Below are positions 1-41,710 of a stretch of DNA of 41,710 nt, in pieces; positions within the stretch are counted from its first letter, which is position 1, and each line of letters begins with the position of its first letter. A program made the translations under genes and the position numbers. The notes under the pieces are model-generated. The model saw nothing but the letters and a program-made list of their open reading frames with translations, did not search any database and was not told where the DNA came from. This DNA comes from Deltaproteobacteria bacterium (GTDB lineage Bacteria > Desulfobacterota > Desulfobacteria > Desulfobacterales > UBA11574), in NCBI GenBank assembly GCA_019310125.1, contig JAFDEW010000001.1:1-41710 (forward strand). The letters are read 5' to 3'.

Positions 1-1152
1 CGTATTATCCAATCCTTTGGAGACAAGAATCTGAAACAGGCGAGAATCGCCGTACTTAAATCCTGCTGCCGTACTGTTTAAAAAAAGACGCCATTGCCTC
101 ACAAACGTTTCATCAAACAATTTCCTAATTTTCTCTATATTTTCTTCAAAATTTTCCGCCCACTTTTCAAGAGTTTTGGCATAGTGCAGCCGCAAATTTT
201 CTACATCCAGGATGGAAAAACCGGTTTTTCCCATTTCTTTCACAATTTCTTGAAGCGTCGGAATATAGGCTCCGGGAAAGATATAATTAAACGTCCAGAG
301 ATCTACGGCAGACGGGGTATCTTTTCCAATGGTATGCAGCAGAGCCAGCCCCCCGCTTTTTAACAAATCCGAAACTTTTTGAATAAAATTCGGAATAAAT
401 TTTTTCCCTACGTGTTCCATCATGCCTATGGAAACTATTTTGTCAAATTTATCATCTAACTCTCTGTAATCTTTGTATAATATCTTAATTTGATTTTGAA
501 GCCCCAATTCTTCGATTTTACGATTGGCGTATTCGAACTGATTTTTCGATAGCGTAATTCCAACTCCGGTTATGCCATATTTTTGGGCTGCATAGATAAG
601 CATTCCGCCCCAGCCGCACCCAATGTCGAGAAGCAATTCATTGGGCTTAAGCAAAAGCTTGCGGGAAATATGTTCGTATTTGTTCAATTGTGCCTGTTCC
701 AGAGAATCGCCCGGCTTTGAAAAATACGCACAGGAGTAAGTCATGGTCTTATCAAGGTAGAGTTTATAAAATTCATCGCCCCTGTCGTAATGAAAGGAAA
801 TGTTTTTTGGGGCTCGTCGCAGGGTAGAACTGTTTAGCAGCGAAAAGATAAGCGTTCGAAATTTTTGCCAGAAAGATAAGCAATACTCGTCAAAATTAAT
901 GGCGAATCCCAGACGGAAAAGTTTTAGAAGATCCTTCTCTATTTCCAGATCTCCCTCCATATAGGCTTCTCCAAACCCTAAAAATCCTTTTCTGATGATT
1001 TTTTTGGTGCAACTTTCAGTTTTCAGACGTAATATTACCTCTGGAAAGCTTCCAAAACCTATGGTATCACCATCCCAGAATTCTATGGCAAAACATGCTG
1101 CTGGGTCGGCTTGATGCATCATTTGGGCGATATTTTTGATAACCTTTTTCAC
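1..1152 (-). CDS. cfa: Cyclopropane-fatty-acyl-phospholipid synthase family SAM-dependent methyltransferase; 3' end runs off the left edge of the window
   Basis: Absent from the ORF track because no stop codon lies inside the window. My translation of the minus strand from GTG at 1152 (GGAGG 5 nt upstream) stays open for 384 codons down to base 1. It reads VKKVIKNIAQMMHQ...FHYDRGDEFYKLYLDKTMTYSCAYF...LLDIGCGWGGMLIYAAQKYG (SAM motif I)...VSIGMMEHVGKK...LHTIGKD, the CFA-synthase pattern. ATG at 1122 is an alternative start. Confidence 0.8.
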   Translation of the reverse strand, partial: MKKVIKNIAQMMHQADPAACFAIEFWDGDTIGFGSFPEVILRLKTESCTKKIIRKGFLGFGEAYMEGDLEIEKDLLKLFRLGFAINFDEYCLSFWQKFRTLIFSLLNSSTLRRAPKNISFHYDRGDEFYKLYLDKTMTYSCAYFSKPGDSLEQAQLNKYEHISRKLLLKPNELLLDIGCGWGGMLIYAAQKYGITGVGITLSKNQFEYANRKIEELGLQNQIKILYKDYRELDDKFDKIVSIGMMEHVGKKFIPNFIQKVSDLLKSGGLALLHTIGKDTPSAVDLWTFNYIFPGAYIPTLQEIVKEMGKTGFSILDVENLRLHYAKTLEKWAENFEENIEKIRKLFDETFVRQWRLFLNSTAAGFKYGDSRLFQILVSKGLDNT

Positions 1153-1518
1153 AGCAACCTCCCTTATATTCTCTATGGCAGTTTAATATCCCTGCGTCCG
1201 CCAACTTCCTATATAATAGAACTTAGGCGCGTTGTCCCAATTGGCCTTGGGCACTTAAAAGGCTTAGACCCCGGAAGGAATAAGAGAATAATGAAGTAAT
1301 GGTGCCGGTGAAATAGAAAAAGATCACTGGGTAAAATGATGGCTTTTAAGGAGGTTCTGACAATCTAAACACGTTATTTCCGCTTTTACCCCCAATAGTC
1401 CAGTATTCTTTTCTTCCACACCGAAGGCATAAACAGGTTGTCATTAAAAAACTTGTGATTGGGTCAGGTTGTAGAATTCCCCACATATTCTATAAACATA
1501 ATAAACTATAGTTCATTT

Positions 1519-1580
1519 TGTCCATAGAGGTAAGTCTTTATTTTGATGGTGGAAATCCCTATGAGGCGGGAATTTATCCC
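1519..1580 (-). promoter_or_regulatory. Copy A of the 62-63 nt composite intergenic motif (candidate multi-site operator)
   Basis: Aligns along its full length with 4396-4458, 17832-17893 and 20620-20681. Minus-strand reading: GGGATAAATTCCC-N8-GGGATTTCCACC..ATCAAAAT..CTATGGACA. It lies between the RR1 stop (1627) and the cfa start (1152). Confidence 0.5.
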
Positions 1581-1626
1581 ACGCAATCGGGTGAAAAACG
1601 AATAAAATAAGTTTTTATAGACAGGC

Positions 1627-2304
1627 TTATTCTTTCCACAGGTCCACGTCGATAATTCCTAACCTTGCGGCATATCGAACCAGCTCTATGGTGCTGTGGA
1701 GATTAAGCTTGCGTAAAACATTTGATCTGTGGTTCTCAACTGTTTTGGGGCTGATGAAAAGTTTTTCTGCAATCTGTTTGGTTGAAAGGCCTTGTGCGAG
1801 CAATGCCATGATTTCTTGCTCTCGGGAGGTCAGAGTTTCATAGGTGGCATCGGTAATTTTCGCCTCTTTCTCTGGGAATTGCATTAGCTTTTTTACCACC
1901 CTTTGGGAGACGGAACTGTCCATGAAATACTCGCCCTTCAAGACAGTATCTATCCCCTGTAAAAGCCTTTCAGAGGCTGATTCCTTGACCACATATCCTG
2001 TGGCTCCGGCCTGAAATGCCTTGACAATATAATCTACTTTGGAGTGCATGGTAATAATCATGATACGTGTTTTCGGCGATACATTCTTAAGTTCGTGAGT
2101 CAGTTGGATGCCGCTTTGATCCGGCAAAGACATATCCACCAGCGCCATATCAGGCTTGAGCTTTCGCGCCATTTGGAGTCCATCACGTCCGTTTCCAGCC
2201 TCCCCAACCACCTCAAACCTATCATCACGCCCAATGATCGCTTTGAGGCCTTCTCTGAAAAGGGGATGGTCATCTATTATTAGTATGGTTTTCTTATGAA
2301 TCAC
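1627..2304 (-). CDS. NarL/FixJ-family response regulator (receiver + LuxR-type HTH), paralog 1
   Basis: The track ORF 1627..2478 is over-extended into the upstream kinase. I place the start at GTG 2304, giving MIHKKTILIIDDHPLF. This matches the paralog start in both SD context (TATAAGGAT-N7-GTG versus TATAAGGAG-N7-ATG) and the 11-nt overlap with the kinase stop. Receiver residues DD..D(LVDMSLPD)..T..K are present, and the C-terminus carries the GerE/LuxR HTH (LTSREQEIMALLAQGLSTKQIAEKLFISPKTVENHRSN). Confidence 0.85.
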   Translation of the reverse strand: MIHKKTILIIDDHPLFREGLKAIIGRDDRFEVVGEAGNGRDGLQMARKLKPDMALVDMSLPDQSGIQLTHELKNVSPKTRIMIITMHSKVDYIVKAFQAGATGYVVKESASERLLQGIDTVLKGEYFMDSSVSQRVVKKLMQFPEKEAKITDATYETLTSREQEIMALLAQGLSTKQIAEKLFISPKTVENHRSNVLRKLNLHSTIELVRYAARLGIIDVDLWKE

Positions 2305-4119
2305 CCTTATTATCCTTATAAGGAAGCATAATAGAAATCTTTGTGCCCTGCATGGGTTTTGACTGAATTTCCATTTCACCTTGAAGCAATTTAGCCCTTT
2401 GCTCCATGCTCCGAATTCCCATTCGTTTCTCTTCTGATAGGGTTGCCAATCGTTTCTGAACATCAAACCCCTTACCATTATCTTCTATACGAAGAATAAT
2501 ATTAGGGAAAGCTGCAACCAGTCTGATGGTCACATGTTCAGCGTCAGCGTGCTTTTTGATGTTGGCGAGACCTTCCTGAATCAGGCGATACAGATTGATT
2601 TCGGTGTCAAAATCCAGCGTTAAATCTTTCATGCCCGCAGAATGGAAATCAACATTTATTCCATTATCTTCAGAAAAATCATGGCAATACTGAAAAATAG
2701 TCTGTATAAGTCCCATTTCATCGAGTCCTGAAGGTCGTAAATAATATGAGAGATCACGGATTGCTTTGATGATCTCCTGAAGCATTATTGACATTTGAGA
2801 CATTCTTTTCCTGATCTCGGGGGTTATATTTGTTTGATTATCAAAAAGCGTTTCACAGCCAATTTTTACCGCAGAAAGCTCTTGCGCCACGTTATCATGC
2901 AGGTCACGGGAAATCCTCTGACGCTCACTTTCCTGAGTTCTCATTAGCTCCTGGGTGAGGATATTAATATGTTCTTCGGCCCTCTTTTGGTCGGTGATAT
3001 TTCTGGCAATCTGGATAAAGCTTTCAATTTCACCCGCATCATTTTTCAGAGGCACGCAGTAAGTGTCCCAGTAACTTTCCCCTTCTATCCCCTTTACCTT
3101 GGGTTGATACATGACCGCTCGTTCGATTTTACCCGTCTCCCGAGCTATTACAGTTGGGCATACTTTACAGGGTGTATCTCGACCAACGAAAAGTTTATAA
3201 CAGGTATGGCCTACTAAATCTTCGGTAGACATATTAAGCGCCATGGCTGTTGTTTTATTTGCCCAAATGATTTTCATGTCCTTATCAATATAACGAATCC
3301 TGTCAATAGAGGCGTCAAGAATTGCCCGTTTCTGAGATTCGCTCTGACGGAGCGATACTTCCATCCGTTTTTTTTCGGTAATATCAGTAATAAATGCAAA
3401 GGAACCCTGTACCTCTCCAGATTCATTCCTGATTGTTGTGGCATTAAAATATGTTGGCAGGTCTTGACCCTTCTTTTTTTTCAGGGTAATTTCATAACTG
3501 CGATGGAGTGTGGTCGATATCTTTGAGGTCTGTTCAATAAAAACTTTTCGGTTCTCATCATCAACAAAGTCAAAAGGTGTTTTGCCAAGCATCTCATCTT
3601 GACTGTATCCAAGCATTTTGCAAAGAGCCGCGTTGACTTCGATAGTTTCGAGTTCAGAACTCTCAGTGACTCCTCAGCTTGCTTCCGTTCGACAATTCTT
3701 CCGGTTAGCCCGGCAATAGCATTGATCAAATTTCTTTCTTCTTTAAGGAATGGACCTTCATCAATTTCCGGATTTTCTTTCAGGTAATAAACTTCCAAAA
3801 CACCACTCTGTTCACCACGCACTTTAATGTCGGAGCTCTGTTTCCAAATTGTCTCCCGAAATTTTTTTGTTCTCAATTCTGTGCCATGTATTATGACTCG
3901 TGCACAAGTGATCTCCGGATATTGCCACGAGGGGGGAATAAGATCCATTATCCCCTGAAGAATCTCCTCCAACGAAATATCCTGCTGCTCAACAAGATTG
4001 GCAATACCATAAAGGCAGTTGAGTTCCTTAACCCGTTCTCCACTATCATGGGTTTTCTGCCTCAGGGCTTCCTGTTCAAGTTTTCGTTCAGTGATGTCTT
4101 GCCAGATGCGTTTGCTCAT
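2294..4119 (-). pseudogene. Sensor histidine kinase paralog 1 (GAF-like sensor module, PAS, PAS, HisKA_3, HATPase), split into two reading frames
   Basis: ORFs 3481..4119 and 2294..3616 are consecutive parts of one kinase in different frames. The upstream frame reads ...RKQAEESLRVLNS and then becomes nonsense. The downstream frame opens just after a TGA (3674-3676) and reads GVTESSELETIEVNAALCKMLGYSQDEMLGK, which is the middle of a PAS domain. The H-box RISRDLHDNVAQELS and the ATPase region (EDNGKGF, GIRSMEQRA) are intact. Confidence 0.6.
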
Positions 4120-4395
4120 AGTAATTCCAATTTGCTTCTCTCTTAGGAATTAATAAGTTCCCAACAGAAAAAAACGAAAAGGCCCATATTTTGTTACAGT
4201 TTTTAAACTGTATATGAGCCTTTATCTATCACATAGGGCTACCCCCTGAAATTGGCTGTTATTATCTTATATTTATGTTATTTTAATAGGTTATATGTCA
4301 TTTTGAATTGGGCTTTTAATTTTCATTTAATAATAAATATTATAGATAACCATATAATTTTATAAAAAATAATTTATTACAGATTTAAAAAAATA

Positions 4396-4458
4396 AGTCT
4401 ATAGGATAAAGTTCTTATTTTTATAGGAAAAAATCCTAAAGATATAGGGGGTTATCCC
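4396..4458 (-). promoter_or_regulatory. Copy B of the 62-63 nt composite intergenic motif
   Basis: Minus-strand reading: GGGATAACCCCC-N9-AGGATTTTTTCC..ATAAAAAT..CTATAGACT. It lies about 277 nt upstream of the HK1 start. The stop codon of the DUF72 remnant (4452-4454) lies inside its GGGATAA box. Confidence 0.5.
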
Positions 4459-4646
4459 GCAGTATCTGAAATAAACCAGGCAATATTATGTTTTTTTAGA
4501 GAAAATAGCGCCTTTTCTTCCAACCAACTCGGGTGTTTTGCGTAGAATTTCAACAAATCCGACTTGGGGCAACGCTTCTCATAGAATACTTCTTTCCAGT
4601 GATCATAGCTCCATCCGGAGGTTCCGATATGTATTTTGGTCTGCAT
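4452..4646 (-). pseudogene. DUF72-family gene remnant (internally deleted and 3'-truncated)
   Basis: From ATG 4646 the ORF reads MQTKIHIGTSGWSYDHWKEVFYEKRCPKSDLLKFYAKH, a DUF72 N-terminus. This is joined directly to PSWLEEKALFSLKKHNIAWFISDTAG, a region near the DUF72 C-terminus, followed by a stop. At 64 aa it is far shorter than the family as I recall it (roughly 250 aa). Confidence 0.55.
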
Positions 4647-4668
4647 TCGAGGTAAAACTACTTCTTCT

Positions 4669-6772
4669 TTAAGGATGTCCCAATTCATTACAGCCGAAGG
4701 AAACAGGTTCAAGGACCAGTGCCGTGCGGGTGGGAATATATAGGCTAAGCAGATTCCGTTGCCGTTCCATTGATGTGTCGAACAGGGTCAGATGATATTG
4801 ATCCGGGTGTAAACGGTTGTGGCCCCCATATTCCGACGCATCACTGTTGAAAATCATACGGTATTTTCCAGGCGGCGCTTCGAATCGATAATCCGAATAT
4901 GAGCGTTCGGGATGAAAGTTGAAAATGAATAGAAGCTCTGCTCTTTCAAATATAATAATTTTATTGTCCGAGTGTTCATAAATAAGATGTACTTCTTGTG
5001 ATTTCAGTAGGCTGTGATCCACAGACAGGGATATCATGTCTCGATCAAAACGGGCGAGGAATTGATACTTCAAGTTTTCGTCATCCACCAGATGCCATTG
5101 GCGCCGGGCATATCTGTAAGACCAGTTGTTTCCTTCCCTCGGAAAGTCGATCCATTCGGGATGTCCGAATTCATTACCCATGAAATTGAGATAGCCATTA
5201 CCCGCCGTGGCCAGAGTGATGAGCCGGATCATTTTATGCAGAGCCATTCCGCGGGCCACGGTATGGGTATCCTCACCCACTTGCATGTAATCATATATAT
5301 CCGCGTCGATTAAACGGAAGATAATCGTCTTATCTCCCACCAGTGCCTGGTCGTGGGACTCGGTGTAGCTGATTGTTTTTTCATCCCTTCTCCGGTTGGT
5401 CAATTCATACCAAAGGTTTCCCATGTGCCATTGTTCATCCGGCGTATCTTTGACAAGTCGTATCCAGTTGTCGGGAACTCCCATGGCAAAACGATAATCA
5501 AATCCAACGCCGCCGGATGAAATCGGAACAGCCAGCCCGGGCATTCCGCTGATATCTTCAGCTATGGTAACCGCATCAGGCCGCACATCATGGATCAGTT
5601 TGTTGGCCAAAGCCAGATAGGTAAGAGCATCTTCGTCCACGTTGTCGTCAAAGTAGTCGTCGTAGGAAGTAAATGCTTTTTCCAAGCCGTGATCCATGTA
5701 AAGCATACTGGTCACTCCGTCAAAACGGAAGCCGTCCAAATTATATTCATCCAGCCAGAAACGGCAGTTGGAAAGAAGGAAATGAAGAACCGGGTGCTTT
5801 CCATAGTCAAAACACCTGGAATCCCAGGCTTCGTGAATACCTCGTGGTCCTTCATGAAAGTATTGATGTAGTGTGCCGTCAAATCTGCTCAACCCCTCCA
5901 CCTCGTTGGAAACCCCGTGTGAATGGACCATATCCATGATCACCCTCAGACCCGCGGCGTGAGCCGTATCGATAAGATCTTTGAGCTCTTCCGGTGTTCC
6001 GAACCGGGACGAAGCCGCAAAAAAGTTCGAAACCTGGTAGCCAAAAGAACCGTAGTAAGGATGCTCCTGGATCGCCATTAATTGCAGTGTATTGTAGCCG
6101 GTCGCAGCAATACGCGGAAGGATCTGTGTGGTAAATTCTCTATAAGAGCCGATTTTCAGAGCCGATTTTCTCCTCTTCCTGGGCCATGCCCACATGGACT
6201 TCGTAAACAAATATCGGGTCCGACGGAGACTGAAAATCCATACACTTCCAGCGATACGGATCCGACGGGGACCAGACCTGGGCATTAAAAATTAGCGTAT
6301 CAGGGTCCTGAACAACGCGACGGGAATAGGCAGGAATACGATCGCCTTCACCACCGTGCCAGTGGATACGGAGTCGATAATGATCGCCGTGTTTCAATTT
6401 GTCTTGAGACAAGCGAATTTCCCAATGACCATCTTGACTAATCCGGTGCAAAGCAAAGTCTTTTTTTTCTTGCCAGTTCGTCATATCGCCAATCAAGTAA
6501 ATCCGGTTGGCATTGGGCGCCCATTCGCGAAAGATCCATTCATTGTTTCGCAAGTGCAATCCAAAATATTCGTGGCCGGCGGCGAAGTCCGCCAGGCTTC
6601 CTTGGCCCTGGGTCAGGCGCGATTCTATCTCGATTCTTTTTAGCAATCGCCGGTGAATGGTTTTCTTATACGGGGCCAAGTAGGGATCTCGGAATAAAAG
6701 ACCCTTGAGTATGGTATTGATATGATTTTCTTGACCCGGACTTTTTGGATCACCTGAGGTTTCGAGCATCAT
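4669..6772 (-). pseudogene. glgB: 1,4-alpha-glucan branching enzyme, eukaryote-like GH13 type, frameshifted by a 13-bp tandem duplication
   Basis: ORFs 6140..6772 and 4669..6285 are one gene. GH13 regions are visible: RVIMDMVHSH, LDGFRFDGVTSM, TIAEDISG, SYTESHDQA. The N-terminus HEYFGLHLRNNEWIFREWAPNANRIYLIGDMTNW resembles eukaryotic branching enzymes. Removing one copy of the duplicated 13-mer at 6145-6170 restores ...EEEKIGSYREFT... and a single 696-codon frame. Confidence 0.8.
6145..6170. repeat. Perfect 13-bp tandem duplication (agagccgattttc x2) inside glgB
   Basis: Read directly: 6145-6157 and 6158-6170 are identical. The two glgB ORF frames differ by 1 nt and 13 mod 3 = 1, so the duplication fully accounts for the frameshift. 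Confidence 0.95.
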
Positions 6773-6808
6773 GAATCTTTTTTTGGGTTGTTTGGGTTAT
6801 GCTTGGTT

Positions 6809-8338
6809 TTAGCTATCCGACGGTTTGTTCACAATCAGGGGCCGCCGAAGCATCTTCTCATAAAGATCGATATACTGTCGAGCAGTTGCGGCATGGGTAA
6901 ATTTGGCGGCACTTTCGGTCATGACCCGTTTGATTTGCTTTGCCTTTATCCTGTCGGTCAGATTATAAAAGTTCATGGCCTGGTTGACGGCCCAGAGCAG
7001 CCCATTGGCATCAAAAGCCTTAAACAGGAAGCCATTGCCGGAATTGTTTTCAACATCCAGATCACTGATGGTATCATGGATCCCGCCGGTATCATGGGCC
7101 ACTGGAAGACTTCCGTAAAGCGGAGCTATCATTTGCGGAAGACCGCACGGTTCAAAACTAGACGGCATGAGGATAAAATCCGAAGCGCCGTAAGCCTGAT
7201 GTTCCAGCTCGTTATCAAAATCGCAGATTGCCACGCGTTTCTGAAATCCGTGATAATTCACAATGTCTCTGAATACCATTTGATAATCGCCATTGGCCAC
7301 AAAGACGACCTGAAGATTCTGGTTCCAGTATTTCGAAATTACCGTGTAAAATATTTTGTCCAACAACTGGCATCCTTTTTGAACCGGATCCAGCCGGGAT
7401 GGCCAGAAGAAGACCGGTGCTTTTTCGTCTTTAATCAGTCCCAACTTTTCCTGCAAAAACAGCTTGTTTACTCGTTTGCCCAATAAAAAATCCTCATGAC
7501 CGTAGGTTTGCTTGAGATGTTCATCAGCAGAAGGATCAAAAGAAGGATCCGGCGCATTCAATATTCCAACGGCACAGCCGGCACGATACTTATTGGTCAA
7601 TTCCCGTTGTATGGGAGGTTCGACAAAACCATGCCTCCCATTGACGACTTCCAGCAGGAATGTCGGGCTGACAATATTCACAAAATGAGCGGCAAAAATT
7701 CCACTGGTGAGAAAGTCTACGGGGTTGGTATCTCGTATGTCCTCATAATTTATGGCCATTTTTTCGTAATACAATTTTCGCCAAAAATAGGCGGCATCGA
7801 TTCCCCTGTCCTCCATGTAGGCCAGTGTTGTCTTTACCGTGTGTACATTATGAATGGTAAAAAGGCATGGGATTTCCATTTGTCTGGCCATGGCCGGAAT
7901 GATACCGGTCATCCAATCATTGCAGTGAATCAGATCCGGTTGCACCTGGGGGACGATGTGATTGATCACCTCACGTTGAAACGCCAGGGCGAGTTTAATG
8001 TTTTCCTCTCCATACGAAGAATAGACACGGTTGATGTAATAAAAGGCCCTGTCTTCCGCCAGATGGATACGATCATCGGGCATCTTGCGCTGAATTTTAT
8101 TGAGCTCTTTTTTTAGAACAGGTGCCAATCCGTTGCTGAAGATGGAACGGTAGTCGGGAATGGCCACGTGCACATCCGCTCCCTGTTCAAACAGGGCAGT
8201 AATCAGAGATGCCGAAACGTCGGCAAGCCCCCCTGCTTTTGCGGTAAAAAAAGAGGCCATCCCTCCCATACGGTCCGGCAGATACGTTACCTCCGGAGTA
8301 ACAATGAGAATGCGGGGATTGCTCTGTGGATGTGTCAT
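6809..8338 (-). CDS. glgA: Glycogen (alpha-1,4-glucan) synthase
   Basis: N-terminus RILIVTPEVTYLPDRMGGMASFFTAKAGGLADV contains the K-x-GGL motif of starch/glycogen synthases. The C-terminal GT-B half reads MPSSFEPCGLPQM. I prefer ATG 8338 (MTHPQSNPRILIV) over the TTG at 8371 used by the track. Confidence 0.8.
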   Translation of the reverse strand: MTHPQSNPRILIVTPEVTYLPDRMGGMASFFTAKAGGLADVSASLITALFEQGADVHVAIPDYRSIFSNGLAPVLKKELNKIQRKMPDDRIHLAEDRAFYYINRVYSSYGEENIKLALAFQREVINHIVPQVQPDLIHCNDWMTGIIPAMARQMEIPCLFTIHNVHTVKTTLAYMEDRGIDAAYFWRKLYYEKMAINYEDIRDTNPVDFLTSGIFAAHFVNIVSPTFLLEVVNGRHGFVEPPIQRELTNKYRAGCAVGILNAPDPSFDPSADEHLKQTYGHEDFLLGKRVNKLFLQEKLGLIKDEKAPVFFWPSRLDPVQKGCQLLDKIFYTVISKYWNQNLQVVFVANGDYQMVFRDIVNYHGFQKRVAICDFDNELEHQAYGASDFILMPSSFEPCGLPQMIAPLYGSLPVAHDTGGIHDTISDLDVENNSGNGFLFKAFDANGLLWAVNQAMNFYNLTDRIKAKQIKRVMTESAAKFTHAATARQYIDLYEKMLRRPLIVNKPSDS

Positions 8339-8592
8339 GGTAAGTCCTAACCCGGACAAGCCGGAACCCAAGAGAATTTAAAATTAAATATCGACAATTT
8401 AAGGAAGTCGCTCCCGCCCGTCATTGTAAATCACAAGCGGGCAGGTCGCTCGATCATTTTGGTGTTGATAATAATTAAAATCCGGAAAAATTCCTTAGCC
8501 ATTTAACATTCAACTCAAATTCGTCACTCGACGACTCAACCAGTTTAAAATTTTCAATCATCAATCGTCAATCTTAAATTTTCAATCCATAG

Positions 8593-8848
8593 CCCGGATA
8601 TTTCACGAGTGCGAGGCGTTCATTTGCAAGGCATTCAAGGGCGCAGCCGTAGTGAACTACTGCAAGCCCTTGATAACGAAGCAAATGGGCGCCTCGCACT
8701 CGACCGAAGGGTGAAAAATTTTGAGAAATTGAACAAGAAAATCTTCGGTACAAACTGTCACCTCACAACTAGAGGCAAAATTGTAAATAACAAACTGTTC
8801 TTATTAATAATACAAAAACTTCTCGAAAATTTTCATGAGATGTTCGGG
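8593..8848 (+). repeat. MITE-like composite element M1 (degenerate copy) carrying hairpin E1
   Basis: The outer arms 8593-8607 (cccggatatttcacg) and 8834-8848 (catgagatgttcggg) pair at 11 Watson-Crick and 3 G-T positions out of 15. The layout parallels 35353-35561. It ends directly at the glgP stop codon (8849-8851). Confidence 0.45.
8607..8701 (+). repeat. 95-nt structured hairpin element E1 (candidate structured RNA or ssDNA element)
   Basis: Four stems: a perfect 12-bp basal stem gagtgcgaggcg/cgcctcgcactc, then catttgc/gcaaatg, tcaaggg/cccttga and gccgtag/ctactgc, closed by a tgaa loop. A second 95-nt copy at 35369-35463 has compensatory changes in the stems. Confidence 0.7.
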
Positions 8849-11395
8849 CTAGGCCCATGTGATAAGCCCGGGGGCAAATCTGATTCGGTCATCTCCATTG
8901 GGTATAGCTCTGACAGTAAAACCATACCGCCCTGAATTGCTGCAAGCTATGGTGCAAGAGTAAAGATATTCACTATCTCCATGGATCTCCTTTACGGTCA
9001 TTTCTTGAGAATGACTGTTTGCGATGCTGTCCACAGTTTTTAATGGCCCGTAATAGAGTTCCATTTTTACTTCATCAGGATTCAGCTCTCCCAAATTCAC
9101 CATGGCTGTTACTTCAAACCCTTCTCCCACCCAAAACGGGCCTTCGGCTTTTCGTACAGGAGGTTCAATCCTTATTTTTCCCCACAGGGAGCTGAGTCGG
9201 TTATACTGAGCGGAAAGAATTACAGCTTCCTTGGCATTATCTGCAGTCAAACGCGCAAAGCGCTCTGTGGCGGGAAGATAAAATCTGGTTTCATATTTTT
9301 TAACCATTATACGGGCGCAAAATTGCAACATCGCCATCTTCATTGATTCTTTCATCATTTTGAGCCATCGGTCCGGCACGTCCCCATTCCTCCTTTCATA
9401 AAAGCAAGGAATCACATCGTTTTCCAGCACATTATAAAGGGCCAGGCTCTCCACCGTATCCTGGTAGGCGGAATCAGTATATTCCTCTTCGTCTCCGATA
9501 CTCCACCCTCTTTCTTCAGCATATCCTTCACACCACCAGCCGTCGAGGATGCTCACATTAAGGACTCCGTTTGTGGCAGCTTTTATACCGGATGTGCCGC
9601 ATGCTTCAAAGGGCCGTCTGGGAGTATTAAGCCACACATCCGCACCCTGAACCAGGTTCCGTGCGATACTGATATCGTAGTCTTCTAGAAAGGCGATTCG
9701 GTGGCGTACATTGGGTCTGCGGGCAAACTGGATAAGGCGCTTGATCAGCTCCTTGCCTTCGTTATCTTTAGGATGGGCTTTTCCTGCGAAGATAAACTGA
9801 ACCGGATTTGTCTTTGAGGTAATGATTGCTTCAAAGCGCTCCGGATCTTTAAGCAAAAGATTGGCCCGCTTGTACGTCGCAAAGCGACGGGCAAAGGCGA
9901 TGGTCAATATATCCTGGTCCATTACCGATTCAGCATCCTTCATCATACTTTTGGGAGCATTACGGCGCCGGTATTGCTTTATCATCAGTGCCCGGCAATG
10001 GCGAATAAGGCGGCTGCGACTCATTTCGCGGGATCGCCACAATTCCTCATCATAAATATCGTCAATGCGTTTGGCAATTTCCGGGTTCCCCATGTCCAAA
10101 TGCCAATCCGGTCCAAGATAGCGTTCAAACAGCAGGGAGTTCTCAACGGAAATCCACGAAGGAATATGTATCCCGTTGGTGATATGGGTTATGGGAACCT
10201 CATCTTCCGGCCTGCCGGGCCAGACATGGGACCACATGCGTCTGGCCACCTTTCCGTGCAATTCGCTGACGCCGTTGCAGTATTGCGCACTGTGCAATCC
10301 CAGAACGAACATGGAAACGGGGGTGTCTGCACCGGATTTCATAGGTTGACCCCACGATAAGATCTGTTCAACGCTTATTCCGAGTCTGTCGATAAAAGAA
10401 TTAAGATACGGTTTTACAAGGTCAACGGGAAACTCATCATGCCCTGCTGCCACCGGCGTATGGGTAGTAAAGACCGTGGTTCGTGAAACGATCTCCTTTG
10501 CGGTTTCAAGATTGACATTATAGCAAGAAATTGTCTGAGCAAGCCGCTCCAGGGTGACAAAGGCGCAATGACCTTCATTCATGTGGCACACGGTCGGATA
10601 GATTCCCATGGCTTCAAGAGCACGCATTCCGCCGATTCCCAGCAGCACCTCCTGGGCCAGCCGAGTCTTTGGGCTTCCGGCATACAGACGAGAAGTTATT
10701 TCCCGAATCTCCGGGGAATTTTCCGGCAAATTGGTATCCAGGAGAATAAGAGGAATTCGCCCTACCATGATTTTCCAGACAACGGCCCGGATTACTCCCT
10801 CAGGTCCGGTGACCGAAATGATTAGCTCATTTCCTGAACCATCCTTTACCCGTTTCACAGGCAGGCAATAGATATCGATTTCCGGATATTCCTCCTGCTG
10901 CCAGCCCTCATGATCCAAAAACTGATGAAAATAGCCATGCCGGTAGAGAAGGCCTACCCCTATCAAGGGAAGGGCAAGGTCGGAAGCCGCCTTTAAGTGA
11001 TCACCGGCCAGAACTCCGAGACCGCCTGCAAACAGGGGAACACTTTCATGAATTCCGAATTCCATGGAAAAATATCCGATAGTCCCCTCTTTTTTGTATG
11101 AAAATTCGCCGGGATCCTCAGGGGTTAAATCGTTCACAAAATGTTCTTCCACCCGTTGCTGATGAGCCAGAAAACTTTCGTCTTTTGACAGTTCCTCCAG
11201 TTGTTTTTGGGGAATTAAGGTTAAAAATACGATGGGATTGCGACCGGACTCTTCCCAGAGCCGGGGACTTATTCGACGAAAAAGTTCAATGGCATCCATA
11301 TGCCAGCACCACCAAAGGTTGCGTGCCAGAACCTGAAGAAAAGAAAGGGGTTTTGGAATTGATGGAAACACTTGAAATGTTTGCAAAAAACTCAT
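8849..11395 (-). CDS. glgP: Alpha-glucan phosphorylase (GT35, form with the DUF3417-type N-terminus)
   Basis: 848 aa. The N-terminus is LARNLWWCWHMDAIELFRRISPRLWEE. The pyridoxal-phosphate lysine region EACGTSGIKAATNG is present. AAGGAT lies 7 nt upstream of the ATG. Confidence 0.85.
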   Translation of the reverse strand: MSFLQTFQVFPSIPKPLSFLQVLARNLWWCWHMDAIELFRRISPRLWEESGRNPIVFLTLIPQKQLEELSKDESFLAHQQRVEEHFVNDLTPEDPGEFSYKKEGTIGYFSMEFGIHESVPLFAGGLGVLAGDHLKAASDLALPLIGVGLLYRHGYFHQFLDHEGWQQEEYPEIDIYCLPVKRVKDGSGNELIISVTGPEGVIRAVVWKIMVGRIPLILLDTNLPENSPEIREITSRLYAGSPKTRLAQEVLLGIGGMRALEAMGIYPTVCHMNEGHCAFVTLERLAQTISCYNVNLETAKEIVSRTTVFTTHTPVAAGHDEFPVDLVKPYLNSFIDRLGISVEQILSWGQPMKSGADTPVSMFVLGLHSAQYCNGVSELHGKVARRMWSHVWPGRPEDEVPITHITNGIHIPSWISVENSLLFERYLGPDWHLDMGNPEIAKRIDDIYDEELWRSREMSRSRLIRHCRALMIKQYRRRNAPKSMMKDAESVMDQDILTIAFARRFATYKRANLLLKDPERFEAIITSKTNPVQFIFAGKAHPKDNEGKELIKRLIQFARRPNVRHRIAFLEDYDISIARNLVQGADVWLNTPRRPFEACGTSGIKAATNGVLNVSILDGWWCEGYAEERGWSIGDEEEYTDSAYQDTVESLALYNVLENDVIPCFYERRNGDVPDRWLKMMKESMKMAMLQFCARIMVKKYETRFYLPATERFARLTADNAKEAVILSAQYNRLSSLWGKIRIEPPVRKAEGPFWVGEGFEVTAMVNLGELNPDEVKMELYYGPLKTVDSIANSHSQEMTVKEIHGDSEYLYSCTIACSNSGRYGFTVRAIPNGDDRIRFAPGLITWA

Positions 11396-11509
11396 TTTTA
11401 TTTATCCTTTGTCATTAATTGTTGGTCATGAGTCACGTACTCAACGGGTGTAATTCACGGCTGTTGGTTTACGGCAGCCATTCATTCCTTATCACCGGGA
11501 TCTGAAGAT

Positions 11510-11596
11510 CAGGTTTCAGGTGTCAGGTGTCTGGAGAGAGGGACGTAAGAGCGGAAACCCAAAACCTGAACACTGACACCTGACACCTGAAACCTG
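11510..11596. repeat. Hairpin F1: perfect 22-bp arms built from caggtgt heptads, 43-nt loop
   Basis: 11510-11531 (caggtttcaggtgtcaggtgtc) is the exact reverse complement of 11575-11596. A related hairpin lies at 31666-31734. F1 sits between the debranching-enzyme stop and the glgP start. Confidence 0.85.
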
Positions 11597-11667
11597 GATA
11601 ATTTAAGCTAAATCACCAACAGTTTTGATTTACAACCTCATTCAACTACTCAACTATTATCAAATAG

Positions 11668-14600
11668 TCAATTCAAAGCTTGGAGCAGCTTCCATACTCT
11701 TACAAATTCGCTTGCTCCCCAGGCCTGTGCATCACAGCCGCGGTGCCTGTGGGGAAAATCTCCGTCCATGATTTCCGGCAGATGGCTTACGCACCCCTGG
11801 GATACGAGACGGGCGCTGCTTGCCAGCCATGAGAACGCCGTGTTTTTTCCTTCAGTGCCGTAGGCTTTTACCCATGCTTCACAATAACTGGAGAACAGCC
11901 ATGTCCAGGCAGTGCCGTTATGGTATGCAGGTTTGCGTTTTAACTCTTCCTCTCCCGCATATTGCCCCTGGTAAGGATGATGGGGATTGTTAATGGTTGT
12001 TCCATTATGATAAATTGCAATTGGCCGGCTCACCGGTCGGTCCGCAAGGCTGCGAATGGCTCCCGGGACCAGCAGTTCCTCACATGCCGCCACGATCTTA
12101 CGGCAAATCGCAGGGTCGGGGACAGCGCCAAGCGTTACCGCAAAAAGCTGGTTCGGCCTCAGGGCATCGTCAGGATCCGCCTGTGCGGCCGGTTTTCCCG
12201 AATCCGTATGGAGACAGTCGGACAGGTAACCTGATTTTTCGAGCCAAAAGAGGTTAGAAATTGACGTTTGAACCCGGGAAGCTCTATCGGTCCAGTCGCC
12301 GGCATCCCCGGAGGGGTCAATTCGTGATAAAAAGGATAATGCGGCAAACCAGAGCGCCTGAATTTCAATGGGATACCCTTGCCGGGGGGTGCCTGCAGGG
12401 TGATTGGTGTCCATCCAAGTAAAATGGGTCGGACTGAAAATAAGACACGATTTCGGGTCCATATGGATACCGTTGGGCATGCCCTTCTCATAAGCATTGG
12501 CTATGGAAAAAAGAATATGACGAATGGTTCGATCCCCACACGTTGAATCCAGAAATTCTTCATTTCCTTGGATTCGGACCAGATCGGCACATGCGACAAA
12601 AAACCATAGCGGCGCGTCAGAGGTGTTCCGGTTTCCGGCATCTTTTCCTCGAATCATATTCGGAATCGTTCCGTTGCTTTCAAACTGTCCGAACTGTTTC
12701 AGGATAGAACGCGCCTCGTCCATTTTTCCCGCTGCAATCAACCCCCTGACAAAAATCAAGGCGTCCCTTCCCCAATCCAGAAACCAAGGATATCCCGCAA
12801 TGACCGTATTCAAATCGTTCCTTTTTACTACATAATCATCCAGCGCTGTTTTTAATGCTTCATAGGGTTTGCAAAATTTGCTTTTTTCAACAAGTTCCGG
12901 TTCCATATCACGGACCCGGGGTTTTTGATTCGGAACATGGGAATTTTGGGCACCCGTAATAAAGGCGCTCAGCGTTACGGATTCTCCTCCTTTCAGGAAT
13001 GAAGAAAAATAGCCCGGACTGAACAGATCCGAATCCGGATCAAGACCCCGCTCAGCCTCTATCGACCGGTGTACCATGTATTGCCATTCCGGCTCCCATA
13101 CAAAAGACCCATCGGAAATCTTCAAACTAAGCCGGTGTTCCTGTTCCGGCACAAATGTGAAGCCGTCCGGATCCGATCTCACAGCCCCGGGCCAGAAATG
13201 CTCCGGTCCCTGAAATGCCTTAGTGGTCTCGTGAAAATTGCGGCTTTCAATATCCGGACGCAGGATGAGCCGGACCGGCTCATGATCTGCCAGCATTCCC
13301 TGCCGGCTTTTTGCTGAATCGCGGATAAAAACCATACGCATGGAATTTTTTCCGGGAACCATCTCCACACATATGGTCAGAACGACATGTTCCCCCTGGC
13401 CTGTGGGCACCTGATATCGCCACATGCCTCGGCCACGGGACTGGAAACAAAAAGAATCAAAGCAATCATCGCAGATATCCTGTGAATAGCCCTGATACAC
13501 CAGCCATGCCCGGCATCGTGTAAACATTACCCAGCGATCTTCAGGGATCTCAGGGTTCATATTTGCTGCCAGAAGGGCATCATACCTGCTGGAAAGTTCC
13601 CCCCAGGAAACCGCCGCCCGAAGCATGCCTCCGCGACCGTTGGTGCCGAGCAGAAGAGGGGAACGGCTTGACAGATCCTGCCGGTAATAGATCCGGTTCA
13701 CCCTTGCATCCTCCGGCCGGGAAAGGAAAAGAAGGGGCGCGTCAACATGTTGAGTATCACCTGGCGTATAAACCGACAACTTCAGGGTATACGAGCGATG
13801 AGTCTTGGGCGAAGGAAGGGGTGAAAAAAGCGTAAAATACGATCCGTCCATACACTGCAGACTTTCTTCATGGTACAGGCACCGGTTTTCCTCCATGATC
13901 CTGGCGCGAAAAGCCCTATCGGCGCGAACCATTAAAAAATGATCCGGAGGCACCATTACTTCTCGCTTTTTATCACGGGGCCATTGCCAGGTTATCACCC
14001 GAGGTTCATTGCTGAACGGGTTAAGACTGCGGCAGTACTCCAGGGGATTTTCCGCCAGTTTTCGCGCCGCCGTATCCGGTTCAAATTTGCCCGGATCCCG
14101 GGCACCGTTATAAAAATGCAGCACGTCCATAGCTTTGGCACGAAGACACTGCCTTTTAATTCGCTCCGGATATAATGCGGTTTTAGATTCAACCTCGCCA
14201 ACAAGATCAATATCCTGCCGGTCAGCGCTAAGACAGAAAATCCGACCGGAATCAAGAAGACAGGAATGCTTTCCGTCAGACTCGGCAATAGCCACATTCT
14301 CGCCTGAGATAAGATCCACAAACGCAGATGAATTTATGCCTGTCGCCTGAGGATTCCAGGATGCTAACGTCTTATGCCGATCATCCAAATTCGCCACAAT
14401 AAGAAGCTTTTTCCCTGACGGCAGATGGTGACGCAGCATGACAATACAATTTCCATCGCCCTGCTGGACCATTTTCAGTTCCGTTCGGTCATGAAATGCC
14501 GGATGTGTTTTGAGCAGAACGTTGAGGCGACGGATATGTTTCACCTGGTTGGTTGAAGCCCCCCAGTTCAGTGAAGTTGCTCCATGGACGCTGATCTTTT

Positions 14601-15972
14601 CCGTTGCATACCATTCCACGCCGTTGGCAAAGCCAAAGCCCCCTTGATAACTGCAAAGCGCGCACAGTGCGGTCCGCATCCGAGCAAAGACTTTAGATTG
14701 AGCGGCCAGACGAAGGTTATCGTGGGTTTCAGCGAAATGTACCGTTATTCCGTCACTTACAGAGATCTCATTGGCTCCCGGAAGATAGGTTTCGATCTGG
14801 CTGCGGTCATAGTTTTGAAAAAGCTCGGAATAGGACCAGTTGAAATTGGCTTTGTTCAAGATATCCCGGGTTGCAGAAATTTTTCCTCCCAGCCCTTCCA
14901 GAAGAAAAATTGTATCAGGATACTGATCCCTGACAGCGGCAACAATATACTTCCAGGCAGGAACCGGTATCATATATCCCGCATCGCACCGGAATCCGTC
15001 CACCCCCCGTTGGCACCATGTAATAAAGACATCGGCCATAAATTGCCACAAGTCTTTTTGGGTGTAGTCGAGACTCGTCAGGTCTGCCCAGACCACGCCC
15101 CAGGCGCCCGGCATTTCGATCTGGCCGTCCGGATTCCGGACAAGCCATTGAGGATGGGTTTCATGAAGACCGGCGGCCCAGCCCGTATGGTTGATGGCGA
15201 TGTCAATAAAAACCATGGCATGACGTTCATGGATTGCATCTATCAGCTCTATGAACTGCTCAAGAGGAGTTGCCTTAGGGTCAAATTCGGCCAAAGCCGG
15301 ATCCACGGCGGTAAAACTGAGTGCTGCATACGGACTTCCAAACCGTCCCATGCGAGCATAGGTAGTGGGGATGGGATGTATCGGGAGCAGCTGAATTATT
15401 CGGCACCCAAGCTCGCCAATAATGAAATCCAGTTCTCCGATCAAATCACGAAAGGTTCCTGACGGCGGGATGACCGTATATCCATTTTTATCAAGAGCCC
15501 GGATCGAATCTTCATCTGTCCCGGAAAAGAACTTACCGTTTTTGTTTGGACCGAACTGCCGGACAAATGCATTATAAATGATGTTTGAACAGCATGTGTG
15601 TGCCGGTTCCACGTTGATGGCGACATTGGGACCCTCCGGCCACACCGGGATGGTCTCCTTTTCACTCAAAAAGAAACATTTGGCTTCAAAATGCCCGACT
15701 TCACAAAAAGGGAGGGTAATCATAAAATTTCGCTCGTCAACACGGCTCATGGGAATGTCAAACCAGTCCCGACCGAGGGGCGGCTTATCGTTATCTACTT
15801 TCCTGATGATTTCCTGCCTGGTAGTTTGGGCATGGCCGATGTTCGTACGAAGCCATGCATTTCCTTTTCCGGGACGTGAAAGGGAGAGATTAAATGTCCG
15901 GGTATCGCCTCTAAATATAAGAATGCGGGTTCCCGGCGCGGGATCCTGGATGACCCAATTTGAATTATCCAT
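11668..15972 (-). CDS. Eukaryote-style glycogen debranching enzyme: N-terminal GH13 (glucanotransferase-like) half fused to a C-terminal amylo-alpha-1,6-glucosidase (GDE_C) half
   Basis: 1434 aa. The GH13 regions are VFIDIAINHTG, VDGFRCDAGYMIP, FLLEGLGG and FAETHDN. The C-terminal half has YPWFLDWGRDALIFVRGL, TSDAPLWFF, TPRQGYPIEIQALW, RPNQLFAV and AYHNGTAWTW, which are typical of amylo-1,6-glucosidase domains. Confidence 0.8.
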   Translation of the reverse strand: MDNSNWVIQDPAPGTRILIFRGDTRTFNLSLSRPGKGNAWLRTNIGHAQTTRQEIIRKVDNDKPPLGRDWFDIPMSRVDERNFMITLPFCEVGHFEAKCFFLSEKETIPVWPEGPNVAINVEPAHTCCSNIIYNAFVRQFGPNKNGKFFSGTDEDSIRALDKNGYTVIPPSGTFRDLIGELDFIIGELGCRIIQLLPIHPIPTTYARMGRFGSPYAALSFTAVDPALAEFDPKATPLEQFIELIDAIHERHAMVFIDIAINHTGWAAGLHETHPQWLVRNPDGQIEMPGAWGVVWADLTSLDYTQKDLWQFMADVFITWCQRGVDGFRCDAGYMIPVPAWKYIVAAVRDQYPDTIFLLEGLGGKISATRDILNKANFNWSYSELFQNYDRSQIETYLPGANEISVSDGITVHFAETHDNLRLAAQSKVFARMRTALCALCSYQGGFGFANGVEWYATEKISVHGATSLNWGASTNQVKHIRRLNVLLKTHPAFHDRTELKMVQQGDGNCIVMLRHHLPSGKKLLIVANLDDRHKTLASWNPQATGINSSAFVDLISGENVAIAESDGKHSCLLDSGRIFCLSADRQDIDLVGEVESKTALYPERIKRQCLRAKAMDVLHFYNGARDPGKFEPDTAARKLAENPLEYCRSLNPFSNEPRVITWQWPRDKKREVMVPPDHFLMVRADRAFRARIMEENRCLYHEESLQCMDGSYFTLFSPLPSPKTHRSYTLKLSVYTPGDTQHVDAPLLFLSRPEDARVNRIYYRQDLSSRSPLLLGTNGRGGMLRAAVSWGELSSRYDALLAANMNPEIPEDRWVMFTRCRAWLVYQGYSQDICDDCFDSFCFQSRGRGMWRYQVPTGQGEHVVLTICVEMVPGKNSMRMVFIRDSAKSRQGMLADHEPVRLILRPDIESRNFHETTKAFQGPEHFWPGAVRSDPDGFTFVPEQEHRLSLKISDGSFVWEPEWQYMVHRSIEAERGLDPDSDLFSPGYFSSFLKGGESVTLSAFITGAQNSHVPNQKPRVRDMEPELVEKSKFCKPYEALKTALDDYVVKRNDLNTVIAGYPWFLDWGRDALIFVRGLIAAGKMDEARSILKQFGQFESNGTIPNMIRGKDAGNRNTSDAPLWFFVACADLVRIQGNEEFLDSTCGDRTIRHILFSIANAYEKGMPNGIHMDPKSCLIFSPTHFTWMDTNHPAGTPRQGYPIEIQALWFAALSFLSRIDPSGDAGDWTDRASRVQTSISNLFWLEKSGYLSDCLHTDSGKPAAQADPDDALRPNQLFAVTLGAVPDPAICRKIVAACEELLVPGAIRSLADRPVSRPIAIYHNGTTINNPHHPYQGQYAGEEELKRKPAYHNGTAWTWLFSSYCEAWVKAYGTEGKNTAFSWLASSARLVSQGCVSHLPEIMDGDFPHRHRGCDAQAWGASEFVRVWKLLQALN

Positions 15973-16087
15973 CGGGCGTCACTGTTTCTTTTATAAAACA
16001 ATACGATTTTGATTCAGAAAACTTAATATAAAATAACGAAACTTGTGTGTCAAAGGAAAAGGCATCATTATTGCGGGGAGGTCGGGG

Positions 16088-16489
16088 CTATATAGGAGAG
16101 GGAAATTCTGAATCTTCCTGAACGACGGGCAACTGATTTAATAAATTGGAAATCTTTTCTCTGAGTTCATGGGCGGCCGTATGGCTTTTAACCAGATACC
16201 CGTCTGCTTGAGAAAGATGGGGATCAAACAGGTGTGTGTTGTGAGCGGTAACGATAAGTACCGGAAGATTTGGATGTTGTATTTTAATGCCCTGCAAAAC
16301 ATCCCATACGAGAAATCCATGTTTTAAGTATTGGTTCAGGAGCACGATATGGGGGTTGAACGATAAAATGTTTTCCATCACGGACTCGACATCATCTGTT
16401 GTTGAAACAGTGAATCCTTCACCGGCCAGACTTTCTCTACATAATTCCTTTACCCAGGCCTGGTCGTCTATAATAAGTATATTTGCCAT
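16088..16489 (-). CDS. Stand-alone CheY-like receiver domain protein with Asn in place of the phospho-acceptor Asp
   Basis: The start ATG 16489 (MANILIIDDQ) has GGAG 6 nt upstream. The acidic pair DD, the T of LIVTAH and the K of YLVKS are present. The position aligned with CheY D57 reads HIVLLNQYL, with the Asn codon at 16334-16336. Confidence 0.7.
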   Translation of the reverse strand: MANILIIDDQAWVKELCRESLAGEGFTVSTTDDVESVMENILSFNPHIVLLNQYLKHGFLVWDVLQGIKIQHPNLPVLIVTAHNTHLFDPHLSQADGYLVKSHTAAHELREKISNLLNQLPVVQEDSEFPSPI

Positions 16490-16725
16490 AAAATACTCCA
16501 ACTCTATCCGGTTAAGACACTCCGATCCGTTGACTTGGCTGAGCCACCGACAATGGCATAAAGGGGGGTAAATGAAAATAAGTATCCGCTTTCGGCGCGA
16601 TTTATCCGTAAAAATAGTACCATACCTGAAACGGTAATATTTTCAAAATCTTAACGTGTTATGATATATACTTTTTCTTTCTTTGAAGAAATCCATACTT
16701 GCTGCCAGACAAATTTCAGGTTGTC

Positions 16726-17019
16726 TTAAGCTTCATAAAATACCGGCTCTCCCAGTTCTTTGAACGAAATACTATTGAAAATATGATGTCCGTCATAGTC
16801 GAGGACCCGCAAATCGTCGGTCTGACGCAAATCACTCATGATTGTTTTAAATTGCAATCCATATTTTTCTTTTACTTTTTCTTCAGAAATTTCATAAGCA
16901 ATGTACTTTTTTATCCCTTTTACAGCGAGCTTCTCAATTAGCTTTGAATCATTTAAAGATTCATAAGTAGTTAAAAGAAGAATGGGGCCTGTGCCTGTGA
17001 AAAAGATTCCTGCCTTCAT
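16726..17019 (-). CDS. Hypothetical protein (97 aa)
   Basis: Strong SD (AAGGAGG 6 nt upstream of the ATG). It starts 18 nt after the preceding ORF, consistent with an operon. I recognise no family. Confidence 0.6.
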   Translation of the reverse strand: MKAGIFFTGTGPILLLTTYESLNDSKLIEKLAVKGIKKYIAYEISEEKVKEKYGLQFKTIMSDLRQTDDLRVLDYDGHHIFNSISFKELGEPVFYEA

Positions 17020-17037
17020 AATATACCTCCTTTCTAT

Positions 17038-17418
17038 CTATGCTTCGTCTTTTCTCAAAATAGGTTGCTCTTCCAGGCAGAAGGAACGCCACTTGCAGTC
17101 GAGCTGATCGCAATCCACAATTCCTTTTTGGAAACAGTCCGGATTACCTTCAGCGCGTTGAATACTTCTAATCAGGATCGTAATATCAAGGAAATTCTTT
17201 TTATTAACATCCGGTCCCGACCTGGAGGATGCTGCTGTGGTTATCTTTTCGTCCCTCCTCAGATTTCCAGTGTTGCTCGAACACTTTTGATTTTTTATGA
17301 ATGGCATAAATTCGTTAATGTTATGTCTCTGAATTTCGATCCACGGCGGAAAATCAAGGGTTTTTAAAACAAAGAACGCCTTTAGCTCAATAGTATAGGA
17401 ATTTCCTTTTTTGGACAC
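17038..17418 (-). CDS. Hypothetical protein with a C-terminal Cys-x7-Cys-x4-Cys-x5-Cys cluster (start uncertain)
   Basis: The C-terminus reads GNPDCFQKGIVDCDQLDCKWRSFCLEE. There is no SD before GTG 17418 or before the internal ATG (MPFIKNQ), so the 5' boundary is unsure. Confidence 0.4.
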   Translation of the reverse strand: MSKKGNSYTIELKAFFVLKTLDFPPWIEIQRHNINEFMPFIKNQKCSSNTGNLRRDEKITTAASSRSGPDVNKKNFLDITILIRSIQRAEGNPDCFQKGIVDCDQLDCKWRSFCLEEQPILRKDEA

Positions 17419-17529
17419 AGATAAACACAGATTGTCAAGATTTAAGAAATAATAATATCTGAGCTTATCTGCGAAAATCTGCGTCCTATTTAACTTGATT
17501 TATTTTGAGAGAGCTTTGCATTATATTGT

Positions 17530-17730
17530 CTATAACGAGAGAGAACTTTCTGAAATCGACGGCGGTATAGTATAACGGTATTCTTCGGTATAATCTATTC
17601 CGCTTCCAACGTTCCATTTTTCAGTAGACACATGAATATCCTGTATCGCTTTCAATAACTTGCAGTTTTTGGCGCAATCTTCCTTAGGCAGATTCTTTCT
17701 GGGACAATTTTTACAGGGAGAAGAAATCAT
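17530..17730 (-). CDS. Small Cys-rich protein (66 aa; C-x2-C-x9-C-x3-C near the N-terminus)
   Basis: GGAGGA lies 4 nt upstream of the ATG. The protein begins MISSPCKNCPRKNLPKEDCAKNCKLL. Motif copy C lies about 100 nt upstream. Confidence 0.6.
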   Translation of the reverse strand: MISSPCKNCPRKNLPKEDCAKNCKLLKAIQDIHVSTEKWNVGSGIDYTEEYRYTIPPSISESSLSL

Positions 17731-17831
17731 ATGTCCTCCTCTATCTTAAGGTATCCACAATATCAGACTCTATCAAAGGTATTCATAACATCAGCATTTT
17801 CTTAATTTTATTATCAGATAGAAATTAGTTT

Positions 17832-17893
17832 TGTCTATAGAGAGAAGTGCTCATTTTAATAGGCAAAATTCCTGGGGAGTGGGAACCTATCCC
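17832..17893 (-). promoter_or_regulatory. Copy C of the 62-63 nt composite intergenic motif
   Basis: Minus-strand reading: GGGATAGGTTCCC-N7-AGGAATTTTGCC..ATTAAAAT..CTATAGACA. It lies about 102 nt upstream of the 66-aa ORF start. Confidence 0.5.
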
Positions 17894-17906
17894 GTATACA
17901 GTGGGA

Positions 17907-18059
17907 GGCATAAGCGCTAACTTATTTTTACGCCGGAAGGACTGTGGAAGGTTTACTTAAAAAAAAGAACGTCCAACATCGAACGTCCAACATCGAATGT
18001 TGAATGGAAAAAGATGAAGAAACAGAAATAGCTGTTGAATGTTCGGTATTGGATGTTTG
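17907..18059. repeat. Element G1: conserved ~60-nt module plus an imperfect hairpin with arms made of gaacgtc/caacatc words; T8 run on the minus strand
   Basis: 17907-18006 aligns with 32619-32711 (ggcataagcgctaa.ttattt..cgccggaaggac.gtggaaggtttact.aaaaaaa..gaacgtccaacatcgaa.gttgaatg). The right arm 18036-18059 pairs with the left arm. The element starts directly after the RR2 stop codon, so it may terminate the HK2-RR2 transcript. Confidence 0.6.
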
Positions 18060-18060
18060 T

Positions 18061-18738
18061 TTATTCTTTCCAGAGGTCAACGTCAATCAGGCCGAGCTTT
18101 GCAGCATAGCGGATCAATTCAATGGTATTGTGGAGACCGAGCTTGTTCATAATGTTGGAACGGTGGTTTTCAACGGTCTTGGGGCTGATAAAAAGCTTTT
18201 CAGCAACTTTTTTGCTGGAAAACCCTTCCGCCAATAGGCGCATTACTTCCTGCTCCCGAGGCGTCAACGTATCATAATCGGAATCTGTAATTTTTGCCTC
18301 TTTTAAAGGAGATTTCATAAGATTTTCAACCACCGCATGGGAAACCGAGCTGTCGAGAAAATAATCGCCTCTTGCAACAGATTCAAGCCCCTGCAAAAGC
18401 CTTTCAGAGGCAGATTCCTTGACCACATATCCGGTTGCTCCAGCCTGAAATGCTTCGGCAATATAATCAATTTTAGAATGCATGCTGACAATTAAAATGC
18501 GTGTTGTCGACAAAAGAGTTCGAATTTCCCTAGTCAATTGAATACCGCTTCGATCCGGCAGGGATATGTCCACTATGATCACATCCGGTTTGAGTTTTTT
18601 TGTCAGTTGAAGCCCCTCTCTCCCATTCCCGGCTTCACCAACCACCTCAAAACGAGAATCGCGCTCTATAATTGCCTTAAGCCCTTCCCTGAAAAGAGGG
18701 TGATCATCAATAATCAATATGCTCTTTTTATCGGACAT
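18061..18738 (-). CDS. NarL/FixJ-family response regulator, paralog 2
   Basis: The start ATG 18738 (MSDKKSILIIDDHPLF) has AAGGAG 7 nt upstream and overlaps the HK2 stop by 11 nt. It is about 73% identical to RR1 by my manual alignment (59 mismatches over about 222 positions). Confidence 0.9.
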   Translation of the reverse strand: MSDKKSILIIDDHPLFREGLKAIIERDSRFEVVGEAGNGREGLQLTKKLKPDVIIVDISLPDRSGIQLTREIRTLLSTTRILIVSMHSKIDYIAEAFQAGATGYVVKESASERLLQGLESVARGDYFLDSSVSHAVVENLMKSPLKEAKITDSDYDTLTPREQEVMRLLAEGFSSKKVAEKLFISPKTVENHRSNIMNKLGLHNTIELIRYAAKLGLIDVDLWKE

Positions 18739-19864
18739 GATTTTGCTCCTTATAGGGAACTTCAATACATATTTTTGTGCCTTCCGTCGGACGGGATTGA
18801 ATCTTCATTTTTCCGTTTAAAAGGCCGACTCTTTCCTCCATGCTTCGAAGTCCCAAGCACTTCTCCTTGACAGCCGATACCATCCGGTCATTGATATCAA
18901 ACCCTTTGCCGTCATCTTCAATGCGCAGGATGATATAGGGAAAAGAGGCAACTATTTTGAGGGTTACACTGACGGCATCCGCATGCTTTTTAGTATTCCA
19001 GAGCGCCTCCTGGATAATGCGGTACAAATTGATTTCCGTGTCAAAAGGAAGTGATAGATCATCCATGCCGGCAGCGAAAAAATTAATTTTTATCCGATTT
19101 TTCTCGGCAAATTCTTCACAATATTGATAAACTGTTCGGACCAGCCCCAATTGATCCAGGCCGGGAGGGTGTAAATCATAAGCGATATCCCTGACAGCTA
19201 CTATTGATCTTTTGAGTATTTTTGACAATTCCAAAAGTTTTTGTCTTATATTAACGGATTCGCAAGGCCTGCCGTCAAATAGTGTTTCCCAGCCGATTCT
19301 CAGCAGGGAAAGGTCTTGTGCCACATTGTCGTGTAGATACCGGGCAATTCGCTGGCGCTCATTTTCCTGGACCTTCATCAGTTGTTGAGTGAGGGCGCGA
19401 ACATGTTCTTCCGCCTGTTTTCGCTTGGTGATGTTCACTATATTTCCCATTATAGCAGTCTTTCCTCTATATTCTATGGCAGCTGCAATCATTTCGCACC
19501 AAATGGTTCCCCCATCTTTTTTAAGCCTTTGAACCTCATACTGAAAAGGAACAGATTCACCCTTCAACCTTTTGGACGCTCTTTCTGCCATAATCTCCCT
19601 GTCATCCGGGTGAATCAGCGCCTTATATTCCATTCCCAGTAATTCTTCTGTTGTATACCCATGTAATTTGGCGAATCTATCATTAACAAATACAAATCTT
19701 CCATCCTGGTGAATGAAAATACCGGTAAGGGAGCTCGTTGTAAGTATTTTATATTTTTCCTCACTCTTCCTCAGCGCTTCCTCTACCTGCTTGCATCCGA
19801 TGGCTTCTTTTTCTAACTTTTTTACCCTTTGTTCCAATTCCTCATAGGTTGGCTTTTTGGGCAT
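18728..19864 (-). CDS. PAS-domain sensor histidine kinase (PAS, HisKA_3, HATPase), paralog 2, intact
   Basis: 378 aa. Contains a complete PAS domain (SEEKYKILTTSSLTGIFIHQDGRFVFVNDRFAKLHGYTTEELLG...), the H-box RIARYLHDNVAQDLS, and the ATPase motifs EDDGKGF and GLRSMEERV. Confidence 0.85.
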   Translation of the reverse strand: MPKKPTYEELEQRVKKLEKEAIGCKQVEEALRKSEEKYKILTTSSLTGIFIHQDGRFVFVNDRFAKLHGYTTEELLGMEYKALIHPDDREIMAERASKRLKGESVPFQYEVQRLKKDGGTIWCEMIAAAIEYRGKTAIMGNIVNITKRKQAEEHVRALTQQLMKVQENERQRIARYLHDNVAQDLSLLRIGWETLFDGRPCESVNIRQKLLELSKILKRSIVAVRDIAYDLHPPGLDQLGLVRTVYQYCEEFAEKNRIKINFFAAGMDDLSLPFDTEINLYRIIQEALWNTKKHADAVSVTLKIVASFPYIILRIEDDGKGFDINDRMVSAVKEKCLGLRSMEERVGLLNGKMKIQSRPTEGTKICIEVPYKEQNHVR

Positions 19865-20009
19865 TTGAATATACTCCTATAAACCATTATTCCACTAATT
19901 CATCATTTCATATGTAAGGCAAAAGTTCAATGACACAATAGCCTGTTTTATTTACAGCAAGTTATAAAAATTATGAGACGTTTACCTCTAAGCGCCAGCT
20001 TGTTTGACT

Positions 20010-20039
20010 AAAAAAAAGGGGCGCAACGAGTGACACCCC
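20010..20039 (-). terminator. Candidate intrinsic terminator downstream of dodecin
   Basis: Minus-strand reading: GGGGUG-(10-nt loop)-CGCCCC followed by eight U. It lies about 95 nt after the dodecin stop. Confidence 0.55.
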
Positions 20040-20133
20040 TTCAAAACAGTTATTTGCCGATTTTTCTCTATTATTCCTTGACTATTTCCAATTTATCACA
20101 AAAATATTGTTATGGAGAGGATATCGCGATAAA

Positions 20134-20346
20134 TTAAGAGCCTTCGTATTTAAAAGAAATGGATACTCTGGCACGATAGGATACGATTTTCCCATCATTC
20201 ATTGTCATATCCAGTTTTGTGATTTCCGCAACTCTTAAATCGCGCAGACTTTTAGTTGCTCTTGCGACTGCATTTTCCGCAGCTTTCTCCCAGGAAGTTT
20301 CACTTGTTCCCACCAATTCTATGATTTTGTAAACACTGCCACTCAT
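20134..20346 (-). CDS. Dodecin-family flavin-binding protein
   Basis: 70 aa: MSGSVYKIIELVGTSETSWEKAAENAVARATKSLRDLRVAEITKLDMTMNDGKIVSYRARVSISFKYE. This matches the dodecin pattern as I know it. Confidence 0.8.
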   Translation of the reverse strand: MSGSVYKIIELVGTSETSWEKAAENAVARATKSLRDLRVAEITKLDMTMNDGKIVSYRARVSISFKYEGS

Positions 20347-20619
20347 GTTTGCCTCCTTCCATTAAATTTTATAAATGTTAATTGCCGAATACCCTATTCG
20401 GATAACACGGAAAAACGAAGCATAAGTTAAAAATTTAATGTGCATGGTTTTAAATGTTAAGCGGAATTGTTGACCTAAAACATATTGAGATGAGCTCAAA
20501 GGCAAGGCAATTAAAAGAGTGGTTCTTCGTTATTGAAGAACCACCCAACACAAGCGCAAAAAATGTAGCCTCCCGCGCTTTTTATTTTTATCAATTTTGA
20601 TAACTTTTTCTGAAAAATA

Positions 20620-20681
20620 TGTCCATAAGCAAAAAGGTTCATTTTAATAGGGGAAAATCCCGATCTCCGGGAAGTTTTCCC
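20620..20681 (-). promoter_or_regulatory. Copy D of the 62-63 nt composite intergenic motif
   Basis: Minus-strand reading: GGGAAAACTTCCC-N7-GGGATTTTCCCC..ATTAAAAT..CTTATGGACA. It lies about 274 nt upstream of the dodecin start. Confidence 0.5.
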
Positions 20682-20907
20682 AGGCGCTGGCACTTATGTC
20701 CTGGATTTTAGTCCGTTATGTTACTCTTTTTAATTGTTGACATTTCATGTTGTAGCGTTAGGGAAAAATGATCCAACCAACCTGTTTATTTTAAATCCCA
20801 TACTCTGTTCTTTGGTTATGAGCCCTTATGCATGAGTTTGTAGGGTGCAGTTGCTGATTATTCATTTAGCGGTTGAATTAAAAAAAAACTCCCGACCACT
20901 CAACTAT

Positions 20908-21744
20908 CTATATTTCGGGAACCATTTGACGCAATTCTTCATAAGAGAAAACCGGACCATCAACACACACATACTTTGTCCCGATATTGCATCGTCCACA
21001 GATGCCTATTCCGCATTTCATGCGTTTTTCTAACGTGGTAATAATCTGATGATCTTCGAAATCCAACCTTTTGAGCCCGATCAGAACAAACTTGATCATA
21101 ATGGGCGGTCCACAGGTAACGGCCATGCAGTTATATGAACTTGGCGCTTCTTCGGTAAGTACGGTAGGGACAAAACCCACCCGCTCCTTCCAATCCGGAA
21201 ATTCACGGTCCACGGTTAGCACCAGCCTTACCCCACCGGAACGCCATTCATCGAATTCATAGGTGTAGCAAAGATCTTCCGGTGAACGTGCACCGTAAAT
21301 CAATGTAATATCACCGTAATCCCGTCGGTTGTCAAGCATGTAGAGAAGCAGCGTGCGCAACGGGGCCATGCCGATGCCGCCGGCGATAAAGAGAATGTCA
21401 TGTGCTTTTAATTTGTCAACAGGGAAACCGTTGCCCAGAGGGGCGCGCACCCCAATCTGATCTCCGATATTCATCTGGTGTAGCCGCTGGGTCACCTCAC
21501 CGGTGCGCATCACACTGAATTGCAAATAATCTTTTCGAGTCGGCGGCGAGTTTATCACAAAGGTGGATTCTCCCGCTCCAAAGACGGAAAGTTGCCCGAC
21601 CTGTCCGGGTTGGAATGAAAATTCACGCATCTTTTGCTCGTCGTTCAACACCACTCGGAAAGTAAGGATATTTGAGGTTTCCTGAATAATATCCTGAATG
21701 GTCGCCAATTCCGGTCGAAACGGATTAGATTCAAACTTCGGCAT
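20908..21744 (-). CDS. flxA: FAD/NAD(P)-binding oxidoreductase with a C-terminal 2Fe-2S site (FlxA / sulfhydrogenase gamma-like)
   Basis: 278 aa. AAGGAGG lies 6 nt upstream of the start. It has a ferredoxin-reductase-type fold pattern (FIAGGIGMAPL) and a C-terminal MKCGIGICGRCNIG. It is last in the hdrCBA-flxDCBA gene order. Confidence 0.65.
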   Translation of the reverse strand: MPKFESNPFRPELATIQDIIQETSNILTFRVVLNDEQKMREFSFQPGQVGQLSVFGAGESTFVINSPPTRKDYLQFSVMRTGEVTQRLHQMNIGDQIGVRAPLGNGFPVDKLKAHDILFIAGGIGMAPLRTLLLYMLDNRRDYGDITLIYGARSPEDLCYTYEFDEWRSGGVRLVLTVDREFPDWKERVGFVPTVLTEEAPSSYNCMAVTCGPPIMIKFVLIGLKRLDFEDHQIITTLEKRMKCGIGICGRCNIGTKYVCVDGPVFSYEELRQMVPEI

Positions 21745-22795
21745 CCACTGCCTCCTTTAAATGATGAACCACCCTGCGTATGTCTATGGATACGGGACAA
21801 CTTCGAATACAGCGTCCACACCCGCAACAGGATATCATGCCGTTATGTGTATCAGGGAAATAGGAAAATTTATGGCCAATCCGGTTACGGTACCGTTCAA
21901 ATTTTTCGGGCCGTGGATTATGCCCGCTGGCTTCCAGGGTATAATGATAAAACATACAGGAGTCCCAAGAACGCAACCGCTCGCCGGTTAGATCCCTGGA
22001 TTCATCTGTAATATTGAAACAATAACAGGTGGGACAGACAAATGTGCAAATTCCGCAACTAATACACTTTGAAACCATATCACGCCAATAATCCATATCT
22101 TCAAAACGACCCGTGAAATCTCTTGCACTCCGGGTTAAATCGTTCTCTCCCACATGTTTGGCACTTACTTGTTCATGAATTCGCTGAGCTTTTTCTATCT
22201 GTTCAGGCGTTGCCTGCTTTCCCATTACGGGAATTAGCTTCCGGCCCTTTTCATTAAGTGCTTCGACCACAAAGCCGTCATCCACGGGAATAATCCAAAG
22301 ATCACTGCCCTCCCTGTCTCCGGGACCGCTGCCTACTGATGAGCAGAAACAGGCACTGTCTTCCGTATCGCACAGCAGAGTTGCAAACAGGGTTTTTTCC
22401 CTGCGTTGTTCATAATAGGGATCTTTATATCTGCCGTTAAGAAAGACTTGATCAAAAGTAAGAAAGCCTCGCACATCACAAGGGCGTGCCCCAAAAACAA
22501 GTGCAGGGGATATGTCTTGGCGGTCTTTTAGATCAATGTGCTGTTTGGAGGGATCATTGTCATCCTTTTGATACCGGAAACTCAACAACGTTTCTACTTG
22601 TGGAAACAGTACATTTTTCGGACCTAATGTGCTTTGCCGGTTTAACACAACGACGGTGTCTCTGTGATACGGTAAAAACCGAATCCCCCATTTTTCATCT
22701 CCCATCTCTACCGGAACCCAGACATTCATCTCTTTGGAAAGACGCTCCAGCACGGCGGTCAGTTCACCTTGAGCAATAAAGATTTTTTCGGACAT
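21731..22795 (-). CDS. flxB: Iron-sulfur protein, FlxB / sulfhydrogenase beta-like
   Basis: 354 aa with CISCGICTFVCPTC and CCGCGRCIRSCP cluster motifs. It overlaps flxA by 14 nt. Confidence 0.6.
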   Translation of the reverse strand: MSEKIFIAQGELTAVLERLSKEMNVWVPVEMGDEKWGIRFLPYHRDTVVVLNRQSTLGPKNVLFPQVETLLSFRYQKDDNDPSKQHIDLKDRQDISPALVFGARPCDVRGFLTFDQVFLNGRYKDPYYEQRREKTLFATLLCDTEDSACFCSSVGSGPGDREGSDLWIIPVDDGFVVEALNEKGRKLIPVMGKQATPEQIEKAQRIHEQVSAKHVGENDLTRSARDFTGRFEDMDYWRDMVSKCISCGICTFVCPTCYCFNITDESRDLTGERLRSWDSCMFYHYTLEASGHNPRPEKFERYRNRIGHKFSYFPDTHNGMISCCGCGRCIRSCPVSIDIRRVVHHLKEAVDAEV

Positions 22796-22819
22796 GGATT
22801 ATCCTCTTTCAGCGGATCA

Positions 22820-23788
22820 TCATATTTTCTTTTCACCGGGATCAAAGGTCAGCAACGGCGGTTGTTTTTGAGGGTCAATCCCGGCTTCGTAGTCCAACAT
22901 GTCCTTGACGATCTGATTGAGTTTCTTTTTAATCAGTGTTACCGGTATTTCCACGGGACAAACGCGTTCGCATTCGCCACATTCGGTACAGCGCCCGGCA
23001 AGATGCATGGCGTGGATCATATGATAGAGAAATTTTTCCGTAAGATCGCAACGTTGCGTAAGCCACTTGGGAGTTCGGGTTTCCGCAATACACCTGTCCC
23101 GGCACACACAAAGCGGACAGGCATTGCGGCATGCATAACAACGAATACATCGGTCCAGTTCTTTTTCCCAAAATTTCATGCGATCGGGCAACGAATACTG
23201 TTCTATGTTTTCAATATCCTCATAGGCCTGGTCATCGCCGGCACGAGGCGTTGTGGGGTGGCCGATAAGACAATCGTAAATGATGGGATTGGGATAGCGA
23301 CACTGCAGGCATCTTTGTTCCAGCACCTGCTGCAGCGGAAAACGGTATGTTTTTTGTGTTGTTTCAACACACAGCTCATTGCCTTGGATAGTTAATGCCT
23401 GAACATCTTTTAAAGATGGCTTAAGACGCATGAGCCGACGCCAATCCACCGTGCCTTCACAAGGTATGCCCACAATATAGAGCGTTTCCCGGGCAACAAA
23501 TTTTTCCTGAATTAAAGCGATGAGAGAGCGGCTGTCGCATCCTTTGACACAAATGCCGATTTTTTTATCGTTTTCCCGGACGGAAGGGTTCAGAGTTTTT
23601 GCTAAATAAGTACAAAGATTCTGGGAGCACAGAGGATTCCAAACCATTCGATTAAGATCTTGTGACTGACGGATGAAAGACGGGGTAGCATGTAAAGAAT
23701 CGTAACCTGTTTCCCAACCGAGCGCAACATCGAGTTTTTCGAAAACCTTTAAAAATTCTTCTTGTAATGTTTTGGCCTTGTCTTCCAT
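22820..23788 (-). CDS. flxC: Iron-sulfur protein, FlxC-like (4Fe-4S dicluster)
   Basis: 322 aa with CIRCYACRNACPLC and CTECGECERVCP motifs. It sits between the mvhD-like gene and flxB. Confidence 0.55.
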   Translation of the reverse strand: MEDKAKTLQEEFLKVFEKLDVALGWETGYDSLHATPSFIRQSQDLNRMVWNPLCSQNLCTYLAKTLNPSVRENDKKIGICVKGCDSRSLIALIQEKFVARETLYIVGIPCEGTVDWRRLMRLKPSLKDVQALTIQGNELCVETTQKTYRFPLQQVLEQRCLQCRYPNPIIYDCLIGHPTTPRAGDDQAYEDIENIEQYSLPDRMKFWEKELDRCIRCYACRNACPLCVCRDRCIAETRTPKWLTQRCDLTEKFLYHMIHAMHLAGRCTECGECERVCPVEIPVTLIKKKLNQIVKDMLDYEAGIDPQKQPPLLTFDPGEKKI

Positions 23789-23840
23789 AATTAAACGTTT
23801 CGGAATCTTTACAACTTAATGAAAATATAGAATATTTTTT

Positions 23841-24008
23841 GAGGCTTGAATGTTTGTCTCAAACATTGAATAATGGAATAGTGGAATGCTGGAAGGTCGG
23901 TTTTAAAAGGATATTCGCCGGTTTTAATTTTATCGTCAACACAAATTTTAGCATTATCCCAGAATCCATTATTCCATTATTCCATCATTCCAATTGGAGC
24001 GAAGCCTC
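23841..24008. repeat. Element K: large intra-operon hairpin with arms made of ggaat-type 8-nt words
   Basis: Outer stem gaggctt (23841-23847) / aagcctc (24002-24008). Small hairpin aatgtttg-tct-caaacatt. The arms aataatggaatagtggaatgctgg and ccagaatccattattccattattccatcattccaat are imperfect reverse complements. It lies between the flxD stop and the flxC start. Confidence 0.6.
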
Positions 24009-24053
24009 TAACTTGAATTATCCGTTAAATGGCAAATTCACCCATCTTTATGT

Positions 24054-24524
24054 TTAAAATGACATCCCCGCTTTTGTGTCAGTTTCTCCGTGAACGCCAG
24101 GGTTCGGTCCCAAACCATGAATGGTTTCGGAAAACTCTGTGACCACTTGTTGCCAGATCTGTCCTTCAGAAGACGATACCCAGGTATACCGGAATCGGTC
24201 CGTATGAATGCCCATAAAAGGCAAAAATCGCTTCAGGACCTCCAGGCGACGCCTTGCATAAAAATTGCCCACGTTATAATGGCAGTCTTTAGGGTGACAG
24301 CCGGAGACCAGCACGCCGTCAGCGCCATAAATAAGGGCTTTGACAACAAACAGAGGATCCATACGCCCGGTGCATGGAATACGGATGATACGCAAATCCG
24401 TGGGCTGGTTAAAGCGGCACACACCGGCCGTATCCGCACCGCCGTAGGAGCACCAGTTGCATAAAAATCCCACAATTAATAAATCTTTTTTTGTTGTTGT
24501 TGATTCCGCTTCAGAATTGACCAT
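24054..24524 (-). CDS. flxD: MvhD-like (methyl-viologen-reducing hydrogenase delta subunit family) protein, FlxD
   Basis: The track ORF is over-extended. From ATG 24524 it reads MVNSEAESTTTKKDLLIVGFLCNWCSYGGADTAG...IRIPCTGRMDP...VSGCHPKDCHY, which is the MvhD pattern. It overlaps the hdrA stop by 14 nt. Confidence 0.8.
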   Translation of the reverse strand: MVNSEAESTTTKKDLLIVGFLCNWCSYGGADTAGVCRFNQPTDLRIIRIPCTGRMDPLFVVKALIYGADGVLVSGCHPKDCHYNVGNFYARRRLEVLKRFLPFMGIHTDRFRYTWVSSSEGQIWQQVVTEFSETIHGLGPNPGVHGETDTKAGMSF

Positions 24525-26490
24525 GCCGTTCTCCAGCACACAACACTTCGATTTCAGCAAGGATCTGGTCATCCGTGCAATGTTGTAATTGTATGGCCTT
24601 GGGTGGACAAGTCGCGTTGCACAAGCCGCACCCCTGACACACCGTATCCAGAACTTCCGCCTTTTGTGACCCGTCCCGTAACGTCTTCCACTGGATGGCA
24701 CCGAATGGACAAACCTCAATACATTTCCCGCAACCAATGCAAACAGGGTCTATGACTCTGGCGACCTGTGGATCTGTTTCAATGGTATCCCGGGAGAAAA
24801 GAACCTGGGTTTTTGCTGCTGCGGCACTACCCTGTGCAACTGAAGCCGGAATGTCTTTGGGACCCTGGCAGACCCCAGCAAGAAAAACACCCGCGGTGTT
24901 GGTTTCCACAGGGCGTAATTTGGGATGACTTTCCATATAAAACCCGTATTCGTCATAAGAAATGCGCAGTTTTTCAGCCAAAGCTTTTGCTCCGGCGGAT
25001 GCACCGACACCGGTTGCCAGAACCACCAGATCTGCTTCAACCTCCACCTGTATACCGAGCAGAGTATCTATTCCCTGAACAATAAGGTGTTCTCCTTGGG
25101 GATATATTTTACCGACTCGGCCTCGGATATACTGAACACCATAATCTTCCTGAGCCCGTCGCACAAACTCATCGTAATTCTTCCCTGGAGCACGGATATC
25201 CATATAAAATACATAGCAGTTGCACTCCGGGATATGATCTCGTGCCAAAATAGCCTGTTTGGCAATGTACATGCAGCATATTCCCGAACAATACGGACGT
25301 CCGATGGAAGGGTCGCGTGACCCCACACAAGCAATAAAAACAATATTTTTAGGCTCTTTTCTATCGGACGGACGAAGAATATGTCCGTCATGCGGACCCG
25401 AAGCACTCAAAAGTCGTTCAAATTGCAACCCTGTAATGACATCCGGATAATGTCCGCCCCCGTACTCGCCATAAACCGAATAGTCGACCAGATCAAACCC
25501 CGTGGCAACGATAATAGCGCCGACTTCTTCCACAACGGTTTCATCTTTCATCTCAAATCGAATCGCATCAACCGGACAGATCTTTTGACATATTTTGCAT
25601 TTCTCTTTTGTCAGATACCAGCAATATTTTGGATCAATTCTTGCTTTCCTGGGGATTGCCTGGGGAAAGGGGATATTGATTGCCGTTGTGGTATCCAGAC
25701 CCTCATTAAACCCATCAAAGGATTTTTTTGCCGGACACTTTTCGGTGCACAGCCCGCAACCGGTACAGGCATCCCAATCCACATATGTCGCTTTTTTCCG
25801 GATACCTACTTTGAAATTGCCAATATAACCCGACACAGACTCGATTTCACTATAGGCATAAAGATGGATATTTTCATTTTGAGCCACATCAACCATTTTC
25901 GGTCCCAGAATGCATGAAGAACAGTCGATTGTAGGGAACGTCTTGTCAAGTTGGGCCATCTTGCCGCCGATGGTGGATTCGCGTTCTACCATGACAACGT
26001 CCAATCCCCCTTCAGCGCAATCCAGGGCGGCCTGGATACCGGAAATGCCGCCGCCAATAACCAGCACCCGTTTGTTAATGGGAACCTGTGAGGAAAAGAG
26101 CGGATGATTAAAACGCAGTTTTTCCACCGACATTCGGACCAGGTCCATGGCTTTTCGCGTATTTGCCTCGATGTCCTTGCTGATCCAGGAGCAGTGCTCT
26201 CTGATATTGGCCTGTTCGAACATATACCGATTCAAGCCCGCTTTTTCCACGGCCCGACGAAACGTAACTTCATGCATACGGGGTGAACACGCCGCCACCA
26301 CCACGCCCTGGAGATCATGTTTTTGGATGGCTTCCTGGATTTCCTGCTGACCGGGTTCCGAACAGGTATACGTATAATCTGTGGCATAAACCACGTCCGG
26401 ATACTCCAGAGCTTTACGTGCAACCGCTTCCGTATCCACTGTAGCGGCAATATTTGTTCCACATTTACAGATAAAAACGCCGATCCGCAT
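24511..26490 (-). CDS. hdrA: Heterodisulfide reductase subunit A-like flavoprotein
   Basis: 659 aa. It has the FAD motif VLVIGGGISGIQAALD, several 4Fe-4S motifs (CTGCGLCTEKCP, CKICQKICP, CIGCGKCIEVCP, CQGCGLCNATCP), and an N-terminal Cys-containing domain (MRIGVFICKCG). Confidence 0.9.
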   Translation of the reverse strand: MRIGVFICKCGTNIAATVDTEAVARKALEYPDVVYATDYTYTCSEPGQQEIQEAIQKHDLQGVVVAACSPRMHEVTFRRAVEKAGLNRYMFEQANIREHCSWISKDIEANTRKAMDLVRMSVEKLRFNHPLFSSQVPINKRVLVIGGGISGIQAALDCAEGGLDVVMVERESTIGGKMAQLDKTFPTIDCSSCILGPKMVDVAQNENIHLYAYSEIESVSGYIGNFKVGIRKKATYVDWDACTGCGLCTEKCPAKKSFDGFNEGLDTTTAINIPFPQAIPRKARIDPKYCWYLTKEKCKICQKICPVDAIRFEMKDETVVEEVGAIIVATGFDLVDYSVYGEYGGGHYPDVITGLQFERLLSASGPHDGHILRPSDRKEPKNIVFIACVGSRDPSIGRPYCSGICCMYIAKQAILARDHIPECNCYVFYMDIRAPGKNYDEFVRRAQEDYGVQYIRGRVGKIYPQGEHLIVQGIDTLLGIQVEVEADLVVLATGVGASAGAKALAEKLRISYDEYGFYMESHPKLRPVETNTAGVFLAGVCQGPKDIPASVAQGSAAAAKTQVLFSRDTIETDPQVARVIDPVCIGCGKCIEVCPFGAIQWKTLRDGSQKAEVLDTVCQGCGLCNATCPPKAIQLQHCTDDQILAEIEVLCAGERHGQF

Positions 26491-26501
26491 ATGTTCCTAC
26501 C

Positions 26502-27410
26502 TCAAGCGCTTGTCGATTCCGTCTGGTCCTCGAGTTGTTCAGATGTTTCCTTGAAAAGATCATCAGCACTGACAAACAGTTTGTCAAGGCCGAGCTTTTT
26601 AGGATCAATTCCCAGTGCAAACCCAAGGAGCTGGGTAATATACACCACCGGCATTTGGAACGTGGTATGCCAGTATCGATTTACTTGAGACTGGCGCAAA
26701 TCCAAATTCTGCTGGCATAACGGACAGGCAACCGCTACGGCATGGGCACCCAACCGCCGGGCCATATCCAGAATCCTTCCAGTCATTTTACCCACTATAT
26801 GGTTTTGGGTGACCCCGTAGGCCGCTCCACAACATTCCGTTTTATAGGGAAATTCGGGAACAGATGCGCCCATTGCGTGAAGCAGTTCGTCCATTGAAAT
26901 CGGATTTTCCGGGTCGTCAAATTGGGCAAATTCCGGGGGACGCGAGAGCAGGCAACCATAATAGGGAACAACCACCTTATTGGTAAGCCGATACCGTATT
27001 TGCTCACGGATTGTTTTTGGGCCGATATCCTCGTATAGCAGTTGCAGCACGGAAATCACCCGAATCTTTCCTGAAAAAGGCATCTGCAATATGTTCAGAA
27101 AGGCGTGTTGTTTTTCTTCATACTCTCTGAGGGCGCCTTTGAGGGCCTTTAGACAGCTCGGACACGGCGTCATAACAACATCCAGGCCCATTTCTTCGGC
27201 CAATGACAGGTTCCGTCCGGCCAAAGCCGCTCCGAGCAAAGGATCATATGAATGTGCCGGTGTTGAACCGCAGCAGTTCCAATCAGGAATCTCTACAAGT
27301 TCAATGCCCAAAGCAGCGCACAGGGCACGGGTCGATTGATCGAACTCAACAGCGGTTCCCGATACGGAGCATCCCGGATAATAGGCGACGCGTTTTGCGG
27401 TCTGCTTCAT
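26502..27410 (-). CDS. hdrB: Heterodisulfide reductase subunit B-like protein (two CCG domains)
   Basis: 302 aa with the CCG motifs WNCCGSTPAH and TECCGAAYG. Confidence 0.85.
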   Translation of the reverse strand: MKQTAKRVAYYPGCSVSGTAVEFDQSTRALCAALGIELVEIPDWNCCGSTPAHSYDPLLGAALAGRNLSLAEEMGLDVVMTPCPSCLKALKGALREYEEKQHAFLNILQMPFSGKIRVISVLQLLYEDIGPKTIREQIRYRLTNKVVVPYYGCLLSRPPEFAQFDDPENPISMDELLHAMGASVPEFPYKTECCGAAYGVTQNHIVGKMTGRILDMARRLGAHAVAVACPLCQQNLDLRQSQVNRYWHTTFQMPVVYITQLLGFALGIDPKKLGLDKLFVSADDLFKETSEQLEDQTESTSA

Positions 27411-27422
27411 AATGCCCTTTGG

Positions 27423-28004
27423 CTAAACCAGGTTCTTTTTGTTGCGATAATCTTCAAAACGCTTAAAAATATCAGCAACTTGTTTACGACCGTGAATTCG
27501 GTGCGGTATTATGGGAAGCTTGCCTTTCTTAAGCACCTTTGGCGCAAGATCTATATCCGTAAAAAACTTTTTGGCTTTAAGGTTGTATGTGGCCAGCAAT
27601 CCGGTTTCGAACACACGCCCAAATATTTTTACGGAATTGATGAATTCGTCGTAAAAGAGTTGGATATCTTTTATGGAAACAGTGCCTTGCTCAACTGATA
27701 AAAATCGCAAGGTCTCCATAACCCGGGCAATATCGATATTGCAAGGACAGCGTGTTGTGCAGGCCTGGCAGTCGGCACACAACCAGATAGAACGAGACCC
27801 CAGCACAACCTCCTTTTGACCGAGCTGAATCAAGCGCATGATTTGATTGACAGGATAATCATAGACATACGTATAGGCGCAGCTTGCGCTGCAATTGCCG
27901 CACTGATAGCATTTGGAAATTTGCTGTCTGCTTTCTGTTTCGACTTGGGCGATAAAATTTTCATCACAGTCCTGTGGCATCCGAAGACCATTTAAACGTG
28001 TCAT
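27423..28004 (-). CDS. hdrC: Heterodisulfide reductase subunit C-like protein
   Basis: 193 aa with the motifs CYQCGNCSASC and CADCQACTTRCPC. Confidence 0.85.
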   Translation of the reverse strand: MTRLNGLRMPQDCDENFIAQVETESRQQISKCYQCGNCSASCAYTYVYDYPVNQIMRLIQLGQKEVVLGSRSIWLCADCQACTTRCPCNIDIARVMETLRFLSVEQGTVSIKDIQLFYDEFINSVKIFGRVFETGLLATYNLKAKKFFTDIDLAPKVLKKGKLPIIPHRIHGRKQVADIFKRFEDYRNKKNLV

Positions 28005-28046
28005 TGGGTATTATCCCTTTTGATGCATAACTTGAATTTTACACGA

Positions 28047-29174
28047 TCAGGTGCTGCTTCCGTTGTAACCGAAATCGACCAATAATTGTTGGAACTCATA
28101 TTTTACGCGCTGATACATGCGGGAGTTTTCTATGGCAAATGCGCATTGTTGAGCAACGGCATTGGCAAACCGAATTTCCTCTTCACCGAAAGACTGATCT
28201 CCTCCGGTAAAAATGGTTAACTCTCCGATGATTTTCTTTCGTACAAGGAGAGGAATGGTAAGGATTTTGCGAATGTTTTCTCTAATAATTTCTGCCCGAA
28301 ATTCAATCCTGGGATCCGTCTTTACGTCATGGATGACGACAATTTTTTCGAGTATTTCCTGATCCGTACCTCGCTTTTCCTTTATGGGTCCTATTTTTAA
28401 AAATTCTTCGCTCAAACCGTAAGATGCGGCCAGTTGCAATTGTTGTGTCCTGGTATCCAATAGACGTATCTGGGTACCGCGAGATCCCAGTACACTTGTG
28501 ATTTTGTTAACCGCAAGTTGCATAACTTTTTTTATGTTCAGTGTTGAGTTGATGGCGCTACTGATTTCTTGAAAACTGAGAAGGAATTGTCGTTCGCGCT
28601 CCAACAAATGATACATGCTGCGTCTCATAATAAAAGACACCACGGCACGACTGGTTATGGCTCTGGCAAATTTTACATCCTTTCGGGTAAGCTCCCCGAC
28701 TTTATCATCAAATAAAGCAACTACCGAAACATTTTCCTGATACACTTCGATGGGAAACAATAGAACGGAACCGATGCCTTCCGCAGTCATGGATTTATAG
28801 TCGAGGTTTTTTTCCATTTTTCGAATATTCCTAATGACAACGGTATCTTCCGGAATCTTTGAAAATATGCTCTCGGGCGAATCGCTTAATTCAGAATAAA
28901 TGAAATCTTCACTTAATCCGAAACTGGAAACCAATTCCAGTTTTTTATCCTGGGAAAACTTCACCCTGATACTGCTGCGATCGAAATCGAGTGCTTCTGT
29001 CTGCCGTTCCACATGTTCTCCCTCAGGAGATTTTATTTTAATGAAACAGCCCTTAATCTTAAGCGTTTCCGTTACGAGTCGTGTAACAAGATTCAATACC
29101 TTCCGCTCATCCGCCCCCTCGCATATGGCTCGGTTGGCTTCTGCAAATGGTGATAAGTAGTCTGGAGAGCTCAT
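28047..29174 (-). CDS. GAF-domain protein (two GAF-like halves, no recognisable output domain)
   Basis: 375 aa. AAGGAG lies 9 nt upstream of the start. There are two repeats of the GAF-like pattern (for example ...IPLLVRKKIIGELTIFTGG...FGEEEIRFANAVAQQCAFAIENSRMY). It ends 42 nt upstream of hdrC. Confidence 0.65.
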   Translation of the reverse strand: MSSPDYLSPFAEANRAICEGADERKVLNLVTRLVTETLKIKGCFIKIKSPEGEHVERQTEALDFDRSSIRVKFSQDKKLELVSSFGLSEDFIYSELSDSPESIFSKIPEDTVVIRNIRKMEKNLDYKSMTAEGIGSVLLFPIEVYQENVSVVALFDDKVGELTRKDVKFARAITSRAVVSFIMRRSMYHLLERERQFLLSFQEISSAINSTLNIKKVMQLAVNKITSVLGSRGTQIRLLDTRTQQLQLAASYGLSEEFLKIGPIKEKRGTDQEILEKIVVIHDVKTDPRIEFRAEIIRENIRKILTIPLLVRKKIIGELTIFTGGDQSFGEEEIRFANAVAQQCAFAIENSRMYQRVKYEFQQLLVDFGYNGSST

Positions 29175-29394
29175 GTGTTATAACTCCTTTCCAGCTAAAC
29201 ATTTTCATTCAGCGTCTCATCAGATACCGATGATAATTTTTCTTTAAACTGTAACCCAAAACCTCCCGATGAACAACAGTTTTTGAAATTATCTTTAAAA
29301 AATGCCTTGAATTACTCAAATACATTGCAAGTTTTAGTTTTTGGCTGATAGAAACTTATATTCGGAAATTCTCATTCAATTTTGGAGGCTGTCC

Positions 29395-30723
29395 ATGTCG
29401 AGCATAAAAGAGCTAACAAGACTTATGCAGGAACTTGACAATCAACTTAGGGTCTGCATGCGATGCGGCATGTGCCAGGCGGTGTGCCCCTTGTATGCGG
29501 AGACCGGTCTTGAATCAGATGTGGCCCGCGGAAAACTGGCATTATTAGAGGGGCTGGTGCACCAACTGTTTAAAGACCCTAAGGGGGTATACGAGCGTCT
29601 TAACAAGTGCCTTCTGTGCGGATCATGTGCCGCAAACTGCCCCAGCGGCGTGAGCGTTATGGAAATTTTCATAAAGGCGCGTGCGATTCTCACCGGGTTC
29701 ATGGGTCTTTCTCCGGCAAAAAAAATAATTTTAAGGGGAGTGCTGTCCCAACCCAAAATTTTTGACAAAATGGTAGAGTGGGGATCTAAATTTCAGAAAA
29801 TTTTCACGCGATCGGCAAGCGATCCTATGGGCACATCCTGCGCCCGGTTTGTTTCACCATTGCTAAGAAACCGGCATGTTAAGCGACTTGCCCCGGTACC
29901 GTTTCATCGCATGACTCCATCTTTAAATACGGACCCGGGCCGTTCCGGAATCAAAGTAGCCCTATATGTGGGATGCCTTATTGATAAAATCTTTCCCGAC
30001 ATTGCCCGGGATGTTATCGATGTTTTAACTCATCACGGTGTGGGAATTTTTATGCCTGAGGGGCAGGGTTGCTGCGGAATCCCGGCAATCTCTTCCGGAG
30101 ACACCAAGACGTTCAACCGTCTCGTGCGTCACAACCTTGAAATATTTGATTCGGAAAAATTTGATTTTTTGGTTACCTCCTGTGCCACCTGTACGTCGAC
30201 GATTAAGGAAATATGGCCGATGATGGCAGATAAAAATTCCGGATATATTAAGAGCAGAGTGGAAAAAATTGCTCAAAAAACCTTGGATATCAATCAGTTC
30301 CTGGTATCAAAAGTTGGACTGGAACATGTCAAAATTAATGATCATATGGATCCCGTGACCGTAACCTATCATGACCCTTGCCATCTGAAAAAATCGTTAG
30401 GAATATTTGCCGAACCCAGATCTCTCATCAAAGCCAATCCGGGATACCGGCTTAAAGAAATGCCTGAATCGGACCGGTGTTGCGGCCTTGGGGGAAGTTT
30501 TAATCTCCAATACTATGAACTTTCGGCGAATATCGGAAAATTAAAAATAGACAACATCAAGGCGTCCGGATGTCACGTTGTTGCAACCGGATGTCCGGCC
30601 TGTATGCTTCAGCTCTTTGATATGCTGTCAAAATCCGGTGATAATATACTTGTTAAACATCCCGTAGAAATCTACGCGGAGTTATTAAGAAATTACCCCG
30701 GAATAACTTGCAAGCCGGACTAA
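29395..30723 (+). CDS. HdrD/GlcF/GlpC-like iron-sulfur oxidoreductase (2x 4Fe-4S motifs + two CCG domains)
   Basis: The start ATG 29395 has GGAGG 6 nt upstream; the track start is a TTG at 29341. Motifs seen: CMRCGMCQAVCP, CLLCGSCAANCP, GCCGIPAISSGD, RCCGLGGSFN. Confidence 0.8.
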   Translation: MSSIKELTRLMQELDNQLRVCMRCGMCQAVCPLYAETGLESDVARGKLALLEGLVHQLFKDPKGVYERLNKCLLCGSCAANCPSGVSVMEIFIKARAILTGFMGLSPAKKIILRGVLSQPKIFDKMVEWGSKFQKIFTRSASDPMGTSCARFVSPLLRNRHVKRLAPVPFHRMTPSLNTDPGRSGIKVALYVGCLIDKIFPDIARDVIDVLTHHGVGIFMPEGQGCCGIPAISSGDTKTFNRLVRHNLEIFDSEKFDFLVTSCATCTSTIKEIWPMMADKNSGYIKSRVEKIAQKTLDINQFLVSKVGLEHVKINDHMDPVTVTYHDPCHLKKSLGIFAEPRSLIKANPGYRLKEMPESDRCCGLGGSFNLQYYELSANIGKLKIDNIKASGCHVVATGCPACMLQLFDMLSKSGDNILVKHPVEIYAELLRNYPGITCKPD

Positions 30724-30986
30724 CCTAACCATGGATTCGGATAACCATTTGGATTGAATGGATATATAGAGCTTCGCACTCATTTCAATGACAGTGAAGT
30801 GAGAAAGTGAAATAAGTCGGATCAATTTTATTGACATAAAGGCAATTGCTTGATAATGCTACAATTACCTGTAGAGGTCTTCAATGAAATTGGATTGCGA
30901 ACGTGTGTGCTGACACCAGCGCCAAAACAAGCAGTAACGACCCAATAAGCCGATCTCAATATACAGCATTTAGAGCATATGACCCA

Positions 30987-31490
30987 ATGAAAAGTGCCGT
31001 GAAAATCAGTATCATAGACAATATAGAAGGAAAGATAGAACCTCTGGGCGATTCAGAAGCGGAGAAAATCACCGCGTTGATCAGACAAAATACCCAGGAC
31101 GTTAATCAAGGGGAGTATACTCCGGCTCAGATAGAAAGATTAAATGCATTTGCAACGGCGGAGAAAATCCAGGAAGAAGTTAAGAAAGGCTACCTGGTCA
31201 CGCTTTCAAACGATGAAGGAGATCTGATCGGGTGTGGGATCATCGTAAAAAAGGGAATGAAGCTTATCATAAAAACAATGCAGGTCAAAACAGACTACTG
31301 CAGGAAGGGCTACGGCTCGATCTTATATAAGCATTGCGAAAATCGGTTCAAACAAGCAGGCTTGCATGAAATAGAAGTCGAAGTCCCCAAATTTCCACGC
31401 TCGGAAGCTTTCTACAGAAAACACGGATTCATAAAAACCTGGAATCCCACTCCCATGGATTTGTACTTCGCTATGTTCAAATATCTTTGA
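30987..31490 (+). CDS. GNAT-family N-acetyltransferase
   Basis: From ATG 30987 (MKSAVKISI). The acetyl-CoA region reads MQVKTDYCRKGYGSILYKHCENRFKQAGLHEIEVEV...FYRKHGF. The N-terminal extension in the track (GTG 30903) looks non-coding. Confidence 0.65.
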   Translation: MKSAVKISIIDNIEGKIEPLGDSEAEKITALIRQNTQDVNQGEYTPAQIERLNAFATAEKIQEEVKKGYLVTLSNDEGDLIGCGIIVKKGMKLIIKTMQVKTDYCRKGYGSILYKHCENRFKQAGLHEIEVEVPKFPRSEAFYRKHGFIKTWNPTPMDLYFAMFKYL

Positions 31491-31665
31491 ACTGAAGCGT
31501 CCGTTTGTCGAACTCCTCGCCCCGTATCTCAGTGGAAACGTCAAAATCAACTCTAACTGATTCAATTAAAAGCTATTTGTTTTCACGGATAATGACTAGG
31601 CTGATTAAAATTGCACATAATATGGCTTTAAAAATTATCCCATATTTATTCCTTCCCGTATGCCT

Positions 31666-31734
31666 GGTTTCAGGTGTCAGGTATCAGGTGTCAGCGCCTC
31701 TGTTTATCATTCCTGACACCTGACACCTGAAACC
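31666..31734. repeat. Hairpin F2: same caggtgt-heptad family as F1, with unequal heptad numbers in the two arms
   Basis: The left arm is ggtttcaggtgtcaggtatcaggtgtcag (31666-31694). The right arm is ctgacacctgacacctgaaacc (31713-31734). The left arm carries one extra heptad (gtatcag). Confidence 0.8.
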
Positions 31735-32197
31735 TTAAGATATGGAACAAAAATGAGATTAAAATTTCATCTGTATACACGGCAATTTTCACCACCCCAG
31801 ATAATGACTTGGCCCTGCATTATTCGTCAACATACATCAACTTACCTGTCAAATTTATGTCATTTTAAATTTGCTTACTTCCTATGAGTTTTTGAGCTGC
31901 AATACCATCATACCTTCTATCTATTCGATATTTAAGGAATATAGATAGATTTTCTCTTTTTCTGAAATCTTTGGAACGATTATTGCTCAATATAAAGACA
32001 GAGAATTCTAAACGGCTAACTCGGTGCAACTTTTTATCATTATATTTTATTTATAGGCATGTTTCTTTAATGACGGGATTTGCTGTGACATCATTGAAGC
32101 CATTTTATGGCTGTGGGTGATGCTAAGGATACGCTTCTGGTCGGTATTGCACAGCTTGACCTGATCCATCTTTGAAAAGAGGCAAAGGATACCCAAT

Positions 32198-32395
32198 ATG
32201 ATACCTATTAAGATTGAGGACGCCAATATAGAGATCTTGGCAAGAATAGCCAAAGCAGCGTCTCAAAAATTCAACTGTTCGATGGAAATCGACTTTAATA
32301 ATGGTAACCGAAAAGTAGAATTCGTTGGTGATGAATTTTACAAGCCTTTGATTGCGGATGAAGTTTTAGATATTTTCACAACCAATGAAAAATGA
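32198..32395 (+). CDS. Hypothetical small acidic protein (65 aa)
   Basis: AAAGGA lies 9 nt upstream of the ATG and the composition looks like ordinary coding sequence. I recognise no family. Confidence 0.4.
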   Translation: MIPIKIEDANIEILARIAKAASQKFNCSMEIDFNNGNRKVEFVGDEFYKPLIADEVLDIFTTNEK

Positions 32396-32504
32396 TTAAG
32401 ATAACGCGCTACCCATTTAAAACCTTACGAACAACTAGCCAAGTTCATCAGGAACTCACCAAAAAAACCTTTCAACGAGAATGTCTGTTACCATCAGGAA
32501 TTGC

Positions 32505-32532
32505 TTGACTTGAACATTTCCACTTGTAATAT
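32505..32532 (+). promoter_or_regulatory. Candidate sigma70-type promoter (TTGACT-N16-TAATAT)
   Basis: Read directly. It would give a leader of about 380 nt containing element G2 ahead of the IMPase/CysQ-family gene. Confidence 0.35.
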
Positions 32533-32618
32533 TTGAGATAAAATTTAATTTGCTTGAGCCCGCTGCTATTGCAAGTTCGCCCTCGGATCAAGCGCGGCGA
32601 GGCGACCGGGGGCATGAG

Positions 32619-32842
32619 GGCATAAGCGCTAAGTTATTTTCTGCGCCGGAAGGACCGTGGAAGGTTTACTGAAAAAAATGAACATCGAACGTCCAACATC
32701 GAACGTTGAATGAGAAAAAGGAAACCAAAAGATGGTTAAAACTTATTCAGAAGGTACCATTAATTCGATGTTGGAATAATTTGAGGAGCGGAGCGACATC
32801 ATTATTCGACGTTCAACGTTCAATGTTCGATGTTGGACGTTC
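32619..32842. repeat. Element G2: conserved ~60-nt module plus a hairpin with an 18-bp perfect stem made of gaacgtc/caacatc words
   Basis: 32687-32704 (gaacgtccaacatcgaac) is the exact reverse complement of 32825-32842. Further partial arm copies at 32766-32777 and 32812-32821 allow alternative pairings. The 5' module aligns with G1. Confidence 0.7.
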
Positions 32843-32919
32843 ATCTTTTAATATGGTTCTGGGATACGGCAAGAAATCACGGGGTTGATTTAGGAAGCAA
32901 TAATAAGGAAAAACTCAAC

Positions 32920-33708
32920 ATGGAATCGCTATTGAAAGACACCATCGAGATTACAAAGGCGGCCGGGGATGTCATCATGCAGTATTACAAGTCCTCTTAT
33001 GACGTTCAAAATAAATCACCGGACAACCCGGTCACGGATGCTGATTATGCTGCCGATAGGCTCTTGCATCACCGTTTAACCGTCCGGCTACCGGAAGCAG
33101 GTTGGTTAAGTGAAGAAACCGTTGATCAGCCTGACCGCTTAAAAAGAGAGAGAGTCTGGATCGTCGATCCTTTAGACGGCACCAAAGAATTTATTATGGG
33201 AATCCCGGAGTTTGCCGTTTCCGTTGCCTTGGTAGAGAATGGCCAGCCCGTTTTAGGGGTTATCTACAACCCGGCTTCCGACGAACTTTTCTATGGTATG
33301 CGCGGTAGCGGTGTATTCATAAACGGCAGACGGGCGCAAGTTACAAAACGCAACCAATTTGAGGGCGCCTGGATCGATGCCAGCCGTTCCGAGTGCAAAC
33401 GGGGTGAATTTGAACCGTTTGAAAATTTGTTGCAAATTCGCATAATAGGCAGCACCGCATACAAACTGGCGAGAGTCGCTGTTGGCTTGTGCGATGCATC
33501 GTGGAGTCGCGGGCCTAAGAATGAGTGGGATATTTGTGCCGGTGTGCTGCTCATCACGGAAGCCGGGGGCCGCTGCGTGGACCTAAATAATGCGCCTTTT
33601 ATTTTTAATCGTCCCAACACACTGGTAAGCGGATTTATCGGCGATAATGACCGGTTGCATAATCGGATCATCTCAACGATAACCCCATATGGCGCTGCAA
33701 GGACATGA
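32920..33708 (+). CDS. Inositol monophosphatase / CysQ (3'(2'),5'-bisphosphate nucleotidase) family protein
   Basis: The start ATG 32920 has AAGGAA 8 nt upstream. Motifs seen: WLSEE, WIVDPLDGTKEF, WDICAG. Confidence 0.8.
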   Translation: MESLLKDTIEITKAAGDVIMQYYKSSYDVQNKSPDNPVTDADYAADRLLHHRLTVRLPEAGWLSEETVDQPDRLKRERVWIVDPLDGTKEFIMGIPEFAVSVALVENGQPVLGVIYNPASDELFYGMRGSGVFINGRRAQVTKRNQFEGAWIDASRSECKRGEFEPFENLLQIRIIGSTAYKLARVAVGLCDASWSRGPKNEWDICAGVLLITEAGGRCVDLNNAPFIFNRPNTLVSGFIGDNDRLHNRIISTITPYGAART

Positions 33709-33711
33709 TAT

Positions 33712-33855
33712 TTATAACCTGAATCTTGCATGAAAATTAATGAGATTTTTTAAACGGCTTAATTGGAGCGAGTTTAGACAAAATCAGATAATTATCGTTT
33801 TTACCCAAATGTTAAATCGGATAATGATCTTTCTCGTGCAAGATTCAGGTTATAA
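33712..33855 (-). repeat. MITE-like element M2 (19-bp perfect terminal inverted repeats, no E hairpin)
   Basis: 33712-33730 (ttataacctgaatcttgca) is the exact reverse complement of 33837-33855. In reverse orientation the interior aligns with the right part of 35353-35561 (gggtaaaa.cg.ataatta ... tctcattaattttcatgcaagattcaggt). The mpl stop codon (33850-33852) lies inside the right arm. Confidence 0.6.
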
Positions 33856-35271
33856 TCTGTTCAACAGCCTTTCGTGAATATTATCAAACCCGCCGTTGGA
33901 CATGATCAGGATAAGATCACCGGGCCTGGCTTCTGATACTAGAAAATCGATGATCGAATCGGTGTCCGGAAAATAGTGCGCATCCTTGTTGCGGTGTTTG
34001 AGGTCGGCCACCAGTTTTTGGGATGAAAACCTTTCGTCAGGTGGAATCTTGTCAAGGCGCGAGGGATTACGGATACATGTAAGATCTGCATCGTCAAATG
34101 AAAGCGGATAGATGTCCTGAAACACGTTGCGCATGCTGGAATTGGTTCTGGGTTCGAATACGGCAACCACCCGTCCTTGCGGATAAAACGGTTTGACCGC
34201 CCGGAGGGTCTCCCGAACGGCTGTGGGATGATGGGCAAAATCGTCCATCACCGTAACGCCACTTTTTTGACCTCGAACCTCCTGGCGCCGCTTGATGCCT
34301 TCAAACATTTCAAAAGCCCTTGCTATTGCCTTTGCCGGGATCATCAAATTATCCGCAATGGCAATGGCGGACAAAGAATTTAACAGATTGTGTTCTCCCA
34401 CAAGTTTTGTCTTAAAATTTCCAAAAACTGCATTATGCTTTAAAACTTCAAAAAAAGTCCATGGCGGATCAATGGAAACAGCCCCCAGACGCCACAACGC
34501 GTTTGCATTTGTGCCGTATTGTACAACCCGGCACTGACTTTTGCAGATTAAATCGGCAACGTTTTTATCATTGTCATATGCAAGCAGGGTGCTCCGGGGA
34601 GAAATTCCGGAGATAAAGGAATCAAAGGCCCGTCTTACCTGATTGATATCCTTAAATATATCAGCGTGATCAAATTCAACGCCGGTCAGTATTGCCATGA
34701 AAGGATTATAATGCAAAAACTTGGGGCCTTTATCAAAAAAGGCCGTGTCATATTCATCTCCTTCAATGACAATGTAATTCCCTTTTCCAAGCCGATAATT
34801 GCTGTTAAAATTTTTTACGATTCCTCCGATCATAAAGACAGGATCAAGGCCGGCGTGATAAAGAATCCAGGCCAGAATTGAAGATGTGGTGGTTTTGCCG
34901 TGGGTTCCGGTTATTACAAGCTGCTTTTTATCGGCAGCAACGAATCTGTTGACCGCCTGGGGCATGGAACAAAATTCAAGCCCCATTTGATCCATTTTAA
35001 CAACCTCGGGATTATCTTTTGATACGGCATTTCCCACAACAACCAAATCCGGTCCGTATGAAACATTCTTTTCATTAAACCCCTCGGCAATTTGAATGCC
35101 TTTGTTTGAGAGAAACTCGCTCATGGGAGGATACACTTTGTGATCCGAGCCCGTTACGGTGTAGCCTAAATCCTTTAGCATACTGCCAAGGGCACCCATT
35201 CCGGTCCCGCAGATAGCAATCAGGTGTATGCTTTTAACATTTTCGGAAATTTTGTTTTTGTTCAGGTCCAT
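33850..35271 (-). CDS. mpl: UDP-N-acetylmuramate:L-alanyl-gamma-D-glutamyl-meso-diaminopimelate ligase
   Basis: 473 aa: IHLIAICGTGMGALGSMLKDLGYTVTGSDHKVYPPMSEFL, then the P-loop GTHGKTTTSS. Confidence 0.85.
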   Translation of the reverse strand: MDLNKNKISENVKSIHLIAICGTGMGALGSMLKDLGYTVTGSDHKVYPPMSEFLSNKGIQIAEGFNEKNVSYGPDLVVVGNAVSKDNPEVVKMDQMGLEFCSMPQAVNRFVAADKKQLVITGTHGKTTTSSILAWILYHAGLDPVFMIGGIVKNFNSNYRLGKGNYIVIEGDEYDTAFFDKGPKFLHYNPFMAILTGVEFDHADIFKDINQVRRAFDSFISGISPRSTLLAYDNDKNVADLICKSQCRVVQYGTNANALWRLGAVSIDPPWTFFEVLKHNAVFGNFKTKLVGEHNLLNSLSAIAIADNLMIPAKAIARAFEMFEGIKRRQEVRGQKSGVTVMDDFAHHPTAVRETLRAVKPFYPQGRVVAVFEPRTNSSMRNVFQDIYPLSFDDADLTCIRNPSRLDKIPPDERFSSQKLVADLKHRNKDAHYFPDTDSIIDFLVSEARPGDLILIMSNGGFDNIHERLLNRL

Positions 35272-35352
35272 ACCTATTCGCCTGGATTTCTAAATAGTGT
35301 CCATCAAAAAACCTTTATTTTCTAAAAGTTGTAGAATTTCCCAGTCATTTAA

Positions 35353-35561
35353 TACCTGAATTTTGCACGAGCCGGAGGCTTTCATATGCAAGGCATTTAA
35401 GGGTGAAGTCATAGTGAACTATTACGAACCCTTAATAACGAAGCAGATGGAAGCCTCCGGCTTGCCCTTTGGGTAAAACGTATAATTACATGATGTTGTA
35501 TAAACCTGGCTCAAATAAGTAACCTAAAGATTCTCATTAATTTTCATGCAAGATTCAGGTA
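35353..35561 (+). repeat. MITE-like element M3 carrying hairpin E2
   Basis: The arms acctgaattttgca (35354-35367) and tgcaagattcaggt (35547-35560) pair at 13 Watson-Crick positions and 1 T-G position out of 14. The interior is E2 plus a segment homologous to M2. It ends 2 nt from the stop codon of the membrane-protein gene. Confidence 0.6.
35369..35463 (+). repeat. 95-nt structured hairpin element E2
   Basis: Same length and architecture as E1. Stems are gagccggaggct/agcctccggctt, catatgc/gcagatg, ttaaggg/cccttaa and gtcatag/ctattac, closed by a tgaa loop. The internal-loop sequences aaggcat and taacgaa are identical to E1. Confidence 0.7.
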
Positions 35562-35562
35562 A

Positions 35563-36171
35563 TTATTCTCCGGTCACGGGTGGTTTAACGGGAGGCGGAC
35601 CCGGCGGCGTCGCAGGCTTTGCCTTTCCGAGCGTTTCATAGACTGACAGCAGAAAAATGGTTGCCAGAGGCTGGGTAAAAAGAGACCCGATAAATACGGA
35701 GCTTCCAATCGCAGATATTCCTATAAACAGGATAAAAACCACGATGTGGTCCACAATAGACTCTTTTGTAACCATTAAATAACTTTGCTTGACAGCATCA
35801 ATTAATCCCAGATTTCTGTCTGTCATCAGCGGCAGCATGTAGATGCAGCAGAATGAGACCGCAAGCAAAAACAGTACTCCGGGCAGGAAAAGAAGCATCA
35901 GGCCGATCATGGTTATAATGAAGACCACAACACCGAAGCATAAAAGAGGTAAAAAAAGTCTCATTTGTGAAAAAATATCCTGAACCTTGGGCTCGCGTCT
36001 CTCTCTTACCAACAGGAGAATGGAATGCATATAGCCGGCCATTGTTACCGGCGCCAGGATACCCAACGTAATAATGCTTATGGCAATCATGGCAAGGGTC
36101 ATGAATATTAGTGGTGCAATATACTGCAGTGTCATTTTCCAGGCGTTTTCCAGATAATATTTAAAATCCAT
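35563..36171 (-). CDS. Integral membrane protein (multiple TM helices, Pro-rich C-terminus)
   Basis: The start ATG 36171 (MDFKYYLENAW) has GGAGGG 7 nt upstream. It has long hydrophobic stretches and the C-terminus KPATPPGPPPVKPPVTGE. Confidence 0.6.
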   Translation of the reverse strand: MDFKYYLENAWKMTLQYIAPLIFMTLAMIAISIITLGILAPVTMAGYMHSILLLVRERREPKVQDIFSQMRLFLPLLCFGVVVFIITMIGLMLLFLPGVLFLLAVSFCCIYMLPLMTDRNLGLIDAVKQSYLMVTKESIVDHIVVFILFIGISAIGSSVFIGSLFTQPLATIFLLSVYETLGKAKPATPPGPPPVKPPVTGE

Positions 36172-36405
36172 GAATGTTCCCTCCACAAGGTTGTCAATTA
36201 TTATATGATTATGTTAAAAACATATAATCAACAAGACATTCCAAGTCAAGCCCTGTCAGCCTAAAAAGATTTTTCCGGCTTGTTCTTGATAGGAACGGCA
36301 ACTATCCTGCCGAAAATTTTCCACGCAATATTCTATAATTTTGTTTAGGCGGCACAGCTCTTGTCAGGCCAAAGCGGCGCGTGGCTTCGGATGTGAAGAA
36401 GTATT

Positions 36406-36551
36406 TAGTGTCCATCCATAAACGGCATCTTTCGGCCCCCGGCGGCGTTCTCGCTCGTTTTCAATCCTCGAAATAGCACGCTATGCCTGCGGTTGAAAAC
36501 TCGCTTGAGCCTTGCCGGAAACCAAAATCTACCATTTCTGGATGGACACTA
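36406..36551. repeat. Element L: 146-nt imperfect palindrome
   Basis: The outer 13-bp stem tagtgtccatcca (36406-36418) / tggatggacacta (36539-36551) is perfect. The inner pairs are ccggc/gccgg and gttttcaa/ttgaaaac. Confidence 0.6.
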
Positions 36552-36563
36552 TTTAATATTTTC

Positions 36564-36592
36564 TTGACACACTGAAGCCATTTCGACATACT
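36564..36592 (+). promoter_or_regulatory. Candidate sigma70-type promoter (TTGACA-N17-CATACT) upstream of the PHI gene
   Basis: Read directly. It lies 165 nt upstream of the PHI start codon. Confidence 0.35.
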
Positions 36593-36756
36593 CTTACATT
36601 TTAATAGCAAGTTTTTTTTCAATATGTTAACTTTATACTTTCTAACATCTCAATAAGTTATGAGGTCGGGTCCATAGGATCGTTTAATAGACCAGAACTC
36701 ATTGAGAAGTGACTAAACTTTTATAGTACCTGGGAGTTGTCCTGAAACATCATCTG

Positions 36757-37344
36757 ATGTCGACAAGTTATAAAAATGATAAAAAGTTCACCATCCGGGA
36801 AATGATTGAGGCTCTCCTGGAGGAGAACCGGTCCTTGGTGCAACGCCTGAGTGATAAAGCCGTACAAGATTTTATCCGGAGAATATTGGATGCCGGGTCC
36901 ATTTTTTTCTGTGCTCAAGGAAGAGCCGGTTTTATCCTTCGCTGTTTTTGTATGCGCCTGATGCACCTGGGCTTTACGGTGTATTTTTGTGGTGAAACCA
37001 TTACTCCGGCCATTACCCGTGATGATTTGCTTATCGTCCTGAGTGGATCAGGAGAGACGCCGTCGACGTTAGAATCGGTGAAGAGTGCTAAAAAATACCA
37101 CGCCAGAACCTACGGGATTTTGGGAAATATGGAATCCAGAATCGCCTCGCTTGTTGATACAAGCATCCATATTCCCGGAACCACCAAGCTTTGCCGTAAG
37201 GGGGAGCCTCATTCATTACAAATGGCCGGCTCCCTGTTTGAACAATCCGCCTTTCTTTTTTTAGAGGCGATCGTACTGGAAATTTACCAAAAAAGAAAAA
37301 AAAATGTCGGCAGCGTTTCATCACGACATGCCGTCATTGAATAA
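36757..37344 (+). CDS. hxlB: 6-phospho-3-hexuloisomerase (SIS domain)
   Basis: 195 aa with a SIS-domain pattern: IFFCAQGRAGFILRCFCMRLMHLGF...LLIVLSGSGETPSTLE. It lies directly upstream of the HPS gene. Confidence 0.7.
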   Translation: MSTSYKNDKKFTIREMIEALLEENRSLVQRLSDKAVQDFIRRILDAGSIFFCAQGRAGFILRCFCMRLMHLGFTVYFCGETITPAITRDDLLIVLSGSGETPSTLESVKSAKKYHARTYGILGNMESRIASLVDTSIHIPGTTKLCRKGEPHSLQMAGSLFEQSAFLFLEAIVLEIYQKRKKNVGSVSSRHAVIE

Positions 37345-37354
37345 AGGAGGAAAC

Positions 37355-38641
37355 ATGAAACCAGTTCTGCAGTTGGCGTTAGATTTTGTAGATTTGAAAC
37401 GGGCCTTAAAAAACGCCCAGGCCGGCATTGCCGGCGGGGTTGACTGGCTTGAGGCAGGCACGCCGCTCATCAAGAGTGAAGGCCTCCATGCCGTACGGGA
37501 GTTGCGAAGACTTTTTCCTGACAAAACCATTGTGGCGGATATGAAGATCATGGATGCCGGTCGAACTGAGGTTGAAACTGCAGCCAAAGCCGGTGCCAAT
37601 ATCGTGGATGTGCTTGGCGCATCCAGCGATGCGACCATTCGGGAGTGCATCCAGGCAGGCAAGAACTACGGCGCCAAAATAGTCGTCGACATGATAGCGG
37701 TTAAAGATGTGGTGCCAAGAGCCAAATTCGCTGAAGATTTAGGCGCGGACATTGTAACGGTCCATTGTGCCATTGACGAACAAATGGAAGGAAAAGATCC
37801 TTTCGAAATTTTACGACAGGTCAGCCAGGCGTTGACAATTCCGGTGGGAGTAGCCGGGGGCATCAATTCCGAAACCGCCGCCAAAGCCGTGGAGGCCGGC
37901 GCTTCTATAGTCATTGTAGGCGGGGCCATTAGCAAGGCTATGGACCCTGAACAGGCATCCAGAGAAATCCGCAGGGGCATCGATACCGGTGAGAGTATCA
38001 GTACTACCCTTTTTAAGAGAAAAGGAGAAGAGCAAATAAAGGAAATGCTGGAACTGGTATCGTCGGCCAATCTTTCCGATGCCCTGCACCGGGGTGGAGT
38101 TTTGCAAGGAATTCGACCGCTTTTTCCCGGCATCCGAATGGTGGGCCGTGCGGTTACCGTAAGAACGTATCCGGGAGATTGGTCCAAACCGGTCCAGGCC
38201 ATTGATGTAGCCGAACCCGGTGATGTTATCGTCATTGACGCCGGTGGAGCGGGACCGGCCCTCTGGGGAGAACTGGCAACCCATTCGGCCGTGCAAAAGG
38301 GTCTGGCCGGGGTGGTCATTGACGGCGCCCTCAGAGACAGTCCGGAAATAATAGAGATGCAATTTCCGGCTTTCAGCAGACTTGTCATGCCCAATGCTGG
38401 AGAGCCCAAAGGATTCGGAGAAATCGGAGTTCCGATTACGGTGGGTAATATGCACATAGAGCCCGGAGACTGGTTGTTGGGCGACTATGATGGGGTTGTG
38501 GTACTACCGCGCGCCATGGCAGTGGAATATGCCAACCGGAGTATGGATGTGCTTGAAAAGGAAAATCGCATCCGGGAAGAAATCAAAGAAGGGAGCACCC
38601 TGAGCAAGGTGACCGAACTTTTGCGCTGGGACAAAAAATAA
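37355..38641 (+). CDS. hxlA: 3-hexulose-6-phosphate synthase fused to a C-terminal RraA-like (regulator of RNase E / aldolase family) domain
   Basis: The start ATG 37355 has AAGGAGG upstream. The N-terminal half reads MKPVLQLALDF...ADMKIMDAG...VTVH, the OMP-decarboxylase-type HPS pattern. The C-terminal half reads SDALHRGG...GDVIVIDAGG...ALWGELATHSA...GVVIDGALRD, the RraA-family pattern. Confidence 0.75.
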   Translation: MKPVLQLALDFVDLKRALKNAQAGIAGGVDWLEAGTPLIKSEGLHAVRELRRLFPDKTIVADMKIMDAGRTEVETAAKAGANIVDVLGASSDATIRECIQAGKNYGAKIVVDMIAVKDVVPRAKFAEDLGADIVTVHCAIDEQMEGKDPFEILRQVSQALTIPVGVAGGINSETAAKAVEAGASIVIVGGAISKAMDPEQASREIRRGIDTGESISTTLFKRKGEEQIKEMLELVSSANLSDALHRGGVLQGIRPLFPGIRMVGRAVTVRTYPGDWSKPVQAIDVAEPGDVIVIDAGGAGPALWGELATHSAVQKGLAGVVIDGALRDSPEIIEMQFPAFSRLVMPNAGEPKGFGEIGVPITVGNMHIEPGDWLLGDYDGVVVLPRAMAVEYANRSMDVLEKENRIREEIKEGSTLSKVTELLRWDKK

Positions 38642-38644
38642 CGG

Positions 38645-39901
38645 ATGATACAGTTAATCAGGGGATTTAAAGATATCCTTCCCGGGGAAGTAGAACTCTG
38701 GCAATATATCGAAAAAACCGCCCGGTCTCTTTTTGAAGATTTCGGTTTTAAGGAAATTCGTATTCCCATTATGGAGCGTACGGAACTGTTTGCCAGAAGC
38801 ATTGGTGAAAATACCGATATTGTGGAAAAAGAAATGTACACCTTCCCGGATAGAAAAGGGAGTCTCATCACCTTGCGACCGGAGGCAACAGCATCTGTTT
38901 GTCGTTCCTATATCCAGCACAAACTGTATTCAACGGATCCGGTCCAAAGATATTTTACCATCGGTCCCATGTTTCGACGGGAAAGGCCCCAAAAGGGTAG
39001 ATACCGGCAGTTTTACCAGCTCAATGCCGAAATTTTTGGGGTGGATTCTCCGTTGGTTGATGTTGAGCTGATCTTTCTGCTGGTAACCTTATTTTCAAGA
39101 CTGTCTGTTTCCGATGTTGAAGTACATATCAACTCGCTGGGTTGTCCGGAATGCCGCCCAACGTTCAAAGCCGTGCTTACCGATTTTCTGACATCTTCCA
39201 GCGGAAGCCTTTGTTCAGACTGTGTCCGGCGAAAAGACCGGAATCCATTACGGGTGCTCGACTGCAAGGTACCTGCCTGCAGAAAGGCCATGGCGCATGC
39301 ACCGTCTATTCCGGATTATTTATGTCCGGCATGCAGCCAACACTTTGAAACCGTTAAGACAACCCTTAACGCAATGAACGTCCCGTTTACCATCGATAAA
39401 AGGCTGGTCCGGGGCCTTGACTATTATACCCGAACCACTTTCGAAATTCAGACCGGCTCATTAGGCGCCCAGAGTGCTGTGGCAGGCGGCGGCAGATACG
39501 ATGGCCTGGTTAAGGCCCTTGGCGGACCCCATACCCCGGCAACCGGTTTTGCCATCGGTTTTGACCGGTTGGCGGAAATTACAGGACTGAATCGTAATGA
39601 TTTTATCAAAACGCCGGATATTTATTTGGCTGCACTGGGTAAAAAAAGCCTGTCCCTTGCCTTTGAATGGAAATCTGCGCTATGCCTTGAGGGGATTAAA
39701 ACCGAGATGGATTTTGGCGATAAAAGTTTAAAAAGCCAAATGAAACGGGCAGACCGACTGGGGGCAACACATGTTCTGATCATCGGCGATAATGAGATTA
39801 AACAAGGATCGGTTATCTTGCGTAATATGACCACCAAAGAACAGGTAAGTATTCCCATCGAACATGTTGTGGAAAATATAAAAGCGAACTTAAGGAGTTA
39901 A
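38645..39901 (+). CDS. hisS: Histidine--tRNA ligase
   Basis: 418 aa: [13 protein letters not shown]...[11 protein letters not shown]...[16 protein letters not shown]...[10 protein letters not shown]. Confidence 0.9.
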
Positions 39902-39926
39902 TTCATTGTCAGACAAACTTGGAGAT

Positions 39927-41614
39927 ATGAGAAAAACCCATACCTGCTGTGAACTTGGAGCAGATGATGTTGGTACGGAAGTGGTACTCATGGGTTGGGT
40001 CCAGCGCCGAAGGGATCACGGCGGAGTGATTTTCGTGGACCTGCGCGACAGGGAAGGAATTACACAGGTTGTTTTCAACCCCGAAGTCAGCCCCAAGGTC
40101 CATGAAAAAGCCCATGCCATTCGAGGTGAATATGTGTCGATAAAAGACTGCAAGGCATGACCAATCCCAAATTGAAAACCGGTGAGATAGAAGTCTTTGC
40201 CACGGAACTTAAAATATTCAATACAGCCGAAACCCCACCGTTTATGATTGAAGACAATCTGGAGGTTTCGGAAAATATTCGGCTGAAATTCCGTCACATC
40301 GATTTGCGGCGACCCCTTTTGCAAAAAAACATCATCAAAAGGCACGCGGCTTCCGCTTCCATCAGACAATATTTGAACACTCTCGGGTTTATCGATATTG
40401 AAACACCCGTGCTGACCCGCAGCACACCCGAAGGTGCAAGGGACTATCTGGTGCCCAGCCGGGTGAACCCGGGTCTGTTTTATGCCTTGCCCCAGTCCCC
40501 CCAGATCTTCAAACAACTGCTAATGATATCCGGGTTTGACCGGTACTATCAGATTGTAAAATGTTTCAGAGAAAACGATGTGATGGACATTACAGAAAAC
40601 ATGATGGTCACTCTATTCAAGGATGCTCTGGACGTGGACCTTAACATCCCATTCCAGCGTCTTTCCTACGATGATGCGGTTGGCCGTTTTGGGCTGGACA
40701 AACCCGATATTCGGTTTGCACTGGAACTTGTGGAAATTTCGGACATTGTGCAGGACACGGGTTTCAAGCTCTTTTCTAATGTGGTTAAAAAGGGGGGAAT
40801 CGTCAAGGCGCTGAATGCCAAAGGATGCATTAATTTTACACGCAAAGAGATAGACGATTTGACCGAATTTGTTTCCATTTACAGGGCTAAAGGCCTGGCA
40901 TGGATCAAGGTGCGTGAAGATTCCTGGCAATCGCCGATCGCGAAATTCTTTACCGACGATGAAAAACAGGCGCTTGCAGAGCGTATTGATATGCAGCCCG
41001 GCGATTTGGTGTTTTTTGTGGCCGATCAGCCCAAGATTACCAACGAGGCCTTAGGACATCTTCGAAACTTTTTGGGGAAGAAACTGGGCATGGTAGATGA
41101 AGACACATTCAGTTTTGTCTGGATTACCCGGTTCCCATTGCTGGAATTTGACGAAAACGAAAAACGGAACCAGGCGTTGCACCATCCTTTTACGGCGCCT
41201 CTGGACGAGGATTATGACCTGCTGGAGAAAGACCCGCTTTCCGTCAGATCCAAGGCGTATGACCTGGTGTTAAACGGTTCGGAGATCGGCGGAGGGAGCA
41301 TTCGTATTCATGAAAGAAAATTGCAGGAAAGGGTGTTTACAGCACTGGGAATGGATCGGGAAACCTATGAGGAAAAATTCGGATTTCTGCTTTCGGCTTT
41401 AGACTCCGGAGCCCCGCCCCACGGAGGGATCGCCATCGGTTTTGACCGACTGGTAATGATTTTGTGCGCACAGCCTTCCATCCGGGACGTCATTGCCTTC
41501 CCAAAAACTCAGAAAGCGGCATGCCTGCTGACCAATGCCCCCGCTCAAGCAGACAAAGTCCAGCTGGAAGAACTTAATTTAAGAACAAAAAAGCTCAAAT
41601 CTGGTAGGAGGTAG
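39927..41614 (+). pseudogene. aspS: Aspartate--tRNA ligase with a frameshift in the anticodon-binding domain and an in-frame loss of the motif-2 loop
   Basis: ORFs 39906..40160 and 40157..41614 are consecutive AspRS parts in different frames. The first is [11 protein letters not shown]...[13 protein letters not shown]-stop; the second is ...[13 protein letters not shown].... Later, YYQIVKCFR is followed directly by [12 protein letters not shown], so the expected DEDLRADRQPEFTQ.D.E.SF segment is missing. Downstream motifs ([20 protein letters not shown]) are intact. Confidence 0.7.
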
Positions 41615-41710
41615 CCGAATAGGCTACCCCCTCCCTACAGAACGGCTCGTACCGGCCAGGTAAGCCGCTCCTCGATTAGCGACTGAATGTTAATTCAAGA
41701 GATTGTTGCT

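Follow-up and report, generated by a model that had tools for sequence, protein, structure and literature searches.

The window (the whole stretch of DNA that was analysed, 41,710 nt in length) matches the Desulfobacteraceae MAG GCA_019314345.1 and contains two copies of a 95-nt hairpin module, E1 and E2, each inside a larger composite element that is bounded by 17-18-nt terminal inverted repeats of the CCTGAATCTTGCACGA type. A third element with both ends (E3) and a lone end-like sequence are found in the same stretch. The features, with what each is based on, are:

8591-8851, + strand: E1 composite, a putative MITE copy of 261 bp (both ends found; fold of the whole element)
8591-8608, + strand: left terminal inverted repeat of E1, AGCCCGGATATTTCACGA (pairs with 8833-8850 in the fold)
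8607-8701, + strand: E1 hairpin module, 95 nt, with a 7x7 internal loop, AAGGCAU / UAACGAA
8703-8712, + strand: small 3-bp hairpin, ACCGAAGGGU, after the E1 module (fold; helix 4 of the covariance models R1 and R2)
8713-8832, + strand: long-range helix of E1 (GAAAAATTTTGAGAA with TTCTCGAAAATTTTC) around a poorly conserved spacer (fold)
8833-8851, - strand: right terminal inverted repeat of E1, adjoining and overlapping the glucan phosphorylase stop codon, TAG
8849-11395, - strand: glucan phosphorylase gene
28030-28046, + strand: lone end-like sequence, ACTTGAATTTTACACGA, directly adjoining a stop codon
33717-33850, - strand: E3, a third putative MITE copy of 134 bp, both ends present, hairpin module deleted
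35354-35560, + strand: E2 composite, a putative MITE copy of 207 bp (ends; comparison with the related locus L128)
35354-35371, + strand: left terminal inverted repeat of E2, ACCTGAATTTTGCACGAG; the IS1380-family elements L187 and L230 have the same 17 nt at their ends
35369-35463, + strand: E2 hairpin module, 95 nt (sequence, RNAfold, match to R2)
35465-35473, + strand: small hairpin, CCCTTTGGG, after E2 (sequence, R2)
35544-35560, - strand: right terminal inverted repeat of E2, 2 nt after the TAA stop codon of the membrane-protein gene
35563-36186, - strand: membrane-protein gene

Three copies and a lone end thus occur within 41.7 kb, each adjoining the stop codon of a neighbouring gene; the insertion sites are AT-rich and directly behind the stop codons, and E3 is wedged between those of mpl and an inositol-phosphatase gene. 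The left end of E2 (35354-35370) reads ACCTGAATTTTGCACGA, and its inverted partner ACCTGAATCTTGCATGA is located at 35544-35560. The composites (261, 207 and 134 bp) contain spurious ORFs only and no transposase gene. The whole E1 composite (8591-8851) has a predicted folding energy of -107.4 kcal/mol on the + strand versus -97.1 kcal/mol on the minus strand, with the left end paired to the right end and with the hairpin, the 3-bp hairpin and the long-range helix around the spacer all kept. Removal of the module block (approximately 110 nt, from CGAG to the small hairpin) leaves a plain long palindrome (…TTGCA/TGAAAAT…ATTTTCA/TGCAA…), and the module therefore reads as an insertion, a block of approximately 110 nt within one arm of what would otherwise be a simple palindromic MITE.

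The two hairpins were first noticed in a preliminary description made from the letters of this DNA, and most of what it said of them is borne out: reading of the sequence places both 95-nt elements at the coordinates listed above, RNAfold returns one common four-helix hairpin for E1 and E2 in agreement with the four-stem architecture proposed, and seven base pairs are changed on both sides between the two copies (basal stem, four; stem 3, one; apical stem, two). The C-T mismatch of the apical stem is retained in both copies, and the unpaired parts are identical, as described (internal loops AAGGCAT and TAACGAA, apical loop TGAA). The loop strands of both copies, GCAAGGCAT and TAACGAAGC, form a bubble between stems of TTTGC / GCAAA. 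The folding energies of the + strand (E1, -60.2 kcal/mol, z -10.7; E2, -49.3 kcal/mol, z -9.6) were equalled by none of 200 shuffles, and the minus strand folds more weakly (-56.5 and -43.2 kcal/mol, respectively). The statement that the hairpin belongs to no named RNA family also holds: Rfam gave no match in the whole window at gathering thresholds, and only chance-level matches to microRNAs and snoRNAs between 8500 and 8900 at E values up to 10. To our knowledge, the loop sequence fits no sigma-54 promoter, kink-turn, sarcin-ricin loop, SRP domain IV or known self-cleaving ribozyme core.

Comparison with related genomes and metagenomes indicates that the elements have been gained, lost and dispersed. 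In the related locus L128 (Mpl 88% identical), E3 is absent, and 2 nt separate the mpl gene from the convergent inositol-phosphatase gene; the site reads TTATAA-element-TTATAA in the window and a single TTATAA in L128. The same relative keeps an orthologous E2 in a full form of approximately 257 bp, by comparison with which the E2 of the window is a deletion derivative of the 254-257-bp form, having lost 47 nt between two TTTGGGT repeats. In a second relative (L127, Mpl 90% identical), the same upstream gene is present and E2 is absent. Another MAG (L056) contains, between unrelated flanks, a copy that matches the whole E1 composite at 230 of 263 positions (87%). Because E3 and E2 are absent in relatives and the E1 composite recurs at an unrelated locus, the elements are considered to be MITEs. 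A metagenome scan with the end sequence alone found at least 120 loci, and among the matches listed the paired ends are mostly 254-257 bp apart. Direct repeats at the point of insertion are TTATAA for E3, CTAA for L056 and ATAC for L230, and other copies have only imperfect AT-rich flanks; target-site duplications are thus clear at these three loci only and not clean in most copies. Some hosts contain dozens of copies per genome, which break assemblies at contig ends.

The reading that best accommodates these observations, to which we assign a probability of roughly 0.75, is that E1 and E2 are the selected hairpin module of two copies of an ERIC-related MITE (approximately 255 bp at full length) with IS1380-family ends. 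The same positions could instead be explained by a cis-regulatory or protective RNA element of the host operons, such as a REP-type stabiliser, a processing site or a terminator, kept at these loci by selection. The location of three copies and a lone end directly after stop codons, between genes, would suit such a role, and effects on mRNA decay are known for ERIC and Correia elements (PMC2229807, PMC10969869); but relatives lack the element at the same loci, near-identical copies stand at unrelated loci, E3 persists without its hairpin, and the host mRNA here would carry the weaker, complementary strand. An intrinsic terminator, which would be a GC-rich stem with a T-run after it, was rejected on the sequence, as there is no T-run. 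We regard an operon RNA element as an improbable explanation.

Constraint on the module was followed with two covariance models, R1 from 7 Desulfobacteraceae copies and R2 from 39 copies outside the Desulfobacteraceae. In the R1 alignment (n=7), 94% of cells are paired and 17 of 39 pairs have changed on both sides; in the R2 alignment (n=39, other phyla), the figures are 89.6% and 38 of 39. Copies were also collected without reference to the hairpin: among the matches listed, the module lies directly inside the left end at 32 of 100 loci chosen by end sequence only. For these 32 end-found copies the pairing amounts to 94% of cells, falling to 48% or less when the partner is shifted by 1-3 columns, and 32 of the 39 pairs show changes on both sides. 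Their loop consensus is CAAGGC opposite tAACgcAGc, and conservation is 0.89 in the loops versus 0.78 in the paired columns. Eleven copies without the exact loop pattern give 0.85 for loops versus 0.54 for stems; the model by which they were found includes the loop sequence in its score. Among 14 full-length copies, mean pairwise identity is 0.82 in the module versus 0.56 in the rest of the interior (the spacer).

The preliminary proposal that the + strand is the one that folds is upheld by the wobble pairs, which in E1 and E2 are G-T on the + strand only; on the strand that bears GCAAGGC, the ratios of G:T to A:C in three sets of copies are 53:7, 118:15 and, for the end-found copies, 90:9, an excess of G:T that implies folding of one strand. 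The window E2 and its closest orthologue in L128 differ by four substitutions, two in loops and two in stems (one of which forms a wobble), and the constraint is not visible at this short time scale. Taken over the larger sets, the module is apparently kept by selection on a strand-specific, single-stranded fold. The covariance-model search that the preliminary description had proposed recovered copies in relatives and in other phyla with strong covariation in the stems. Changes in the stems are compensated, and conservation is higher in the loops than in the stems; uncompensated stem substitutions as frequent as those in loops, which it had named as evidence against its structure, did not appear. 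The structure that it described is real and selected; the surrounding inverted-repeat elements were missed.

It had put the hairpin forward as a candidate novel structured element, with a discrete RNA of about 100 nt to be sought, and on this point it has to be revised: the hairpin is probably the inner module of a multicopy MITE with IS1380-type ends. A free-standing small-RNA gene on the + strand, acting as a trans or cis-antisense regulator, would account for the better folding of the + strand and its possession of all the wobble pairs, for the covariation of the structure, and for the antisense placement relative to neighbouring genes, which the preliminary description had remarked on and which holds for the window and for 6 of 7 genome copies from Desulfobacteraceae. 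That placement does not extend further: orientation to genes is mixed in larger sets, and the antisense bias has vanished in the 32 end-found copies. No sigma-70-like promoter was found on the + strand upstream of either hairpin, and a consensus scan found no terminator-like site on either strand at or next to either of them; three weak terminator-like sites, at 8436-8452 (+) and 8521-8534 (-), are outside the E1 element. Furthermore, the hairpin forms part of a transposon-like unit that ends in inverted repeats, close relatives have gained or lost copies, and some hosts have dozens of copies per genome, unlike a regulator gene. A small-RNA gene at these positions is accordingly judged unlikely.

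The ends of the elements point to a transposase family. The sequence ACCTGAATCTTGCACGA bounds E2, E3 and two IS1380-family elements, L187 (140-1942) and L230 (19-1775), which are located on metagenome contigs (other DNA than the genome of the window) and have these same ends approximately 1.8 kb apart around a transposase gene each. The transposases (516 aa in L187 and 491 aa in L230) share 55% identity; they match PF13701 (8e-28) and score 193.5 and 203.3 bits, respectively, against the IS1380-family model NF033539, for which the curated cut-off is 180. The ends of ISEcp1, a member of the IS1380 family, are CCTAGATTCTACGT and have the same family-level pattern, likewise starting with CC. The E1-type ends, CCCGGATATTTCACGA, are a diverged variant, unlike the ends of the insertion sequences L187 and L230, and no autonomous partner with exactly E1-type ends was found; nor was there any autonomous element among the matches listed from at least 118 genome loci that contain the loop pattern. 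Thus, a DDE transposase of the IS1380 family may move the element in trans by recognising its ends.

The elements have in common with IS1380-derived MITEs ends identical over 17 nt to those of L187 and L230, AT-rich insertion sites and a lack of coding capacity; they differ in the interior, which contains a structured module of approximately 110 nt and is not a deleted insertion sequence. R2 found no match to the hairpin module in L187 or L230, and the module, which has no counterpart in these insertion sequences, is nonetheless common to elements with other ends. A tblastn search of plasmids with the L187 transposase returned only distant relatives of the ISEcp1 type (approximately 25% identity) and none in Vibrio or Shewanella, so that ERIC could not be tied to IS1380 by this route.

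The loop and the hairpin are widely distributed. A scan of a genome collection with the two loop decamers found at least 118 loci, and approximately 80 of the matches listed are hairpins with unrelated yet complementary stems. Among the matches listed, the carriers include Psychromonas, Colwellia, Shewanella, Saprospiraceae and Flavobacteriaceae, one MAG each of Zetaproteobacteria and Patescibacteria, five MAGs of Desulfobacteraceae, and an Alteromonadaceae MAG with many copies, often at contig ends. R1 recovers the copies in the other phyla, and matches copies in Vibrio tritonius and Photobacterium (E values of 4e-10 and 1.6e-9, respectively) that had been found by BLAST, independently of the loop pattern. 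Conversely, R2 matches E1 with 101.3 bits (E 1.5e-25; 8602-8716) and E2 with 101.1 bits (E approximately 1.5e-25; 35364-35478), versus only 13.7 and 11.1 bits on the opposite strand. CAAGGC opposite AACGNAG is the loop of ERIC-like elements of approximately 260 bp in Vibrio, Photobacterium, Colwellia and Parashewanella, and the same loop motif occurs in hairpins of Shewanella and Saprospiraceae. A scan of viral contigs with the loop pattern gave one match. Literature searches on the loop decamers, or on MITEs in Colwellia and Psychromonas, turned up nothing useful.

These relatives point to a connection with ERIC, described as a MITE that is found in Enterobacteriaceae and Vibrionaceae and has inverted repeats and TA at its termini (PMC2229807, PMC3184786, PMC10969869), the 127-nt consensus of which has been published (PMC2759123, Table 1a). 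In the reverse complement of the consensus, an internal loop immediately within the outer stem places GCAAGGC opposite AACGCAGC, and the GCAAGGC strand folds at -61.8 kcal/mol versus -45.2 kcal/mol for its complement, 16.6 kcal/mol better; the combination of loop and strand of folding was derived from the published consensus in the present analysis and is not a textbook criterion for ERIC. The gammaproteobacterial relatives (approximately 260 bp) are arranged in the order end, module, small hairpin, diverged inverted module, end, and 21 of 25 positions agree between the ends of the Parashewanella element, TATACCCGTGATACCTCAAGATGCA, and those of an ERIC copy from E. coli, TATACTCGTCATACTTCAAGTTGCA. 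Over 14 positions, the ends in the window agree with the inner part of the ERIC terminal sequence, TATAC[C/T]CGTCATA[C/T]TTCAAG.TGCA, at approximately 8-11 only; gammaproteobacterial relatives with the same module clearly have this terminal sequence.

The elements resemble ERIC in being imperfect-palindrome MITEs that are intergenic, inserted in both orientations and provided with AT-rich or TA-bearing termini; in having an internal loop of GCAAGGC facing AACG(C/A)AGC just inside the outer stem; in that the motif-bearing strand folds much better than its complement; and through the relatives of approximately 260 bp in Vibrio, Photobacterium, Colwellia and Parashewanella, which combine the module with ERIC-type ends. 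They differ from it in length (207-261 bp, usually 254-257 bp when full length, versus 127 bp), in their ends (CCTGAATCTTGCACGA or CCCGGATATTTCACGA versus TATACCCGTCATACTTCAAGTTGCA), in lacking the central core of ERIC (the region of the ERIC1R and ERIC2 primers), and in their Desulfobacteraceae host, which is outside the range of Enterobacteriaceae and Vibrionaceae (PMC10969869). When E1 and E2 were locally aligned with the ERIC consensus, the result did not rise above 500 shuffles, and R2 applied to one E. coli ERIC copy gave a nonsignificant 10.7 bits (E 2.3). Because direct similarity to ERIC is weak, E1 and E2 are called relatives within an ERIC-like superfamily and not ERIC elements. What links the Desulfobacteraceae copies to ERIC is a pair of short loop motifs, together with the asymmetry of the strands and the intermediates in Gammaproteobacteria, and it is on this footing that the hairpin module is placed in an ERIC-related superfamily. 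The preliminary description had held that a clear match to a known repeat family would speak against a novel element; what was found goes partway, with the ERIC loop motif shared and related ends in the gammaproteobacterial relatives, but with no overall similarity.

The bubble and the strand bias also invite comparison with repeats that move as single-stranded DNA, whether as a REPIN served by a RAYT, as a relic of the IS200/IS605 type, or as an attC-like site with an enzyme acting at the bubble. Such an origin would explain a wobble bias confined to one strand whatever the direction of host transcription, and a conserved unpaired bubble between two helices, as is present in attC and CTX attP; it is also in keeping with the gammaproteobacterial elements being inverted doublets of the module. 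However, the ends are those of a DDE element of the IS1380 family, there are no RYYYAAC / GTTRRRY boxes and no cassette arrays, and a non-systematic look at the copies saw no Y1/HUH or integrase gene beside them. Inspection of E1 and E2 revealed neither the GTAG/CGTC tag nor the 20-40-bp unit by which REP sequences are defined (PMC3733652). Movement as single-stranded DNA of these kinds is therefore considered very improbable.

Three known systems were compared with the module individually. An integron attC site was rejected: the stems by the bubble are TTTGC / GCAAA, not AAC / GTT, and the copies are solitary, with one exact match to the loop pattern at each of 80 loci among the matches listed. 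REP and REPIN (RAYT) sequences, in which the REP unit is 20-40 bp long and bears a GTAG or CGTC tag (PMC3733652), are likewise multicopy extragenic palindromes with compensated stem changes, and the gammaproteobacterial relatives of the module are inverted doublets as well; however, the unit here is 95-115 nt, lacks the tag and has ends of the DDE type, and this candidate was judged improbable on unit size and the missing tag by inspection of E1 and E2. The Correia (NEMIS) elements of Neisseria are also small intergenic inverted-repeat elements, and their transcripts fold into long hairpins that undergo RNase processing and alter mRNA levels (PMC10969869). There is, however, no sequence relationship; Correia elements have no conserved asymmetric internal loop, and RNase III processes them where their ends are paired.

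How the module acts can be outlined only conditionally. Since copies occur in both orientations relative to host genes, read-through transcription cannot explain the bias of wobble pairs to one strand; with read-through excluded as its cause, either an internal promoter was missed by the sigma-70 scan or there is a single-stranded DNA stage. In Yersinia, reviews describe an orientation-dependent, RNase E-mediated effect of ERIC on upstream mRNA (PMC2229807, PMC3184786, PMC10969869). By analogy, an element transcribed within an operon could form RNA hairpins that alter the processing and stability of the neighbouring cistrons, and because the element abuts stop codons, ribosomes stopping by its right end could open the long-range helix that joins the two ends. 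Such a role of the element at the RNA level is an analogy, not a result.

A broader and rather doubtful interpretation is that the CAAGGC/AACGNAG hairpin is an ancient functional domain of single-stranded RNA or DNA, acting by protein binding or catalysis, that has hitch-hiked in MITEs with different ends in at least three phyla (Gammaproteobacteria, classical ERIC included; Desulfobacterota; and Bacteroidota); ERIC-type repeats would in that case be grouped with the MITEs that IS1380-family transposases serve. We know of no mobilising enzyme ever identified for ERIC-type repeats.

The E1 and E2 elements represent an already known type of MITE, ERIC-like and associated with IS1380, in a long form that is new and belongs to Desulfobacterota; the loop signature across phyla and the link to a concrete transposase family may be new as well. 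For genome annotation, hairpins of this kind should be masked as mobile repeats and not called as small-RNA genes, and the repeats explain contig breaks in several MAGs. ERIC repeats have been a tool for strain typing for more than 30 years. According to reviews, no function is assigned to their core, and their range is that of enterobacteria and vibrios (PMC2229807, PMC3184786, PMC10969869). If the link to ERIC is true, the loop of that core would mark a structured module that is under strand-specific selection and has spread horizontally into sulfate reducers and Bacteroidota, and at least one branch of it would be tied to a transposase family, IS1380, making both its mobilisation and the role of the loop directly testable.

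Just inside the right end, all MITE copies in the window carry a ATGAAAAT... stretch, read in the same sense as the upstream gene:

8803-8835, gene-sense strand: right-end ATGAAAAT stretch of E1
33731-33754, gene-sense strand: right-end ATGAAAAT stretch of E3
35526-35546, gene-sense strand: right-end ATGAAAAT stretch of E2

These give tiny ORFs of 7-10 codons (MKIFEKFLYY* in E1, MKINEIF* in E3 and MKINENL* in E2), which start 11-16 nt past the host stop codon; because their length varies among copies and is not conserved, they probably arise incidentally from the inverted repeat.

Other repeats and a GC-rich hairpin occur in the window. Among the repeats are a second hairpin family, in which the heptad CAGGTGT recurs in inverted runs (CAGGTTTCAGGTGTCAGGTGTC ... 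GACACCTGACACCTGAAACCTG), and a third family, with about 100 nt flanked by inverted arrays of AACATCGAACGTCC-type units:

11510-11596, intergenic: CAGGTGT-heptad hairpin repeat
31664-31737, intergenic: CAGGTGT-heptad hairpin repeat
17960-18021: AACATCGAACGTCC-type inverted arrays
32673-32849: AACATCGAACGTCC-type inverted arrays
36414-36539, minus strand: GC-rich hairpin upstream of a membrane-protein gene

The heptad family, whose two copies are weak matches (23.8 and 16.3 bits) to R2, the covariance model of hairpin copies outside Desulfobacteraceae, is unrelated to the E1/E2 hairpin. The third family includes a 75-nt direct copy (17925-17999 and 32638-32712, 83% similar), and a 300-nt direct repeat with 71% identity (1627-1926 and 18061-18360) is probably paralogous coding sequence. 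The GC-rich hairpin is conserved in a relative (L128, 102-227) and matches R2 weakly (20-22 bits); its loops rule it out as a member of the E1/E2 family. By eye only, a region of another relative between the membrane-protein gene and mpl (L127, ~300-440) appears similar to it.

Elsewhere, two metagenome copies of the E1/E2 hairpin retain the outer stem and internal loop, with large GC-rich insertions (40-80 nt) replacing the apical helices, and members of a sub-family lie directly 3' of a tRNA gene that is on the opposite strand:

L144 4309-4463: hairpin copy with apical insertion
L163 600-796: hairpin copy with apical insertion
L001 6038-6153: tRNA-adjoining hairpin
L019 322-403: tRNA-adjoining hairpin
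L024 241-322: tRNA-adjoining hairpin
L034 1344-1451: tRNA-adjoining hairpin

Contig L024 (602 bp, 'Pseudanabaenaceae') probably entered its bin as a contaminant, judging from its near-identity to the Rheinheimera contig L019.

The left end of the IS1380-family element ISEcp1 (L253, 426-455) has CGTCAGTACTTCAAAAAGC directly inside its 14-bp inverted repeat, which matches the end of the enterobacterial repeat ERIC, CGTCATACTTCAAGTTGC, at 15 of 18 positions with one gap; this likeness may be a coincidence, or may point to kinship between the ends of ERIC and those of the IS1380 family. In another locus (L082, ~440-520), the gap between one element's right end (TTTTTTCATGTAAGATTCAGG) and the neighbouring element's left end is 2 nt, and the elements are thus able to insert side by side.

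What the first reader, a model, noticed from the sequence alone, without database searches (positions are those of the whole stretch)
17832..17893. Four same-orientation copies of a 62-63 nt composite intergenic motif
Seen directly: 1519-1580, 4396-4458, 17832-17893 and 20620-20681 align end to end, with one 1-nt length difference. Read on the minus strand:
- A: GGGATAAATTCCCGCCTCATAGGGATTTCCACCATCAAAATAAAGACTTACCTCTATGGACA
- B: GGGATAACCCCCTATATCTTTAGGATTTTTTCCTATAAAAATAAGAACTTTATCCTATAGACT
- C: GGGATAGGTTCCCACTCCCCAGGAATTTTGCCTATTAAAATGAGCACTTCTCTCTATAGACA
- D: GGGAAAACTTCCCGGAGATCGGGATTTTCCCCTATTAAAATGAACCTTTTTGCTTATGGACA

The shared architecture has three parts. There are two GGGA-N5/6-YCC boxes whose starts are 20-21 bp apart, about two helical turns. 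There is an ATTTT-N7-AAAAT-type inverted repeat. There is a terminal CTATRGAC box.

All four copies are intergenic and point the same way. Each lies about 100-370 nt upstream of a minus-strand start: cfa, HK1, the 66-aa Cys-rich ORF and dodecin. I could not fit a sigma70 or sigma54 consensus into the motif.

Inference: this is a multi-site transcription-factor target, most economically the operator of the neighbouring NarL-type regulators.
Basis: partly seen in the sequence, partly recalled or inferred. Interest (0 to 1): 0.65.

Follow-up and report, generated by a model that had tools for sequence, protein, structure and literature searches.

The report
Conserved response-regulator promoter cassette in Desulfobacterales
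The four repeats are real copies of a 62-bp promoter-plus-operator cassette, conserved across sulfate-reducing Desulfobacterales, that most likely lets a pair of neighbouring NarL-type two-component regulators switch on themselves and a set of small stress and storage genes; it is a well-supported but ordinary kind of regulatory site.

Summary
Four same-strand copies align end to end, and there is no fifth copy in the window.

The motif is not a generic repeat. A pattern scan of 185,579 species genomes returned 118 stretches. 103 were from Desulfobacterota, and about 100 of those carry the whole motif. The 15 hits in other phyla lack it.

There are 96 unique copies. They are intergenic and co-oriented with a downstream gene.
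- 56 of 102 sit about 26 nt after the stop of a homologue of the window's NarL-type regulators, or upstream of such a kinase-regulator operon.
- The rest precede dodecin, small Cys-rich proteins, PilZ, CBM48, Csp, DksA, WrbA, cfa or GlgA.

The anatomy, from upstream to downstream:
- two G/C inverted repeats (GGGAnAAnTCCC and GGrnTTTnCC) 20-21 bp apart;
- a CCyATnAAAATrA A-tract;
- T(G/A)GACA, which is −35-like, with a weak −10 lying 16-17 nt further on.

Best reading: an activator-dependent sigma-70 promoter, autoregulated by RR1 and RR2 and defining their regulon. The architecture resembles tandem DosR boxes, but neither the regulator nor the box spacing is DosR.

Binding and transcription starts were not tested. 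This is a new member of a known kind, of moderate interest.

The parts
17832..17893 (-). Copy C of the 62-bp cassette. It lies between the RR2 terminator and the 66-aa Cys-rich ORF. Sub-parts on the minus strand: box 1 GGGATAGGTTCCC 17893-17881; box 2 AGGAATTTTGCC 17873-17862; A-tract element TATTAAAATGA 17861-17851; -35-like TAGACA 17837-17832.
   Evidence: the orthologous copies are conserved
17810..17815 (-). -10-like hexamer GATAAT, 16 nt after the -35-like TAGACA of copy C. The inferred transcription start is near 17803.
   Evidence: 10 of 12 matches. Across 91 copies, -10-like hexamers are enriched at this position. The start site is inferred, not mapped.
20620..20681 (-). Copy D, upstream of the dodecin-HK2-RR2 operon (the autoregulatory position). 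The -35-like TGGACA is at 20625-20620. A candidate -10, TATCAA, is at 20602-20597.
   Evidence: The -10 fails the strict scan.
4396..4458 (-). Copy B (63 nt, with a 1-nt insertion between the boxes), upstream of the HK1-RR1 operon. The -35-like TAGACT is at 4401-4396. A candidate -10, TAATAA, is at 4379-4374.
   Evidence: Orthologous B-type copies occur in L082, L067 and L057. The -10 fails the strict scan.
1519..1580 (-). Copy A, after RR1 and upstream of cfa. The -35-like TGGACA is at 1524-1519. A candidate -10, TATGTT, ends at 1495 (spacer 18).
   Evidence: orthologous A-type copy at L082_2566
18061..18738 (-). RR2, a NarL/FixJ-type response regulator (receiver plus GerE HTH). It is the proposed binder of the boxes.
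18728..19864 (-). HK2, a PAS plus HisKA_3 plus HATPase histidine kinase, partner of RR2
20134..20346 (-). Dodecin gene, the first gene of the D-driven operon
   Evidence: Dodecin is the first downstream gene for 15 of 96 copies.
17530..17730 (-). 66-aa Cys-rich ORF, the first gene driven by copy C. It belongs to a lineage-restricted hypothetical family.
16088..17418 (-). The rest of the C-driven cluster: a 126-aa Cys-rich protein (17038-17418), a 97-aa protein (16726-17019) and a single-domain receiver (16088-16501)
1627..2478 (-). RR1 ORF. The probable true start is near 2300. RR1 is a paralogue of RR2, 72% identical.
2294..4119 (-). HK1 (PAS-PAS-HisKA_3-HATPase). Here it is split into two overlapping ORFs, 3481-4119 and 2294-3616.
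1..1152 (-). cfa (cyclopropane-fatty-acyl-phospholipid synthase-like), driven by copy A. It runs off the left end of the window.

Best explanation
Each copy is a complete activator-dependent sigma-70-type promoter cassette. I read it as follows, 5' to 3' on the minus strand, with positions that assume T(G/A)GACA is the -35 hexamer.

- Box 1, GGGAnAAnTCCC, is centred near -85.
- Box 2, GGrnTTTnCC, is centred near -65. [quoted passage not shown]
- A rigid CCyATnAAAATrA element follows. Its A-tract is near -55 to -51. It is either an UP-element-like contact for the RNA polymerase alpha C-terminal domain or a bend.
- Next come a pyrimidine-rich 10-nt spacer and yTAT(G/A)GACA, the -35.
- A weak nATAAn -10 lies 16-17 nt further on.

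Proposed mechanism (inferred):
1. Dimers of the phosphorylated NarL/FixJ-type regulators RR2 and RR1 bind the two inverted repeats cooperatively. These regulators are 72% identical and have the same recognition helix.
2. The bound dimers recruit RNA polymerase, in the manner of Class I activators.

One copy sits in front of each kinase-regulator operon (copies D and B), giving positive autoregulation. One copy sits directly behind each operon (copies C and A), giving a first target. Further copies elsewhere in these genomes define a regulon of small stress, storage and signalling genes. The two PAS-kinases differ in their sensor domains (45% identity), so two signals probably converge on one promoter type.

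What is shown:
- the conservation of the motif;
- its lineage restriction;
- its intergenic, co-oriented placement;
- its linkage to the regulator.

What is inferred:
- which protein binds which box;
- activation rather than repression;
- the transcription start.
For: 1. Conservation. There are 96 unique full-length copies plus about 30 with a degenerate box 1. They come from about 100 of the 103 Desulfobacterota stretches returned by a pattern scan that specified only the promoter-proximal third. Boxes 1 and 2 were therefore not selected for, yet they carry high information content. The 15 pattern hits in other phyla have no motif.

2. Orthologous C-type and D-type copies are kept while the flanks diverge.

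3. Linkage to the regulator. 30 of 102 copies lie within 300 nt of the stop of an RR homologue, typically about 26 nt. 26 of 102 lie upstream of an HK-RR operon on the same strand.

4. Protein-anchored control. Homologues of the 66-aa gene have the motif when it follows the RR (L123, L126). Those copies deviate from my search pattern, so they are independent of it. Homologues in other contexts do not have the motif (L124, L125, L127).

5. Promoter features.
- Only 7 of 96 copies fall inside a stop-to-stop ORF of 150 codons or more, against 66% of random positions.
- 77 of 96 have a conserved same-strand gene starting within 600 nt, and most of the rest have a plausible one (cfa, WrbA, GlgA-like).
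- Many copies have an upstream neighbour called on the opposite strand. L001 is an example, where the upstream PHA-synthase subunit gene is divergent.
- -10-like hexamers occur at spacer 16-18 in 52 of 91 copies, against 21-24 of 91 at control offsets.

6. The regulator's recognition helix (SPKTVENHR) is nearly invariant in 39 homologues of 54-100% identity. RR1 and RR2 are 72% identical, while the kinases are only 45% identical.

7. Precedent. The NarL-family regulator DosR recognises GGGACT half-sites and needs two boxes 21 bp apart in helical phase, at -42.5 and -63.5 (PMC3177182). It contacts sigma region 4 and the alpha subunit (PMC13486717).
Against: - No binding, phosphorylation or expression data exist. 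The assignment of RR1 and RR2 to the boxes rests on genomic linkage.
- The -10 is weak. The strict single-sequence promoter scan accepts only copies A and C, and finds no more promoter-like sites than shuffles give.
- The very strong conservation of CTAT(G/A)GACA and of the A-tract element exceeds what many activator-dependent promoters show. It could mean a dedicated sigma factor or a third protein.
- Part of that conservation is imposed by my search pattern. Copies outside the pattern still keep it.
- Box 1 has a spacer of either 4 or 5 nt, which is unusual for a rigid dimer site.
- The DNA-binding domain is closest to EsrB/SsrB, whose site is AT-rich (ACmTTA heptamers). Homology therefore does not predict a GGGA specificity.
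- The metatranscriptome evidence is inconclusive. Depth over the motifs is 0, but the contigs come from relatives, and some run on upstream as sequence unlike the window.
Confidence: 0.68

Rival explanations
1. The cassette is the promoter of a dedicated alternative sigma factor (a general-stress sigma). CTAT(G/A)GACA would be its -35 and the A-tract an UP element. The two-component operons would simply be members of that sigma regulon, and the G/C boxes would bind something else or modulate activity.
For: - The 9-nt terminal box and the A-tract are extremely conserved.
- The gene set resembles a stationary-phase or stress regulon: cfa, WrbA, glycogen genes, Csp, DksA, dodecin.
Against: - An alternative sigma would normally impose a strongly conserved -10. 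Here the -10 is the weakest part.
- No sigma gene is linked to the motif in the loci inspected, whereas the NarL-type regulator is linked in 55% of copies.
- The hexamer differs from TTGACA at one position only.
- The protein-anchored control ties the motif to the regulator's presence.
Confidence: 0.1
2. The boxes are bound by a different, unlinked transcription factor, either a global regulator or a repressor. The adjacent regulators would be only frequent targets of it.
For: - 46 of 102 copies have no regulator within the sequence held.
- Homology of the DNA-binding domain does not predict GGGA recognition.
Against: - Autoregulatory placement both upstream and immediately downstream of the operon, in two paralogous systems and across an order, is the classic signature of the cognate regulator.
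- Many of the 'unlinked' copies come from 8-kb blocks or short contigs.
- The motif disappears from cys66 homologues that are not next to the regulator.
Confidence: 0.12
3. The motif acts at the RNA level. The GGGA...TCCC units would form small hairpins in read-through transcripts from the regulator gene, serving as a processing site, an attenuator or a protein-binding RNA.
For: - In most genomes the motif starts only about 26 nt after the regulator's stop, with no intervening terminator.
- Some metatranscriptome contigs extend upstream of the 5' UTR.
Against: - No Rfam family matches.
- There is no covariation. Of 84 variant positions in box-1 pairs, 30 stay pairable, mostly as G-T or through misregister. 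There is a single GTGA/TCAC case. The 'loop' AA is conserved.
- B-type and D-type copies lie in intergenic regions whose upstream gene is divergent or unrelated, so no transcript would enter them.
- RNA contig depth over copies C and D is 0 in all seven RNA runs laid.
Confidence: 0.04
4. The motif is a generic interspersed repeat (REP- or MITE-like) with no regulatory role.
For: There are several copies per genome, and at least 7 in the closest relative (loci L027, L082, L112).
Against: - Positions are orthologously conserved across genomes.
- Each site type keeps its own variant of the sequence.
- Copies are consistently co-oriented with downstream genes and depleted inside ORFs.
- The flanks are not conserved, and copy number is low.
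Confidence: 0.02

Closest known systems
DosR/DevR 'Dev box' promoters of Mycobacterium tuberculosis (NarL-family regulator; PMC3177182, PMC13486717). OsdR of Streptomyces is a related case (PMC5069765).
   Same: - The regulator is of the NarL family.
- Half-sites have a GGGA core in inverted repeat.
- At least two boxes are needed, 21 bp apart on the same helical face.
- One box is stronger ('primary') and the other tolerates degeneracy.
- The regulator's own operon is autoregulated.
- The regulon is rich in small stress and dormancy proteins and in storage metabolism.
   Different: - The regulator is not a DosR orthologue. NarL, VraR and DevR score equally over the full length, and the DNA-binding domain is closest to EsrB/SsrB.
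- The spacing is GGGA-N4/5-TCCC rather than GGGACT-WW-AGTCCC (N6).
- The proximal box is centred near -65, not -42.5, and is separated from the -35 by a rigid A-tract element.
- The kinases have PAS sensor domains, not GAF.
SsrA-SsrB of Salmonella (PMC2837388)
   Same: - It has the closest solved DNA-binding domain (SsrB E 4e-12, EsrB E 6e-14; the recognition helices are TVETHR and TVENHR).
- It recognises a palindrome.
- Two copies of the palindrome lie upstream of its own operon.
   Different: The SsrB heptamer is AT-rich (ACmTTA, 7-4-7 arrangement) and flexible. Here the boxes are G/C-cored, and the whole 62-bp layout is rigid.
NarL/NarP 7-2-7 heptamer sites and Class I activator-dependent promoters with UP-element-like A-tracts (E. 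coli)
   Same: - An HTH dimer of the same family binds inverted repeats upstream of a sigma-70 promoter.
- The sites are in helical phase with RNA polymerase.
- An A-tract lies at -50 to -60, where the alpha C-terminal domain binds.
   Different: The half-site sequence (TACYYMT for NarL) is not present. The roles of the A-tract and of the alpha C-terminal domain are inferred, not tested.

Membership tests
Operator/promoter of a NarL/FixJ-type two-component response regulator | Inverted-repeat half-sites suited to an HTH dimer, conserved as sequence | tested here: met
   Box 1 is GGGAnAAnTCCC and box 2 is GGrnTTTnCC. Both have high information content in 91 unique copies, although they were not part of the search pattern.
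Operator/promoter of a NarL/FixJ-type two-component response regulator | Fixed position and helical phase relative to core promoter elements, upstream of a co-oriented gene | tested here: met
   - The boxes are 20-21 bp apart.
- The spacing from box 2 to the -35-like hexamer appears rigid, but most copies were found with a fixed-spacing search pattern; copies outside the pattern keep it too.
- -10-like hexamers are enriched at spacer 16-18: 52 of 91 against 21-24 of 91 at control offsets.
- 77 of 96 copies have a conserved same-strand gene within 600 nt.
Operator/promoter of a NarL/FixJ-type two-component response regulator | Genomic co-occurrence with the cognate regulator, including autoregulatory sites | tested here: met
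   56 of 102 copies directly flank an RR/HK homologue. In the protein-anchored control, 2 of 2 homologues next to the RR have the motif and 0 of 3 without it do.
Operator/promoter of a NarL/FixJ-type two-component response regulator | Direct, phosphorylation-dependent binding and regulator-dependent transcription | not testable with these tools
   This needs EMSA, DAP-seq or footprinting, plus expression data.
DosR/DevR regulon (Dev box) | 20-bp palindrome TTSGGGACTWWAGTCCCSAA with GGGACT half-sites | tested here: not met
   The GGGA/TCCC core is shared, but the spacer is 4-5 nt, not 6, and the CT after GGGA is not conserved (PMC3177182).
DosR/DevR regulon (Dev box) | Tandem boxes in helical phase | tested here: met
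   The box centres are about 20-21 bp apart, as against -42.5 and -63.5 in tgs1.
DosR/DevR regulon (Dev box) | The regulator is orthologous to DosR | tested here: not met
   Among solved structures the scores are NarL 1.4e-35, VraR 4e-33 and DevR 7e-33. The best NCBIfam match is MctR, below its cut-off at 182 bits against 300.
Sigma-54 promoter | Invariant GG at -24 and GC at -12, 10 nt apart | tested here: not met
   The only candidate GG, in TATGGACA, is AG in a large share of copies, including copies B and C of the window. No conserved GC follows.
Interspersed repeat (REP/MITE) | Many copies placed without regard to genes or orientation | tested here: not met
   Copies are depleted inside ORFs: 7 of 96 against 66% of random positions. 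They are co-oriented with downstream genes, and their positions are orthologous.
Structured cis-regulatory RNA | A match to a curated family, or covariation supporting helices | tested here: not met
   Rfam gives no match at gathering score, and box 1 shows no compensatory pattern.
UP element (alpha C-terminal domain site) | An A/T-rich tract between -40 and -60 that contacts the alpha C-terminal domain | tested here: inconclusive
   AAAAT lies at about -55 to -51, given the inferred -35. Contact with the alpha subunit was not testable.

The most novel reading that the evidence does not exclude
The cassette marks an order-wide, DosR-like stress, dormancy and storage regulon of marine-sediment Desulfobacterales.

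- It would be run by paralogous PAS-kinase/NarL-type systems that converge on one rigid 62-bp promoter module.
- That module is reused in front of at least a dozen families of mostly tiny proteins. Several are uncharacterised: the cys66 family, the p126-like Cys-rich family and a 93-aa family. Others are dodecin, PilZ, CBM48, Csp, DksA, WrbA, cfa and glycogen genes.
- The rigidity of the whole module, rather than of the operator alone, would imply a co-evolved activator-alpha-sigma geometry or a third bound factor.
Probability: 0.3. Interest if true: 0.5.

Novelty: new member of a known kind. Interest (0 to 1): 0.4.

Why it matters
Desulfobacterales carry out a large share of carbon oxidation in marine sediments, yet their regulatory networks are almost unknown and most members are uncultured.

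- A sequence-defined promoter/operator that is conserved across the order gives a ready-made way to read a regulon directly from metagenome-assembled genomes.
- It nominates a set of small, unannotated proteins, together with dodecin and with glycogen and membrane-lipid functions, as one co-regulated response.
- It offers a simple, testable handle: one 62-bp fragment and two regulators.

I found no description of it in the searchable literature. In kind, it is a conventional two-component regulator site.

Tried and rejected
- **Rfam.** The whole window gave no family at gathering score. An E-value search of the dodecin leader gave only chance-level hits.
- **Strict single-sequence promoter scans.** They accept the terminal box as a -35 in copies A and C only, and find no more promoter-like sites than shuffles give. 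The promoter claim therefore rests on position-specific enrichment across 91 copies, not on these scans.
- **Metatranscriptome contigs**. Depth over the motifs is zero and the downstream genes are covered. But the contigs are from related strains, have no direction, and some continue upstream as sequence unlike the window. I treat this evidence as inconclusive for the transcription start.
- **Predicting the binding site from homology.** The closest DNA-binding domain is SsrB/EsrB, which binds AT-rich heptamers. This gives no support for, or against, GGGA recognition.
- **Hairpin or RNA reading of the boxes.** No covariation was found.
- **Naive ORF-based orientation statistics**. These were contaminated by spurious short ORFs. 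I replaced them with homology-clustered downstream genes.
- **Literature searches** for a described regulon or motif in Desulfobacteraceae found nothing.
- **NCBIfam and Pfam** gave no family for the 66-aa, 126-aa, 97-aa and 93-aa target proteins.

Full report
**Observation**

There is one 1-nt indel, in copy B, and 35 invariant columns. The upstream flanks do not align.

An HMM built from the four copies finds only those four in the 41.7-kb window. Their E-values are 1e-13 to 1e-17, and the next hit has E 0.25. A degenerate box pattern gives 5 matches against 1.25 expected by shuffling.

All four copies are intergenic. They lie 102-367 nt upstream of minus-strand starts.

**Gene context**

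Pfam annotation gives this minus-strand layout:

- copy D, then dodecin, HK2 (PAS, HisKA_3, HATPase) and RR2 (receiver plus GerE/LuxR HTH), then a terminator;
- copy C, then a 66-aa Cys-rich ORF, a 126-aa ORF, a 97-aa ORF and a single-domain receiver;
- a glycogen cluster: debranching enzyme, phosphorylase, synthase and branching enzyme;
- copy B, then HK1 and RR1;
- copy A, then cfa.

RR1 and RR2 are 72% identical. The kinases are only 45% identical and differ in their sensor domains. Each kinase-regulator operon therefore has one copy in front of it and one directly behind it.

The organism is an uncultured member of the Desulfobacterales/Desulfobacteraceae from sediment.

**Anatomy**

I anchored 91 unique copies on the terminal box and computed information content. 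The conserved block runs from 56 nt upstream of the T of T(G/A)GACA to the end of that hexamer. Its parts are:

- GGGAnAAnTCCC (box 1);
- a variable 8-9 nt;
- GGrnTTTnCC (box 2);
- CCyATnAAAATrA;
- a pyrimidine-rich 10 nt;
- yTAT(G/A)GACA.

Downstream there is a weak nATAAn signal at a spacer of 16-17 nt.

T(G/A)GACA differs from the sigma-70 -35 consensus at one position. The strict scan pairs it with a -10 in copy C (TAGACA-16-GATAAT, 10 of 12 matches) and in copy A (9 of 12), but not in copies B and D. Across the 91 copies, a -10-like hexamer occurs at spacer 16-18 in 52, against 21-24 at control offsets.

If the hexamer is the -35, box 2 is centred near -65 and box 1 near -85. They are then two helical turns apart. 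The A-tract lies at about -55 to -51.

A sigma-54 reading fails. The only candidate GG is AG in many copies, including copies B and C of the window.

**Distribution**

I scanned one genome for each of 185,579 species with a pattern that specified only the promoter-proximal third (CCNATNAAAATRA-N10-YTATRGAC).

- 103 stretches are from Desulfobacterales, Desulfatiglandales or MAGs carrying the same genes. About 100 of these show the motif with nhmmer.
- 73 of those loci have full-length copies. A further 27 have a divergent or missing box 1.
- 15 stretches are from unrelated phyla (Flavobacterium, Cetobacterium, Bacillota, an archaeon and others). None of them has the motif. They serve as chance controls.

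The boxes were not in the search pattern, so their conservation is independent evidence.

About ten copies keep only box 2 and the proximal part. Box 2, the A-tract and the -35 therefore form the core, and box 1 is accessory.

Several MAGs contribute three or four separate contigs. The closest relative has at least seven copies (loci L027, L082, L112).

**Orthology and selection**

I fetched loci through RR2 homologues of 83-84% identity. The D-type and C-type copies are retained at the same positions, while the upstream flanks are unalignable. Each site type keeps its own sequence variant across genomes. The four window copies are thus old, separately maintained sites rather than recent duplicates.

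**Placement**

- Only 7 of 96 unique copies lie within a stop-to-stop ORF of 150 codons or more, against 66% of random positions in the same loci.
- I clustered the downstream same-strand ORFs by homology. The first conserved downstream genes are: the 66-aa Cys protein (15), dodecin (15), a p126-like Cys-rich protein (10), the kinase (8), an unknown 93-aa protein (7), a PilZ-domain protein (5), a CBM48 glycogen-binding protein (5), a cold-shock protein (3), an unknown 96-aa protein (3), a p97-like protein (2), DksA/TraR (2) and a receiver (2). Singletons and pairs include cfa, WrbA and a GlgA-like synthase.
- Many copies have an upstream neighbour called on the opposite strand. In L001, for example, the upstream PHA-synthase subunit gene is divergent. 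A read-through RNA role cannot explain those copies.

**Link to the regulators**

- Of 102 copies, 30 begin within 300 nt of the stop of an RR homologue, typically about 26 nt. Another 26 lie upstream of an HK-RR operon on the same strand.
- As a control free of my DNA pattern, I fetched five distant homologues (56-65% identity) of the 66-aa protein. The two that follow a NarL-type regulator (L123, L126) have the motif, and L123 has a second copy in front of its kinase. Their proximal parts deviate from my pattern (CCCACTAAAATGA and CCTAGTAAAATGA) but are otherwise conserved. The three in other contexts (L124, L125, L127) have no motif. The motif goes with the regulator, not with the target gene.
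- The recognition helix (SPKTVENHR) is nearly invariant among 39 RR homologues spanning 54-100% identity.

**Comparison with known systems**

Over its full length RR2 is equally similar to NarL, VraR and DevR. Its DNA-binding domain is closest to EsrB/SsrB. NCBIfam places it in no named equivalog; the best match, MctR, is below its cut-off.

SsrB binds AT-rich heptamers (PMC2837388), so homology does not predict the site.

By architecture the nearest precedent is DosR/DevR. It has GGGACT half-sites and requires two boxes 21 bp apart in helical phase, at -42.5 and -63.5 (PMC3177182). It contacts sigma region 4 and the alpha subunit (PMC13486717).

The present motif shares the GGGA/TCCC core, the 21-bp phasing, the primary/secondary site logic and the autoregulation. 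It differs in three ways:

- the half-site spacing is N4-5, not N6;
- the position is two helical turns further upstream, with an A-tract in between;
- the regulator is not orthologous to DosR.

It therefore works like tandem Dev boxes but is not a member of that family.

**RNA-level and repeat readings**

Rfam finds nothing.

Box 1 shows no compensatory pattern. Of 84 variant pair positions, 30 remain pairable, mostly as G-T or through misregister, and the central AA is conserved.

Metatranscriptome contigs give zero depth over copies C and D, with good depth over the downstream genes. These contigs come from related strains, and some continue upstream as sequence unlike the window. I count this as weak, non-decisive support.

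The interspersed-repeat reading fails on orientation, ORF depletion and orthologous conservation.

**Verdict**

The finding is real.

I put about 0.9 on its being a promoter region and about 0.7 on RR1 and RR2 being the binders. I put about 0.5 on the exact assignment of the boxes and on the Class I-type mechanism.

It is a new member of a known kind. Its value lies in defining, from sequence alone, an order-wide regulon of small stress and storage proteins in environmentally important but largely uncultured sulfate reducers.

Noticed in passing
window 20517-20592 (minus strand), between copy D and dodecin: There is a conserved leader of about 75 nt. It consists of a short stem with a conserved loop, GGGAGGCUACAUUU, followed by a 13-bp terminator-like hairpin and a U-tract (20546-20517).

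The leader is present in 12 of 15 D-type loci, and two of its base pairs show compensatory changes. It has no Rfam family. It could be an attenuator or riboregulatory leader, or a small RNA driven by the cassette.
   Followed up: partly
window 17907-18006 and 32619-32712: The 170-nt stretch between the RR2 stop and copy C is absent from most relatives, where the motif starts about 26 nt after the stop. It contains a roughly 100-nt element with a second copy in the window (86% identity).

The element includes a tandem CGATGTTGGACGTT duplication that forms the RR2 terminator. In one metatranscriptome its RNA contig depth reaches 473. It may be a small mobile or repeated terminator element.
   Followed up: partly
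window 2294-4119 (minus strand): HK1 is split into two overlapping ORFs in different frames. Compared with the intact 757-aa orthologue in L082, it lacks about 116 N-terminal residues and about 20 residues at the junction. It is either a decaying gene or an assembly error.
   Followed up: yes
window 4669-6772 (minus strand): The branching-enzyme gene glgB also appears split. An N-terminal CBM48 ORF (6140-6772) overlaps the catalytic ORF (4669-6285) by 146 nt. This is a second apparent frameshift in the window.
   Followed up: no
window 4669-16501: A glycogen cluster (debranching enzyme, phosphorylase, synthase, branching enzyme) lies directly downstream of the C-driven operon, 115 nt after the receiver gene.

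In other genomes the cassette directly precedes CBM48 proteins and a GlgA-like synthase. In L001 a PHA synthase operon is divergent from the D-type copy. Together these suggest that carbon-storage metabolism belongs to the regulon.
   Followed up: partly
window 17530-17730 and homologues P0121-P0199: The 66-aa protein has a CxxC...CxxxC pattern. It belongs to a small family (79 clusters) found only in Thermodesulfobacteriota/Deltaproteobacteria. Every member that has a name is called 'hypothetical', and no Pfam or NCBIfam model matches.
   Followed up: partly
L082 (435, 2566, 5863, 6577), L112 (5366, 7925) and L027 (6374): The closest relative is the MAG CAZBOB; L082 and L112 come from the same 53-kb contig of it. 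It has two cassette copies that the window lacks or cannot show. One lies downstream of cfa, beyond the window's left end. The other lies 715 nt upstream of the B-type copy, in front of a 96-aa protein.
   Followed up: partly
L104 and L113 (Desulfoluna spongiiphila, D. limicola): These cultured Desulfoluna genomes carry a shortened form, consisting of a GGGGGGAAT-type box 2, the A-tract and the -35, without box 1. They could serve as laboratory models.
   Followed up: no
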